From Klebsormidium nitens (lineage: Eukaryota; Plantae; Klebsormidiophyceae), in the NCBI GenBank assembly GCA_000708835.1, contig DF236960.1, positions 152,982-216,981 of the forward strand: a stretch of DNA of 64,000 nt, read 5' to 3'. The position numbers and the translations under genes are program-made. The notes under the pieces are model-generated. The model had not been told where the DNA came from, did no database searches, and was given only the letters and a program-made list of their open reading frames with translations. Numbering within the stretch: position 1 is the stretch's first letter; every line of letters starts with the position of its first letter. Shown here in pieces: positions 1-64,000 of this stretch.

Positions 1-2684
1 CGCCCTATTCGATGTCGGCTGGTGTCTGAAGATTGCTTTATTGCCCAGTGCTTCCGTCTGAAGATGTGCGAACAGATGCTCTCCACATGTGTCATTACAT
101 ACCTCCGAAAGATCCCAAGACTGTTTACATGGCCTCGATCAGGCCATGAAGATGACAACCTCGTGAATTGAGACGCTGTAACTTGTGCAAGTTCGTCACC
201 ACTCCGACTGCCCAAAAAATTGGCACCAAGACAGACCTTTCGAAAGGCACGTTAATTCCCTGTCGTCACCTTTTTGAACGTCGCGGTACAGCCAGATCAC
301 AGCTTTTGGGATTAGTTTGCGAGTCCGGAAGCAAACGCTCGAAAACCCTGAGCGCACCATGAGACAAAAAAGATGGCTGCTGAACGGTAACCACAAATGA
401 ATCTCCCTGGTTGTCTGCTACAGTGATACCTCCGATATGTGTCTCTGAGCGGTCTCGTTCTTACTCCAAGCCTTTCTTCAGCGGCTTGGAGAGCAATTCC
501 GGCCTGGCACTTTAAGCCTCCGGTCATTCAGCATCGAGCACCGGCCTTGTCGTTCAAAGGAATTGCACGAGCGCACCCGCCTCGCCGTGCGCGTCATGTG
601 CGCGTCATATGCGCGTCATCTGCTGAATGTGTGGCTTTGTTTATCATCAACGAAAGTGAGTATGGACGTAAGGCCTGCCGAGCTTTACCCACGAGATTTG
701 CCTTCCGTCCGAAAAGCGAGCACGTTTCTTGAATCAACTCAGCTGCGATCAAGTACTCTCAGGGCGCAAGGGACGTCTTTTCCCATGTTATCGCTGACCG
801 TTTAGCAAGATGCATCCATGCTGATCATGGGGTTATCTGGAGCCGAACTTTCGGCTCCGCTGAAAGGAGTCTGCTGACCGAGACTAGCCGGTGTCATATA
901 AAAATCTAGTCACATCCTGTTCGCTACCCACCTCAGTAGGTTCTGAGGAGGTGATCTGCAACGATAGTGAGGACGCTCACGCTTTGGCGGGCCAAAGGCC
1001 GGCCAGTAGTCCAAAGGATGTTCCTCGGACGCCGTTGTCGTGCTTCGTCTAAACTTGACCCCAGATTTCCGCACGGCCGATTCGTCTAGATGCACTGACA
1101 GTAGTCGAAAGATCAAAGGCCTCTTGGCTTTTGTGTGGATTTGAGTACGTTTAGCCACTCTGTAACCCACTAGTTTATTCATTACGTCTGGAGATGCTTC
1201 ACCGTTTAACGACTCTCGACGGCATCCTTCTTGTTTGATGAAACCCGCTTGCTCGTCCTTCTACGTCCGGTACAATCGACCCTTTGCAGCCCTCCGGATC
1301 GAGACTCAGCGACTTGAGTTCCGACCCCGTGACATGCTTTTGGCAGGTTATGAAGAGAGTTATCAGAAGCTGAGTAGTGCTAGTATTGTGGAATGTGGAG
1401 GTTTACTTTTAGATTCTGTCGTTCTCTGCCGTTCGATGCAGGGACGTTGCATGAAGCCGGGTGGGGACGTCATCAAGCTGTAAAGGGCTGACGAGCAAGC
1501 TAGGCAAACTTTTGGCGTGGCTTGGCACTCAACTTTTGGGTTGATTAGTAACGGAGCCGCATGTACAATAGAATTCAGATCCGCTTTGGGAAATGAAACG
1601 GTCGAGAGTCAGAAGAATCGAAGGGAAATTTCACTCAAAGCTCGAAAACCTCGGTTTGCGTAAATAGAACGGAAGAGAACGTTCCCACTTGCGCAGAAAA
1701 GTCTCTCGTCGTGATTGCCAGAAATCTGAGACGTCGCACCGGCTACATCTCTCTTTGTGGTGTGGCCCGAAGCGCAATTTAAGTACATCTGATTGACCGG
1801 GCCGGGTCAAGAATCTTGAAGTATCTGGCAGAAACACAGTCTCGTTTTCAACGGTTTTCCTTTGCTTAGCCGGTGCATCACGCATTTCCGGTTAGAGCGA
1901 TTCTGTTCAAGCCGTAGGAATCATCTTTGACATGAGCCTCTTCAGCTTGTCGTACTATGAGCGCCCCCTGCGGCGGCCAGCCATTGCGGCAAATTTTATT
2001 TTTCTGCATTTATGGCTGTTTATTGCTATGGCAGTCTTGTATCAACGAACTATTGTTATATGGCGCTCTGGGGACTCGGCCGAACTACTCTGTCAGAATA
2101 CATCTTTTTCCTCATTGTCGGAACTGAAATAGTGTCACGGGCACGCGACCGGATGGCCTTTGAGCACAGCTCATAAACGGGGCTGTTCGTGTTGATCAAG
2201 CCTCAGTGCCTATGGCGATCGCAACGGCGTGTGCGCTGAGGCGCTGCTGCATGACACGCATTCATGTGCAGTCTCGTTCACCTTCATACGCCGTAACCTC
2301 ACTGATTTCGGCGTACTTCTGCAAAAGTAATTTGCGATATTGTAGTAGGCCGAACGTTGTGGTCTTGATGTCAGCCGACCGCATGTGATTTTTCAATGAT
2401 TCCTCTCGATGCGCCGCCGTCAACATGTATACTCTCGCTGAGGTTTGACGCAATTCAGACACTGTGAGCTCGACAAAAAGCCATCGTCGTCTCGGCCAGA
2501 TAGTAGTACTAAGGCCATTGAGACAGAGACGCAGTGTGGTCATCAGATTTTAAGATTGCTTTTGAAAATGAACTTGCAGTGCCCTTGTGAAGCACCGTAA
2601 TGATCTAGCTTGCCACACTCTTTCGCCACGTGATGTTCCACATGGCAGACATGCGGCGGCGATTCACACAACGTACACTTTGCG

Positions 2685-3085
2685 CAGGCGCGCGGCCCGG
2701 CCGAGCCACCGCGGCGGCGGCGCGCGGCTGCAGTGCCAGCCCGGGCCACTGGCACAGGCGGACCGCAGAACTTCGCGATCTTGCGATGGACGAAATCGCA
2801 GCGCTACCGTCCGATCTGAACATAAGGACTCCAGTCTGCAAAGTTTAGCTAGGGGGTCGCAAACTTTTGCAGGACAGGTTCCGAAACTAGGGTTCGGACA
2901 AACCGAGCCTAACTGAGAATAAACGAAAGATCTCGAGCGTTTATTTTTTGACGTCAAAATCTGGACGGCAGCGCTGCGATTCTTGGTCGTCCCCCAGCTA
3001 TTCTGCGGTTCTGCGGTCCGCCTGGCCCGGGCTCACTGAGTGAGCCCGGGCCTCATACTATAGAGTGGCTGGGCCGGCGCGCAGG
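2685..3085. mobile_element. GC-rich fold-back / MITE-like element with nested inverted repeats
   Basis: CAGGCGGACCGCAGAAC (~2755-2771) pairs with GTTCTGCGGTCCGCCTG (~3008-3024). GAAATCGCAGCGCTACCGTCCGAT (~2791) pairs imperfectly with ATCTGGACGGCAGCGCTGCGATTC (~2959). Outer imperfect arms GCGCGCGGCCCGGCCGAGCCAC / GTGGCTGGGCCGGCGCGC. Perfect 13-bp-stem hairpin at 3024-3052. No TSD identified. Confidence 0.5.
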
Positions 3086-4845
3086 CGCCCGGCCGCGCGG
3101 CTTTGTTCGGCTGCGCGCCCGGCCACCTCGCGGCCGTGCCACGCGGCCGCTTCGATCTCTGTGTCCGTCCAGAATTTCGAGGCCGGCCGAACAAGGTTCA
3201 TACCAAATACATATTGACCGTTAGATGCAGGGCTGTCGAACTGAATAAACGGTAGACGACGTCTGGCGAACTCCTTCTATGACGTCGTGCAGTGACGACC
3301 GGATAGGGTTTGGAGTCCGAGGGGGAATGAACTTGGACAGTGCGCAAAATGAATGCTTCCATGCAGGTACCGGTACATTGTACCGTAGTCTGTCGACTTG
3401 CTTGTACCTAATCCATGCAAATCACCTTATCACCATTGGTATGAGTGGAAGGTGGAGCTGTCTCACCATCTTTCAAAAGCTCAGTTGCCGGACAAAGTGT
3501 CATATACCTACGCTTACTTCCGCTTGTGAAACACCAATGCTGTGACCAACTGACTAGTGATACAAGATGAGCACCGTCAGCTAGTGGAGGGAGAGGAGCC
3601 AAGGAGTTATCATGATCTGAACCTGCCACTCTTCTCCCTTCATAAGGTCTGCAGCTCAGACGAGCTCCTGGTCGCAGACCTCGAAAGAAGCTGCGTCTCA
3701 TATAAATGTGACTGTCAGCATTTGCTGCGGTCAAATGAAGCAGGCAGGAAGCTTTCCGAGTGCCTGAATGCAGAGTAACGTAGTCAGAAGCATTTCAGAT
3801 TGTTGAGAGTACAAGCAGCAAGACAAGTTCCTGTACTGAAAATGTTCTGATAATGAAATTTACTAGTTTAAGCTCTGCAGAGGCCAACTGAAGTTGAGAA
3901 GCAGAAGCTAAGTATCAGTGCTACGTCGCAGGAAGTTCCGCTTGTCGAGCAAAAGCAGCAAGAAACGGCTGGAGGAGTTTTAGGACTTACATTGTTATTA
4001 TTCTGGTTCGCCTTGACAGAGAACAGGTTTAGTCAGTGGTACACAGTACAACCGTCACACTGTTCAAGCCCAATTGAGTCTGTTACAGTCATCTGAAGGC
4101 CCAATGGCAACGTTTCAAAATGCGACGCTTGCCTTCACCGGCGACAGCATGCACTGGACCCAAGGGACAGCCTTTGTGTAAGCTCCAGCCCGAGCACAGA
4201 TCTCAGCTTACATTTCACTGCAGTCTGCCTCGAGATTGTCTTTGTTGGTGGTGTGGATTCAGTAGGAGAGACCAGTGACTGGCAACTCTATGAGCAGCTT
4301 TTTTTTTTAAAGGCTCAACATTTCGTTAAGGTCTATACTTTGATAGACTTGACAGCAATTACCTCTACATTCATTGCTAGAAGACTTTTGATATGTTTGA
4401 GAGTCGGCAGTCCATCAATGTGAATGTGCACCACCTACAAGCCAATCTCTTAGCAACTTCCAGTATAGCATGAAAGCGAGCGGCTCAGAAACTTCCAAAT
4501 CTGCAACTAGGAGCGCGGCACTTGATGCGCGCCCAGTACTGTCATGTGTTGAAAGCATTGAGAAGCCTTGTTTGCATTGGTATTTTTCAGGGAACCAACT
4601 GATATCTGCATGTAGATTCGTCGATTATGTTCAAGGTGGTACAAAGTACTTACTTCTAGCCGCTTGCATCCGGTATGCCTGGTTGCGATACATCTGTGCT
4701 GGATGAAAGGTGTCAGCCGAAGCAAGGTGACAGTTTGCCACACACGATCCCGCTGTATTAGGCCCAGGCTGGCGGTTTTAGCTTCTCATCCATGCAGGGA
4801 GAACGGTGGTCAAAATCTTGTCCGTTCGTTCATCAATTGGTCACG

Positions 4846-4890
4846 TTAGTTTAGATAGTTAGTTAGTTAGTTAGTCAGTTGGTCAGTTCA
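4846..4890. repeat. (TAGT)n microsatellite
   Basis: ttagtttagatagttagttagttagttagtcagtt, just upstream of the TauE gene. Confidence 0.85.
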
Positions 4891-4960
4891 GTGACTGCAA
4901 GGTACAGAAACTGGAACGGTTGCTTGTTGCAGGTTGGAACAGCTGAGTGCTCTTGCGGGA

Positions 4961-7900
4961 ATGCTGCCTCCATCAACCACCGTTGACGCAAAGTTTGTGT
5001 TGACGCCAGTGACGGCAACTGCAATGTTCCTCACTTTCCTGGTGAGCCGTCCTGAGCTTCTGATATGTACAATTTTTGTGTCCTCAAAATCACCTGTCTG
5101 TTGACCGCGCTTCGTTTTCGAAATGCTGTCAGCTTTCCTTTCCAGAGTCCTTTTTCCAGTGTCGAAGTTGATTGCACGGGAGTCAAATTTCTTTGAGGAA
5201 CTTCAAGCAGACCTCAAACATCATCATGTTGTGATATCCTGCCTCCTATACGAACTAGCAGTGGCGCAAACAACCAAACTCTCACTCTGCAGTGTGGCCT
5301 CTTAGCCAACGCCGGAGGCGTCGGCGGTGGTCCCCTGTACATTCCCATCATCCACGTGTTGCTCGGCTTCAACCTGAAGACCTCTGCGGCGTTGTCTATC
5401 ACCGTCGTTTCGAGCGGGGCTCTCGCAAGCACGCTCTACGGGTTGCGGAAAACAAGCCCCCGAGACCCGAACCGTACCCTCGTGGACTTCGACCTTGCAT
5501 TGACATTCATTCCCGCTTTCCTATTGGGGGTGGACTTCGGTGAGCTCTTCTCTCACTGCGTAAAGTGTTTCTTCTCACCTCAGGCTGAAGCCTCATCAAA
5601 CGAAGTTTGATGCACAATACAACTTGCATACATACGTTTTCGACCTTAGATGCGTCATCAGAACACACCACATGGGTACTTGCCAGGAGCTTTGCTTCAA
5701 AACAAGATGCTGCACTTGTAAGTAAGGTGCTGTCATGCCTCGGATCTGATTCGTTCCTGTTGCTGAAACCGTTTCAGGAGCCTGGTTTCTGTTCCAATCA
5801 ATCATGTTAGCTGGCGTCTTGTCCCGACTAAAAGTTCGTTGGCGTTTCCGACCAATCAACTAATTCGTGTGCCAGGACAAGCAATGACATCCGAAGTCTT
5901 ATATCAACTTCAAGACCTCGAGAGTTCCGGACAATCGGCGCTCGGTACTACCACAGGTCCACAGAATCTTACTGTGCTCGTCACTTGCAACCACTGCTGT
6001 GCGCTTTCAACAGAATCGGCCGGCCCGTCAGATCATGCAAGGAGACAAAGCTTGTGGTCACGAACTCTTTTTGAATCTCTCTAGAGGAGTCTTGAACACC
6101 AGCCCACTTCTTTCGAATCTGCCGTTTCTGATCTTCCAGTCGCTGCTGAGCCTCTTTCTCATCACAGCTAAAACAAGTTCACTGTCAAGCGTCGCCGGAC
6201 AACTGCCCCTTTCTTAGCTTAAAAGGGTCTTTCACCTCAAGAGTTTTGAGCGGACAATAGGGGTCCTCTTCAACGTGCTGATTCCGAAGGGAATTCACGC
6301 CGCTCTCCTCGTCTTCCTTTTTCTACTTCCCTCTATGATCAGAATGGCCTCCCCATTCTTGCAGGGCAGAGTCCACTCCTTTCCCTTTCCGGCAGGGATC
6401 TAATGACCCTTCTGTTTTCTGCTATTGCAGGTGTTCTCTTCAACGTGCTGATTTCGAAGTGGTCCAAACCGCCCTGCTCGTCTCTTTCCTCCATTTCTTT
6501 CTGATCGTCCAGTCGCTTTCCAGACTACCTGTTAAAAAGATGTTCAGTGTCCTACATTTCCCGCCTGTTCTGCAGGGGTTCTCTCCAACGTGCTTATCCC
6601 GGAGTGGCTTCAGACTGCCCTCCTCCTCGTTTTCTTTCTCCACTCCGCTCTATTTCTCTTGCTCTCCTATTTGCGCGGAAAAAACACTTGTTAGAGGTTC
6701 CTGTCAGACGTGAAGCAAACCTTTGAATCTGTGTTCACAGGGATTGTTGGCCCGTAACCATGGCTGGTTATGGGCTGGTTAGAAAAGGGTTATTTGTCCA
6801 ATAACCAGACTTGGGCGGTAACCAGCCTGAAAACAAGATTTCGGCCTGGTTATCCAATAACCGATAACCAAAATAGGTCCAATAACCTGAAGAATAGGTC
6901 TGGTAGAAGCCTGGTTAGCAACCAAAAGCTCCTGTGGTTCTATGCAGGTGTTCTCTTCAACGTGTTGATTCCGGAGTGGCTCCAAACCGCCCTCCTCGTG
7001 TTTCTCCTCTACTTCGTAATTCGCAACACCGCCAACAAAGCCCGCCAACAATGGCGGCTCGAACAGGCGACGCTAGCGCAACGGAGTCCCGTAACTCCGA
7101 TTATTCCAGCACTCGCACACACGGGCGTCAATCAGCCGTTGCTTCCGCCGCCGCTCGAAATTCCGGAGACCGGAACGGAGTCCGCCGGAACCGGTCTGGA
7201 TGAGGGGCAAGAATCCAGCAACGACCTTGAGAACAGTGGGGGTTCGGGAAACGGGTTTGGTTCCGAGAACGGGGTTAGCGGGCGTCCGAGGCAGAACCTC
7301 AGGCGGCGGAGCTTGCTTAACCTCTTCGAAAAGGAGGATTTCCCAGAGGGCATCTCGCACGAGGAGTTTTTCATAACCACCAAAGAGCTGATCAGTCCGA
7401 GGGGGGCCAAAATCGACCCTACTACGGGGGGGAGTTTCAGAGACCCGCGCCAGGGGGATCCCTCCGAGCGTCCGCAACGGAAAACCCTCCTGCAGCGGAT
7501 TCCGTTCCTGCAGCTCGGCGCAATTCTGGTTCTGTGGGTCTTGTTCCTGGTTAGCCAGGGGCTCAAGGCGCGTTACAACCGTTGCACGTGGAAGTATCTG
7601 CTTATCTTGTCGGCGCAAGTGGTGGTTTTGTTAGCAGTAACCGGAGCACAGATTCTGTACCAGGTACACAGGGCGACGACGAACATCAAGGAACTGGATC
7701 CGGAAGTGCGCGTCATTTTGCTGCGCGAGAGCGTTCAGGAAGGTAATTGCGCGAGACGGGAAACCGCCAATTCTTCAACTCCAGCACTCACAACTGGTGA
7801 AAGCTCAGCAAAGGAGTTGAGAGATTATAGTCGCTATCACCAAGGGTTGAGTCGATGAAGCGTCCGTTCATTCGCACATCGTCCCGTTCTGGCAAAGCAA

Positions 7901-9432
7901 GGATTCCGCGTGCCGTCTCAGATTGGGTCCTGATGACAGCTCCGGTTGAGTCTGCAACAATTCCCTCGATTGAAAGTTGGACACAGTCAGGTGGCACGGA
8001 CTGCGAGAGGCAATGGTAAAAGGCAGGCTGTCTGCCGCCGTTCTTTTCCCGTCAAATCTAGTTGTAAAACTGCTGTTCAATTGCTGAGAAGGTTCCGTGT
8101 CCTTTTGGTAAAAGAAAGATCTCATCCGCTTCGGAAGGGGAGTCCCGCCCCTGCGAGTAGTTTTTGGCAAAGTTTTATCCTGCGGCCTTCGAACTGAAGG
8201 CTCTGACTCTGCAGCCCTTACGAATACGAAGACTTTGACTCGTACGAGGTCATACCTCACTTCTCTCTCGTTGCACTTCTCGAGATGACGGTCCCGCTTT
8301 TCTTTCAGATCATTAGCGACATGCTAAACCTTGGTATATAAAGGCCAACTTCGCATCCCCCGTTAAGTCACAATTTATTTGCTTCGTTACACGACCCTTC
8401 CGTCCAACAGACACATTACTTTCTTTTCGCAGTCCTCGAGAGGCCGATCCGAGTGCTGGCTGAAGTGGCCGGTATCATTGCGCTGGCGGGCGTGGGCGCC
8501 GGTCTTCTTGGGCTCGGCGGAGCTATCTTCTTCAACCCCTGGCTCTTACACCTGGGCGTTCATCCGCAGGTAATACCTTGGGGTTTGTTGGTTGTTGCCC
8601 TTATTGGAAATTCTGTAGCTTGTAAAATCCACTGGTTTTTGGGTGCTAGCGTGGAGGCTTCTAGGGCTTGCCAGTGGAGGCGCTATCTTCTTTCACCCTC
8701 GGCTTTTAAACTTGGACGTTCATCCGCAGGTAAACTGTCGATTAGTTTTTCGAATCTGAATCAGGTTTTCAGGTTTTAGGCCAAGTGCTTTTGGAGCTGG
8801 GCGGTGCGGCGCTGGCGCTGAAGCTCACAAGCGGACTCCGCACAAAAGGAAGCTATGAGGCTTTCCAATCCGGATTGAGGTCATCATTTATTCACGTCCG
8901 TTTCGTTCATTGTCCCGCTCTCTGTTGCCTCTTTTTGCCAATGAGGAATAAGCTTTTTGTCTCTTCCCGGAACAATCCGTTGCCCCGTATCAGCACCGGA
9001 AAAAGGCCATTGATACGAGCTTGTGTCATTTGGACACTGAAGTCGACGCTTACATTTTCGCTTCTGGACATTGCCGGTGTTTGCAAATGGCGTTTCTCAC
9101 CCCCGATTTCTTTGCAGGTGACCGTATCGACGGCCGTTCTCATGATCCTCTTCAGCAGCTCCGCGATTTCCCTCTCGCTCTCGTTCCAAAACCTGCTCAA
9201 CCATCACTACGCCCTCGTCTTCGCGCCGATTGCCTTCGTTGCGTCGACGATTGGGGTTACTGTAGTCGGCCGCATTGTGCGCCAATCGGGAAGGACGTCG
9301 ATTATCGTCATCATTCTGACGGTTCTTGTGGCGGCCGGCACGATAACGACGGCGATTTTTGGCGGCTTGCGATCGTACGAGCAGTTCGTAGAAGGGAAAG
9401 ACGTCCGGTTCCATCCGCTCTGCACCAAGTAG
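4961..9432 (+). CDS. TauE: Sulfite exporter TauE/SafE family membrane protein, plant type (~524 aa, 5 exons)
   Basis: Exons 4961-5041, 5293-5539, 6948-7742, 8433-8569, 9118-9432; all GT-AG and phase-consistent. Motifs LLANAGGVGGGPLYIP, LVDFDLALTFIPAFLLGVDFGVLFNVLIP, AGLLGLGGAIFFNPWLLHLGVHPQVTVSTAVLMILFSSS and GRIVRQSGRTSIIV match plant TauE/SafE proteins. An open-frame acceptor at 4932 means the true start could lie further upstream. Confidence 0.9.
6261..6690 (+). pseudogene. Three decayed tandem copies of the 5' part of TauE exon 3 (pseudo-exons) in intron 2
   Basis: AG|GGGTCCTCTTCAACGTGCTGATTCCG (6261), AG|GTGTTCTCTTCAACGTGCTGATTTCG (6431, 1-nt deletion) and AG|GGGTTCTCTCCAACGTGCTTATCCCGGAGTGG (6576), versus the real exon AG|GTGTTCTCTTCAACGTGTTGATTCCGGAGTGG (6948). 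Confidence 0.85.
6755..6925. repeat. TAACC/GGTTA-rich small insertion with internal inverted repeat
   Basis: Many ggtta/taacc motifs on both strands; GGCTGGTTA (~6762) pairs with TAACCAGCC (~6819). Confidence 0.5.
8640..8735 (+). pseudogene. Decayed copy of the 3' end and donor site of TauE exon 4
   Basis: gcgctatcttctttcaccctcggcttttaaacttggacgttcatccgcag|gtaaa versus the real gagctatcttcttcaacccctggctcttacacctgggcgttcatccgcag|gtaat. Confidence 0.85.
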
Positions 9433-9433
9433 A

Positions 9434-9484
9434 GCGCAGCAGCGGAGCGAGCGGAGCAGCGGCAGCGGAGCAGCGGAGCGAGCG
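9434..9484. repeat. GCAGCGGA/GAGCG microsatellite immediately after the TauE stop codon
   Basis: agcgcagcagcggagcgagcggagcagcggcagcggagcagcggagcgagcg. Confidence 0.75.
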
Positions 9485-10784
9485 AATTTGTGGACAAAGG
9501 CTTGCAGAAGGTTGATTAACATTATATGGGCGTCAAGAGATCTTGACTACGAGAGCGCCAGCCTAGCCGACCGTTAATAGTAGGCGCGGCCAAGCAGCGA
9601 CCACGTTTTGTATTGCCATCTTGCCAGTGAGATTGACAGTCATACGTACTTATCTGGAAATCGTATCTTTCACCGTATCGAGCCTGGCGGCCGCTAGCTC
9701 CTGATTGATTGTCACTCAGCTGAGTCAGCATCACACTGTGTTGACTTGTAGTACAGACCGAGCTGCATACATGACTTGACATGTTGAAACGCCCGAGGCT
9801 TGTGCCGCAGGATTTGATTGCAAATTACGTCATCATGTTTGCAATTCAAACGTTTGACCCTGGCATCGACTCGAACATGCGTTGTCATGATTGGACCCCT
9901 CTATGATGATGGAGCCACTAGCTGCCGGCTTTCACGGAGTGTTAAAAGAGCGAAGGCGAGCTAGCCTGCATATGACTCCGACCCGAAGACACGCGCTAGC
10001 CTCGCTCCGATTCGGATCGAAGCACCGCGCTGAGTCACTGCCACTGAGCATGCATCATATGTTAGGCTGCTTGAATGCCAGGCTGGCCGCGCCGCCCGCG
10101 CCGCCCGCCCGCCCTATATAGCCGCGCAAGCCTGTAAGTCAATGATGGTGTTGCGCGGCCAGATATGATAACGTACGCCGGGTGACCAAGCTTAATTGCA
10201 GTGCTTCAATTGGAGACCCGTACCGTTTGACATCACTGAATACCGCCGCGCTGGCATGATAGTTTGGTACTCAAATATCCAGTCGAGGCCGGGCGTTTCA
10301 ATCGACCACGTACAATCACTTTGAGGCCAGTTAGTACGGTTCGGTTGCCATGCAGCTACTTAATGAATAAAGTGACTGACATTGACTTCGGAAAGCTAGT
10401 AACGTTAACCAGTCCATCAAAGTCGGAAGTCTTTGCCATGCCACTTGAGTCAGGAAATGTTCCAAAGACCTCAATAAAACCTTCAAGGAAAGTGAGTCAA
10501 AGACCCTAGCGCACAAAATGTACTGTGACCTACTGTACTCTGCTTTAAGGTGTTTCGGCCCTCATGTTGGCAATGTATTCTTAAGGAATACCAATGGGCT
10601 CGGTGCGTGTAATGCTAGGCATAGCTTTGGCGGTTGCAAGGCCAGTCAACAGTGCCGTTATTGTCCGTACGTTCGGTTGTGGTTGCTACCTAGGGTCTGC
10701 ATCTGGAAACGCTGTCACAGTGAAAACATAAATCACAACCCGGTTGGTCTATATACATCAGGTTCCGCTACAGCGGTGAGTCCG

Positions 10785-13700
10785 TCACACCACTTCTCGT
10801 ATCCCCGCCCCGGATGCAATTAGGGTGGGTTCCTCGTCCGCGTCCATTGCTGGCCACTTCACTGCTTCCGAGTCCACCGGCTCAACTTTCTTCTCCGTTT
10901 TACCCTGGTCCTTCTTCACAACTTTCCCGCTTTCCGAAGGCTCATACGCCGCAGCCATTGCCTGCTCGTACAGAAACGGTATCGCCGGCTTTCTGCGGCT
11001 CACTGAGTCGGTCTCCGATTGACCCGCGCTCTCTTCCCCCTGCGCATACGCAACGAGCTTCGCCTTCTTTTCTTCCCGGGGCGACAACGCCTCCGTTCCC
11101 GTTGGGAGCGCGCGCGTCACCGCGGCCTTTCGCGGGCTCGGAAGCACCACGCTCGGGCCAGGGATCTCTAGGAACTCCATCGAACTGTCCGGCGTCGATT
11201 CACGGGGCGCTTCTTGCTCAGCCTCTAACGTGTGAACCCCGGGCATCGTCTCCTTTTCTTCCCCCGTCAGCCGCCACGTGTCGTCGTTTCGGAGGGCCAC
11301 CTCGACGTGCTGCTTCCAATCGTATGCCCGCCGTCGGCTTGCAGACGGCTTCCCCAAGGGGCTCCTCTTTTCTCCGAGGCCTTTCTTCGGATGAGCGGCG
11401 ACCTCCTGCCGCAGCTCCCCTCCTTTCTGGTCGCCGTAGTCGCCCACGCCGTGGCCCACCATCTCGGGGGCCAGTAGCTTCTCCCCTTTCTCCCCGGGGG
11501 ATCCCTTTGCTGATCCCCACACGATGTCACCCGTCTTTTTCCGGCTCCGGGACTTGCTCTTTCCGGAGGTCGCTTTCACCACCCCCTCTTTTCGCCCCCA
11601 CAGAGGCTCCAAGAAACCCCCCTGCTTCGACTTTTCCTTCTCGAGAGCTGCGACTATGTCTTCTTCCGGGACGGTCCCGAGGTTCCGGCTCTTCGACGCC
11701 GATAACGGGTTCAACGCGGGGGCGCCAGACCCGGCTGACGTGGCACCGCGGGGGGATCCCTTTCCTCCCGGCGATGGGGGGTTGAGGACTTCGTCGGAGG
11801 GCATGTATCTCAGAGGGAACTCGGCTTTCGCTGGAGGGGGGGAGAACAGTGGGGCACACTGTCAGCACGAGACTGGGGATACTGACGAGAGAAACGTCAC
11901 GAATACGCAATACGCTTTTCCAGATTGATGTCGAAGCTACCAGATCCTTGCAAATGCGAACGAGGTGAGAAGTCAAAGGGAAAGCAAAGACAAAGTCCTT
12001 TGAAAGACTGGATTCACAGGCTTTTGCCGCCCTTCAATCGAGTTTCCTGCATTGGGGAGACCTTGCAGAAAAGGGTCGCTCTAGTCGCCTACCACGCCAG
12101 TTTCAACTTTCCTGGCGAAATTATATGGAACAATTCACAAATCGATAGAGACGGTCATCTCGAGGCGGCCCCTGCTATGCTCGGTTTGGCGAAAGCAGAC
12201 ACTCCTATGTAAGCTTACACGTATCTACAAGTTCGACAACAGGTCAAAGCTGCCAAAGTGAACCAGACCCCAAATGAAAAGTGGGATTGACGGCGCGTTC
12301 CTTGCTCTCTTGCTTTTGTTCAGGTTAAGCCCCGCTGCATCCCAGCCCCAACAACTACCCGCACCCAAACCGTCAAACTCTCACCTTGAGGTTTTGGGGA
12401 TGGAAATTCTTCTGCCCCCATGTTCAATTGCAGCGGAACCCCCCGGAACGCTTTAATCGTCCGCACCGAGTTTGGGCTTCCCGACACTTGTAACCTCCCG
12501 TCCGCTTCCGCGGCCAGAGCCGCAACTCGCTTTCCCCCCGACGTAGCCGTACTGTCATCTTCCATCGCGTTTTGAACCGACCCCTTTCCGGCACCCCCCG
12601 TGAACGCGGAAAGACTGCCTCCGCTGGCGCTGTCGTCATCAAACGCGTTTTCCACCGACCCCTTTGGCCCGCGGGGGGGCGGCGCCGGGAGCGTCCCGAC
12701 CCGCCACTGGAACAGGGGCGCGCTGTCGCCCGACGAGGAAACGTCGCCGGAGTTTGCGGTTGACTGCGAAACCTCGGGTGACGTGTTCTCAGCCGGAGTT
12801 TTGTTGGCGGTAACGGCGAGGATTTGGACGGCGGTGGGCGCCGTTCCGGACGGTGTGACCTGCACCGCTGGCTCGGACGTCCGAGGGCTTGGTTTGGGAG
12901 TGGTCTTTTCCACCACAAGCTCTGAGTTGCGCACTGGCCTTTGCGAACGGTTCTCGGACAGGGGGCTCCGGACCTCGTCATTCCGTTCGGCGGCTGACCC
13001 CTTTTGAGCCGACTCTGTTGAAGTAGCGGGTTTCGCGAACGACCCCAGCATGGGGCCGGCAGGAGGGGAGGCCACTTTCGGGTTTCTGTTAGCTTCTACC
13101 GAAACGTCGGTCAACCACGTCCTTTGCCTCGCAACCGGAGGCGGAGCTGCGACCCCTTCTGAACGAGACTGGCCGACCGAAGGATCCCTCACAGCCTCCG
13201 CCACTGACGTCACCTCTTGGGGAGGCTCCGTTACCGAAAGGGGGGACGAGGAGCCCGGAGACTTTGACCCCCAGAAGAACACCCCCCGCAGCCACTTTGA
13301 CACAGGCTTCGGCGACCGAGGGGCAGAGGGATCCCCCGCCGCTGCGCCTTTCTTCCTCTTGACCGCCTTCCCTTGCTGCTCGACAGGCACTGGCTTCGGT
13401 TGGCCCGCAACAGCAGAGACCGCCTGAGGGAGTGCTTGTGTCCGATCCGTGCCCACCGCGGGCCGCTCTTGTATTGCCGCAACTGGATTGACGTCACTGG
13501 GCGCCTGGCTGACGTCACTCTTGTCCGTAACCGCCGCCGCACTACCGCTCCCCGCTTCCTGGCTCACGTCTCCAAGTAGCATTTCCTCTTTGACTGACTC
13601 TCTGTTCGGTCCCTCTAGACTTCTGCTGACCTTCTCCGCAACCTCGCCTTCGCTCTTGGGGGCGATAATCTGCTCCTTCTCCTCCCCCCCTGCCGCCAAG

Positions 13701-16700
13701 CTGTTTCCTACTGCCCCCGCTGTGGAACTTACCGGCAGAACCAGCGGTGCAACTTCCCCAAGTCTCGACTTTCCCGGAGACTGCCCAACTCGACCCTCTT
13801 CCGCTTTCTCAACGTTCGCCTCGACGGTCTCAACGTTCCCCTCGACGGTCTCAACGTTCGCCTCGACGGTCTCAATTTTCGCCTCCGACGTCTTCTCCCC
13901 GCTCTTTAGTTGCCCTCCAGGCCGACTTTCGCCGTCTTCGTTCGTTGGCAACACGCTGCGGGGGGTTACCTTGACAGGGCTTTCCTCCCCCCCTCCGAGA
14001 TCTTCCAGTCGCGGAACGGAGCTGGCACTGGGCAGCGGTGAAGGGATGGCCAGTGGTTCGCCTGCAAAACGGAAAGGAGAGGCTGAGCGGGGTGGAATAT
14101 CAGCAGGTTTACACGTGGCTGGGTTGAACTTAAAGGAAATGGTATCTAAAAAGTTTGGCTAAACGGAGACTAGGCGGGTTATTAATACACCTGATGAATG
14201 CTCAGCGAATCAAACTCGTTGCTTTACTGTAAATAAATATATACTAATGCTCGAAATGTACAGACGCTTTCTCGAAGTATTCAGTGTTGCTTCCCTCTTG
14301 CGATCAGAAAGCCTGACCCAAACTCTTGACAGAAGAACCGAGCAACCGAGAATGAGTTTGATTTGTTTCTTGTGGCCCAAAGGAAGCAGGATGACATAAT
14401 TCTGAGATTCAAAAGCCTTCGACCCTACGACGCAACGCTTTCAGGAAGAGTGAGGATCAACAGGCACAAACTGTGTACTCGACCGGACAATGACTTTTCA
14501 GAAGGCAAGGTCCCAGTCTAAAATAAGTATGACAAGGTTCATGTGCTCACCTGACTCGTCCAAGTCAGCATTAGGCTCCGCCTGTCCCGCGCTGCCACCT
14601 GTCCTTTCTACAGCCTCGCCGGCATCGACAGGTGCGAGTCCCGAGTCCTTTGAAGCCGCTCCTTCCTCGCTCTCTGCCTTCGCCTCCAGAGCACCAGCTG
14701 TCAGTACGCCTGCCGTCGCCACTGCGCCAGCTGTCAGCACCCCTGCCGCCGCCGCGCCAGCTGTCAGCACGCCCGCCGCTGCTGCGCCAGCTGTCAGCCC
14801 TCCAGCCACCGCTGCACCAGACGTCAGCACGGCTGTCGCCGCCTCGCCAGCTGTCAAGGCCCCCACACCTGGCGTTTCCGCAACCATCGCAGGCTCTTCC
14901 GTTTGCACCGGCCCAGTCACCCCCACACCTGGCGTTTCCGCAATCCTTGCAGGCTCTTCCGATTGCACCGGCCCAGTCAAAGGGGACTCCTCAGATTCCG
15001 CGCCCTCCACGTTCGCACTGCCAGCTGGCGTGCTGCCACTTTCGTACTGTGCCCGTTCGGCGGCTGTTGGCAGACCGCTCGGAAGGTTCAACTTCCAAGC
15101 CGTGTCGCTCGCGCCCTCCTCTTTCCCGGGGCTGAGGGAGCTCGGCCTTGGGGCCCCTTTCTGCGACGCGCCAGCCGGCTTCGCCACTCTCTTTGACGCA
15201 GGTGACAGGGGCGGTTTCTTTGCGCTGATCTGGCGGGGGGAGAAGTACCCGGCTGCAAACGACACCGTAGGAGCCGGGCTGACGTCACGCCCAGGGGTGG
15301 GCGGCACCTTGCTGACGTCGGATCCAAACCCCATGGTCTTCTCTTCTGCCAGTGCAGCTTTGGAAAGGCCGCCGCTGCTCGGAGAAGGATCCTCAGCCCC
15401 TTTTCCGATCAGCGACCGGGCCAGTCCTGCGGTGCCAGGTGGCGCGAACCTCTCACTGCTGACGTCAGCGGGTGGACCAGCGGATGTGGCGGGAATCTCA
15501 ATTGTTGGGATCAGCAGATCAAGGCCTCTGCCCCTTCGCTCAATCGTCCCGTCCTCCAGATCCCTCGAAAAGTCGGGATTTGCGCCGCTGGTTGCGGTAG
15601 GGTTTTGGGAAGATAGCAGGATAAGCGGCGGGAGGCGTGGGGTTTGAGTTTGGGTTTGGGTTTGGTTCAAGGCCGGGGTCAGGGATTGGGTTTGAGTTCG
15701 GGAAGTGGTTGGGGTTGGAGGGGCCAGAGAGGGCGGTATTGGTCTGAAAACGAGCGCCGGTTCGCTTGGCGGGGGAGATTTATCTTTCTTCTTGCGTCGG
15801 AAGAGGTCCTTTAGGAACTGGCGCTTCTTGTGTGTTCGAGCAGGTTTCTCCGGCTTCGACCCAGCTGCACAAGAATCAATAAAATCTCGTCAACGAATCG
15901 CTCGTAAAATATCAAGACTTTGACCAAGACCCGCAGAGAGCGAAGCAGAAATGAAGGGTCTTCTAGTTGTCCCATGCTTCCGAAGGTACAGCCGGGTTTC
16001 CGAGGTTTCTTCTCAGCTCTGCAAATCAACGCAGAACAGAATCCATCTCTGAACCCGTAAATGAGCGCTGACCAACAGGCTCTAAGAAAAGATAGTCAAG
16101 GAGTGGAAGACATTGCCAAATGCAAAAACTACAAGTCTTTCCTAGATTGCTTGCCTGAACGTCGGTCCCTCAACAATTGTTCCTCATGAGATGCAGTAAG
16201 TGAAGCTGTTGCATTGCATCACGGACGAACGTAGAGATAGACGAGCCCCCTGGTACGCAGAGAGTCGCAAGCTCACAACAGACAAAGCGCGGACTCGAGG
16301 GAAACCCGTGTTAACTCAAAATGAAAGATCGGAGCTCGGAGGTCACGTCTCAAAGCAGATCAGAAGGAAAGGAAAACAATACAAAACTCACTCGACGGCA
16401 TTTCCTTTGGCAAAGTTTCCGCACGCGGCCCAACGGGCGCCCCCGGTGTCGTCCCCTGGTCTTCCCAAAGGCTCTCCTGAGGTTCCGGCACAGCTGACGT
16501 CGGCAAAGCGCGTCCGTTTTTGGACTCGCCCAGCGCCCGCTCGTTGGAGGCTAACCCAATGCTTACCCCCTGCTCGAACCCCTCGGTCTCATTTACTGGG
16601 CGCAGGGTTTGGGACGCAGGGTTCACGACCCCGCCTAAACCGGTTTGTACCCCCCGGTTAGCGCCCGTTTCGGCTACTGGCGCAGGCTTTGAGGAAGTGT

Positions 16701-19700
16701 CTAATCCCTTGGGTAACGACACGCTCCCGAACTTCGGCCCGGAGGACTGAAGTTCCTTCCACTCGCCGAGACTCCAGCTTCTTGTCTTGGAAGCCTGAAG
16801 TTCCTTCCACTCCTCGAGACTCCAGCTTCTTTTTTCGTTAGACTCGCCGTCGGACCTCCCCACAAGAGCCTTCTCGAACGACCGGCCATCAACCACCCCC
16901 CCGGAAGCCTCACGAAGCTCGCTCCCTGCCAAACGGAGCTGGGCCTCCAGCTTGCGCCGCCCGTCGATCTCACTGACGGGGGGTGTGGTGAACGGCCGGG
17001 TAAAAAGTTCGGGGCTCAGGCTCTCTCCGGGGCCTTCCGTTGGGGGAACGCGTGAGCTGCTGCGGGGGCGAGGGGGAAGCCCCGCCGCGGCAAGAGCAGC
17101 CTGCTCGGCGGCAGCCGCTTTGCGCTCCCTGATTAGCCTGGAAAACAATACAATCGTAAGCGGCAAAAACGGGTTTTGCAGAACTAGAGTTTCTGTACTT
17201 TGTCGTATCAACATGGTCAGGAGAACAGAACATGCTGGAAAAGGTAAGCAGCCGCTTTGCGCTCCCTGATTAGCCTAACACGCGATGCAAACGTAAGCGT
17301 GAAAATGGGTTTGATTATGCAAACGTCTTTCAATTGTGCGTGCTTGTCAAATCAAATTGGTCAATAGATCTGGATATGTTGGAAGGAGTGAGCAGCCGCT
17401 TTGCGCTCCCTGATTCTCTGGAAAGTGATGCAAACGTAAGCGCCAGAAGGGTTTAGAACTGTACAAACTGTGCTTCGAATAGTGTGTGTTTGTCGACCAA
17501 AATGGTCAGAAAAACAGAAGATATTTGAAGAAAGTAAGCAGCCGCTTTCCATAATTCTCGATTTCATGAAGGGTTAGCGCCATGAAGGGTAACAGCAACG
17601 TTTTACTGTTGGAAAACCGAATCAAGTGGACAGCAAGTCGAGGATTTCGTGGCTTAACATGCGCATCTCTGATCTGTTACACAAAAGGAGCCTATGCTTC
17701 CGCAAGCCTGGATGGTCTAGCAAGCTACAGCGCTTTACAGCAAAGCTCCAAGCAAACCTTGGTAAAGTGGTTCGAGGACCCTCACCTGGATCCTGCCATC
17801 TGAGTCCTCAAGAAGTTGCTCTCTTCTTCCTCCCAAGAGCTCAGCACGTTCTTGATACTCGTGTCCTCTTTCTCCCCGCGCAGCTCAACAGGCGCGATCT
17901 GTGCTGCTCGCGGTTTGAAGCCTAAGCAAGGAGAGACGAGAACAGGCGTAAGACTCTCGTGCAACAGACTCGGTTGTGCGGTTATTAGATTCTCTGCTAA
18001 ACGACGAAAACAATCAAACAAGACTTGCGCAGTTTACATGCAGAAGGAGCAAGCGACCAGCATCCAAAGAACCCGATCGCTGTCTCGTGGCATTACGAGC
18101 CTGCAACCAAATTGGCTTCTGCTGCAACGTACTGGCAAAGTCCGTCATCTAACGAAAACCGGTAAGACCACAAAGGATCGTTGGAACGATTCGGAGCAAC
18201 TGCGTGTGTTAAATGGTGACCTTGTGCTGACAAATCCTTCCAGAGAAGCAGCAAAGAACTCAGTCGAACAATCAAACCGGATCAGGGACCAAATAGCAAG
18301 AACACCCACTTCGACTCGAAAGGTTTGTCAGCCGCGTTCGGCGTCCGATTGTGGACGGCGTGCGGGGCACCTCGGAGGGGGTTCTCGAACGCCCGGGGGA
18401 TGCGCTCGGGGAGACGATCTTGAGGCGAGGGGTCCTCGGTGATTGGCGGCCGGGACTAGCAGAACCTGAGATTGAAAAAGAAGAGGTTGCGAACAGGCAA
18501 AGAAAACGGTGTATAGGTGGTCAACGGCACTGTCGCAGGAACAGTGAAACGCTTAAAAGAGCTCGGGGAGGAAGTTTGCGAGGCGAGGGGTCCTCGCTTA
18601 GTGGGCGGGCTAGGTTGGCGGAATCTAAGATACAGGAAGAGGGACTGTGATGAATTCGGGCAGTGCAACGAAACAAGCGAGGAAGTAAGTAAGGAGATTG
18701 CGGTGAAACATTGCAGTCGCAGCATTTGAGAAGCTCGGGAAGAAGATCTTGAGGGGAGGGGTCCGCGACTCGAGGGCAGGGCCGGGAGAACCAAGAAGCA
18801 GGCGATGATGTAATGAAGCTACGGCGGAGTGATCAAAACGCTGGGCAAACTAACGGTTGACGATCAAGAAAATACAGTCCAACATTTTTGGAGCACATTG
18901 AGAACCGGTCTTCACGGGTTCTGAGCGATTTGTTGTTGCGGTCAAGAAAAGGTGGAACCGAGCGCAGGACTTTTGAGATCAAAAGTGAAATGCAGAGTCG
19001 TAGGATTTAGTAAGCAGGGGAAGGCGCTCGAGGAGGGAAACGTAAGGCGGTGTTGTCTTGGTGACTGGCGGCCAGGGCTGGCGAAAGTGACAAAGGATTC
19101 AGGATTCGGAAGCTCCGATAATACATTAGACAGACAAGACATCAAGACAAGACTGGTCCGACAACAGAGCTTCAGGGAAAAAGGGGCTCAGCAAAACGAC
19201 CCTGAGGCGGAAGATCTTGCCTTTTAAGGGCCTAGGAAACAAAACCCTGGCGAGTATAGAAAAGTCAAGCTTCGCAGGCAGATCTCCAACATCGAAGAGT
19301 TAACGAAGAGGGAAGCACGGAGGGTGCCTGACGTGAGAGATTGAGATTGACCAACGAAGAGGTCCCAATCCTTTCATAATGAAATTCGGGCCGACTGGGT
19401 GATGGAGGAACGTGTTGCGCTTTGAAACAGCTCACCTTGCCTCCTTGTAAGTCCTCTCACTGGCGAATCCTCTGCGGGCCCAGACACCCTTCCCAAGGAC
19501 TTCGCACTCCTGGCGCCGCCCTGCTTTTCGCCACCGAGGGGCTCCTCGATAAACCGGTGCCTCCGCGCCTTCGAATGCGGAGGTGGAGTCGCCGGTGCGA
19601 CCGCCTCAATTTCCTCGATCTCGTTTCCTGGGCTCGCAGCGGTAACAGGGGCTTCAATCACTTTGCTGGTTACTGAGGGGCTGTCATGTGGGTTAGTGGA

Positions 19701-22700
19701 GGGTTTGACGGCCGTGGTTTGCGAAACGGAACCCGCGGAGACAGGCGCGGAGGATTGGGCCAAGGCCTCTTCCTGAATGAGCACCGCTTGCGCGCTTGAG
19801 ACCCCCGTGTTCTCCGAAGTGGCCTCCGCCGCTGGCAGGACTTTTGGCCCCGACGGTCTCGATATTGAGGGGTTCAACTCCGTGGTTTCCGTGGTGTTAC
19901 CCGCTAACCCAATCGCCCCTCCCTCACTGGCCTTGAGCTTCTTCTTGGCATGGCGCGGCTTCGGGCTCTCATTTGCAGCCCTTCCTGTCGACTGCAGATC
20001 CTTCCCAAGCTCGGAGTCCGGTGCAGCAAGTTTCAAGGCCCTGTTTGGAGACCCGTCGCTTAGCGCAAGTCCCTGTGCCGGCGCATCCGCAGGCGGCCGC
20101 AGGGCCTCCGCTGCCCCCACGCTCGCAGCGATCGGAATCAGCAACGGAACAGCGGAAACGAGACCCCCTTTTGTCGGTGGAGACGCCTGCTTTCCTGGAG
20201 CCTCAAAATCCGCCATGGATGGCCCTGTTTTGGTTCCAGTGGGGTCCGAAACACTCTCGAGAGTGACGCTTTCATGTGACACAGGGCCTTCCGGCCCGAC
20301 AACCCCAGGAGGCACACTCCCCGTAACCGGAAGCCCGCGCGGTTGTGTTGTAACGTCTACCGCTTGGGGAGCCTCGGTTGGCAAGCCCGAAGCGGGGGCT
20401 TCGATATCTCCTCCCGAGGCAACGTCTGCCACGTCGCTCTTCTCCAGTTGGTCCCTTCCCACGAGCCTGCCACCGTCCCTCTCGGCCGAGGGCTCGCCAC
20501 CCGTCTGCACAAGACCCACCTCAAGGAAGTCGCCCGTTTCGGTGGGGATTGTTGACGGCAAAGCAGCTAAGCCTCCCGGAGGCGTGTCCCCAGAGTCGAC
20601 GGCAGTAACACCAGCCGGCCCCCCGAGCTTCGAAACGGGGCCGACGTCGAGCCGATCACCGCTCACACTTTTGGTAACGTTCTGTGTACTTGCCCCGCCG
20701 CTGGCCGCTGGGCTTTCCGCTGCGCCCACGGTTGCGCCGGTCTCCAAAAGCGGGGCCAGCGGAAAAGCAGGCGCCAAGGCCAGTCCCTCCCTGCGTCGGG
20801 GCATTGGCACCCCCGCCGCTTCTTCCTCCTCTCCTGGGCGAATCTTTCCTGACACTCCTTCCTGCGCTGAACCCCCGGGCGCGATCGGGACAATCACGTC
20901 AGCTTCCCCACTCGCTGCTTTGACCGGCTCCGGGCCCTCTTTGCCTTGACCTGCGTTTACCGCCGTAGCGTCTACCCCGCGCCCTGACATCTGCGCTGCA
21001 GACCCAGCTCCCAGTCCCGCGGCTCCCTCGGCCAGAACCGGACCACTTGTCTTTGACGCCGGCACGTCGTTTCCTTCCCGAACGACTGACCTTTCACTTT
21101 CCTGTATCAACTCTTCAGCCCCCGCCGCAGACGCTGCCTCAGCTTCGATTTCTTTCACCTCCGCCGCTGCGCTCGCTCCGCTTTCCACCATCTCATTGCT
21201 CTCTTGTACTTCCATCCCCGCATTTTCTCGCTCACCACCGCCCAACGCCAGTTCCTTGTTACTGACGGTTCCTTCATCCATGTTTGGTGCATCGATTTCC
21301 GGCCCCTGAACCTTCTCAACTCCCTCCCTTACGACACCATCTCCCAGAACCTGGACCGTCTTTTCCCCCTCGACTGCGCCAACGTCCGCCTTCTCAAACT
21401 TCTCATTCCGCCCACTTTCTCGAGACAGCTCTTCTGGCTGAACCGTCGTCTTCGCAGTGCTGACGCCCGCAAGCCCTTCCCTCATCGGCGCGCTCCCTCC
21501 AATCCCGTCAAGCACACTCTTCCCCGCATCGACCTTAAGCTCTTCCTCCTTCTTGCCCCCCTCAACTCCCCTTAAAACCTCCTGCGGTTGCGCCGCTGCC
21601 TCTGCGCTTCTGGAGCTGGCAACTGTTCCGGCGAGTGGCACGCTGACAGGTGGCGACGCAGCCTTCGCTTCGTCGGAACTAGGCCATCCGAGGATTGCCG
21701 CCCAGCCTGAAGGAGCAACCGACCGGCTCTTTGGAACGGACGGAACCTCCTCAGGGCCCCCTCTCGACTCGCTTCCCTTTCCATCGGGCTCGGGACCCTT
21801 CCCGCTCACTGCCGCACTTTCCCTTGCATCAGGAACCGTCATTTCCCCAACAACGACCGACCTGGAAGCACCCTCCTTTTCTGGAACTGTTTGTACCACA
21901 GCCGCCCTTTCCTTACCCCCTGCACTCGGACTCTTCGTGGCCGCGAACGCCTCTCCAGACTTCGACCAGATCGACCCAGAGTCCGCTTTCGCTGCCGCCC
22001 CGGTAACCGAAGCCCGGTCGGCCGCAGATCTTGCCACGAGCAGCCCCGCCGCGCCGGCCCCCAGGCCCGTAGCCAACGCACCCCCCAAGACCGCCCCTGC
22101 TTTTCCATCTTCCGCTCGCCCCTTCGAGTCCTGTCGTCCTTCTTCGCTTTCCCAGGGATCTGCCAGCACCGTTGGAGTTTCGCGCCTAGCTTGCTCGGCG
22201 TCGCTCTCGACGGAGATTCCCCGCCTTCGCGAGTGCGGCTGCAGGGTTCCATACCCTGTCGACAGCGAATACGTCCGGTTCACTTCCGGAATGGGCGCTA
22301 ACCTCCCTGCTGACCCCGTCCCTAACCCCGTCAATAACCCTGCACCTGTGAGGGCCGGAACCGCCGCACCCGTAGAAGACCTTGCCTCTGATTCGGTCGA
22401 CAAGCGCTCGATCTCATGCAGGGTCTCTACGTCGCTGAAAGAAACCCTTTTCCGGCCCGCCGCCTTCCCACCCTCGCTCTCGTCTTCTCTTTCCGTTCCT
22501 GGCGAATCAGGCCCCACCAGACCATCGCTTGCGCTTCCGAGCGTTACACCCTCGGTGCTGCTTTCTCCCTCCTTTTCAGTAGTGACGCTCCTGGGCTTAA
22601 ACACTTGCGCCACGGGTGCCTCTCTGGCAGTCTCTTTCTTGGGGGGCCCCGTTTTCAAACCGCTCTCGGACACCGCCAGCGCTTCGAAAGGCGGACCTTC

Positions 22701-25700
22701 CTTGTGGCCGCTGATTTGAGTTACCCCTGCGCCACTTCTTCCTTCCCCAGTTGCCCCGACCTCTCCCTCTTCGAGCTCCACAGACCCCGCTAAAGCGTTC
22801 AGACCTCGTCTCTCTTCTGTGCTTGCCCCGATGACTTCAACCCCAATCGCTGCAGCCCCTTCGATCATAGCCTCTCCGGACCCTTCCCAATTTTCCTCTA
22901 AAGCCAAAGGTCCCTCCGGCTGTTTCTTGATTCCAGCAACTAGGACTGGTTTCTCTCGCTTCCCCCCCACAAGCAGTTCCAATGTTCCGTCCTTATTCCC
23001 AAACAGCTCCGATCTTTCTTCCTCAGCGCCAGGCACCTCCGTCTTCCTTTCTCCTCCCTCGACCACCACAACGCCTTCGCCCCCCTTCTTCTTCTTTCCC
23101 TCAGCCGCATCCAGCGCCGCTTTAATATTTTCGACCTCCCGCCTCGCTCGCCCGATCTCTGCCTGCATTGCTGCGGACAGAACAACTGGCAGCTGGGCGA
23201 CCCATTTCTTGTCTTCCTCAGCCCCAGAGGGTGCCAAGTCGGGTGCCAAGTCGGGCCCCCCAATGCCAGAGCCCGAACCAGGTGGCACCTCTTCCTTTTT
23301 GTTGAGCCCACCCGTTGCTATTTCGGTTGCCGAGGCCTCAACCCGAGCGAGAGGATCGTCCCTTTCTTCTGCCAACTGCTGACGTGCCACGCTGACGGGG
23401 CTCCCCTCTGTGGCCAGCCAAGCAGCTGCCTGGGCCTTTCCCTCCAGCTCCAACCGCTTCCCCGCTATCCCCGGCTGTTTCTCCTCCGTGTCGGACTGGT
23501 TTCCGTCCATGGAAGACAGCGCCTTGCTCGCCGAGGCCCCACCTTTTGCTGCATGAGCGGCTACCAGGGTTGCCGCGCCTGCTGATGCAGCCGCCGCTGC
23601 TGCTGACAGGGCCCTCGAGCCCTTGGGCGCGTCCTTGGATGTGGACGCTTGATCCTCCCCGACTTGGTCGTTGTCTGCGCCAACAAAGATCAGGCATAAG
23701 ATTGTTTATATTCAGAGTCTCAGAAATGCGGAGAAAGTTCTGGAAGGGGCGCAAGCACCTCGCTTTCTGCACGGTGAAAGGGAGGGCCATTGGCAATTCC
23801 TCGTTTCACAAGCTGAGGAGAGACAAATCTACGCTATTGACACGATACAGGTTAAGAGACCCACTACTTGCACTGACCCTTCACTCCATCTATCGCATTC
23901 ACTGCAGAAACACGCTGTTGTATTAAATTGCTGAAATAGCAGTTCTGACCCAATACGGCCAGGGTCGCAAGAGTCTCGAGTTCTAGTGCGCACATCATCC
24001 AGCTTTTGCTGTGTTACCTTTCTCTGCTCTTTGAATTCTAGTCTTGGCAAAAGGAGAAAAAGGAGAAGTCACTCAACTTTCAGGGGCTAAGCAATCAGTC
24101 AAAACAAACTAGATTTGGGTACAACCACCGCTTGTCAAAAGAAGCAACTCCCAATATATCTCACCAGCTTCTCGACCATTGAACGACGCCGCAGCCAACT
24201 TCCTCCGAGCCTCCCCCAGGTGGGCCTCCGCGATCTTGATGAGGTCACCCAAATCCTCACTCGTTGCCGGCACCTTCGGCAGCTGTCCTTCGGACGTGCT
24301 GACGACTCCACTAGAATCCGGGGATTGCTCCCGGGCTGCGCCGGGAGGAGTCCTGAAGCCCTCCGGCGTGGTTGGTAGTTGGGCCCCGGGCTCTGAAACA
24401 GGGGCTTGGGAAACCACTGGTTGCTCCGGGGCAGGTACTGGTGGAACCGGGCCCTCGGCAGGGGTGGCCGGGGGTTCCTCCCGGGCAGGCTTTACAGGGC
24501 CCGCTGGGTCGGTCGGTGAAGGCACCCCGGGCGATGAGTGTGACACTCCGGCAGAACCAGGAGTCTTCGTGTCTGGCTGTGTCACTTCCAGGGGCGATTC
24601 AAGAGCGACCTGGGGGGTCGACTTCTCCTCGACTGGGGTGTTGGTTGTGCCTGGTGCATGCACCCCAAGGAAAGGTGCCGGGGCAAGAGAAGACGCCGGA
24701 GGAGTTGGGGAAAGGACCCCCTGGGCGGTCGAGATCGAGGACGGGCCAGGAGAAGGTGTTGCCTGGAGAAGACAAACCGTTTTAGCCATTTGTTCAGCTT
24801 CAAAGCCCCGATCAAATATTGGAGGCGGCTCCTTTTGAAGTGGTTCACAGTAGCAGATGAGAGTTGGGGATCTGCCAACTGGCAGCAATTTGATCAACGG
24901 CAAGAAGAGTGGCAAGAAGAGTGGCAAGCTCTTGATTGCCTTGCGAGAGCCGTTTGCTAGAGCACCACGTTACTCTTTACCGAGCACGAAGCCACAAACA
25001 AAGAAAGAAACAAGCACATAACATTCCGCCAGTACTCGAGGGGAAGGGATGATAAAAGGAAGTCAAAAGGTACAGGCCCAGGGGGTCAACGGCAAACAAC
25101 ACAAATTGCACTTACAGGTTGAGCACGCCCCTAAGTGAGCCGACAAAGAGGACCTGGGTATGCTACAGATCTGTTTATATTACATCTGGCCTGCATATCT
25201 TGTGCGAGCTTTCAAAACCAAGGTTCCCCTGAAGATTCGACCGGCGTCTTGAGTCTTGGATCACTCTATTTGCAGCCAATAAAAAGACAGCGTACTGTGT
25301 GCTGAGTACCAAGAAGAGAGTGTGCGTTCAACAGAGGAAAAGAACCCACCTCCAAAGCCGGCGCTCTCTTCGAAACGTCCCGCTCCTCGTTGTGCGGCTC
25401 AGCCATCTCCTCTTCTGCTCCATCCTGGAAGCTTCGGGTCTCCAAACCGGGTGCCAACTGGCTCCGTTCCGCTTCACCCGCTTCCCTTGCTGCTGAAGGA
25501 AGGGCTTCCATTCCCAGCTGGACAGCTGGCGCCTTGGTGGGCTGTTCGCCAGAGATCCCTCCCACACTTGACCTGCTGAAAGAAGCATCCGCAGGCGCAA
25601 CCGCAGGGCTGGGGGGGCGTTTGGAGGTTCGTGGAGAGATGACGACGTCGGGGGGCGACTGATACGCCTCCAGGTTGATCCTCAGCTTCGCAAAACCCGC

Positions 25701-28700
25701 ATCGAAGGACGACGGTTCGGGGGTTCCGACCCGCATTGGGGGGGTCGCGAATCCTGGGATGGGCACCCCCCCCGACTCTCTGGGGCTCTGCTTCGCCATC
25801 GCTTTCACCGCTCCAGGGGGGAAGCCCGACTGCTGAACCAGGGTTGTAGTAGGGGTGCTGGAGGGGGTGGGCGTGGAAAGCGCGCGCAAATCACCGTAGG
25901 GGGGTTCGGGGAAGGCTCTGCCGATACCCCCGAAACTGGCCGGGGTCGGTGTTGGGGTCCCTGTCTCGCTGAAGGGGGCTCCGCGAGGCGTGCCACTGAC
26001 CCCACCAAAGCTGGCCGCATCATCACGGGGGGCGTTGCTGACCCCCCCGAAGCTGGCGAAAGGGGACGGTTCTGGGCTCTGCTCGCCCCAACGCCGAGGG
26101 ATCTCTGGAGAGGGGGAGCGCTCAAGTTGAGGAAGCGGCCGCTCTGGTTTGGAGGCAGGTTCATCCACTGGACTCTCTGACCGTTGAGTTGTTATCGGAT
26201 CCTGAGGTTTGCGCCCCACGTCTGCAGCAATGACGTCACCTACCAGATACCCTGGCTGCTTCGATTCGAAAGCACTAGCCCCGGTTTCCGCAACTCTGCC
26301 CGGCGCAGCAAGTAGGCCTGATCCGGCTTCTGGAGCCGCCAACCCACCAGGGAAGTCTGTGCCCTCCTGTCCAAAGCTTCTGGCGGCTTTCTCCTGGAGA
26401 AAGCCGCCAATCTCTAGAGCCGTCTCCCCGCGCCCGGGAGACTGGACAACCTCCATCGTCACCTCGTCATCATCCTCCAGATCCCCCCAGACCGCCGTCT
26501 TGCTGGCCGCAAACTCATCTCGCAGCCCCGGTTCGCGTAAAAGCTCCCCTTGTTCCACAACGACCGGGCGTCTGGCAGCCTCGCTCTTCGATTCTGCTGC
26601 ACCAGCCGAGCCCGTGGCTTGCCCCGTTTCACCAAGCGGTTCGACGGAGGTTTCCGGCCTTTCCAAAGGCACTTCCGCACTTCGAGCAACGCCCCTTTCC
26701 CCCTGCGCACTCGGCGGCCAAGTTGGCTCTCCAAGCGAAGTCAGCTTCTGCGCTGCGGGCTCCTCCGACACCCCTGACACCGCCCCTCCCGCCGCTAGTT
26801 GCTCCAAAGCCCTGATTCGCGCTGACACGGACCCCCTAAGAATGGGGACCCCTCTCTCTTCCTTGAGTGCCACCTCGCCACCGGGAGGATCGACTGGCAG
26901 CTTTGGGTCGGCTCCCACCGGATCCACCAAAGCTCTACGATCTGCAGCCCCAGGGTTGAAGGCTGCCGAAACGGGTAGGTCCGGAGGTGCCACACTGAAG
27001 ACTCTGGTGCTCTCAGCAGCCCTTTGGGGGATCCCTTCCTCAGCAATTCCCAGGGGACCCCATGCTGAAGGCTGAGAGTTGGGCGCCGACGACGAATCTT
27101 CCAAAACCCCGCTGGGAACTGTCGCCACATCTTCCTTGTTCTGCGCCGTCACATTACCAGTGACCCGCTGCTCAGAAGCCCCTGCGGCAGACTCACGCGC
27201 CTCGCCATCTGCCGCTCCCACTGGACCAGCTCTCGGCTGCGCCGCTTCCGTTTCCGCTGATGTCTCCTCAACACCAGGTGCACTCAGCCCCTCCGTTTGC
27301 GCCGTCCCTTCTTCATCCACAGCGTTAGCACGCTCAACGTCGTTTGCTGCCTGGTGGCCTACTTCCCCGCCCCTTGCAACTGGCATCTCAGGTCCGAGCT
27401 CTTTTCCCGAGACTCCCCGTCTGACAGCCTCACCCTCGGACGATTCCACCGCGCCGAGCTCCGCCCCCGCTTTCCCCGTGACTGCTTCAGGTCTCTCTGT
27501 CCCATGCTTGGCTGCTGCTCCTCCTGCCGTTTGCCCAACGACCGGCACCTCCACAGCTCGCTTCTGCTCGAGGGACTTGACCTCTGCTTTTTCGGCACCC
27601 CTCTCATCCGGCATCCCCAGGGCTCGCTCCTGCTTCACAGATTCGACTTCCGCTTCCTCTCCCGCTGCTGAAGGTCCCAAAGAACTTGCCCGCTGAGAAG
27701 ACGAATCCCCGAACCCCTCCCCAGACTCCGTCCACCCAGGCGGAGGCTCCTCCTCTTTCACAGAGCCAGCCCACGAGACGTCATCGGATTCGTCTCGCTC
27801 TAGTTGCCCCGGCTGTGCCTCCTGCGCCCCTGCTGCTGCCTTTGACACTCGCTGCGCGTCCAGACCCGGGGCTGCCCTCTCCTCCCTTGATGGTGTCGGC
27901 TCTCCCTTGGCCCCCTTGCGCCCGAAGAGCGACTTGAACCGCTTCCACTGGCTGGACTTCGACTTTTTTGACGTCCCTGAGCCTGCTTCGCTGGCTTCGT
28001 CACCCTTAGAGCGTCCAGCGGTTGCTGCCACTCCGACCCCGGCTCCCGCTGCACCCACCGCTGCAACCGTCTGAAGCACCGTCGGTCCAACCGCAGCCGC
28101 TTCGGGGGCCCTGCTACTGGAGACCTATAACGAAGAGGTAACGAGGTCGAAAATAAGTTCCGTTTCTATTGGACATCCTACTTCAACCGACAACTGCTTT
28201 GCCGCAGAACAGAGGCTTGTGGAACACAATCTGCAGCTAATAAGGGCTGAGTGGCTTCAGTAAGAAGGCAGGTCTTGTCAGTCCATCATCCACCATAATG
28301 TTCCGATTCAGATCAAAATGTGGAAAATTTGCAGCAAAACAGAACCGAAATGGTTTCCCACACAAACCGGATAGACATATCGTTGATATCCTGTTGCGTC
28401 TTGGGTTCTCCATCTCTGTGGACTGTTTGGTCTTCATTGGTCAAAGCTAAGCAGTCACGCATGTAACATCAAAGGACTTTTCTAAAAGGCAATTTCTGGT
28501 GATCAAGATGAATGCAAACAAGTAGCACACTGTGGCTCACCTTCTCTTTCACGGGCTCTTTCTGCTCCGGAATCGCTTCGCCTCCCCCCGTCCGATCAGT
28601 CACCGCTCCTATTCCGGGGACTGCTGACAGCGAGGCAGAGGCCGCTGTTTCTGGGGTTAGCAGAGGGTTAGTGGGCGGGTTTGGACCTGGTAGCGACTTC

Positions 28701-31700
28701 CCTCCTGCAGCCCCCTCTGTGACCCCCGCCTCTGCTCCTTCCCTCACAACGCTGGGCTCCGACTTTCCAAGCTTGAGCACCTGCGGGACCGGCTCCGCAA
28801 AGTTCTTCGCCCCTAGTTCGCTGCCGGGCTTCTCTGAGGCTGGTTTGCTGGCAATTGCTGTTGTCGAGTTGCCCGCACCGAGTTCCTTGCCCTCCAACAT
28901 TTCCAGTGTCGCAACTCCCGGGCCTGGTTTGTTGCTCTCCACAGTCTCGGCGGCAGAATCCCCTGCTCCTCGTCCCCCCGTAGAAAAACCGGTCGCCTCT
29001 TTCCCTGCGTGCTTTAAATCCCCGATAGCAGAGTCGCCGGTGCCTACTTCCGTTTGCCTAACAACTTTGCTGGAGGGAGCAATGGCAACCCCATCTTCAG
29101 CCACCCGCTTCGCCACAACGACTCCAACAGGTCCAGGCCCAGTTTCTGGAGTAGCCCTCCCCTCCACGTTCGAAGCAAGGCCTTCTGACCTTCCCTCCGA
29201 AGCAACGCCCTTCGAACCCCCTTCCGAAACGAACGCTTCTGGGCCTCCCGCAGGAGGAACGGCTCTTGGAACCCCCTCTTGGACAACAACCGTCTGGTCT
29301 TGGCCGACTCCCTCCGCCCACCCCGTGACAGGGGGCTCGGTAGCCGCCAGGCTGCCTGGCGCGCTTGGCCCCCCCGCGGTGTGAACTCCTTCCAACATGC
29401 CAGCACCTGCACCCTTCACTTCTGGAGGAATATTTACACTACGTGCCCCAGCACCTGCAAGCCGAAGTTCCGGTGCCTCTCCAGCGATGTCCGCAGGGTC
29501 CACAGACTCGGCCAGATCCTCTGAGCGGGTCCCCGTGAAATCTCTTCCCCCCGCCAATGCTTGGGCAACTGTTCCCGAGCTACCGGGCGGCTCCATCCCT
29601 TGGCTCCGGAAGAAGGCAGTGTTAACAGGCCCCAGGGACGCACTCAGACGTCCTCGGTTCTCAGCAGGGCTCTTGACACCGCCGCTTGCCTCCTCAGACG
29701 CACCCTGCCCCTCTGTCTCGACCGCAAGGAGGCGGGGTGTTGTTAACTCTCCTGGCGCGTGCACTTCCATCTCCTCATCAACAGAAGCAAGCGCGCTGGA
29801 GGATCCCCAGGGGTCAAAAGGCTCATCCACGTCTAGTTCGCTTGAGGGGGGGCTTTCAGGAGCACTGGCTGGCCTTAGTTGACGGTCGCTGGAGACTTCC
29901 ACGGCTGGGCCGTTTGGACTCGGGGTGGTGTTAACGGGCCTAAGAGGTGCGATTGTAACGGGTGGATACGTCTGCTGACCCGTACTCGCCGTCTCTACAA
30001 ATCGTAGTTCTCTGGACACACCTGGAGGTTGCATCCCCTGGCTCGCAAAGAATGCGGTGTTGACCGGCCCCAAGCGAGTGCCTAAGCTCTGCCCATCCTG
30101 CCTGACGCTGCGAGATGTTTCTGTGGGGCCTGTGGACTGGTTTAGGGAGGTTGGTGTTAAGTCGCTGGGAGCGCTGCTTGGGGGCCGTCCGGAGACCATC
30201 ATCTTGACGTCCTCTTGAGAAGAGAAGGAGGCTCTTGGTGCAGCAGACGGGAAGCGGGGTGCTGGGGATTCAAGGCGGGGGGCTGCTAGGCGGGCCTTTA
30301 CTTTCGCTGCAGATAAAAGACGGGCGATCAGAAGAAGGTAAGATGCGAAAGTTGGATTATCAGGCATCTTTGATCATGGGAGCCCTTGGAAGGATCAGAG
30401 GCTGGCAAAGCAACATGACAAGGCAAGAGAGCTCCCGCACTGTACGCCGGAAGCCAGCACGGCTTCCAAAAACTCATGACAAGAAAGAATGACGCCAAAC
30501 AACGAGACTCTAAAACCTGATCCGTGGAAACAAAAGCAAGAAACCTGAGGTCAAGGCAAATCCATTCTTTCGAAACCGTCATACACGACCTAGGCTTTTC
30601 TTGACCACCGACAACATCCTGACCACCGAAAGCAAAGGACCAAAACTTTACTGAACCATAAAACAATGCGCAGCTCAAGTTCATAACCTGGAAACCAGGC
30701 ATCTCACCTCCCACCGAGGCCCCCGCATCATCTGCGCTGTCGTTGATGCCCAGTGAAAAGTACCCCGCGGTCCCAGCAGCTCTCCTCGCAGCCTCGTCGA
30801 TGCCGGGCGACTTCGCTTCTGCCGCTGAAGTAGTCTCCGACTTCCCGCTGTCATTGATCCCCAAAGAAACATATTCCCCCGCCTCGGCGCCGCCTTCAAA
30901 GCTGAGCGCCTCGCCCACAGCCTTGGCAGCAAAAGCTGCCCCGGTCGTCCTTTGCACCCCCCCCGACCGGGTTGCGCCCCCTGCGGCTTTCGGAAGCCCA
31001 ATTTCCGAGCTGAGCGACTCCTCCGGAACCAGTCTTCCGCGCAGGCTTCCCGCACTAGGTTCTGAGTCCAGGGGCTGGGTTTGTGGGCCAGCAACACTTT
31101 CTGCGGACGGCTCAGAGTGGGGTCCCAGCTCCTGAGATGTGTTGGGGCTTGCAGGGTTGGAACTGCAAGTACGAGGAGAAAGAAGGGTCAATGAATCATG
31201 GTTGTCTTGGATCAGGGCCCTCCAAGGGGGGGTAAGTTCGAGTCCTCAAGAAGGAACATATCAGGCAGCCTGCTGATGACATGGCATGCCAATCCCATGT
31301 GCCAGCGTCCAAAAGTCTTGGGTTTCAGAAGGCCGTTTCTTGGACTATTGACGTTGTTCTTCGAAGCTACCAGCCAATTCGGGTGAGCCAGCCCTTTGAT
31401 CAACAATTGGACTTACTTCAAAAGCCTGGTCTTCGAAAATGTTACCTTTCCATTTTGAAAAGGCGTACATGAAGAGCTCTTCAAGGTCAGGTGCAGCCTC
31501 TCAACCATCTGCCCTACAGTACCACCTCACTGGTACTTCACAAAAGAAGCACGGCTATATCGCTTCACTTTGCGCGTTCAGACACTCACCCTTCCTGCGA
31601 GCGCCTCCGCCCAAAGGGCCACCATCCAAATGCAGGTCGCGGCTCCTCCTTGCGCGGCTCCGGCTTCGTCTCGTCATGAATGATGACCTCATCTTCCTCG

Positions 31701-32332
31701 TCCAGCATTCCAGCCTCCCCCATCCACATCATCACCTCCCTCGAACTAGACCGGCCCCCAATCGAAGACGACCGAACTGACGGAGACACCCCCTCGTGAG
31801 CCCCCCACTTGCGGACAAATGTGTAATCCTCCTCCTCGTTTGCAAGTGGGTCCAATCCCGCCAGGGGGCCAGAATACCTGCGAGGGGACCCCACCGAAAC
31901 TGTGCGGCGGAAGTCTGGAGAGGATGCGCTTCCCACAAGGGCTCCGGCTGGGGGGGATCCCCCCTCCTCCGGCGGTCTCAGACCCTCCGCTTTGATGAAC
32001 CCCGAGAGGTCCTGTGAGCGCAGCGTCGAGTCAAGGGATCCCCTCCGGAAGAGCATGTCAAACGCGGGCCGCGCGGAAAAGAACCGCTCCAGCCCCGCCG
32101 GCGCGGGCTTCTCTTCCGGGGGGACCGGACTGGCTGTGATCTCCGGGGGCGGAAAGTCAGGCTGGTAGGTGAACCCTTCCAGGTTCTGCCGGTCGGGTGA
32201 GGCATAGCCCTCACGGCTCGGCGTCGCTCCGAAGGCCTCCCCAACAGAGGCAAAACTAGACTCGCGGCTGAGCCTGTCCCCCGCGGACTTGAACGATGAT
32301 TCCCTTTCGAGTTGGCCCCCGGGGGGGTCCAT
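10785..32332 (-). CDS. Giant (~5,230 aa) intrinsically disordered A/G/S/E/P-rich protein of unknown function, 12 exons
   Basis: Minus-strand exons 32332-31590, 31162-30708, 30306-28541, 28124-25350, 24831-24165, 23674-19436, 18465-18310, 17903-17786, 17137-16392, 15864-14551, 14061-12385, 11830-10785. All are GT-AG and the phases chain without a break (15,702 nt). An in-frame stop lies upstream of ATG 32332. Exons coincide with the long ORFs of the track. The exon 8 acceptor is the least certain. Confidence 0.8.
13800..13880 (-). repeat. Coding 21-nt repeat (VETVE(A/G)N)x3
   Basis: ctcaacgttcgcctcgacggt units; protein IETVEANVETVEGNVETVEANVEK. Confidence 0.85.
14690..14960 (-). repeat. Coding tandem repeats in giant-gene exon 10: (LTAGAAAAGV)x6 and (TGPVQxEEPAxxAETPGVG)x2
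   Basis: 30-33-nt units cagctgtcagcac(g/c)cc... on the + strand; visible in ORF 14498..15670. Confidence 0.85.
17111..17580 (-). repeat. ~140-bp tandem array made from the acceptor region of giant-gene exon 9
   Basis: GCAGCCGCTTTGCGCTCCCTGATT at 17111 (real exon), 17248 and 17392, with a partial copy at 17538. Inter-repeat sequence is also homologous (atgcaaacgtaagcg; atggtcag..aacagaa). Confidence 0.9.
18570..19265 (-). repeat. Up to four decayed copies of the start of giant-gene exon 7
   Basis: The real exon start (+ strand) GAGGCGAGGGGTCCTCGGTGATTGGCGGCCGGGACTAGCAGAAC|CTGAG recurs degenerately at ~18580, ~18750, ~19050 (SPGRQSPR retained) and weakly at ~19200. Confidence 0.7.
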
Positions 32333-35300
32333 CGGGAGAATCAGAAGTATCTACTTGGCTATGAGTGACCTGCAAAGGGGGTGGCGCACATGTTACGTCA
32401 GGTGGTGTAATGTTTTGGAAAGGGGATGATTCATATCTTGACAATCTTGACTTAGATAGCTTGTACGGTGGGTAGCGGGGACAACTGCGTTGCCCATGCA
32501 AACATCCGGCCAGTGTTTGTATCAAGTGCAGGTGTTAAGAGTTTTCCAAAAAGCGCCGCGGATTGGAGGAGTCTCCCATAATGCAAAAACGCCACATACC
32601 TGTGGCCACTCAGGCGCTCAGTAAATGGAAGATCTTGGGTTGTCGATGGCCTCTTGGATCTAACTTCTAAGTTCCAAGTCCTCAATCTCAACCCACTTAT
32701 ATCAAGAGTATCAGAAAACCTCCGCCGCAAGCTTCAATATGCTCAGCAACAATAGCGATGAAGATTCAATTGCAACGGATTGAATGGCAGACCACTTCCC
32801 AAGTTTGCTTGATGCTGATTGAACCCAACATGGTCCAGGATGAAGGCTGCTGAAGGCATTTGGCCCGGTAGTGGTAGTTTGGAGGGCACAATTTGATACT
32901 CTCTTTGAGGGTGCAACAAGAAAAGTTTGCTTGCAGGGAACTCATGCATCTCAAATCCCCACGTCCTGGAATACCCGCGCAGTTATTTCAGTGACGCGGC
33001 ACAAAATTCCAGAATACCTGCTAAATACGTGAACATGCTTGTGTCACAGCCATCTTCTAAGTTTTATGATTGAAAGGGAGCACATACGTCTGCATTTTCA
33101 GAGATGATGAACCAAACAACGGGAGCAAATGGGAGCTTACCTTTCACCTGCAAGCAGGCATACTTAGGCTCCTCCTAGCAGTCCATCGCGGGCAGGCTGA
33201 TAGTCAACCCTGGGAGATAAAACACAGGAAGGGTCACAAAGAGCTGTCGCAATCTATCCATTTTCAAAATAATAATGCCTGTGGCAAAAGGAGGAAAGGG
33301 AAGGCAAGACCATGTGCTTCATCAAGTTGCAGTCTGGACTCTGCAGGACAGCAGAGTCTGAGCCCAACCACGCTAAGTAGTCAACGTGCAGAGACCGAGA
33401 CTTTTCCTTTAGCTGGTAGTTCTCAAACCATGGGAAAGCAGATGTTTCGTATCTGACGCCCTGCGTTGTCTGCAGACCAGAGCTGCATACAAGCGCTGCA
33501 ATCTCTTTTAGCCAAGCAGCCATAACAACAAGCAAGCTTTTACCATAAACATGCAGCCTGCATTGACGTGCACATGGCAAGCTTGCGAAGCTACTCTGCA
33601 AGCAAAGCGGCCATTAGAAGAAACAAGCATCCACGTTCTGACCTCCGAGATGCAAAGACCTGCCTGAGTACCACTCTGCAGTAAAGCACTGGTGCCGACA
33701 AAGGTGAGAAGACAGGATGGAAAAAGGTGTAACCTTTGTATCTAAACGCTCTTTTTTGGCCCTGTTCAACCACTAATGGAACAATGGATTTGGATGAGAA
33801 GATGCTCATCATTGATCTAAGCTGCTATAAAGAGCTCTGAGTCATACAAGCTGAGTCATTCTTTGGTAGTTTAATGCTTGTCAGGCGTAAGTTGTAGCAG
33901 TGCTACAAAATCTGAATTTGATTTAAGAAGCGAGCAATGCAAAAGACCAGGTGAGACCGGAAGACATTACGAAAGCTTCCTACGGGCTAAAGGACAAAGA
34001 GAATGCAATGTCATTGAAGCTGCTAGAATGCCAGACTCTCCAATGAAAACAAGAGACCAGGATAGAAGCCTCGACGCCTTTGCTGAGTGCTTTTCAAGCA
34101 ACTGAGATAACAATTTTGCCGATATTCGCTGAGGTTTTGTGACCACACTCATAACCACCGGCGGTAGAGACCACAGTGCCCTTCCCAAAACAGGTGTGCA
34201 TTACACATCAGCACTATCCATTTCTGAATTTCTTGAACCATCAAGATGGAATGTACCAAAAGAAAATGCAAGGACTCTTCCCAAGGATGGCTAGCTCACG
34301 CTGTTCCAGTTTGAATGTCAGCGCTTGAACGACAGTCCGGAGACTTTGGAAGCTCGATTTCGTGCTGTACTCAAGCCCTGCACACGATGTGGCCCTGGTT
34401 TTTTGATTTCAATATCCTCTTTGCTCTACGTGACAACAGCTCCATTTCAAAGGGTCCAAGAGTTGCGGGAGGGCGATGCATACACCAATGTGGGTGCAGG
34501 TGAGCTTTGCCAATGCAGCACCGTGTCCTACTCGGACAAGGTGACAGGGCCTTGCATTCTCCCTGCTTTGGGTACGGTATGCCAAAGGCCAGCTGCAACT
34601 TTAGCCTGCTCAGTCGACTGGAGTCTGGAGAGCTTGCAAAGAAGCCGCCGGCGCCATAGCGCCCATATGATGCACAGATTTGAAGTCCGAGGGAAATTCC
34701 GGCGACAATCAGAACTCTAGCTTAGCATATGTGGTCGCTCAAAGATTGACAAAAGACACGCTTTCTTGGCCACCACGCCGCTTCTGACCACCGTGGTCCG
34801 TTTAATGGTCAAGGCTAGTCCGAAGAGGATGAGGACATTCTTGTCGCCAGGGTTTATAATGCCACCTGACTGAGGCTGAGGCCAGGGCCAGGCCCGGGGC
34901 CTGCTCCCCGTTTTCACTCACAACCGGTGCAGTCCTTTCCTCTGAAAGCTGATCCTCTACCGGTTTCCCACATGGTAACCCAGTAGAAGTAACTGGTTAC
35001 TGAAACCCGGCTCAAATCACTGTAAAAATGTCTGACCGTCCAATTCGTATAAGTGAACTTGAACCTTTGGATCATCAGTGCGAACTTGTCATCGCGTGCT
35101 GGAGTCTGGAGAGAATGTACTGACTCGCTCTAGTTCGAGCTCTCAGGTCTTCCGCAGGGAATGACAAACATCGATTGCAGGACTCAGGACCTGTGTCAGG
35201 TGTCAGGAGGGAGAGGCTGGAGGGAGAAGCTGGAGTGGAGAGAGAGGCAAAGGTGGCGACAAACAAGAAGAAATTGTTGTCTTCATGTGAAGTGATTCTT

Positions 35301-35661
35301 CCCTGTAGACGCTTGGTAGTAAAGCCTAAGGCGCAGTGCCGCGCTTCTTGAAACCTTTCCCCTTGGAAAAGGACCTGAAGAACAACAGTGTAGACATTGG
35401 GTTGACATTGGCAGCACATTGTTTAGTGAAGGCCTTGCAATGTTGGTCTACAAAATGCAGGTTGTGCTACATCTAGCAATGAGCAGCCTTTAGCATATGT
35501 CAAGTAGACTTCTGCGTCAATGATTTTTGGCATTCATTGCAAAAAGGGTGTGCAGAAGGCAGGCCCTGCACCTGCCACCTAGAAGCCAGCATTGACCAAC
35601 CTCCAACAATCTGTGTGCAACCAGCTTTTGCTGCATTGTGCTGCAATCTGAGGTCCCAGCT

Positions 35662-38600
35662 ATGTCTGCGGCTAAAGCCGCAGTCCAGGCATGCCGAGTG
35701 GGAATCAATCCTTTTGGTAACAGGCAGAGTCTCTCAGTGTCCAGTCACACTAGCACGCTCCCTCATCCCAAGCGCCGCCAATTGTCAAGGCAACAGTCTG
35801 CCTTTGCAAGCCTAGGTACCCACCAGTGGCAATGTGCATCTTCAGGGCGCCTTAATCTGGAAGCTGCTGGATTAAGCGAGGGGTTAGCGAAGCGAGATGC
35901 AGGAAGATTCAGCCAGTGGTGGGGAGGCAGGGAATGTCAGGGACGAAATGAGGGTCGGAGGAGGCCTGCATGCGTGGGCGCCTCGGCAGAAGGACAACAA
36001 ACAAATGAGGTAAAAGATCGAAAACTCGTTGACTGGTATATGAGCACGCCTAAAGAGTGCTTCGCGGACTGGTGGTTGCCCTTGCTATGTACGAGATGTG
36101 AAGTTGACAATGTGAAACCAATGTTTGTTCTTTTTCATGCCCAATCGTTGCTTTTTTTGTTCCTTTTGGATTGCCACTTGGATAAGGAGTCCAAGCGCTC
36201 AAGGTTGACACAACCAAATGAGTTGGAAGTGGAGGCTCCATCTCTCCGTTCCATTTTATCAACAATCAATGTGCGATCAATGTGCGGGTATCTGGCGCTC
36301 ATTTCAGAGCCAGCCTTTGCACCTTTACCAAATTGACAGGGCTGCGCATTTGACAAAAGAACAGGTTGGTGGCGCCTGACCAATGGAAGTTCGCTCTGTT
36401 TCATTGTCCTTATTGGCTGTTTGGACGCAGACATGAGCCTGGTGGAGTATAACACGTCAGGATGATGCAAGTGCCTGTACCTTCGTTGTTCAAAGGTCCA
36501 TTGTTTTGTTCCGCGCTGTGCATTCCATCATAGGCTGCATTGGTCATGGTACATTTCGGTTTTTAAAATGGATGTTGCATCCGGTCAATCTTGGAACATA
36601 CAGTTTCTGCTCTGACCTCGTCACCTTGACATGTTGCCCTGAATAAACAGTGCAATTTGTTCTCTGACATTCACCTCAGAACGCCTTTTAAGTCACCATC
36701 TTTTAGTTTGATTTGATATGGTGATAACCACTCTGCGGCGTTGTACCTGTGGCAGCATCCTGGCCAGTAATCAGGTGGCCGTCTGTTCGGGCATTGCTGT
36801 GATTGGGCCGTATTCCATCGCTGAAACCAAACCGGCGTCCTGTGTCTGGCCGCCTGTTTGGAGTACAGCATTGGCTCAAACCTGCTGAAGAGTTCTACTT
36901 GGCTGTCTTTGTCGAGTGCAGCACGTCCCTGGTCTCATACCTGGCGATTCACCATGGTGACCTTGAATATCCTGATTGATCCCTGAAGAAATAATATCTC
37001 AAATTTTACTTCTGCGGCAATTGGGATTAGGAAGGAGGTTTAGCACGCGTCATAGCGAAACTATGTTGGGTTTTGAGTGTTAGCTTGGATCTTATCATCA
37101 CTTTACCTCTTCGCCAGTAGTCTAGATGATTGAACATCTGGCCACTGCTTGTCAAGAGCAGTCTCACAGAATCTCCTTAAAACGGTGCAGTCTTGGTACT
37201 GCACCTTCCGGATGGGCAGTGCTTGGTTAGGGATGCTTACTGGGCAGGTTGGGTAGTGTTCCTACACGTATCTGAGAAAACAGTCGTGGGCATAAAATTG
37301 CTACAAGTCTGGTGCCTTATCATCCACCACACATCGCTTGCCACCCCCTACAAGAGAGTCTCTTGGACTCCATAGTATGCCTTAAATGACGGGCCCGATT
37401 CCTCTCTCCCTTGTTACAGCTCTGTGTGACAATCAACTTGTTCCTGTCAATGGATATGTTGGATTGCTTATGCACCGAATCCCTCTTCCATCCAGCATCT
37501 GCACCGGTGGACCGACGCGAGCTGAGCAACTTCCATCGAAACTGTATCTATGCAGGTCGAACCTGTTGACCCAAGACACACTTTAGTTCAGCTCAATGTA
37601 AAACTGGTCGAATCCATCGACTTCAACTGAAGTAGATTGATTCTTATTCCAGGAACCACAGCCTGCAAAGGATTCCCCTCTGGAGGCAGTGACGGAGGCC
37701 GTCACCAAAAAAGCGCCCGCCGTCATCTCCAACCTAGCAAACCGCCTCATCTTCGGGACGCTTATCGGGGTCGTAGCCGGCTCGGTCGTCATCGCGGGGG
37801 GGTGGTGGTTCACACTCGTCCTGGCTGTGGTAAGAACCCCTTGATTGGAACGATTAGGAAGTGCCTTAGCACTGTACTGCCAATCGAATCCGCACCTCAA
37901 GTCTGCGAGTAATCTTAATCTAAAAGGTTTATGCTTTCGCACCGGCCAGATCAAACTATTTTGGTTTCCCTTCTTGCCCGTTTTGCCTGCTAAAAAGAGC
38001 CTTTTTGGGTCCACAAATCCTTCTTCTTTCATGTCAACGTTTCGACCAGGCAGCAAATAATGTCCTGAAATTCTCGACCTGGGGTAAACTAATTATTTTC
38101 TATGTGGATTCACAGTGGCGGTACGGTATGAGCTTTTGTGCATGTCATGGGCAAGGCTGTCATTGAGACGGGTACTGTGCACTGCGCTTCAGATGTATGC
38201 TACGGCTGTAGATAGCAAGGAATGTCTCGGTTCTTGCACTAGGCAGTGTTTGCCAGCGCCGTTACACCGCTCACTCCTGCCAAATAATCTCGGGATCGCC
38301 CTGAAACTGGTTTCCACACTCGCAATCAGGCCGATCTGGGGCTCATGACGAAATTGATGCTCCGAGATGACCTTCCTGCGGGCACAAGTGACTGGAACTC
38401 AAGAGTGTTTCGACTTGGCGAAGAGTAGAGTCATGGAGAAGGGCGCGTTTGCGATGAAACCCATCCTTGCGGCATCCAGAGAGGATAAGATTCGTGCAAT
38501 ACCTGCAGGTTCAAGTGATTGGGAGTCAAGAGTACTTCAAGGTGGTGAAGAGTAAAGCCATGGTAAAGGACTCTTTTAAGACCAAAACGAATCGAGATCA

Positions 38601-41600
38601 AAACCGTACCATACCTGCAGGTACAAGTGATTGGGAGTCAAGAGTACTTCAACCTGGTAAAGAGTAAAGCCATGGTGAAGGACTCGGTACCCCCTCCCAC
38701 CATCGCCATCTACGCCTGCAACACTATGGCCTTCTTCTTCCCCATCATCACCATGTAAGCCGCCCAGCTTCGAGCCGGTGTGCTCTCCAACTCGGCATTC
38801 GCCTTCTCGGGGAAGTGCACAGTTCATAGTGTCCTTCTTTAACGAGAGAAGTCGATCAGCCGTGAGTGTTTTCTCATTGACGAGCAAGAGTAATCTTTGG
38901 GACCAAAAAGGAGGCCGTACTACGCCGCCACCGCCATGGCCTGGACTCGTATGTCGAGATCGTCATGTTACGAACGCAATTGGGGTCGAAAATTAGTGGC
39001 CCTCATCCTTCTTGCCGTCTCACCGTCAGCAGCTCATTTTCAATCAAACCGCGCCTGGTTACAATGGCACCCAATGCAAACGCCAACATTCATGTCAACC
39101 CAGCACGTCTTTGCCAACCTTTTTCGAGGGTCACCAGTGTTGAGTCAACAAAGAGATCTCCTGACGTCCAGGTACTGTGGCGGCCGCATCGGTGTGGCCC
39201 TGACAACCACCGCGTTCGTGCTGATGATGGTCCTTCTGCTCCAACCCACCAAGCCCCGCTTCTCCCAGTTCACGACCACTGTGTTTGGCCTCTTTTACAC
39301 CAGCTACCTCCCCGTCTTCTGGATCAAGCTCCGGATGCTTAACGCGCCCGCCCTCAATAGCGGTGAGCAGTGACGCGCGCAGTGGTCCTTTGGTTCTGTT
39401 TGGTTTTGTAACGTGCTATCCTCTGGGCTCTCTGACTAAGGTTCATGACTGCATGCGCTGAACGGGACTTTTGGAACAGACATGATCAGTGATCGTGCTC
39501 GGAATCCGCCGCCCATCAATCGTTCACGAGCATCGACAGGTGTCGATTGCGACCGTAGCTTCCAGTTGTTTCTCTGCCTGCAGCGCGACTGAACGACCTG
39601 GACCTTGAACCGTACAAGGATGTGAGCAGTCCTACTAGAACAGACAATCAGGTGGATTAGCAGGTCTCAAGGGACGCATCGAGGTTCTAAGAAACTGGGT
39701 CTCCTAGTAGAGAACCTTCCCCCGTCTTCAATCTATCAGAGACGTTTATCTCCTCACAATCAGATTCCTCGGGCACTCGCCATGCAGGAACTCGCTGGGA
39801 GTTTAGGTTCGAGTGACCATTCGACTGGGCTCCTTCAAGAGCTTGCGGCGGTGACGAGTGCACACTTGATTGTAAAGTGTTCAGGAAGCCTGATGCTGAC
39901 GCCTGTCCTTCGCTGCAGTAATCGTGCGGAATTGGCCGATTCTCCTAGGAGGCCCCGCCCATTGGACGGTGGGGCTGATAGCGACGCTCATCTCCTTTGC
40001 CTGCATAATCGCCGCGGATGTAGGCGCGTACTTCGGGGGGAAGGTGATAGCCATTTGCTTTGGTTTGATGCTTCAGCGCTCCTCAAAAGACGTCACATTT
40101 ATTGTTGGTTTTGGTCTTGGTCTTCCGAGCGCTTCCTGAGTCAAGATGTACGTTCCGGAGATTATGACGGTACCTTGGAAATTGGGTCGGTGAAAAGCTT
40201 GTCAAAACACAAGGTTTGCTCAGGATTATTTGTTAGGCAGGGAAGAACTCTCTTGGGTTTGCTCTCAAACCAGTGCCTTCTCCTTGATATATGTTTTTTG
40301 CGCCACCTAGGAAATACGTCCTGTAGGCGTTCTGTAGGCCGGCTGCAGGGGAATATGAAGCCACTTTTCGTTTCAATCACCATCGGTACTTCGCTGAAAG
40401 ATGCTTTCTTTTTCGACCCTTCTTTGGATGTTTCTGGAACATTGCGGTGATCGATGACAACAAAGAATTGTTGCTTCGCGAGGTCGCACTCACTCTCCCA
40501 AGCTGACGTCACTCTCGCTTCCGCAGACTTTCGGAAAGACGCCGTTGACTGACGTCAGCCCGAAAAAGACGGTAGAGGGGGCCATCATGGGGCTGCTGTC
40601 GTCGATTGTCGTAGCGGTGGCACTGGGGCGGCTCTTTAACTGGCCGGTCTCGATGCTCAGGTAAGCGCACGCCGTTCCTCCCACTGCCTTGTCCAATACC
40701 TTTTCTGTTTCTACCAATGAAAACGCCCTTACTGTTCCTATTTTGGCTTGTGCCTGTTGGATGCCTTCACTTCTTTTTCTTCTGCTTTCTGCTTTCTTTC
40801 GATTCTTGGGTGTGCCGTTATGTTGATATTCCGGTCCCCCCTCTTCTTTGTCATTCTGCTTGAGGGTTTCTCAGGAACGTTCTCGCGAGTGTGCGCCTTT
40901 TCGTGTCACACACCTTCTTCATCTCTCATGCCGCTGGTTCCGAAGTGCTCGTTGCCTTCTGCTGGCCTGATTTCGCCTCCACGAGTTTCAAAGCCGCCCT
41001 GTCCGGTAGTAAGAGCCGCTCGAGGAGCCGTCTATACCACACAATATTTTTGCACAAACCTCATCTGCTAGTGTTCCCATTTTGCTAAGTCCTGTTATTC
41101 TCTGTCATTTTGGTCTGCTTACAGAGCTCCCTCGCTGTCCGTGTGTAGAGCGCCAGTCATAGAGCCGTACATCGTGCTCCCCATGACGTCAGTCAGCGCC
41201 TCAGGATGCTGCCTGTTTGTCCTACTCTTTCCCGTTATCATTGCGGCCGCAACTGTCGTCCTCCCATTCTGGCTCCTGTGGCACGGCGTTCAGCAAATGG
41301 TCGCGAGCGTTGTATTTGCAGTAACCAGCATCACGCCGTGAGTTGCATTGGTGGGGCCTCCCAATTTCCATTCTAAGGCCCGCGGTGTCCATTTTTTGGG
41401 GTTTGAGTGTCGGGGTTTTGAGTGTCTCGCGTCGGGATTGTGCGGGCTCAAGAGGATCTTGACGGACTCTCGTAAGTCGTAGGCAGAGCCGCATGCCTCC
41501 GTTGCGTTCTGCGTCAATTGAAAACTGCTAGGCTTGCCAGCTTCGCATCTTCGGTTTTCATACGGCTTTGCAGATTACCGCTCCAGCTGAATCGTGTACT

Positions 41601-43259
41601 AGGTCTGTACTTTTCATACTGCGTGATTGATCAACGCGTTGTCATTGGTCCTGAGGACCGCAGATGAGCGCTCACTCAATCCGGGCGAAGCGGAATCTTA
41701 CCCTTCACAGGAATCTGGTCATCCAGAGAGAATTTGACGGTCCGAGACTTTAGTAGAGTTCCTGCAATCGTTGTCTTTCTTCTTGTCAGTCGCGCTCACA
41801 AAAACCGTGGTGGAGAATCTTGGCAGATGAAAAAGTCCTTGGCGTGTGAGTACGTGAGAAGAAGAATACTGATGGCTAAGCAAAGAGACTTTCCAAAAGC
41901 ATCCTGGGCTCTCACAGAATCTTGGCTTATGGACTACTGAGCTTTTCTTTTGTTTCTTGCTTGCCGACAATTAGGTGCTTTGCAAGCTCTGAGGAACGAG
42001 GCCTTGCAACGCCCTTCTTCTTGATTGGACCCCCTCGCCCTCGGCGTGACTTGGTCTTGGTTTTACTGGCTTAGTCGAGTAGATTGGTCTTCAGTTTCGC
42101 TGTTGGGGTCGAAGTCTTCGCCCCCTCTTTTCTTTTCGTGCCAAGATTGTATGGAACCTGAGATTCAGGAAGGGACCGCCCTGGTTTCGAAAAGCGCAGA
42201 CCAACTATGTGATGTTTTCTTTCGCCAATCAGTGCCTTGCTTTCCAACGTGAACATTCTCGCCTGCAACTACAAAAGCAAAGCGTTGCCATAATTGGAAA
42301 ATGGACCGGGAAAAGCAGCGACCACGACGGTTGGTTGCCTGCTTTTCCGTCGCCCTTGGGCGACCATTTCCGGAGTTACTTTCTGACTCGCTTCTCCAAA
42401 CAAAGGGAACGGCGCTCATGGAATTGTCCTTCCTTGCCCAGTTCGGCCACTCTCGCAACGCTCATCTTCATCGCCAGCCTGTTCGGCGACCTGACCGAGT
42501 CCATGATAAAACGGGACGCGGAAGTCAAGGACTCGGGCGACCTCATCCCAGGCCATGGTGAGAACCGCGTCGATGCATCACAAAGATATCAGGGTTCTGA
42601 GGTTTGCAGCTTAGATACTTCGGATATTTTTGGTGCTCGCAGCGCGTCGCCAGCGTGTTTGATGAATTGACGGATCCCGTTACTTTGACGATTAACCTGG
42701 GCTTGGAATAGATCATCTTGGTAACCTTGTGGCGGCTGTAAAATCAATCGAGGAGATTGCGCGCTGAACGAAACGGTCACGCTGACTAGCGCTTGGTTGT
42801 ATGCTGTTTTCAATTGTCTCGTGGGCTTTTGTTTGCATGTCATTTGGTCGCTCAAAAACTGTTTCTTTGCACTCCGTTTTCAATTTATCCGTTACAAATT
42901 CACTAGTATGTGCTCAGAGTCGTAGTTGCAATCTCAGCAGAGAGTCTTAGTCGGAGTAACAGAACAGCAAGGCGAACAATGTGAAGTCACATGTGCCCAG
43001 AATCAAACCTTGAGACAATTTGCGGATGATAGTCGTAATCTACGATGCTGAAATACCAACGTGCTGTTTCTGATACGGAGATTGTCAGAGATACTTTCCG
43101 TTTGCTTTGAGGCTGTTCCGAATCCAGCATCTTGCCTTAAGCTGTCTACCCATCTTTCGCCTTGCAGGGGGCATTCTCGATCGGGTTGATAGTTACGTCT
43201 TTACAGGGGCGCTAGTGTACTCGTTCGTTAAACTTGGACTTCCATTATTTGGACTATGA
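35662..43259 (+). CDS. CDS4: Phosphatidate cytidylyltransferase (CDP-DAG synthase), plastid CDS4/CDS5-like, ~438 aa, 8 exons
   Basis: Exons 35662-36009, 37653-37829, 38621-38754, 39172-39362, 39919-40043, 40527-40660, 42442-42557, 43168-43259; phase-consistent. Signature FGKTPLTDVSPKKTVEG...[30 protein letters not shown], also ADVGAYFGGK. S/R/A-rich N-terminal transit-peptide-like extension. Confidence 0.95.
38382..38620 (+). pseudogene. Two decayed copies of the start of CDS exon 3
   Basis: AQVTGTQECFDLAKSRVMEKG (38382, acceptor mutated to CGG) and VQVIGSQEYFKVVKSKAMVKDS (38509, intact CTGCAG) precede the real VQVIGSQEYFNLVKSKAMVKDS (38621). Confidence 0.9.
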
Positions 43260-44739
43260 TCATAGTAACTACTTTCTTTGACTTTCTGTAGTGCGGAACA
43301 CGAGAGGCTTTGCCTCAATACATGAGACGATTGAAGAGCTACGTCTCTCGAGATGCTGGTACTTAGGCTCAGGCTCTTGGCTTGGAAACCTAGTCCGATC
43401 AATTGATTTGAAGAGCGCCGCATGCTACATGCAAGCATGCCCTGCTTCGACCTCCATTGTTAGCTAGTATCATACCATGTCGTTTGAACAATGGAAACGA
43501 AAGCCTGGCATTGAAGAACGACAAATGTTATCACAGTATGCTACTATAGTATGGGTCAGGCGCATCGTCCGCTACTAGTCTCTCTTTGTAGAACTTAATG
43601 ACGTACCGTTGGCCCGGCCGTGGGATACTGCATCATTACAACCCTTCAACTTACTCATGACTAAGGCCGCCACGCGCAGGCTGCATGGCCGCCGTGGCAC
43701 CATGAGTCATTTGAAAGCGCATGCATGCATATTTTAGGCGCCGCAGATTCAATTCCACATGTATTTTATAAACGTAGACGACAATAACTTAGACCAGCAT
43801 CAGCTAGACTCACATATATATCTACATATATGCACGTGTAATTCCGCCCTGCAACTTACTCATCTTTCACTCTAGCAACTCATGAAATTTGACAGACTTG
43901 GTACCCGTACGTACCCCACGCGACTAATCATGGTGCCATAGTAAAACCAACGCTGCGCTGCAATTATTCGGGCCATGGTCAATCAAACTGATCAGTGATG
44001 GCGTGACGCCGGCATCGGCGGCCCTTGCTTGCGCAAATTTCAGTGCAACCAATACTTGTCGCTGAGTCTGACCAGAACTAGCCAGGCTAGAGCTGGTCAG
44101 CCAAGTCGGAAGTCACCATTGAATCAACCAATCTACCAAGATCGATTACTTTGGCCGGCAGCGGTGGTGCTCAGTGTGTTCTGCAAGGTTCTGATTCGGA
44201 TGATACGATCGTGCGACGGTCTGGTCCCGGCAGCGGCGCGACCGCGCGCCGCCGCAGGGGCACATATGTTCGGACATGGCATGTTACTGTAAAGCAGCTA
44301 CTGTAGTTGCACCGGCTTCAGATCGTGAACATAGGAGCTCCGACTACGGTCCCAGCCTGGCAGGATGTCGCATGATGGGGTTATTGAGTCTTCTTCGGTC
44401 CTGCCAAGCATCAATCTGATGTGTTTATACGCGATGGAATCCATGGTGAACGATCGCTTATGATGCTCTCCGGAACAAGGACCACGTATCTGGCTGCATC
44501 AGTGCAAATGGCGCAGCATCGAGTGATATGCAACGCGGTCGAGGCTGCTCCTACCAATCCTTCGGCCGGGAAGGCAAAAGCGCTGGCAGAACCAAATCTC
44601 TACACATGACATACGTCGTCAATTCTGCTCATTTAGTCCCCCTTCCTGTCAGGCCTGCGCGATGACAGTCGCCACAGTTGCCGAAGCGCCTGATAGCTTA
44701 GGCTAAACGGCGGTAGTGCCAAAGCCTTGCCCTTGACGG

Positions 44740-45070
44740 CGCCTCCGGTGCCCTTAACCCGCGTTAACCCGCGCACACGGTGCGCTCACGTCACGAGACC
44801 GTCCTGGCCGGGTTCGCACCGATCTGCGCGCGCGCGTCGGAGGACCGTCCTGGCCGATGTGCGCAGATGTGTGCGCGCGTGTCAATGGACCTTCCTGGCC
44901 GGTTCGCACCGTCCTGCGCGCGCGCCCCCCTCCCTCCCATTTTCGCCGGGCCGCTGGCGTGCGCCGCGACCGTGCGGCGCATCGATCACGGACGTGTCCC
45001 CAAAGTGAGGGAGCAAGGTCCCGCCGACGGCTTCTAGGAGAAGGCGTCACCACGTCACGCATCCGCGAAT
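44740..45070. repeat. GC-rich block with GACCGTCCTGGCCG / GGTTCGCACCG repeats, possible TE subterminal region
   Basis: gacc(g/t)tcctggccg x3, ggttcgcaccg x2 and (CG)n runs. Confidence 0.55.
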
Positions 45071-48000
45071 ATTAGAGATGTACGAAACTGCGCAAAAGGG
45101 AAACGGAGGTTACATTGCTCATTTTTCCTGGGAAGGTCTACAGCTGGCATGGCTTCGACGTGCCATCGCGAAAACTTGGAGATCCAAAGTGGGATGTGAG
45201 AGACCGGTCGATCGATAACGGCAAGACAGGTAGTTCAATGATGAAAGAAAGCGAGCGCTTTGAAGTCTCCGGCACCGTTTCAAAAAAGTAGCCGGGCCGG
45301 AGGAAAGAACATAACACCGGCGAGATTTGTGCTATACACGTGAAAAGCCAGCCGTTGTCAGCTGGCCGCTCCGAAGATAAGCCAAAGGACACCCAATACG
45401 CTATTCTCCAAACCTTTGACAGGCGTGCTTTTTTCCAAAAGGAGCTTTGAGATTGGAACGAGTCTCAGTTCAACCACGAACGGCAGAGTCTGAAAACATC
45501 ACAGAAGTTGTTCTAGTGACGGCCGCGCGCCTGTCATTGCAAAACTGCTTGAGTAGGTTCTAACACTATATTGCTCGATTCCCGGAAGCAGAGTTTTGAG
45601 TCGCACGTGTTGTGCTCACCTGATCCTTACGAGTTGACTGTCTCTGTACGGGCTCGCGGACTTCAAAGTTCGTCTGAAAATGGCGCGCACTTCATCCCTG
45701 TTGCTCGGGTTCCAAGCCGAACGGTATATACGTACATACTGTGACCACTCGGCGATGGTGATGTTGGAATGGCAGGTCTGCAAACGCCGAGACGCCAGGT
45801 TGGCTACAGTCTCCTTCTTGTTGCGCCTCGAACGATCCATCGCAGAGGACGTTCCGTTGCTGGGTTGAACGGTGAAAACTGGAAAGGAAAAGAAGGGCAG
45901 AAGTCTTTGAAGGACAACCGGTAAAAACAAGCTTTTTGAAGATTAGTGACATTACCGCTCTCAAAACAATCTCATGACCTGTTACATCGAGGGATCTTAA
46001 GGCAGTTGGGGACGTCTTTGTTCAATCTGAGTCGCGATGAGCCGGTAGATTGGGACGTTCTCGAGCTCCAGTGCCACTGAACCAAGACAACATGTGATGA
46101 GCGGCAAACAATTAAAGAGCGGCAGAACCGAAGAATCAGCTTGTACAGTTGGCTAATACTTTAATCCGCGCTATAGAAGAAGCTGGTTTGAATTCCTGAC
46201 ATCTTCTTGTTCGTCACGACTTCCAAGGACGCGCTCAAATCGGAGTTCCTCAGGCCAAGGATGAGACTCATGACGTGTGGGCTTTGATATCTGGGTTTGC
46301 TGATATGGAAATTCTCTTGTACCACAGATTGAGCTTATAAGATTCAGAGGAAGGGGCGTATGTGTTGAGCGCCTTTTGCATCCTGATGACTCCTAATACG
46401 GAGCAATGAGCACGTCTTCACAGAACGGTCGGGTAATCTATCGACGAAGGGCAGACTGTTTGCTTAGGCAGCTGAATTGAACCGGTCACTTGTCCAGTGG
46501 AAGGGTACTCATAACCCAGCCTCTGGAAAACCCAATTCCTGCGCGTCATTTCGAGCCAAGCTAGAGCCTTGCGTGGAGTCCAAACCCACTTCTAGTTTTC
46601 GATCATACTGTTGAATTGTACACTGGTCAGACATGCTCGTTTCTCCGTGTCCTTTGTCAAGCGCTCTGTCCTCTTACCTCCGAGTTTTGACCTCTGGTTT
46701 CACCACGGCAGACTAAACAAGAAACAAAAATGGAGCGCTTCAAGATGTTCAGAGAGTGCAATCATGGAAAGAGCTGACCAATCCAGTTGGACACAAGTCC
46801 GAAGAAGAACGTGCCGTGCAGACAGGGTGGTTCTAAATAGGTCGAGGACTGCTTCTACGCCATCAATGGCTTCCCTCTACTTCTTTGTGAGTACGGGACC
46901 GATTCCAAACCTATCTGGTACTTTAGAAGTGGTCTTGGATGACAATCTTTTCTACAGATCACAAAGTCGTCCATTGGTTTCTGGTGGGGCGGGGCTTCGT
47001 ACTAGAAACGAGCAGTGGAAGATCAAAGCCGCTAGAGGGGTCACAGCAGCTCCAATCCCTCGCAATTGCCTTTATTTGTTGCTTGGCTTATAAAGCAAAA
47101 AGCACAAAAGACAGGGCAACGTTTTCAAGAGCATTCCGTTGGGTTGAGGTTCTTCTCCATAAAAGATCCAACCCTCGAGAAGCTTCTTTACTTCTCCTAC
47201 TTGATCTTCGTTTCACTCCTACTTCCTCATCCCTCTACCTCTACCCCTACTGAAAACATGCAAATTACTGGAAAACATTCAGCACCGGACGTTTCTTTCT
47301 GCTCTGTGGCCGGGCTTGGCATTTGGGTTGAGGATCTAGAGAAGCAAGAATAGAATCTGCTAAACTTTTCAAAGCCAATCGTTCTTACCGTCTACTTCTT
47401 TGTTGTGCACGACGTCCGGAACAATCTATCCTTGTCGAGCCCCCTGGATCAAGTGGGCGACTCTGCAAGCACAAGCCGCCGTCAATTGCAAGATCCAGCT
47501 CAACCTGAAGCTCATTGCGCCAGGATCAGTGGGGAATTCCTTGCTTAACTACAAAGACACTGCTTCCCAAGTGTGGGCTGATACCCATGATCCATCCGAT
47601 CAGCCCGGCTTCTCTCTATAAGTCCTCTCCAGCTCTTTGCTTTCTGCCCAACTATTTTCTCCCTTAAGTTTTCCTCCAAGGAACTCAACAGAAATCGAGC
47701 CATGGGCGAACTGTCCATTCTCTGCCAAAAGGAAGACGACTCCGCTGGTTTCCAAAGCCCGGACCGGACGCTCACAGCGGCGCCTCTAATCCGATTATCC
47801 TGATTGCATGCTTTTCTTGCCCACAGAAGCCTTCAATGGTAATCATCTTCCTGCGACGCCTCTGATTCGTCCAATCTGTCCAACGAATATGCTGATTGCA
47901 CCTTTCTGTATCTTGGTCCCCCAACCGTCGTCAGAGCAGTTATGAACGTACATAAGCTATCCGAAAAAGGGGCAGAACACTGGCAACCTCCGGACAGGCT

Positions 48001-48541
48001 TCTTACCCGCCATTTCAATTGAGTCCTGAATAGTTTTCGGAGAACTGATCAATCCTCTCAAGATGCTCTCACCGGCGCAGCTCACACTCTAGTTTCCGAC
48101 TTGTGCCGCGGAGCATTTATGGCTGCTGTCAGATGCAATCCTCAGTTTCCGGTGAAAGCCCGCCGAAGCAAAGACCTTTTTGATGATGGTCATCGGAACC
48201 GAATCATTCATCATCTTGAGGTGGCAAACAAGACTCCAATGCTAAGAGGATCATCATCGTCAGTAGGGACGGGGAGCTGGGAGGGAGAATTGAGCCTTGA
48301 GCTCTAATCGTCTTCAATTTGCAAAACAGGTTCATTAGTTCTCGATCAACAATGCACAATCATACGGAATTGAATGTTGAATCATCAGACGTCTATAACC
48401 TGACGAGTATACCGGTAGCAGGAGCTAAACAATCTCAGCTTCTAAAAGAAGGCACTAGAAAGATATGGAGGAGAATCTGACCAGGTTAGGAGGAGCAGTT
48501 CAGCTCCGCAGTAAGAGATTGACATGCAGATTGATCTGAAC

Positions 48542-48923
48542 CAATGTTCGTGGCGAAACTAATTCTTTTCGCCAATTTGATTTTCGCCAGATTTTCGCCA
48601 TTTAGTGTCTGGGAAGGGAATTTCGCCGGCCTGGCGAAAATGGTCAGGCCGTCAGCCAGTTCTTACATGCTCGGGTGCTCCCACCCGCTTTGACGAATCT
48701 TAACCCTGCTCAGAACCCCGTACTTTACCTTTGCCTTGCACATTTTCAAATGACTCTCCAGAGACAACGGAAAAACTTGGTCGGTACAAGAAGTTTTGGT
48801 GCCGGGACACTCTACCGGCCACAATTGCCGCTGGGATTTTCGCCATTAGTGTCATTTTCGCCAATTAGTGTCTGGGAGCTCCTATTTAGTGTATTTCAAG
48901 ATTTATTTTCGCCACGATCACTG
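48542..48923. mobile_element. Non-autonomous hAT-type MITE (382 bp)
   Basis: Terminal inverted repeats CAATGTTCGTGGCGAAAC / TTTTCGCCACGATCACTG. Perfect 8-bp TSD ATCTGAAC at 48534-48541 and 48924-48931. About nine subterminal TTTCGCC motifs on either strand. An 8-bp TSD with CA..TG ends is characteristic of hAT. Confidence 0.88.
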
Positions 48924-48974
48924 ATCTGAACGTCCTTCTGGCTTGTTCTCCAGCTGCTATACCTGCCAGCTAGC

Positions 48975-49325
48975 TATGCCATCGGAGGTGCTATATACGT
49001 ACGCTGTCATGTGCTTCCGGCTATATGCAGTTCCATACGTCCAAGGCTTGATCAATTGCTTATACATGCTTGACGGCTTTGGAACATCTCTACTGCTCAA
49101 ATGGGGCTGGAACCTCTCTAGTCCTAGCACATGTCCTTAGGGCGGCTGCTACATTTCCCGCCTATACCATCTGAGGGTGCTATAGCTATACGTAAGTCGC
49201 TGTCATGTGCATTCGCCTATATGCAGTTTCATACGTCCAAAGCTTGACCAATTGCTTATGGATGCTTGAGGGCTGTGGAACATCTTTTAAAGCTGCTCAA
49301 GGTCAAAGGAAACAGTAGTCCTAGC
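48975..49325. repeat. Diverged tandem duplication (~185-bp unit x2)
   Basis: cgctgtcatgtgc..ctatatgcagtt(c/t)catacgtccaa(g/a)gcttga(t/c)caattgcttat..atgcttga.ggct.tggaacatct...tagtcctagca occurs twice. Confidence 0.85.
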
Positions 49326-51448
49326 AGCCAAAAAAATGCTTGGAAGACCGTTTCTTCCAGCTGCAATCTCTGATGGCTACTGTTGCCATCACCGGTTTCA
49401 GCTCGCTGACATGGCCAAGACTCTGCGCTTTCCTGCAGTGATCTGCAAGTGTCCCACAGGATGATCTTAGTAACCATTCTATGACGTCTTTGAAGCTTTG
49501 TTGCCAGCTTGATAGGCGTTGTTTCCATTGTAGAATGCTATCATGCATATTCCAGCTCTGAAAAGACCAGAGAGGTAATCGGCTGACGTCATTGACCAGC
49601 TTAGTGCTCACTTGGACGTATCAAAGGAACCGTTCTGATGGGAAGTACTAGAGTCATCTCGCCTCCTGAAATTACGAGCGTACCACTTCACATTCAGCTA
49701 TGAGCTTTCACCGTTTTCCAAGCTGAGAGTCGGAACTGTCGCCTCTCTGAACTCTGAGTACTCTCAGGCTAGCTAGTCTCAGGCGGTTATCGGCTCAAAG
49801 AGTGCGGCCGGCTGTTCGGCGCGGCCGCACCCAACTTGCGCACTGAGGCAACTCATTACTAACTTAGCGGCCGCGTCGGACTCGGCTGGCGGCCGCCCGT
49901 GCGGCCGGCCGCCAAGCTGCCGCCCGCGGGCCGATAAGTTATGACCGTGCAATTATTGCACTTTGGCGAGGGGTCGGAGACTCGCCGCTCGGAGTTGCGA
50001 ATTCCTGACATGCAGCCGGCAAATGCGATGCCTACCGTACGGTATTAGGTGTGCAGCAGGTGGCATGCAACTCAGAGCGACTCACATTGGTGAATCTCCG
50101 GCTGCTAAAGACGACACGAAAATCTCGTTCGGAATAATCACGTTCACGTTGGACTACGGTACCGTATACCCACCTCTTCGACTGAGCGCTCAGGAGTCAG
50201 CGGGGCAAGCCGCAAAAGTTGCGCTTGTGTGGTGCATGATGGACTCCGGGTGCGCCAAATAAGGGACCAGCAAGCATACCGGTCGTACCCTCTGGGACTC
50301 GAAGTCAATAGGCTATCGCCGGCGTCAACTTTTATTTTGTCGCGCCAGAGTTCCGGCATGCATCCCAGCTGGGGGTATCAGGAAAAACAGACTGGGAAGT
50401 CCTAGATGCTTTGATCGTATATGCTCATCTGTTATCGTTTCAAACCGGCTAGGATTTGCCGGTCCTGGCAAGAGCTTATGATCCAAAAGTCGCTGCATGC
50501 AGATCGCGGAGTTGAGTGTACCGTACGTTAGTGTTGTGCCATTGGTACGGTACTCTAGTCCCAATCCGTTGGAGCACAAGGAGAAGTACCTCTAGAGGTA
50601 GAAAATGAGCCTCCTTTGAGCTCCCACCTTTCAATCACAGCTGTACAAATGTCAGGTAATTTTGTTGCAGTACACATTGGCAGTGCTGCGGAACCTTCTA
50701 ATATTGCAGATATTTTTACGAGCTGACATCGGACATAGCGCCTGCAAGCTGACGCAAGCCCGCAAGCTGACGCAACTTGTCTCGAAAGTAACTGCAAATA
50801 AATGCTGGGATACCCCGCGGCTCGCGGCCAGTTCCTCAGCTTGTTGCTCTTCTTGCAGAATACGCAGCCGTTTTTCATAAGAGAATTCAAGCCCTAGAAG
50901 CCCATCGCCTATGAACCTCTATAAGACGCATGCTGGGCATCCAGCTTTACAACGACTCCGAATGCGAGCAGGATATATGTGGGAATATCCAAACCACGTT
51001 CCATCCAAAGACATTGCAAGGGTGACGTTTAACCGAGCTGCTATTCTACCAGTAGTACGCCAAATCACCAACGAAGCTGGAAACTGGTTAAACAAAGCTG
51101 GTAGGAATGATGAAGGCAGCTCAAGGAAGAAGTGTGACTTCCAGCCCACTTCCAGCTGCGGCCTCCGACCATCATAGCATTTCAGCACGCGCAGTACATG
51201 TTGCAACTTGTCTCACATGCAATGGGGGAAATTCGAATATCATTGCGCTTATGATCAGCTCAGCTCTCATAAGCAGAGTCGCTCCCTGCAATGCGGAGTA
51301 GCTGCCACGCAAACGCCCAGCCCTAGACGTGACTGCCCCTTCCTCTATCCTAGCCTTAGAGCTGAATCACAGCCCAGTCTGATAGCATTCCTCTTGCTCT
51401 CAGCTCGGATCCTGCTTCCACATAGGTATACAATCCCCAAACCTGCCC

Positions 51449-51455
51449 TATAAAA
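51449..51455 (+). promoter_or_regulatory. TATA box of the secreted repeat-protein gene
   Basis: CCCTATAAAAC about 95 nt upstream of ATG 51546, which is in a good context (GCCGCCATGG). Confidence 0.7.
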
Positions 51456-51545
51456 CACAATCGCATCCGGCCACATTGCACATTCGCTCAGAACTCCAGC
51501 AGCCAGCTCCCCAGCTCCAGAGGCCACATTCCCCAGCTAGCCGCC

Positions 51546-54500
51546 ATGGCTTCTGCTCTGCGCCTCTCGCTGCTGTTCATCGCCTCCGCCGCGGTCCTGT
51601 CTGGCGCCGCCGCGCAGCAGATCAACATCCGGGTTAACGTGCAATGCTTGAACGTGCTGGACAACAGCCAGATCGCCAACATCCCCGGGCTCAATGTGGG
51701 TGTGATCCAGGTCATCGCGGCGGCCCTCGGCGGGCCCGGCCAGGCGCCGTCGGCGCTGTTCTTCAACAGTGAGTTTCGCAGTCTTGCGCTGGACAGATTG
51801 TGGATAGTGTCTTCAGCAGTGGACTGAAATTGGGATTCTAGGGTGTATTTGATTTTCTGGGCTGCACTAGTAGCTATGAGTGGTATGGAAACACGCTCTG
51901 ACTTGTGCAAAGCTCGCAAGCTTCTGATCTGGTCACTAGGGCGGGTTGTTCCTCTTCTGGGTGAATTTGATTTCCATTCCGAGCCCGGCCTCGGAAGATT
52001 TCATCTGTGGCTGAATAGGAGTGGGCTTGAAGTTTCTGGATGGGTAGGAGTGGGACTAGTACTTTCTGAACAGTGGATTTTGTCACGAAATGTGTGAAGT
52101 TGGATAAGCATGCATGTGAGAATTGGGTGGTTGAGAAGCGGTGACGTCAAGCTGCTCAGTATGGGAATTCCAAGCAGCCTGCTCATGGCATCTCTCCCCA
52201 TGTTGAGCTGTGGACTTTTCTAATCACAGACGAAATATTGAGGCTTCCGGCTGAGTGCTTGCATATCAAGTTCGGCTTTCTGAGCAGCCAGACTCCTTAG
52301 GCCAACAACTCACGTCAAACCCGCTATTTACCCTGTTCAGCGTGCGCTAACCATCCCTCCGCGTCTCCCTCGCAGGCGGCAGCAGCACCAATAACTGCAC
52401 CAACAACCAGAACTTCAACAGCAACTCCACGTGCAGCTCCGCCATTGGCCCGATCAACCTGGGCGTCTTGGGACAGGGTACTCTCATCCCTTGCTTCAAT
52501 CAGCCTGCTACCCCCGCCCCCACCGCAGGGGGCCGCAAGATGCTGCAGCAGGTTAACGTTCCGGTTACGGTTCAGTGCCTTAACCTGCTGAACAACAACC
52601 AGATCGCCAACATCCCCGGGCTCAACGTGGGCATCATCCAAGTCATCGCGTCCGTGCTCGGCGGTCCCGGCCAGGCCCCGTCTGCGCTGTTCTTCAACAG
52701 TGAGTCGCTTGGCTATGCTGCAAATTTTCACCGACACAATCGCTGGTCTTCTGCATGTCTGAGCTGGACTTATGTCACAGATGCAGAAAAAGTCAATGTA
52801 AAGAATGCACACTGTAGCTATTGCTAAAGCTGTGGTCTTTCAATCGTGTAAGTGTATGAGTAGAACGTACCTGGCTTCACACAATGAAGTCAAATCTTCG
52901 CTCGTGCTTTAAACCCATCATCCTTGGGGTGAAGCATTGTTCGGCCTTTACCGGAAGTCTTCAGGAGAAATGTGCTAGGTTCTATTGAGTACCTGGAATC
53001 GGATTTGTAAGGAGTGCGATGACCCTTCAGTCACCAAGCATTTAAGAACATTCTAAGCCGTCCTCTTACTCCTCTCGCGCAGGCGGCACCAGCACCAACA
53101 ACTGCACCAACAACCAGAACTTCAACAGCAACTCCACTTGCAGCTCTGCCGTTGGCCCGATCAATCTGGGTGTTCTTGGCCAGGGAACTCTTATCCCCTG
53201 CTACAACGCGCCCGCCACCCCCGCCCCCACCGCCGGTGGCCGCAAGCTGCTGCAGCAGGTTAACGTCCCGGTTACGGTCCAGTGTCTTAACCTGTTGAAC
53301 AATAACCAGATCGCCAACATCCCCGGGCTGAACGTGGGTGTCATCCAGGTCATCGCTGGGCTGCTTGGCGGGGGTGGCCAGACCCCGTCTGCGCTCTTCT
53401 TCAACAGTGAGTTTCTCAAAACTACTTCGAAGTGTCCATTCGCTAGCTTATCTCTTTGATGTGTCTGGGGCCCATTTCACGATCTGTGCACCTCATGTTC
53501 TGCTCGCTATCTCAAATGGTTAGTGGCGAAAGTGACAAGTTCTTAGCTCCGCAACACTCTGTTGCTAGCATATTCTTTCATCAAAACCAAGTGTAATTCA
53601 GCAATCAGTCATTCTGCAACGGTTTTGCTGAACATTTCGACTTGTGCCTTTGACTTCTGAGCAGAACAACAATATTCTGCACTTGCCGTGCGACACACAC
53701 TGTGACATTCTCTGTGACTTGTCTCGATACTTATTCTCTGTGACTCGTCTCTCAGACCGAACATGAACGCAACGAAAACGAAAGCGCAGTGACTGATCCG
53801 TCTTCTTTGTCCCTCGCAGGCGGCACCAGCACCAACAACTGCGTCAACAACCAGACCTTCAACAGCAACTCCACCTGCAGCTCCGCGATCGGTCCCATCA
53901 ACCTGGGCGTCTTGGGGCAGGGCACTCTCATCCCTTGCTACAACCAGCCCCCTGCCGGCGGCCGCAAGCTGCTGCAGCAGGTTAACGTGCCGGTTACCGC
54001 CCAGTGCGTTAACCTGTTGAACAACAACCAGATCGCCAACATCCCCAACGCGATCGTGCAAGTCATCGGAGTTGTCGCCGCGGTGGGCGGTGCTGGCCAG
54101 GCCCCGTCCGCCATCTTCTTCAACAGTAAATTTCTCGCACCTTGTCTAAAAGCTTTTGTATAGTTAAAACCCGTACCAAAGACTGTACTGACGTCCAATC
54201 TCATGCTTCGTGTTCGAGAGCTGTTTTGACGAAGAGCTTTGTCAGATTGGATATGTCTCTTGGATAAGACGTAATTCTGCAGAGCGCCTAGTCTTCCTAC
54301 TTGGTCAAGTTTTTCCATATGAATATTTTGAAAGCTCCGTCGGCAGTAAATGACAGTGGTCTTCCAGTCTACAGAGCGTCCGGTCACATATCACTGTTGA
54401 TAAGTGTAGCTTTTTGTAGCAAGGAGTAACGATCTGTTTTCCTCGTCCAGTGTGCAAACTTATTCACGCCGCCTTTCTTGTCTTGGAAACGACAACTGTT

Positions 54501-55545
54501 CAGAGCCCAAATCAGGTGACATAGTCTGTTACTGTGAAGTCTTTCTCTACGTAAACTCGACATCTCTACGTAAACTCGACATACTCCGATTCCAGCTGTG
54601 AACTAATTCTCCACATCTCTTGATCTCTTTCTTGCTCACCTCGCAGCCGGCACCAGCACGAACGACTGCACCAACAACCAAGACTTCAACAGCAACTCCA
54701 CGTGCAGCTCCGCCATTGGCCCCGTCAACCTGGGCGTTCTCGGCCAGGGCTCTCTCATCCCCTGCTACAATGAGCCCCCCGCCGGCGGCCGCAAGCTGCT
54801 CCAGCAAGTCAACGTGCCCATCACCATCCAGTGCGTGAACCTGCTGAACAACAACCAGATCCTCAATCTCGCGAACCTGAATGTGGGCGTCATCCAGCTT
54901 ATCCTGTCCGCGCTGGGCGGTGGAGGCCAGACCCCGACCGCCGTCTTCTATAACAGTGAGTCGCACAGTAACCTGACTACTCATGTTCGCGAATTTCGTA
55001 GCATTTGGGTGGTCGTTGTCCAAGCTGTGGTAGTGTGGTATCTTCTGCAATCAACCTTGACGATGATCAAACCTTAGTTTGCCGGCCCACCTTCTCTACA
55101 TATGCGCACACTACTTGCACTTTGGCACCTTCCGAACTGTATACAAATACACTCAGAAACATGCAGAGCAAATCGAAGTTCGAAGTTATCAACTGCATCT
55201 TTCATTCCGAAACGCTTTCAGAAATATGATTCACTCTTCTTGCTCGAAATGCTTTCGGAAATGTGATTCACGATTCTTGCTCTTCCCCAGCTCGACACCC
55301 ATTGGCGTTGGAATTTTTTGATCTAGAGAAAGCGAAGAATTCCTGTCTTTTGAGTGTACTTGCTCTGACACTTTGGATCCATCTAACCTACGGTGTTCAC
55401 CCGACTCGTTTCAGCCGGCACCTCCACCAACAACTGCCAGAACAACCAGGAGTTTACCAGCAACAGCAACTGCTCCTCCGCAGTCGGCCCCGTCAACCTT
55501 GGCGTTCTCGGCCAGGGAACTCTCATCCCTTGCTACGGATCTTGA
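51546..55545 (+). CDS. Secreted polyprotein: signal peptide + five Asn/Gln-rich 4-Cys modules separated by RK(L/M)L sites (~538 aa, 6 exons)
   Basis: Exons 51546-51768, 52376-52699, 53083-53406, 53820-54125, 54647-54955, 55415-55545; all introns are phase 1 at the same position in the repeat. Signal peptide MASALRLSLLFIASAAVLSGAAA. Module consensus QQVNVPVTVQCLNLLNNNQIANIPGLNVGVIQVI..LGG.GQ.PSALFFN(S/T)GTSTNNCTNNQ.FNSNSTCSSAIGPINLGVLGQGTLIPCYN..(linker)GGRKLL. Strong C-ending codon bias. Confidence 0.9.
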
Positions 55546-58279
55546 ATGCACATCTCTTGTGGTAGACTTAAATATTTTCCTACGCTGGAAGTAGATTGCA
55601 AACGAGATCGTCAGAAGTGTGAGGAGACGAAGAGAGTGACATTTTTGTCACGGTCAAAATTGATGGTATACGGCTTTGGAAATGGAATAAAGACGGAACC
55701 TGTCTGCGTAGAGGTAGTGTACATGCCCGCTAACGGAGCGCACGCGTAGACTTGATTCGATAAGCTGTTACATGACGACAAGGATTAGGGTAGGGAAGAC
55801 CCCCTGCCCGTTCCGATTTTGAACGTTAGTGTACGATCCGTTTTTGTTAGAAACACTTGACATCATTACAACAGAATGCTCTGTAAAACACCCGTGGAAT
55901 GAACTTTTGTTAACACAGTCACACGTGGACGAATTTCGTACGTGAGTATGGTGATACACCGCATTCGCCACTTCTTTCAGCATAAAAGCCAATATGGGCG
56001 TGCTCATACAATCGAAATTTGTATGAGCAAAAGTAGTTCAATGAACAAACGTGGCATATCAATCGTAGCCTGAAAGAATTGTCTTGTAACAACTTCGTGG
56101 AATATGATTGTGAAATGTCACAATGTTCTCATCGTGCCTACATTTGACAGTGCGTATGGTTAAACATGTCATCCAACACTGTCTGACGACCAAAATGGAT
56201 ATCTTTGACTTACATGTCAAACGTCAGATTGAAGGGATAACCACAGGTTGTCCAGATGAGATACTACGTACGACATTTACAAATCTATTTGGCAGTACGC
56301 ACCACTGGATCTGAAGAATGTTAATACCTCGCACTTTCACTTAGAGGTGTCCATTCAAATCTGCACCAGACCTACTTTTATTACTTTCCTGCTTCTGCTC
56401 TGGCGTTTCAGCCGGAATCTACTCTCGCCCTTCCGTACCGTTCTGCTTCCAAATTTCCGCCCAGCCCGGCCAGGCTCCCACCCCACCACCGCCCGCAGAA
56501 ACCGACGTCCCTCGTCTCCCTGAACTTCGCACCTGCCGACTCGGAATTGCGCGCGCGAGCGTTCCTGGCATGCCCGGTGCAGTCCACCGACGTGAAACGT
56601 GCCTCGCCGCCCCATAGCTGCCCACCGCAAGGTTGACATCACGTTCAAGGGGGGCGAACCAAGCAGAGGTTGTAGCCCCCCTCTGGGGCTACCCCTAAAA
56701 CCAGCCACGTCCCTTTCGGGCTGCCGACCGGAGCAGAATTCGTTGGAAGGCTAATTTGGCTTCTGCAGAGGGGGGAAACCGAAGCGGGAAATTGCCCCCC
56801 AGCGAGAGGCAACAGTTGACTTTTGGAACTTTCTCGGGGGGCGCTTCGGCCCGAGACCATGACCCCCCGCTCGTTCCCTGCTCCTGCGCACCCGGACTTC
56901 CGATCCCTAAGAGGCATTTCTGGCCGAGTTGTTTTCGAAAGGGATGAAGCAGGCGGATCGAGAAGCGGGCCCCCGGTCAGAGGTGGGAGCCCGAATGAGA
57001 TCTTTCAGGGGGGCGATGTTGACCGGAGGTCGGCCCCCTCGCTAGAAGCCCACGACGTTCGCTGAAACTGCGGACTGTCCAACAGGTTCCGGACGCAGGA
57101 GTCGACGTCCCCGGACAGAATGCTGTCCCAGTCTAGTTGCGCTAAGGTCCTCCAGGCTTTGCTTCGTGGGCTCTCCCCTCTCTAGTTCTTCTTTCTCCTT
57201 TCCCTTTCTCCGGGTCTTCACTGTCCGATCCCCTCCACTCTACTTCTCGCTTCATCCGTTCTGCCGTTGGTGGGTCTTGATCCGATCTCCCTCTCCCTTC
57301 CAGTCCCCCTTCCAGTTGTTCTCTCGCTTCCAGTTCTTCTTCCCTCCGTGTTCTCCCATCTCTAGTTCCTCTGTTCGCTCTCCCTTCTCCACCTCTCCTC
57401 TACCCATCTTCTTTTCCGCTGGCTCTTCTCCGCCGCCCTTCAGGCCCGTGCTTGTTTCCACTGACGGGTCACCCTCAAAGGCATCCACAATTCCAACGGC
57501 CGGTTGCCAAAGCTTCCATTTCGGTCCAGTCTTGAATCCTGTTAAGCCCAATTACACGGACCCTCCTGAGATCGAGGATCTCCAAGTGAGCTCAACATCA
57601 TTTAGCGAATTTTTCTTTATGCAAATTCTCAGGTAACGTTTGCATCGCCCCTTCCATGCAAGGCAAACGCCTCTGAGCTTCGTGTGTGAGCTGCAGCCAT
57701 GACGTCAGAGTATCTATCTTCCGACGCAGGAATCTGTTGCCAAACGCTTGCTTAACATTATGCAAGAAGAGGTCAAGAGTCTCGAACCAAATCCTGAGGA
57801 AGGGCTGTTTCGGATGGTCTCAATAAGTCAAAGACTCGAGTCGTGGCTGAAGCGATGCAGGAGCACTCCGACCTAGAGCTTCGTTCAATTTGCGCTTAAG
57901 CCTTCACCTACCTGACCTCTTTTCCAGAACTATTACCACAATTCAGCCTCCTGTTTTTTTCGAGGTGACTTGCCTGTGGTCCAAATCATGTCCATTCAAA
58001 CACTTCCTTCTACCAAGAACAGTATCTTAAAAAAAGTCCATCATATCTTATTGCGTGTTTCTTTCTACTTCATCAGAGCGACTTACGTAAAAGGAAGTCT
58101 AATATCATTTTTCTCTTGAGTCACACTGGCCTTCGAACCTGTCGTCTACCGTCCCCTTATACCGAACCGGCGTTCACTGACGCCCATTCCGCAACGGACG
58201 CAGTCACTCTGCGCTCATTGGACATCCTGCGCTCTGCGGACGCTTTACGCTCTGCGAACGTCCGTTTCTCAGTGGACGC

Positions 58280-58440
58280 AAACCCTCCGCTCATCGGCCG
58301 TCCGTTCCTCACCGGACCCAGAAACCCTGCGCGCATCGGACGTCCGTTCCTCGACGGAATCAAACCCTCCGCTCATCGGACGTCCGGACCTCACCGGACC
58401 CAGAAATTCTGCGCTCACCGGACGTCCGACGCTCTGCGAA
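58280..58440. repeat. Degenerate ~42-bp minisatellite
   Basis: c(c/g)gc(t/g)catcgg(a/c)cgtccg..cctc(a/g)ccgg units, about four copies. Confidence 0.75.
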
Positions 58441-60539
58441 CGGTGGCTCCCCCGGAGGAACCACCGTTCAGGGGGACGTTGTCGGGGCAAACCTGGGGAG
58501 AGTCAACATACCAAGATTCTACCAGGGAAAGACTAACAAAGTCAACCCCCGAAGAATTTGCCGACCAGGTTTGTGTTCGGGAAAGGCCATCTCGGTTAGC
58601 CTCAGGAGAAGCAACCGGCCAAAGTTTTGTCGGGGAAATACCATCCGAGTCGGCCTCGGCGGAAATTACCGACCACAGGAGCGCTTCCGCGTTCAAAAGA
58701 TGGCAGGGAGCTGTCTTCTAGTTGCCCGGACAAACCACCGGGCATCGGAGGGAGCTCTCTAGAGCTTGAGCTCCGCTCGCGCCCAGGGCAAACCGCCCGG
58801 CTCAGTCCCCCGGGCTCGAGAAAAGTGGTAGAGGGCGAGAAAGAGGAGTAATCGCACGAGGAGCGAGCACAGGCGACTGAGGTTACAAGCCAGCCGGCAT
58901 CTCAATCGCCTGTGCGGGCTCCTTCTTCGGAAGCCCTGGTGCCTCTCGGTCGTATGAGGCCGAGTGACTGAGCCGGGCACTTTTGCCCTGGTCACGAGCA
59001 GAGCGAGGGATCCCTCAGCCGGGGAACCTTCAACTGGGCGAACGCTTGGGCCGTACGGATGAGGCTCCGATTGGCGAGCAGCCATTTTCGGGCGGATCTC
59101 AGCGAGCAGACATTCAGATGACAGTGAAGTGACTTACGATCCGAATCCCCAGAAGGTGCCGTTTTTAACAAGGGAGTGGTTGCTTCTGCTGAAAGGACTT
59201 CGCAGTCCTCAGAAGACGCGGCCGCCCCGCGCACCGTGCGCGGCGTACCAAACGCGCGCGCGCGCCGAAAACCTCGCGCTTGAAGGATGGAGGGCTGTCA
59301 GAAGGCAACGGAAGCAGGGGTGTCCGACGTCAGGGACATGATCCGGTACTGGTCAGGGTCGGGCCGGACGCGGATTCCGGAAAGGTTGCAGGCGACAGAG
59401 GAATCAGAACCGAGAGCGACGCCGATCCTGAGGGGAGCGAAAAGCGTTAGGTTCAGGGAGAGGAACGCCCAGCGGAGTCCGTTGGGAGCTTGTAGAAAAT
59501 GGGCCGGAATGATCCGGCCTCAGCTGCCGACTTGGACGTTTCAAAAGGCCTTTTGAGTGGAGAAGCCCGGACGCCGTAATCGCCGTTGGGCAGGCAAGAG
59601 ATGGACGAAGAGAGGGGCCTTCTGGGCTTTCCGAGGAAACCGGAAGGGAACGGGGGGAAGCTGAAAACGCAACGGTGCGAAGGCACGTCGGAAAGCATCA
59701 ATCCGAAAACAAGAAGTTGCTTATCAAGGGAGTGAAGAGATGGCAGAGCCACGTAGCGGTAGCGGTTCTTCAGAAAGCGAGGAATCGACAAAGACACGTG
59801 GCAAGATAAGAGATCCGGAGAGGGCCCTGCGCGCGCTTGAAACAAAGAGCGCGGACGGAAACGAGATGGCCGGCAGTGGTTAGCCGGTGGGACACGTGGC
59901 ACCAGCACAGGACGCTTACGTAGGTGCCTTAAAGGCCCAGGGTGCCAGTGCTCGGGAGGAAGAGACCGGTCACTCTGCTGCAGAGGAAGTAAGCCGGAGG
60001 ATGGCCGGTGGGGAGCTACCGGGGGTGGGAATGAAACAACGGAAGCGGAGAATGGAGATTGGAGTGGAGAAGGCCGCGAATAACGAGGACGTGGCAGAGC
60101 GGAGCGTTCCGGTCGCAGTAAAAGCAGCGAAATTGCAGAGGACGGAGGCGGCCGGGAACGGCGCAAAAACGGCGGAGCGGAGCGTTCCGTTCGCAGGAAA
60201 AATAACGAAACGGACGGAACAAACTCTGGGACGTCTCGCTGTCTCCGCGAATCTGAGAACGACCCGCGGGGCTACTGGTGCTGGGTCCGCGAGACGAACT
60301 GGAGGCCTTTGAGTTTGAGACCTGGGACGGGAATCTGGACGGAACGGAACCCTTTCCGGCGGAACCTGAATCGGAAGTGCGCGACGTATGTGGAAGCATC
60401 ATTCAGGATTCTGGTGAGAGAGTCAGGCTGGATGAACACTGTTTGGTTGAGACCGATTTGGGCGGACTTATCAAACGGAAGCGGTGTGGACGGAACGGTT
60501 GTGAACGGAGTCGTTGTGGGCGGAACAGTGGCGGTGGAA

Positions 60540-60900
60540 ACAGTGTGGCCGATGGAGGCAGGGACGGAACGGAGTCGGACGGAACGAGGTCGGACGGAAC
60601 AAGCCTAGACAGAACCAATCTGGACATAAGGGTTTGGATGAACCTAGTGTGGACGGAACCAGCCTGGACGGAAATAATCCGGACGGAACTGCTTTCGGCG
60701 GATCCAGCTTGGACGAAACCAAACTGGACGGAACCAATCTTGGAGAAAGCAGCCAGGAAACAACCGCTTTGGATGCCAGATTGGACAGAACAAGCTCAAC
60801 CATGGCCAACGCGATCGGAACTATCTGGGCGGAACCAGCTTGGACGGAAGCAGCCAGGCCGGAAGAAGGCGTTTGGAACGGAAACGTGTGCGGCAGAAGT
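60540..60900. repeat. Degenerate 15-bp minisatellite (GGACGGAACCAGCCT-like)
   Basis: Repeated ggacggaac cores at ~15-nt spacing, reading (xxLDG/DGT)n in one frame. Confidence 0.75.
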
Positions 60901-63833
60901 GGGCCGGAATCTGGCGGAACGTCCTCGTCGCAGAAGCTAAAGTTGGAAGGGGGTGCGGAGGAAAGGGCCGTGTCCGCGAGGAAGGCGGAACGACGTTCCG
61001 CCGCAAAAGCGGAAGCTTCCGCCATCGCAGCGGACCTGCCGGAGTCCGAGCAGCTCTGAAGCAGGTCATGACACGGATGACTAGCAGTGGGGAGCGGGTT
61101 AAGGTGAGGCTCGTTGGCGCGATTATAATTATTGCGTGGAGGAAGTCTCGACAACCAGCAGTGTTTGGATAGTTGTGTTACAACGAAGATAACTGCCTGT
61201 CTTGACATTTCAGAGGTCGTCTATCGCTTACACGGTTAAAGTCAAGATTGTTCTGTTTGAAATTCAACCCTCAGGAAGTGTACCGAAGGGCTGAAGTGCT
61301 AACCAATCCGTAGAGCTTGAAGCCTTATGATTGAAGAGCACTTGTTGCGTTCAGTCCGAAAATTTTTCTGGATTGTTGCAATAAGATCGGTTCGCGTGGG
61401 TGCTGCAGACCCAGGCAATCCCAAGCCTACTTCTGTGACTTACTATCACGACACAGTGATCATGACCCCCATTCTGTGTTGCATGATAGGCGTTACAGTT
61501 CCAAACCTGAGCCTAGCCTCTACTTACATACGTACTAGTATACAGCGATTGAGCGTTTCCAAAACTTCACCATCTACCGGTATAGCTGGGGAGAACGACA
61601 ACCTTGCCCGGCTTGGCTTCGTCCCGAGCAAACATTACCCTCCGCCCCAGGCTACTCAACGGGACAAACACGACTCCCTTGAGCTTCTCCGTGTTGCCTA
61701 TCAGCTCAGCCCCGCTTTCCAAGCGACTGACTGGGCCCTTAAAACCCTTCACCTCGGCTGCTCGCACTGTGTGGTTAGCCAAGGTACCAGGCTATACAGA
61801 CACCACCCCTTGTTCCCGCAGTTTTCTGGCTTCTCAAGCCCGGCCTCGACCACTTTTCCGCACTCCACGTGGGCCACGTGGGTCCGTCTTTCCGCATCTT
61901 TATCCAACACCCTCCGCCCTTTTCCCCGATCGTTTTGAGGCGCTCGCAGTATCCCATGAAGAACGCCCCGTTTTTTGAGTCTTCGTATTTGCAGCCTTGG
62001 AACCAGCACCGGTAGCAGGGAATGAAGGGGCTCACGGCAACGAATTCGTCCATGGCGTTGAGTTCTGGCCAGCGTGTCCGTTTGCACCCTGAACAGAATC
62101 GCGCGGTGCTGAACCTCGTTGTGCAAGAAGCTATCCCTGAGTTTAACTCCTCCAGACCGAGCACCGGCTCTGTGATCAGAGAAACGCGGTGACGAACTTT
62201 CCAAAACATCGCTTCTTTGTTGAGATTATTGATCTCTACGACGCTCCATCGGCCTCGAAAATATGGAAACGAAAGTCAGGGTCCTGGTTGGAAGGTCTTT
62301 TCAGCTTTTTTCAGCCTTCGTTTTCAGTTTAAATGTTTACTGCAAGCAGAGTTGCCGGGGGAACTAACGCTGACGGCAGGAGAGAAAACAATCTCTCATC
62401 CCGAAGCGGGCGTCCGCATCCGGGGGGCGAAGTTTGGATGGAAATGAGAAAGTGAAGACAACGCCACGAGCGACGAGCGGGAGCGGAAGAGGCAGCAGCT
62501 GAATGAAACTCTCTGCGAGCGGAACAAGGCGAGCGGAACAAGCCGATGACTGGAAGTACTGAAAAGCAGCGGAACTGGACTAAACATAAACGTACTACGA
62601 CTGGATGCGGGCGGAAGTCAAAGCCGAGCAGGAGGTTATGCATACAGGGGCGGACGAAAGGTTCTCAGGGGCGATACGGAGGTCGGACGGATCGAACATA
62701 CGGGCGGAAGCAAATGGATATCGAACGGAAAGGAGGGACGTGTCGTTCCGCGTCGCTGTTCGCGGAACGGCGCGGACAAGAACGCACGGCCGGAACGGAA
62801 CGAAGCTTTGGAGCAGAAAAGAACGTCGTGCCCAAGACGGCAAAGGTCGTCGAGCCTCAGGAGCTTGAAGCAAAACGGAGAGGACACGGAAGAATACAAC
62901 AGAGTGTGAACGGGCGGTCACTGCCCGTGCCACCCGAGGGGATCACCAAACAGCGCATGCAGACGGTTACGAGAATTTGGAGACAGGTGCCAGCAACTTC
63001 AAGAAAATAATCCCAGAGGCTGCGAGAGGGAAGCTGATTAAGAGTAACCCGTTGAAAGCGGAAGCAAGCGAACGCTGAACAGGTTCCGAAATTTTTTATT
63101 GAGAGTTAGGTAAAGGGACCCGGGGGGGGGGAGAAGGAGCAGAAAAAGTAGATTGATGTGAGGGACAAAAAGATGGGAGCCGAAGAGAACTATAAGGACT
63201 TGTGTCGATATCAATCTGGAACTGGTACTACATGGATTCCAAACTTCTCCGCCCGTGCTGTTGAATCGACAGCGCGGTTGGGCGTTCCAGATCATTTGAG
63301 GAGCATCAGATACCAACCTCTCTCCCAGAAATTATAGGAAGTACTAAGTAGCGGCGCGTGGTCCAATCACTTAAATTTCGCATTCAGCCGGTTTCTTACT
63401 GTCATCTTGAGGCGGTATACAAGACACCTCGAAAGGTAAGCAGTCGCTGCATGACGCTCGATCCTGGCGTCAACAATAGGAACAGAGCTCTTCTAAGATG
63501 ACATCAGCGGACCGCACGCGCAAAACAACACCTTCTGAAGGCGAGTAGAACCTTGACGGGGCGGCCTTGCACGAAGTCGTGCCGGAACCCTCTAGATTCT
63601 GATAGCAAAGATCAGAAACCCCAAGAGCGGTCGGAGATTGCTCACCGTCTTCCAGCCGTGCATGAAAGTAGTCCTGCAGCATGCCGGAGAAGTAGGGGTG
63701 CGCGTCGACCGAAAAGCTGCAAAAAGCTTCCCAGTTTTCTTAGCCAATCGGATGGCTTTGAAGATCCACGTGGTAGACCAAGGTACATAACCAGAGGAGT
63801 AATATGGCCTGAAAAGGACCGTACCTCCTACCT

Positions 63834-63950
63834 NNNNNNNNNNNNNNNNNNNNNNNNNNNNNNNNNNNNNNNNNNNNNNNNNNNNNNNNNNNNNNNNNNN
63901 NNNNNNNNNNNNNNNNNNNNNNNNNNNNNNNNNNNNNNNNNNNNNNNNNN
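63834..63950. other. Assembly gap (N run)
   Basis: 117 N. Confidence 1.
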
Positions 63951-64000
63951 CGCGCAACCTAGGGCGCTAGCCTAGTGGGGCTCGCTCGGGCCGTGCAAAA

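Follow-up and report, generated by a model that had tools for sequence, protein, structure and literature searches.

The Klebsormidium nitens gene KFL_000110180 encodes what is almost certainly a secreted orphan repeat protein. We propose, with a probability of roughly 0.6, that it is a lineage-restricted repeat precursor cut by an S1P-type subtilase into amphiphilic extracellular modules. The gene lies in a 64,000-nucleotide window of contig DF236960.1, the whole stretch of DNA analysed here, and all positions are counted from the first letter of that window.

KFL_000110180 is a real, selected gene of K. nitens. Six joined exons on the + strand, between 51546 and 55545, form an ORF of 1617 nucleotides (Table 1), and the 538-residue product is letter-for-letter identical to that of KFL_000110180 (P0011), a K. 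nitens 'hypothetical protein'. All five introns are GT..AG and in phase 1, and each interrupts the module at the same equivalent point, after ..F(F/Y)N. In RNA contigs from relatives and from a plant-associated metatranscriptome only exons are represented, with joints at introns 2, 3 and 5; over the exon 1 region, the relatives' contigs span 51549-51769 only. These transcripts confirm the splicing pattern. The intron positions are conserved in a metagenomic orthologue (L007), and its two-module mRNA (L008) is polyadenylated. Intron 4 contains a perfect 19-bp tandem duplication at 54544-54582. Phase-1 introns in mid-module mean that module number can change through exon duplication or loss.

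Table 1. Features of the KFL_000110180 locus, in window positions.
Feature	Positions	Strand	Content
Candidate TATA box	51449..51455	+	TATAAAA, about 91 nt 5' of the ATG; read from sequence
Exon 1	51546..51768	+	Predicted signal peptide (51546-51614, aa 1-23) and hydrophobic N-half of module 1; GT donor at 51769
Intron 1	51769..52375	+	607 nt, GTGAGT..CAG, phase 1; RNA depth zero in relatives' transcriptomes
Exon 2	52376..52699	+	Module 1 C-half (polar); linker and RKML at 52534-52545; module 2 N-half
Intron 2	52700..53082	+	383 nt, phase 1; RNA joint 52699>53084 in metatranscriptome X40
Exon 3	53083..53406	+	Module 2 C-half; linker and RKLL at 53241-53252; module 3 N-half
Intron 3	53407..53819	+	413 nt, GT..AG, phase 1; X40 RNA joint 53406>53820
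Exon 4	53820..54125	+	Module 3 C-half; linker and RKLL at 53963-53974; module 4 N-half
Intron 4	54126..54646	+	521 nt, GTAAAT..CAG, phase 1
Exon 5	54647..54955	+	Module 4 C-half; linker and RKLL at 54790-54801; module 5 N-half
Intron 5	54956..55414	+	459 nt, phase 1; joint skipping 459 nt in X30, X35 and X40 RNA contigs
Exon 6	55415..55545	+	C-half of module 5 ending PCYGS; stop 55543-55545; no linker, no RKLL

The original prediction, made from the DNA letters, described a signal-peptide protein with five homologous four-cysteine modules, and the spliced product has this layout. A predicted signal peptide (residues 1-23), recognisable in the sequence by its basic residue, its hydrophobic core and the AAA at -3 to -1, is followed by modules at residues 24-131, 132-239, 240-342, 343-444 and 445-538. 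Every module carries exactly four Cys (positions 11, 59, 71 and 91), none of them adjacent, which makes 20 in all. Module borders read GG-RKML before QQ once and GG-RKLL before QQ three times, and the final module terminates at PCYGS and the stop codon, with no linker. The length first given, about 95-104 residues, needed adjusting to 94-108 with the linker and 94-104 without RKxL.

Charged residues are scarce in this protein. The mature chain holds five Arg, four within RK pairs and one in module 1, and four Lys, every one in an RK pair; it has three Asp, two Glu and no His or Trp, and Asn makes up 15.5%. As predicted, the single Arg in module 1 is the only basic residue outside the RK pairs, and modules 2 and 3 have no Asp, Glu or His, with Lys and Arg solely inside RKLL. 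The label 'uncharged' fits K. nitens but not the family: the diverged homologues P0008 and P0009 carry a net charge of -1 to -4 per module. There are one or two N-glycosylation sequons in the K. nitens modules and none in the acidic diverged homologues, so neither 'uncharged' nor 'glycosylated' is a family-wide trait. The module itself is divided into an aliphatic N-half (GRAVY about +0.6) and an Asn/Ser/Thr-rich C-half (about -0.25), with the divide exactly at the intron.

Modules match one another in tblastn at E values of 1e-35 to 1e-59, with Ka/Ks between modules of 0.13-0.54 and Ks of 0.43-0.81, and the introns are unalignable to one another. By these sequence comparisons, the five-module repeat is old and under purifying selection.

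Relatives comprise three K. nitens paralogues 13-25 kb downstream, making a tandem cluster of four in 33 kb, as well as sequences from K. subtile and environmental mRNAs and contigs. Precursors among these paralogues and orthologues contain two to five modules; in one paralogue, KFL_000110220, the linker is damaged and one Cys is lost. The junctions scanned came from the four K. nitens paralogues, environmental cDNAs and one metagenome contig, and include propeptides ahead of module 1. At all 22, RK[LM][LQ] stands directly before the module's first Gln, which is invariant in 22 modules. The claim that the basic motif marks the unit boundary is borne out by this pattern, as is the conservation of RKLL in homologues, on which the original prediction had staked itself beforehand. 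The motif reads RKLL, RKML or, at one site (P0009), RKLQ, and it sits in Pro/Gly linkers that otherwise vary in length and sequence (PATPAPTAGG, PPAGG, PENGG, AGGN, AAGHK) and form the least confident segment of the AlphaFold2 model (pLDDT <50 at residues 95-108). The RKLL codons are uninformative, nearly all sites using the preferred CGC AAG CTG CTG. P0001 of K. subtile and the environmental proteins P0004, P0008, P0009, P0010, P0014 and P0015 each have a short propeptide ending RK(L/M)L ahead of module 1. In K. nitens the predicted signal-peptide site adjoins the first Gln of module 1 directly, and thus both routes arrive at the same predicted N-terminus. The terminal module never carries a linker or motif.

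Because a conserved protease-type motif, RKLL, precedes each unit, the precursor is probably cut into separate cell-surface proteins of about 10 kDa. We regard cleavage at RKxL as reasonably likely, and S1P as the cleaving enzyme as about an even bet. The original reading of RKLL as an S1P-type site has documented precedent: RxxL/RxLx is the motif of AtS1P/SBT6.1 (PMC13082318), RKLL is a processing motif of PME pro-regions (bioRxiv 10.1101/2022.07.28.501549), and the SKI-1/S1P motif RKLL also occurs in nairovirus glycoprotein precursors (PMC4926184). An S1P-type subtilase has been reported in K. nitens, whose GAQ86362.1 is entered as Peptidases_S8_SKI-1_like (supplement of PMC6713707). SBT1-5 are reported solely from Coleochaetophyceae, Zygnematophyceae and embryophytes, and K. 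nitens is reportedly without them. If the cut falls before Gln, the basic pair occupies P4-P3. RKLQ, as in P0009, is less typical for S1P at P1. A cut after RKLL would leave modules 1-4 ending in a basic GGRKLL, barring later trimming, a point against cleavage.

In the mechanism that we envisage, the signal peptide would be removed between AAA and QQ, and a subtilase recognising R-x-(L/M)-x, for which the alga's S1P/SKI-1-type enzyme is the best candidate, would act in the secretory pathway, cutting after each RK(L/M)L. A single translation product would then yield five similar modules of about 10 kDa, and the paralogues and orthologues two to five. The N-terminal Gln of each module could cyclise to pyroglutamate, and the four conserved Cys probably form two disulfides. 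The resulting diblock modules, with an aliphatic N-half and a polar, Asn/Ser/Thr-rich C-half, would most likely be extracellular, in or on the wall, and our leading idea is that they may make up an amphiphilic, possibly self-assembling surface coat.

The roughly 100-residue, four-Cys, Asn-rich module is, by the searches made here, an orphan: a previously undescribed, lineage-restricted family. Pfam at E<=10 returned nothing meaningful for the exon pieces or for 22 separate modules (best matches HYR_4C, 0.12, and DUF4342, 0.92, in one or two modules only), and a profile of the 22 modules had no match at E<=10 among all PDB sequences. AlphaFold2 reached pLDDT 55 and pTM 0.47 for one module with a 22-row alignment and pLDDT 28 for two modules with a 13-row alignment, and ESMFold gave pTM 0.28; these models therefore lend no structural support to any fold and exclude none. 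With the better of them, itself of low confidence (pLDDT 55), Foldseek found nothing at E<1 in PDB and the AFDB clusters, all TM scores being <0.33. The expectation that the module would match no known enzyme or lectin domain thus held in the Pfam, PDB-profile and Foldseek searches. Exhaustive phmmer against 1.84 billion representative proteins gave eight matches, all from the family itself; three word-indexed searches, including one with the module profile, added fragments only, and a JGI metagenome scan brought up a single, previously found locus. On the negative Pfam, PDB and relative searches, the module was rejected as a member of the hydrophobin, chaplin, rodlin, cerato-platanin-like, lectin or enzyme families. 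Origin by horizontal transfer was also rejected because no relatives were found outside the group. A literature search on the locus tags and on Klebsormidium with hydrophobin or secretome found no earlier work on KFL_000110180.

What the modules do is a more tentative matter. Klebsormidium, a key model for the adaptation of the plant lineage to land, has no cutin cuticle; some species have a chemically unexplained 'superficial hydro-repellent layer', and there is a protein-rich hydrophobic wall layer (PMC4927632). These layers, the hydrophobic and polar halves of the module, its very low charge and a weak feature resemblance to chaplins and rodlins are the points in favour of a surface function. 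These are the nearest named clusters by language-model features, with 54 chaplins and 21 rodlins among the best 100 matches, with scores of 0.63-0.66, well below a meaningful level. The analogy with hydrophobins in the original prediction did not extend beyond composition: the eight-Cys signature is absent, no fold is confident and GRAVY is only about +0.15. We regard hydrophobin-like surface activity as doubtful. Still more speculative is the suggestion that the four-gene cluster might be the protein basis of the hydro-repellent or hydrophobic wall layer, as an independently evolved streptophyte hydrophobin- or repellent-like amphiphile made as an S1P-cut polyprotein.

Several other explanations must be weighed against the processed precursor. 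The five modules could be beads on one uncleaved wall (glyco)protein, joined by Pro/Gly-rich linkers, with RKxL making, for example, a basic contact with acidic polymers of the wall, acting as a signal for cross-linking or sorting, or belonging to the fold. Cleavage is itself predicted from sequence, wall proteins built of tandem domains and Pro-rich linkers are widespread, stretches such as PATPAPT may resemble hydroxyproline glycomodules, and RK, as nearly the sole basic residues, could be the only ionic handles. However, a structural or binding role leaves unexplained why the motif also separates the signal peptide from module 1 in K. subtile and the environmental homologues, why it is dispensable before module 1 of K. 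nitens, where a predicted signal-peptidase cut produces the same Gln end, and why no last module is ever followed by it. We consider the uncleaved chain unlikely, while giving it real weight. Scarcely credible is a silent or decaying copy without a current role in K. nitens. No contig on KFL_000110180 came from four K. nitens RNA runs taken from four studies, by a method that may give false negatives, so the gene may be silent in culture, and the damage to paralogue KFL_000110220 points the same way. Against this, the ORF of KFL_000110180 is intact, with canonical splice sites, 20 of 20 Cys and four of four motifs; Ka/Ks is well below 1, and orthologues are transcribed and polyadenylated.

The apparently condition-dependent expression, absent in culture RNA and abundant in the plant-associated metatranscriptome, would also suit a precursor of secreted bioactive proteins for defence (antimicrobial or anti-grazer) or signalling, comparable to plant multi-domain inhibitor or AMP precursors and fungal KEP peptides. 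Its polyprotein layout with protease sites, Cys-stabilised units of about 10 kDa and tandem amplification to four paralogues are consistent with such a role. Yet, in contrast to cationic AMPs, the modules are Asn-rich and range from neutral to acidic, they match no inhibitor, toxin or hormone family in Pfam or by PDB profile, and high sequence conservation among modules and across species (Ka/Ks 0.13-0.54) speaks against an arms-race target; a bioactive role is improbable. We attach very little probability to a stress-protective extracellular protein, whether ice-binding, anti-desiccation or water-holding, in which Asn/Ser/Thr-rich faces bind ice or water. It would fit the Asn-, Thr-, Ser- and Gly-rich composition and the cold and desiccation tolerance of Klebsormidium (PMC4927632), but the one ice-binding cluster among the Atlas feature matches scores 0.59, at noise level, no similarity to ice-binding families appeared in Pfam or the PDB-profile search, and the module has no visible regular solenoid repeat.

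If the processed-precursor reading is correct, an S1P-type enzyme would free several wall proteins from a single precursor in a streptophyte alga reportedly without SBT1-5, and whatever its function, the family is a clean natural test case for ancient S1P-type processing. A secreted, low-charge, amphiphilic orphan module, present in two to five copies per transcript and encoded in a tandem cluster, is a concrete candidate for the Klebsormidium hydrophobic layer. Were that link true, the cluster's product would be a mass-produced aid to living where air meets water, from before the advent of cutin.

Among known systems, a single hydrophobin chain may hold several units, and like hydrophobins the K. 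nitens modules are predicted-secreted, low-charge, Cys-bearing units of about 100 residues with a hydrophobic patch. They differ in having four Cys and no CC in place of the eight-Cys pattern C-CC-C-C-CC-C; the hydrophobin HMMs (PF01185, PF06766) had no Pfam match at E<=10 in the exon pieces or 22 modules, and Foldseek on the low-confidence model found none. Uncharged, Val/Asn/Gly-rich secreted units are also shared with the Streptomyces chaplins (ChpA-C) and rodlins, whereas Cys number, unit length and the eukaryotic host are not, and PF03777 and PF25848 gave no Pfam match in the same exon pieces and modules. With plant S1P/SBT6.1 substrates (type-I PME pro-regions, RRLL/RKLL; RALF23, RRIL) the family shares a site of the RxxL/RxLx class, exactly RKLL, directly upstream of the mature N-terminus, but PME and RALF precursors are cut once to shed a pro-region and have no homology to the modules, whereas here the site is iterated one to four times between modules. 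The place of RKxL, within low-pLDDT linkers at all 22 junctions, agrees with the exposed lumenal segment beside the mature N-terminus that characterises S1P/SKI-1 substrates.

K. nitens is not known to silicify. Its precursor resembles diatom silaffins in layout. The diatom silaffin Sil1p has a signal peptide, an RXL after the propeptide and repeats ending RRIL/RRNL that mark cleavage and release of single wall-associated units (PMC4557024), and its class also takes in the RXL-processed silacidins, cingulins and frustulins. Formally, the RKL at the C-terminal end of each repeat counts as an RXL motif, and R-K-L/M stands before every RKxL-joined module and after the propeptides of P0001, P0008, P0009, P0010, P0014 and P0015. 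Silaffin units, however, are short, strongly basic, Lys/Ser-rich and silica-forming, unlike the near-neutral to acidic, Asn-rich, Cys-stabilised modules of about 100 residues, and the lineages are unrelated, with no sequence similarity. Rep1 of Ustilago maydis gives rise to 11 peptides, and on aerial hyphae these assemble into amphipathic amyloid fibrils (PMC3133707, PMC6339444, PMC7329392). As in Rep1 and the KEPs, a signal peptide is followed by tandem units parted by a conserved basic protease site, and the predicted signal peptide and five repeats agree with the KEP definition of a signal peptide and at least three tandem repeats. The site itself is RK(L/M)L, S1P-type with Arg at P4, rather than the dibasic KR/RR Kex2 site of that definition; the units, of about 100 residues with four Cys, contrast with the short cores of most KEPs, and fungal and streptophyte sequences share no similarity. 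Rep1 and KEP precursors are cut in the secretory pathway into many copies, whereas cleavage and surface activity of the K. nitens modules are predicted. By layout, KFL_000110180 thus appears to belong with processed repeat polyproteins such as the repellents and silaffins.

Joining the six exons of KFL_000110180 yields a 1617-nt open reading frame, and its 538-aa product is identical to P0011, the database entry 'hypothetical protein KFL_000110180 [Klebsormidium nitens]'. On scaffold DF236960.1 (assembly GCA_000708835.1) the gene occupies 204527-208526. The protein opens with 23 signal-peptide-like residues, and each of the five modules that follow contains four Cys. Modules 1-4 close with a Pro/Gly linker and RKML or RKLL, whereas module 5 ends at PCYGS-stop. 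In the mature chain, RK pairs hold all four Lys and four of the five Arg; acidic residues number five, His and Trp are absent, and Asn makes up 15.5%. The layout, Cys count, border motifs and composition thus bear out the original prediction's description in every detail that could be checked.

Features of KFL_000110180 and membership of its module family (nucleotide positions are those of the window)
Feature	Position	Strand	Remark
Exon 1	51546-51768	+	GT..AG-bounded piece (all six read within 51000-56200 of the window)
Exon 2	52376-52699	+	GT..AG-bounded piece
Exon 3	53083-53406	+	GT..AG-bounded piece
Exon 4	53820-54125	+	GT..AG-bounded piece
Exon 5	54647-54955	+	GT..AG-bounded piece
Exon 6	55415-55545	+	GT..AG-bounded piece
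Module 1	aa 24-131		
Module 2	aa 132-239		
Module 3	aa 240-342		
Module 4	aa 343-444		
Module 5	aa 445-538		
K. nitens KFL_000110180		+	5 modules
K. nitens KFL_000110220		+	4 modules
K. nitens KFL_000110230		+	3 modules
K. nitens KFL_000110240		+	4 modules
K. subtile member			EukProt EP00243
Environmental P0008, P0009, P0014, P0015, P0010			transcripts/contigs with 2 or 3 modules

All five introns are in phase 1, and each splits its module at one shared position, after ..F(F/Y)N. Short tandem duplications occur in intron 4 (54544-54582, 19 bp x 2.1, 100% identity) and intron 5 (55208-55282, 37 bp x 2, 86% identity), and the presumed 5' UTR just before the ATG carries an imperfect 21-bp direct repeat (51494-51538, x 2.1, CTCCAG..CCCCAG).

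The main new evidence on processing is that the basic motif follows the module N-terminus across the family. Aligning 22 complete modules shows Gln at residue 1 in every case and R-K-(L/M)-(L/Q) at the end of all linkers, whose remaining sequence is free to vary (PATPAPTAGG, PPAGG, PENGG, AGGN, AAGHK). The original prediction had staked itself beforehand on conservation of RKLL in homologues, and all 22 RKxL-Q junctions across the fetched loci agree, with no exception. The motif never follows the last module. In K. subtile and in the environmental proteins P0004, P0008, P0009, P0010, P0014 and P0015, a short propeptide ending RK(L/M)L precedes module 1 (for example ..AADSRKLL|QQ, ..AAESRKLL|QQ, ..AADRKLL|QQ, ..KERKML|QL and ..EPRKLL|QQ). 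The K. nitens genes have no propeptide, and their predicted signal-peptidase site, AAA|QQ, adjoins the same Gln. Thus, two different devices converge on one predicted N-terminus. This pattern is what a cleavage signal would predict; it would not be expected if RKLL served in structure or binding. Comparative data considerably strengthen the original reading of a processed polyprotein, whereas the hydrophobin-like function proposed with it is still conjectural.

Several precedents bear on the protease. The plant subtilase S1P (SBT6.1, SKI-1) recognizes RxxL/RxLx and cuts RALF23 at RRIL|A (PMC13082318), RKLL serves Arabidopsis pro-PMEs as a processing motif (bioRxiv 10.1101/2022.07.28.501549), and in nairovirus glycoprotein precursors RKLL is a SKI-1/S1P motif (PMC4926184). 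The junctions of the KFL_000110180 family conform to the S1P substrate motif. A large subtilase survey lists K. nitens GAQ86362.1 with an S8 SKI-1-like domain and states that the SBT1-5 subtilases are confined to Coleochaetophyceae, Zygnematophyceae and embryophytes (PMC6713707). Given this distribution, S1P is the available candidate among plant-type subtilases known to use the motif, although other proteases could serve.

So far as databases reveal, this orphan module is confined to the genus Klebsormidium and its near relatives in environmental samples. Exhaustive HMMER searching of 1.84 billion representative proteins returned eight proteins, all from this family, and word-indexed searches, including one with a profile built from the 22 modules, added only a few further members. 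Module number ranges from two to five. Pfam domains were found in no member and the module profile matched nothing in the PDB. AlphaFold2 reached pLDDT 55 (pTM 0.47) with one module and pLDDT 28 with two, pTM is 0.28 in the ESM Atlas model, and Foldseek found no match in the PDB or AFDB clusters; the shallow alignment may explain these poor predictions, which weigh neither way. A literature search found no mention of the locus in any paper.

Arguing for an ancient repeat, the modules of KFL_000110180 match each other at E values of 1e-35 to 1e-59 with substantial Ks (0.43-0.81) and low Ka/Ks (0.13-0.54), and its five introns share no alignable sequence. On these figures the repeat is old and maintained by purifying selection; recent duplication and assembly artefact are both ruled out as its source.

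The four K. nitens genes lie on the plus strand inside 33 kb. In the public models of KFL_000110220 (fetched locus L005:10001-14439) and KFL_000110240 (L001:6001-10153), some modules are truncated or otherwise unusual: one of 63 aa and a 'GAFAGSKCQDWPHL' insert occur in P0012, and the first module of P0007 is shortened. Read from the genome, KFL_000110220 shows disruption of its first linker, and in one of its modules Gly stands in place of a Cys (..FITGY). Such modules are due either to annotation mis-splicing or to a decaying copy. Between KFL_000110180 and its three paralogues, window 57252-64000 holds three genes (116 aa, minus; 346 aa, plus; 335 aa, minus) that have no Pfam family on record and whose longest ORF pieces lack a Pfam match; they are further orphans within the cluster. 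Upstream, the public annotation calls no gene for ~8.3 kb (43260-51545), up to a CTP_transf_1 (phosphatidate cytidylyltransferase-like) gene. Elsewhere in the window, 20001-28000 has raised G+C (0.58-0.63, versus about 0.50) and a GC skew that is strongly negative, falling as low as -0.24.

Transcription and splicing are documented for the module family. RNA contigs from three related samples and one plant-associated metatranscriptome fall on exons only, with joints at introns 2, 3 and 5. A two-module orthologue is present both as a gene, on a 55-kb metagenome contig (L007) with three exons and intron positions shared with KFL_000110180, and as a polyadenylated metatranscriptome contig without introns (L008). 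K. nitens-labelled RNA, in four runs from four studies, gave zero contigs on KFL_000110180, possibly a false negative; ordinary cultures may not express the gene. In the plant-associated run X40, the exons have high word depth (reaching about 360), some contigs join exon 2 straight to exon 4 (52699>53820, GT..AG), and several joints within 52699-55503 go back among the exons. Such odd joints fit exon skipping, or relatives whose modules differ in number or order.

Each module is a diblock: in all 22, the N-terminal half is hydrophobic (mean GRAVY +0.59) relative to the Asn/Ser/Thr-rich C-terminal half (-0.25), and the intron sits at the border between them. The four invariant Cys suggest two disulfides, and the Gln at the N-terminus might cyclize to pyroglutamate. 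Ranked by protein-language-model features, the closest named clusters are chaplins (54 of 100 hits) and rodlins (21 of 100), Streptomyces surface amyloids, at scores (0.63-0.66) far under the level where such hits carry weight. A 'superficial hydro-repellent layer' is reported for Klebsormidium, although 'there is no chemical evidence' for it; the same paper describes in K. flaccidum, to use its species name, a hydrophobic layer of the wall with protein as a major component (PMC4927632). In view of the diblock, the feature resemblance and these layers, the leading idea is that the modules are amphiphilic proteins of the surface or wall, albeit an idea we consider unlikely to be right. Counter to it, GRAVY over the entire module reaches just +0.15; N-glycosylation sequons are present in K. 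nitens modules (one or two) yet absent from the homologues that have diverged most, whose modules are acidic, with a net charge of -1 to -4 each; and no KFL_000110180 transcript was seen in the four RNA runs of cultured K. nitens.

Looking across known systems, fungal repellents and KEPs have an architecture that works like the KFL_000110180 precursor; the repellent Rep1 gives rise to 11 amyloid-forming peptides (PMC3133707). Still closer in motif logic are diatom silaffin-type precursors, with an RXL site after the propeptide and RRIL/RRNL, which is removed, at each repeat end (PMC4557024). The KFL_000110180 protein belongs to none of these families: it lacks the Kex2 dibasic site of KEPs and repellents, the 8-Cys pattern of hydrophobins and the basic composition of silaffins, and the chaplin and rodlin family HMMs do not match it. 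Protease-processed secreted repeat polyproteins are already known; what is new is one built from an orphan module of the Klebsormidium group.
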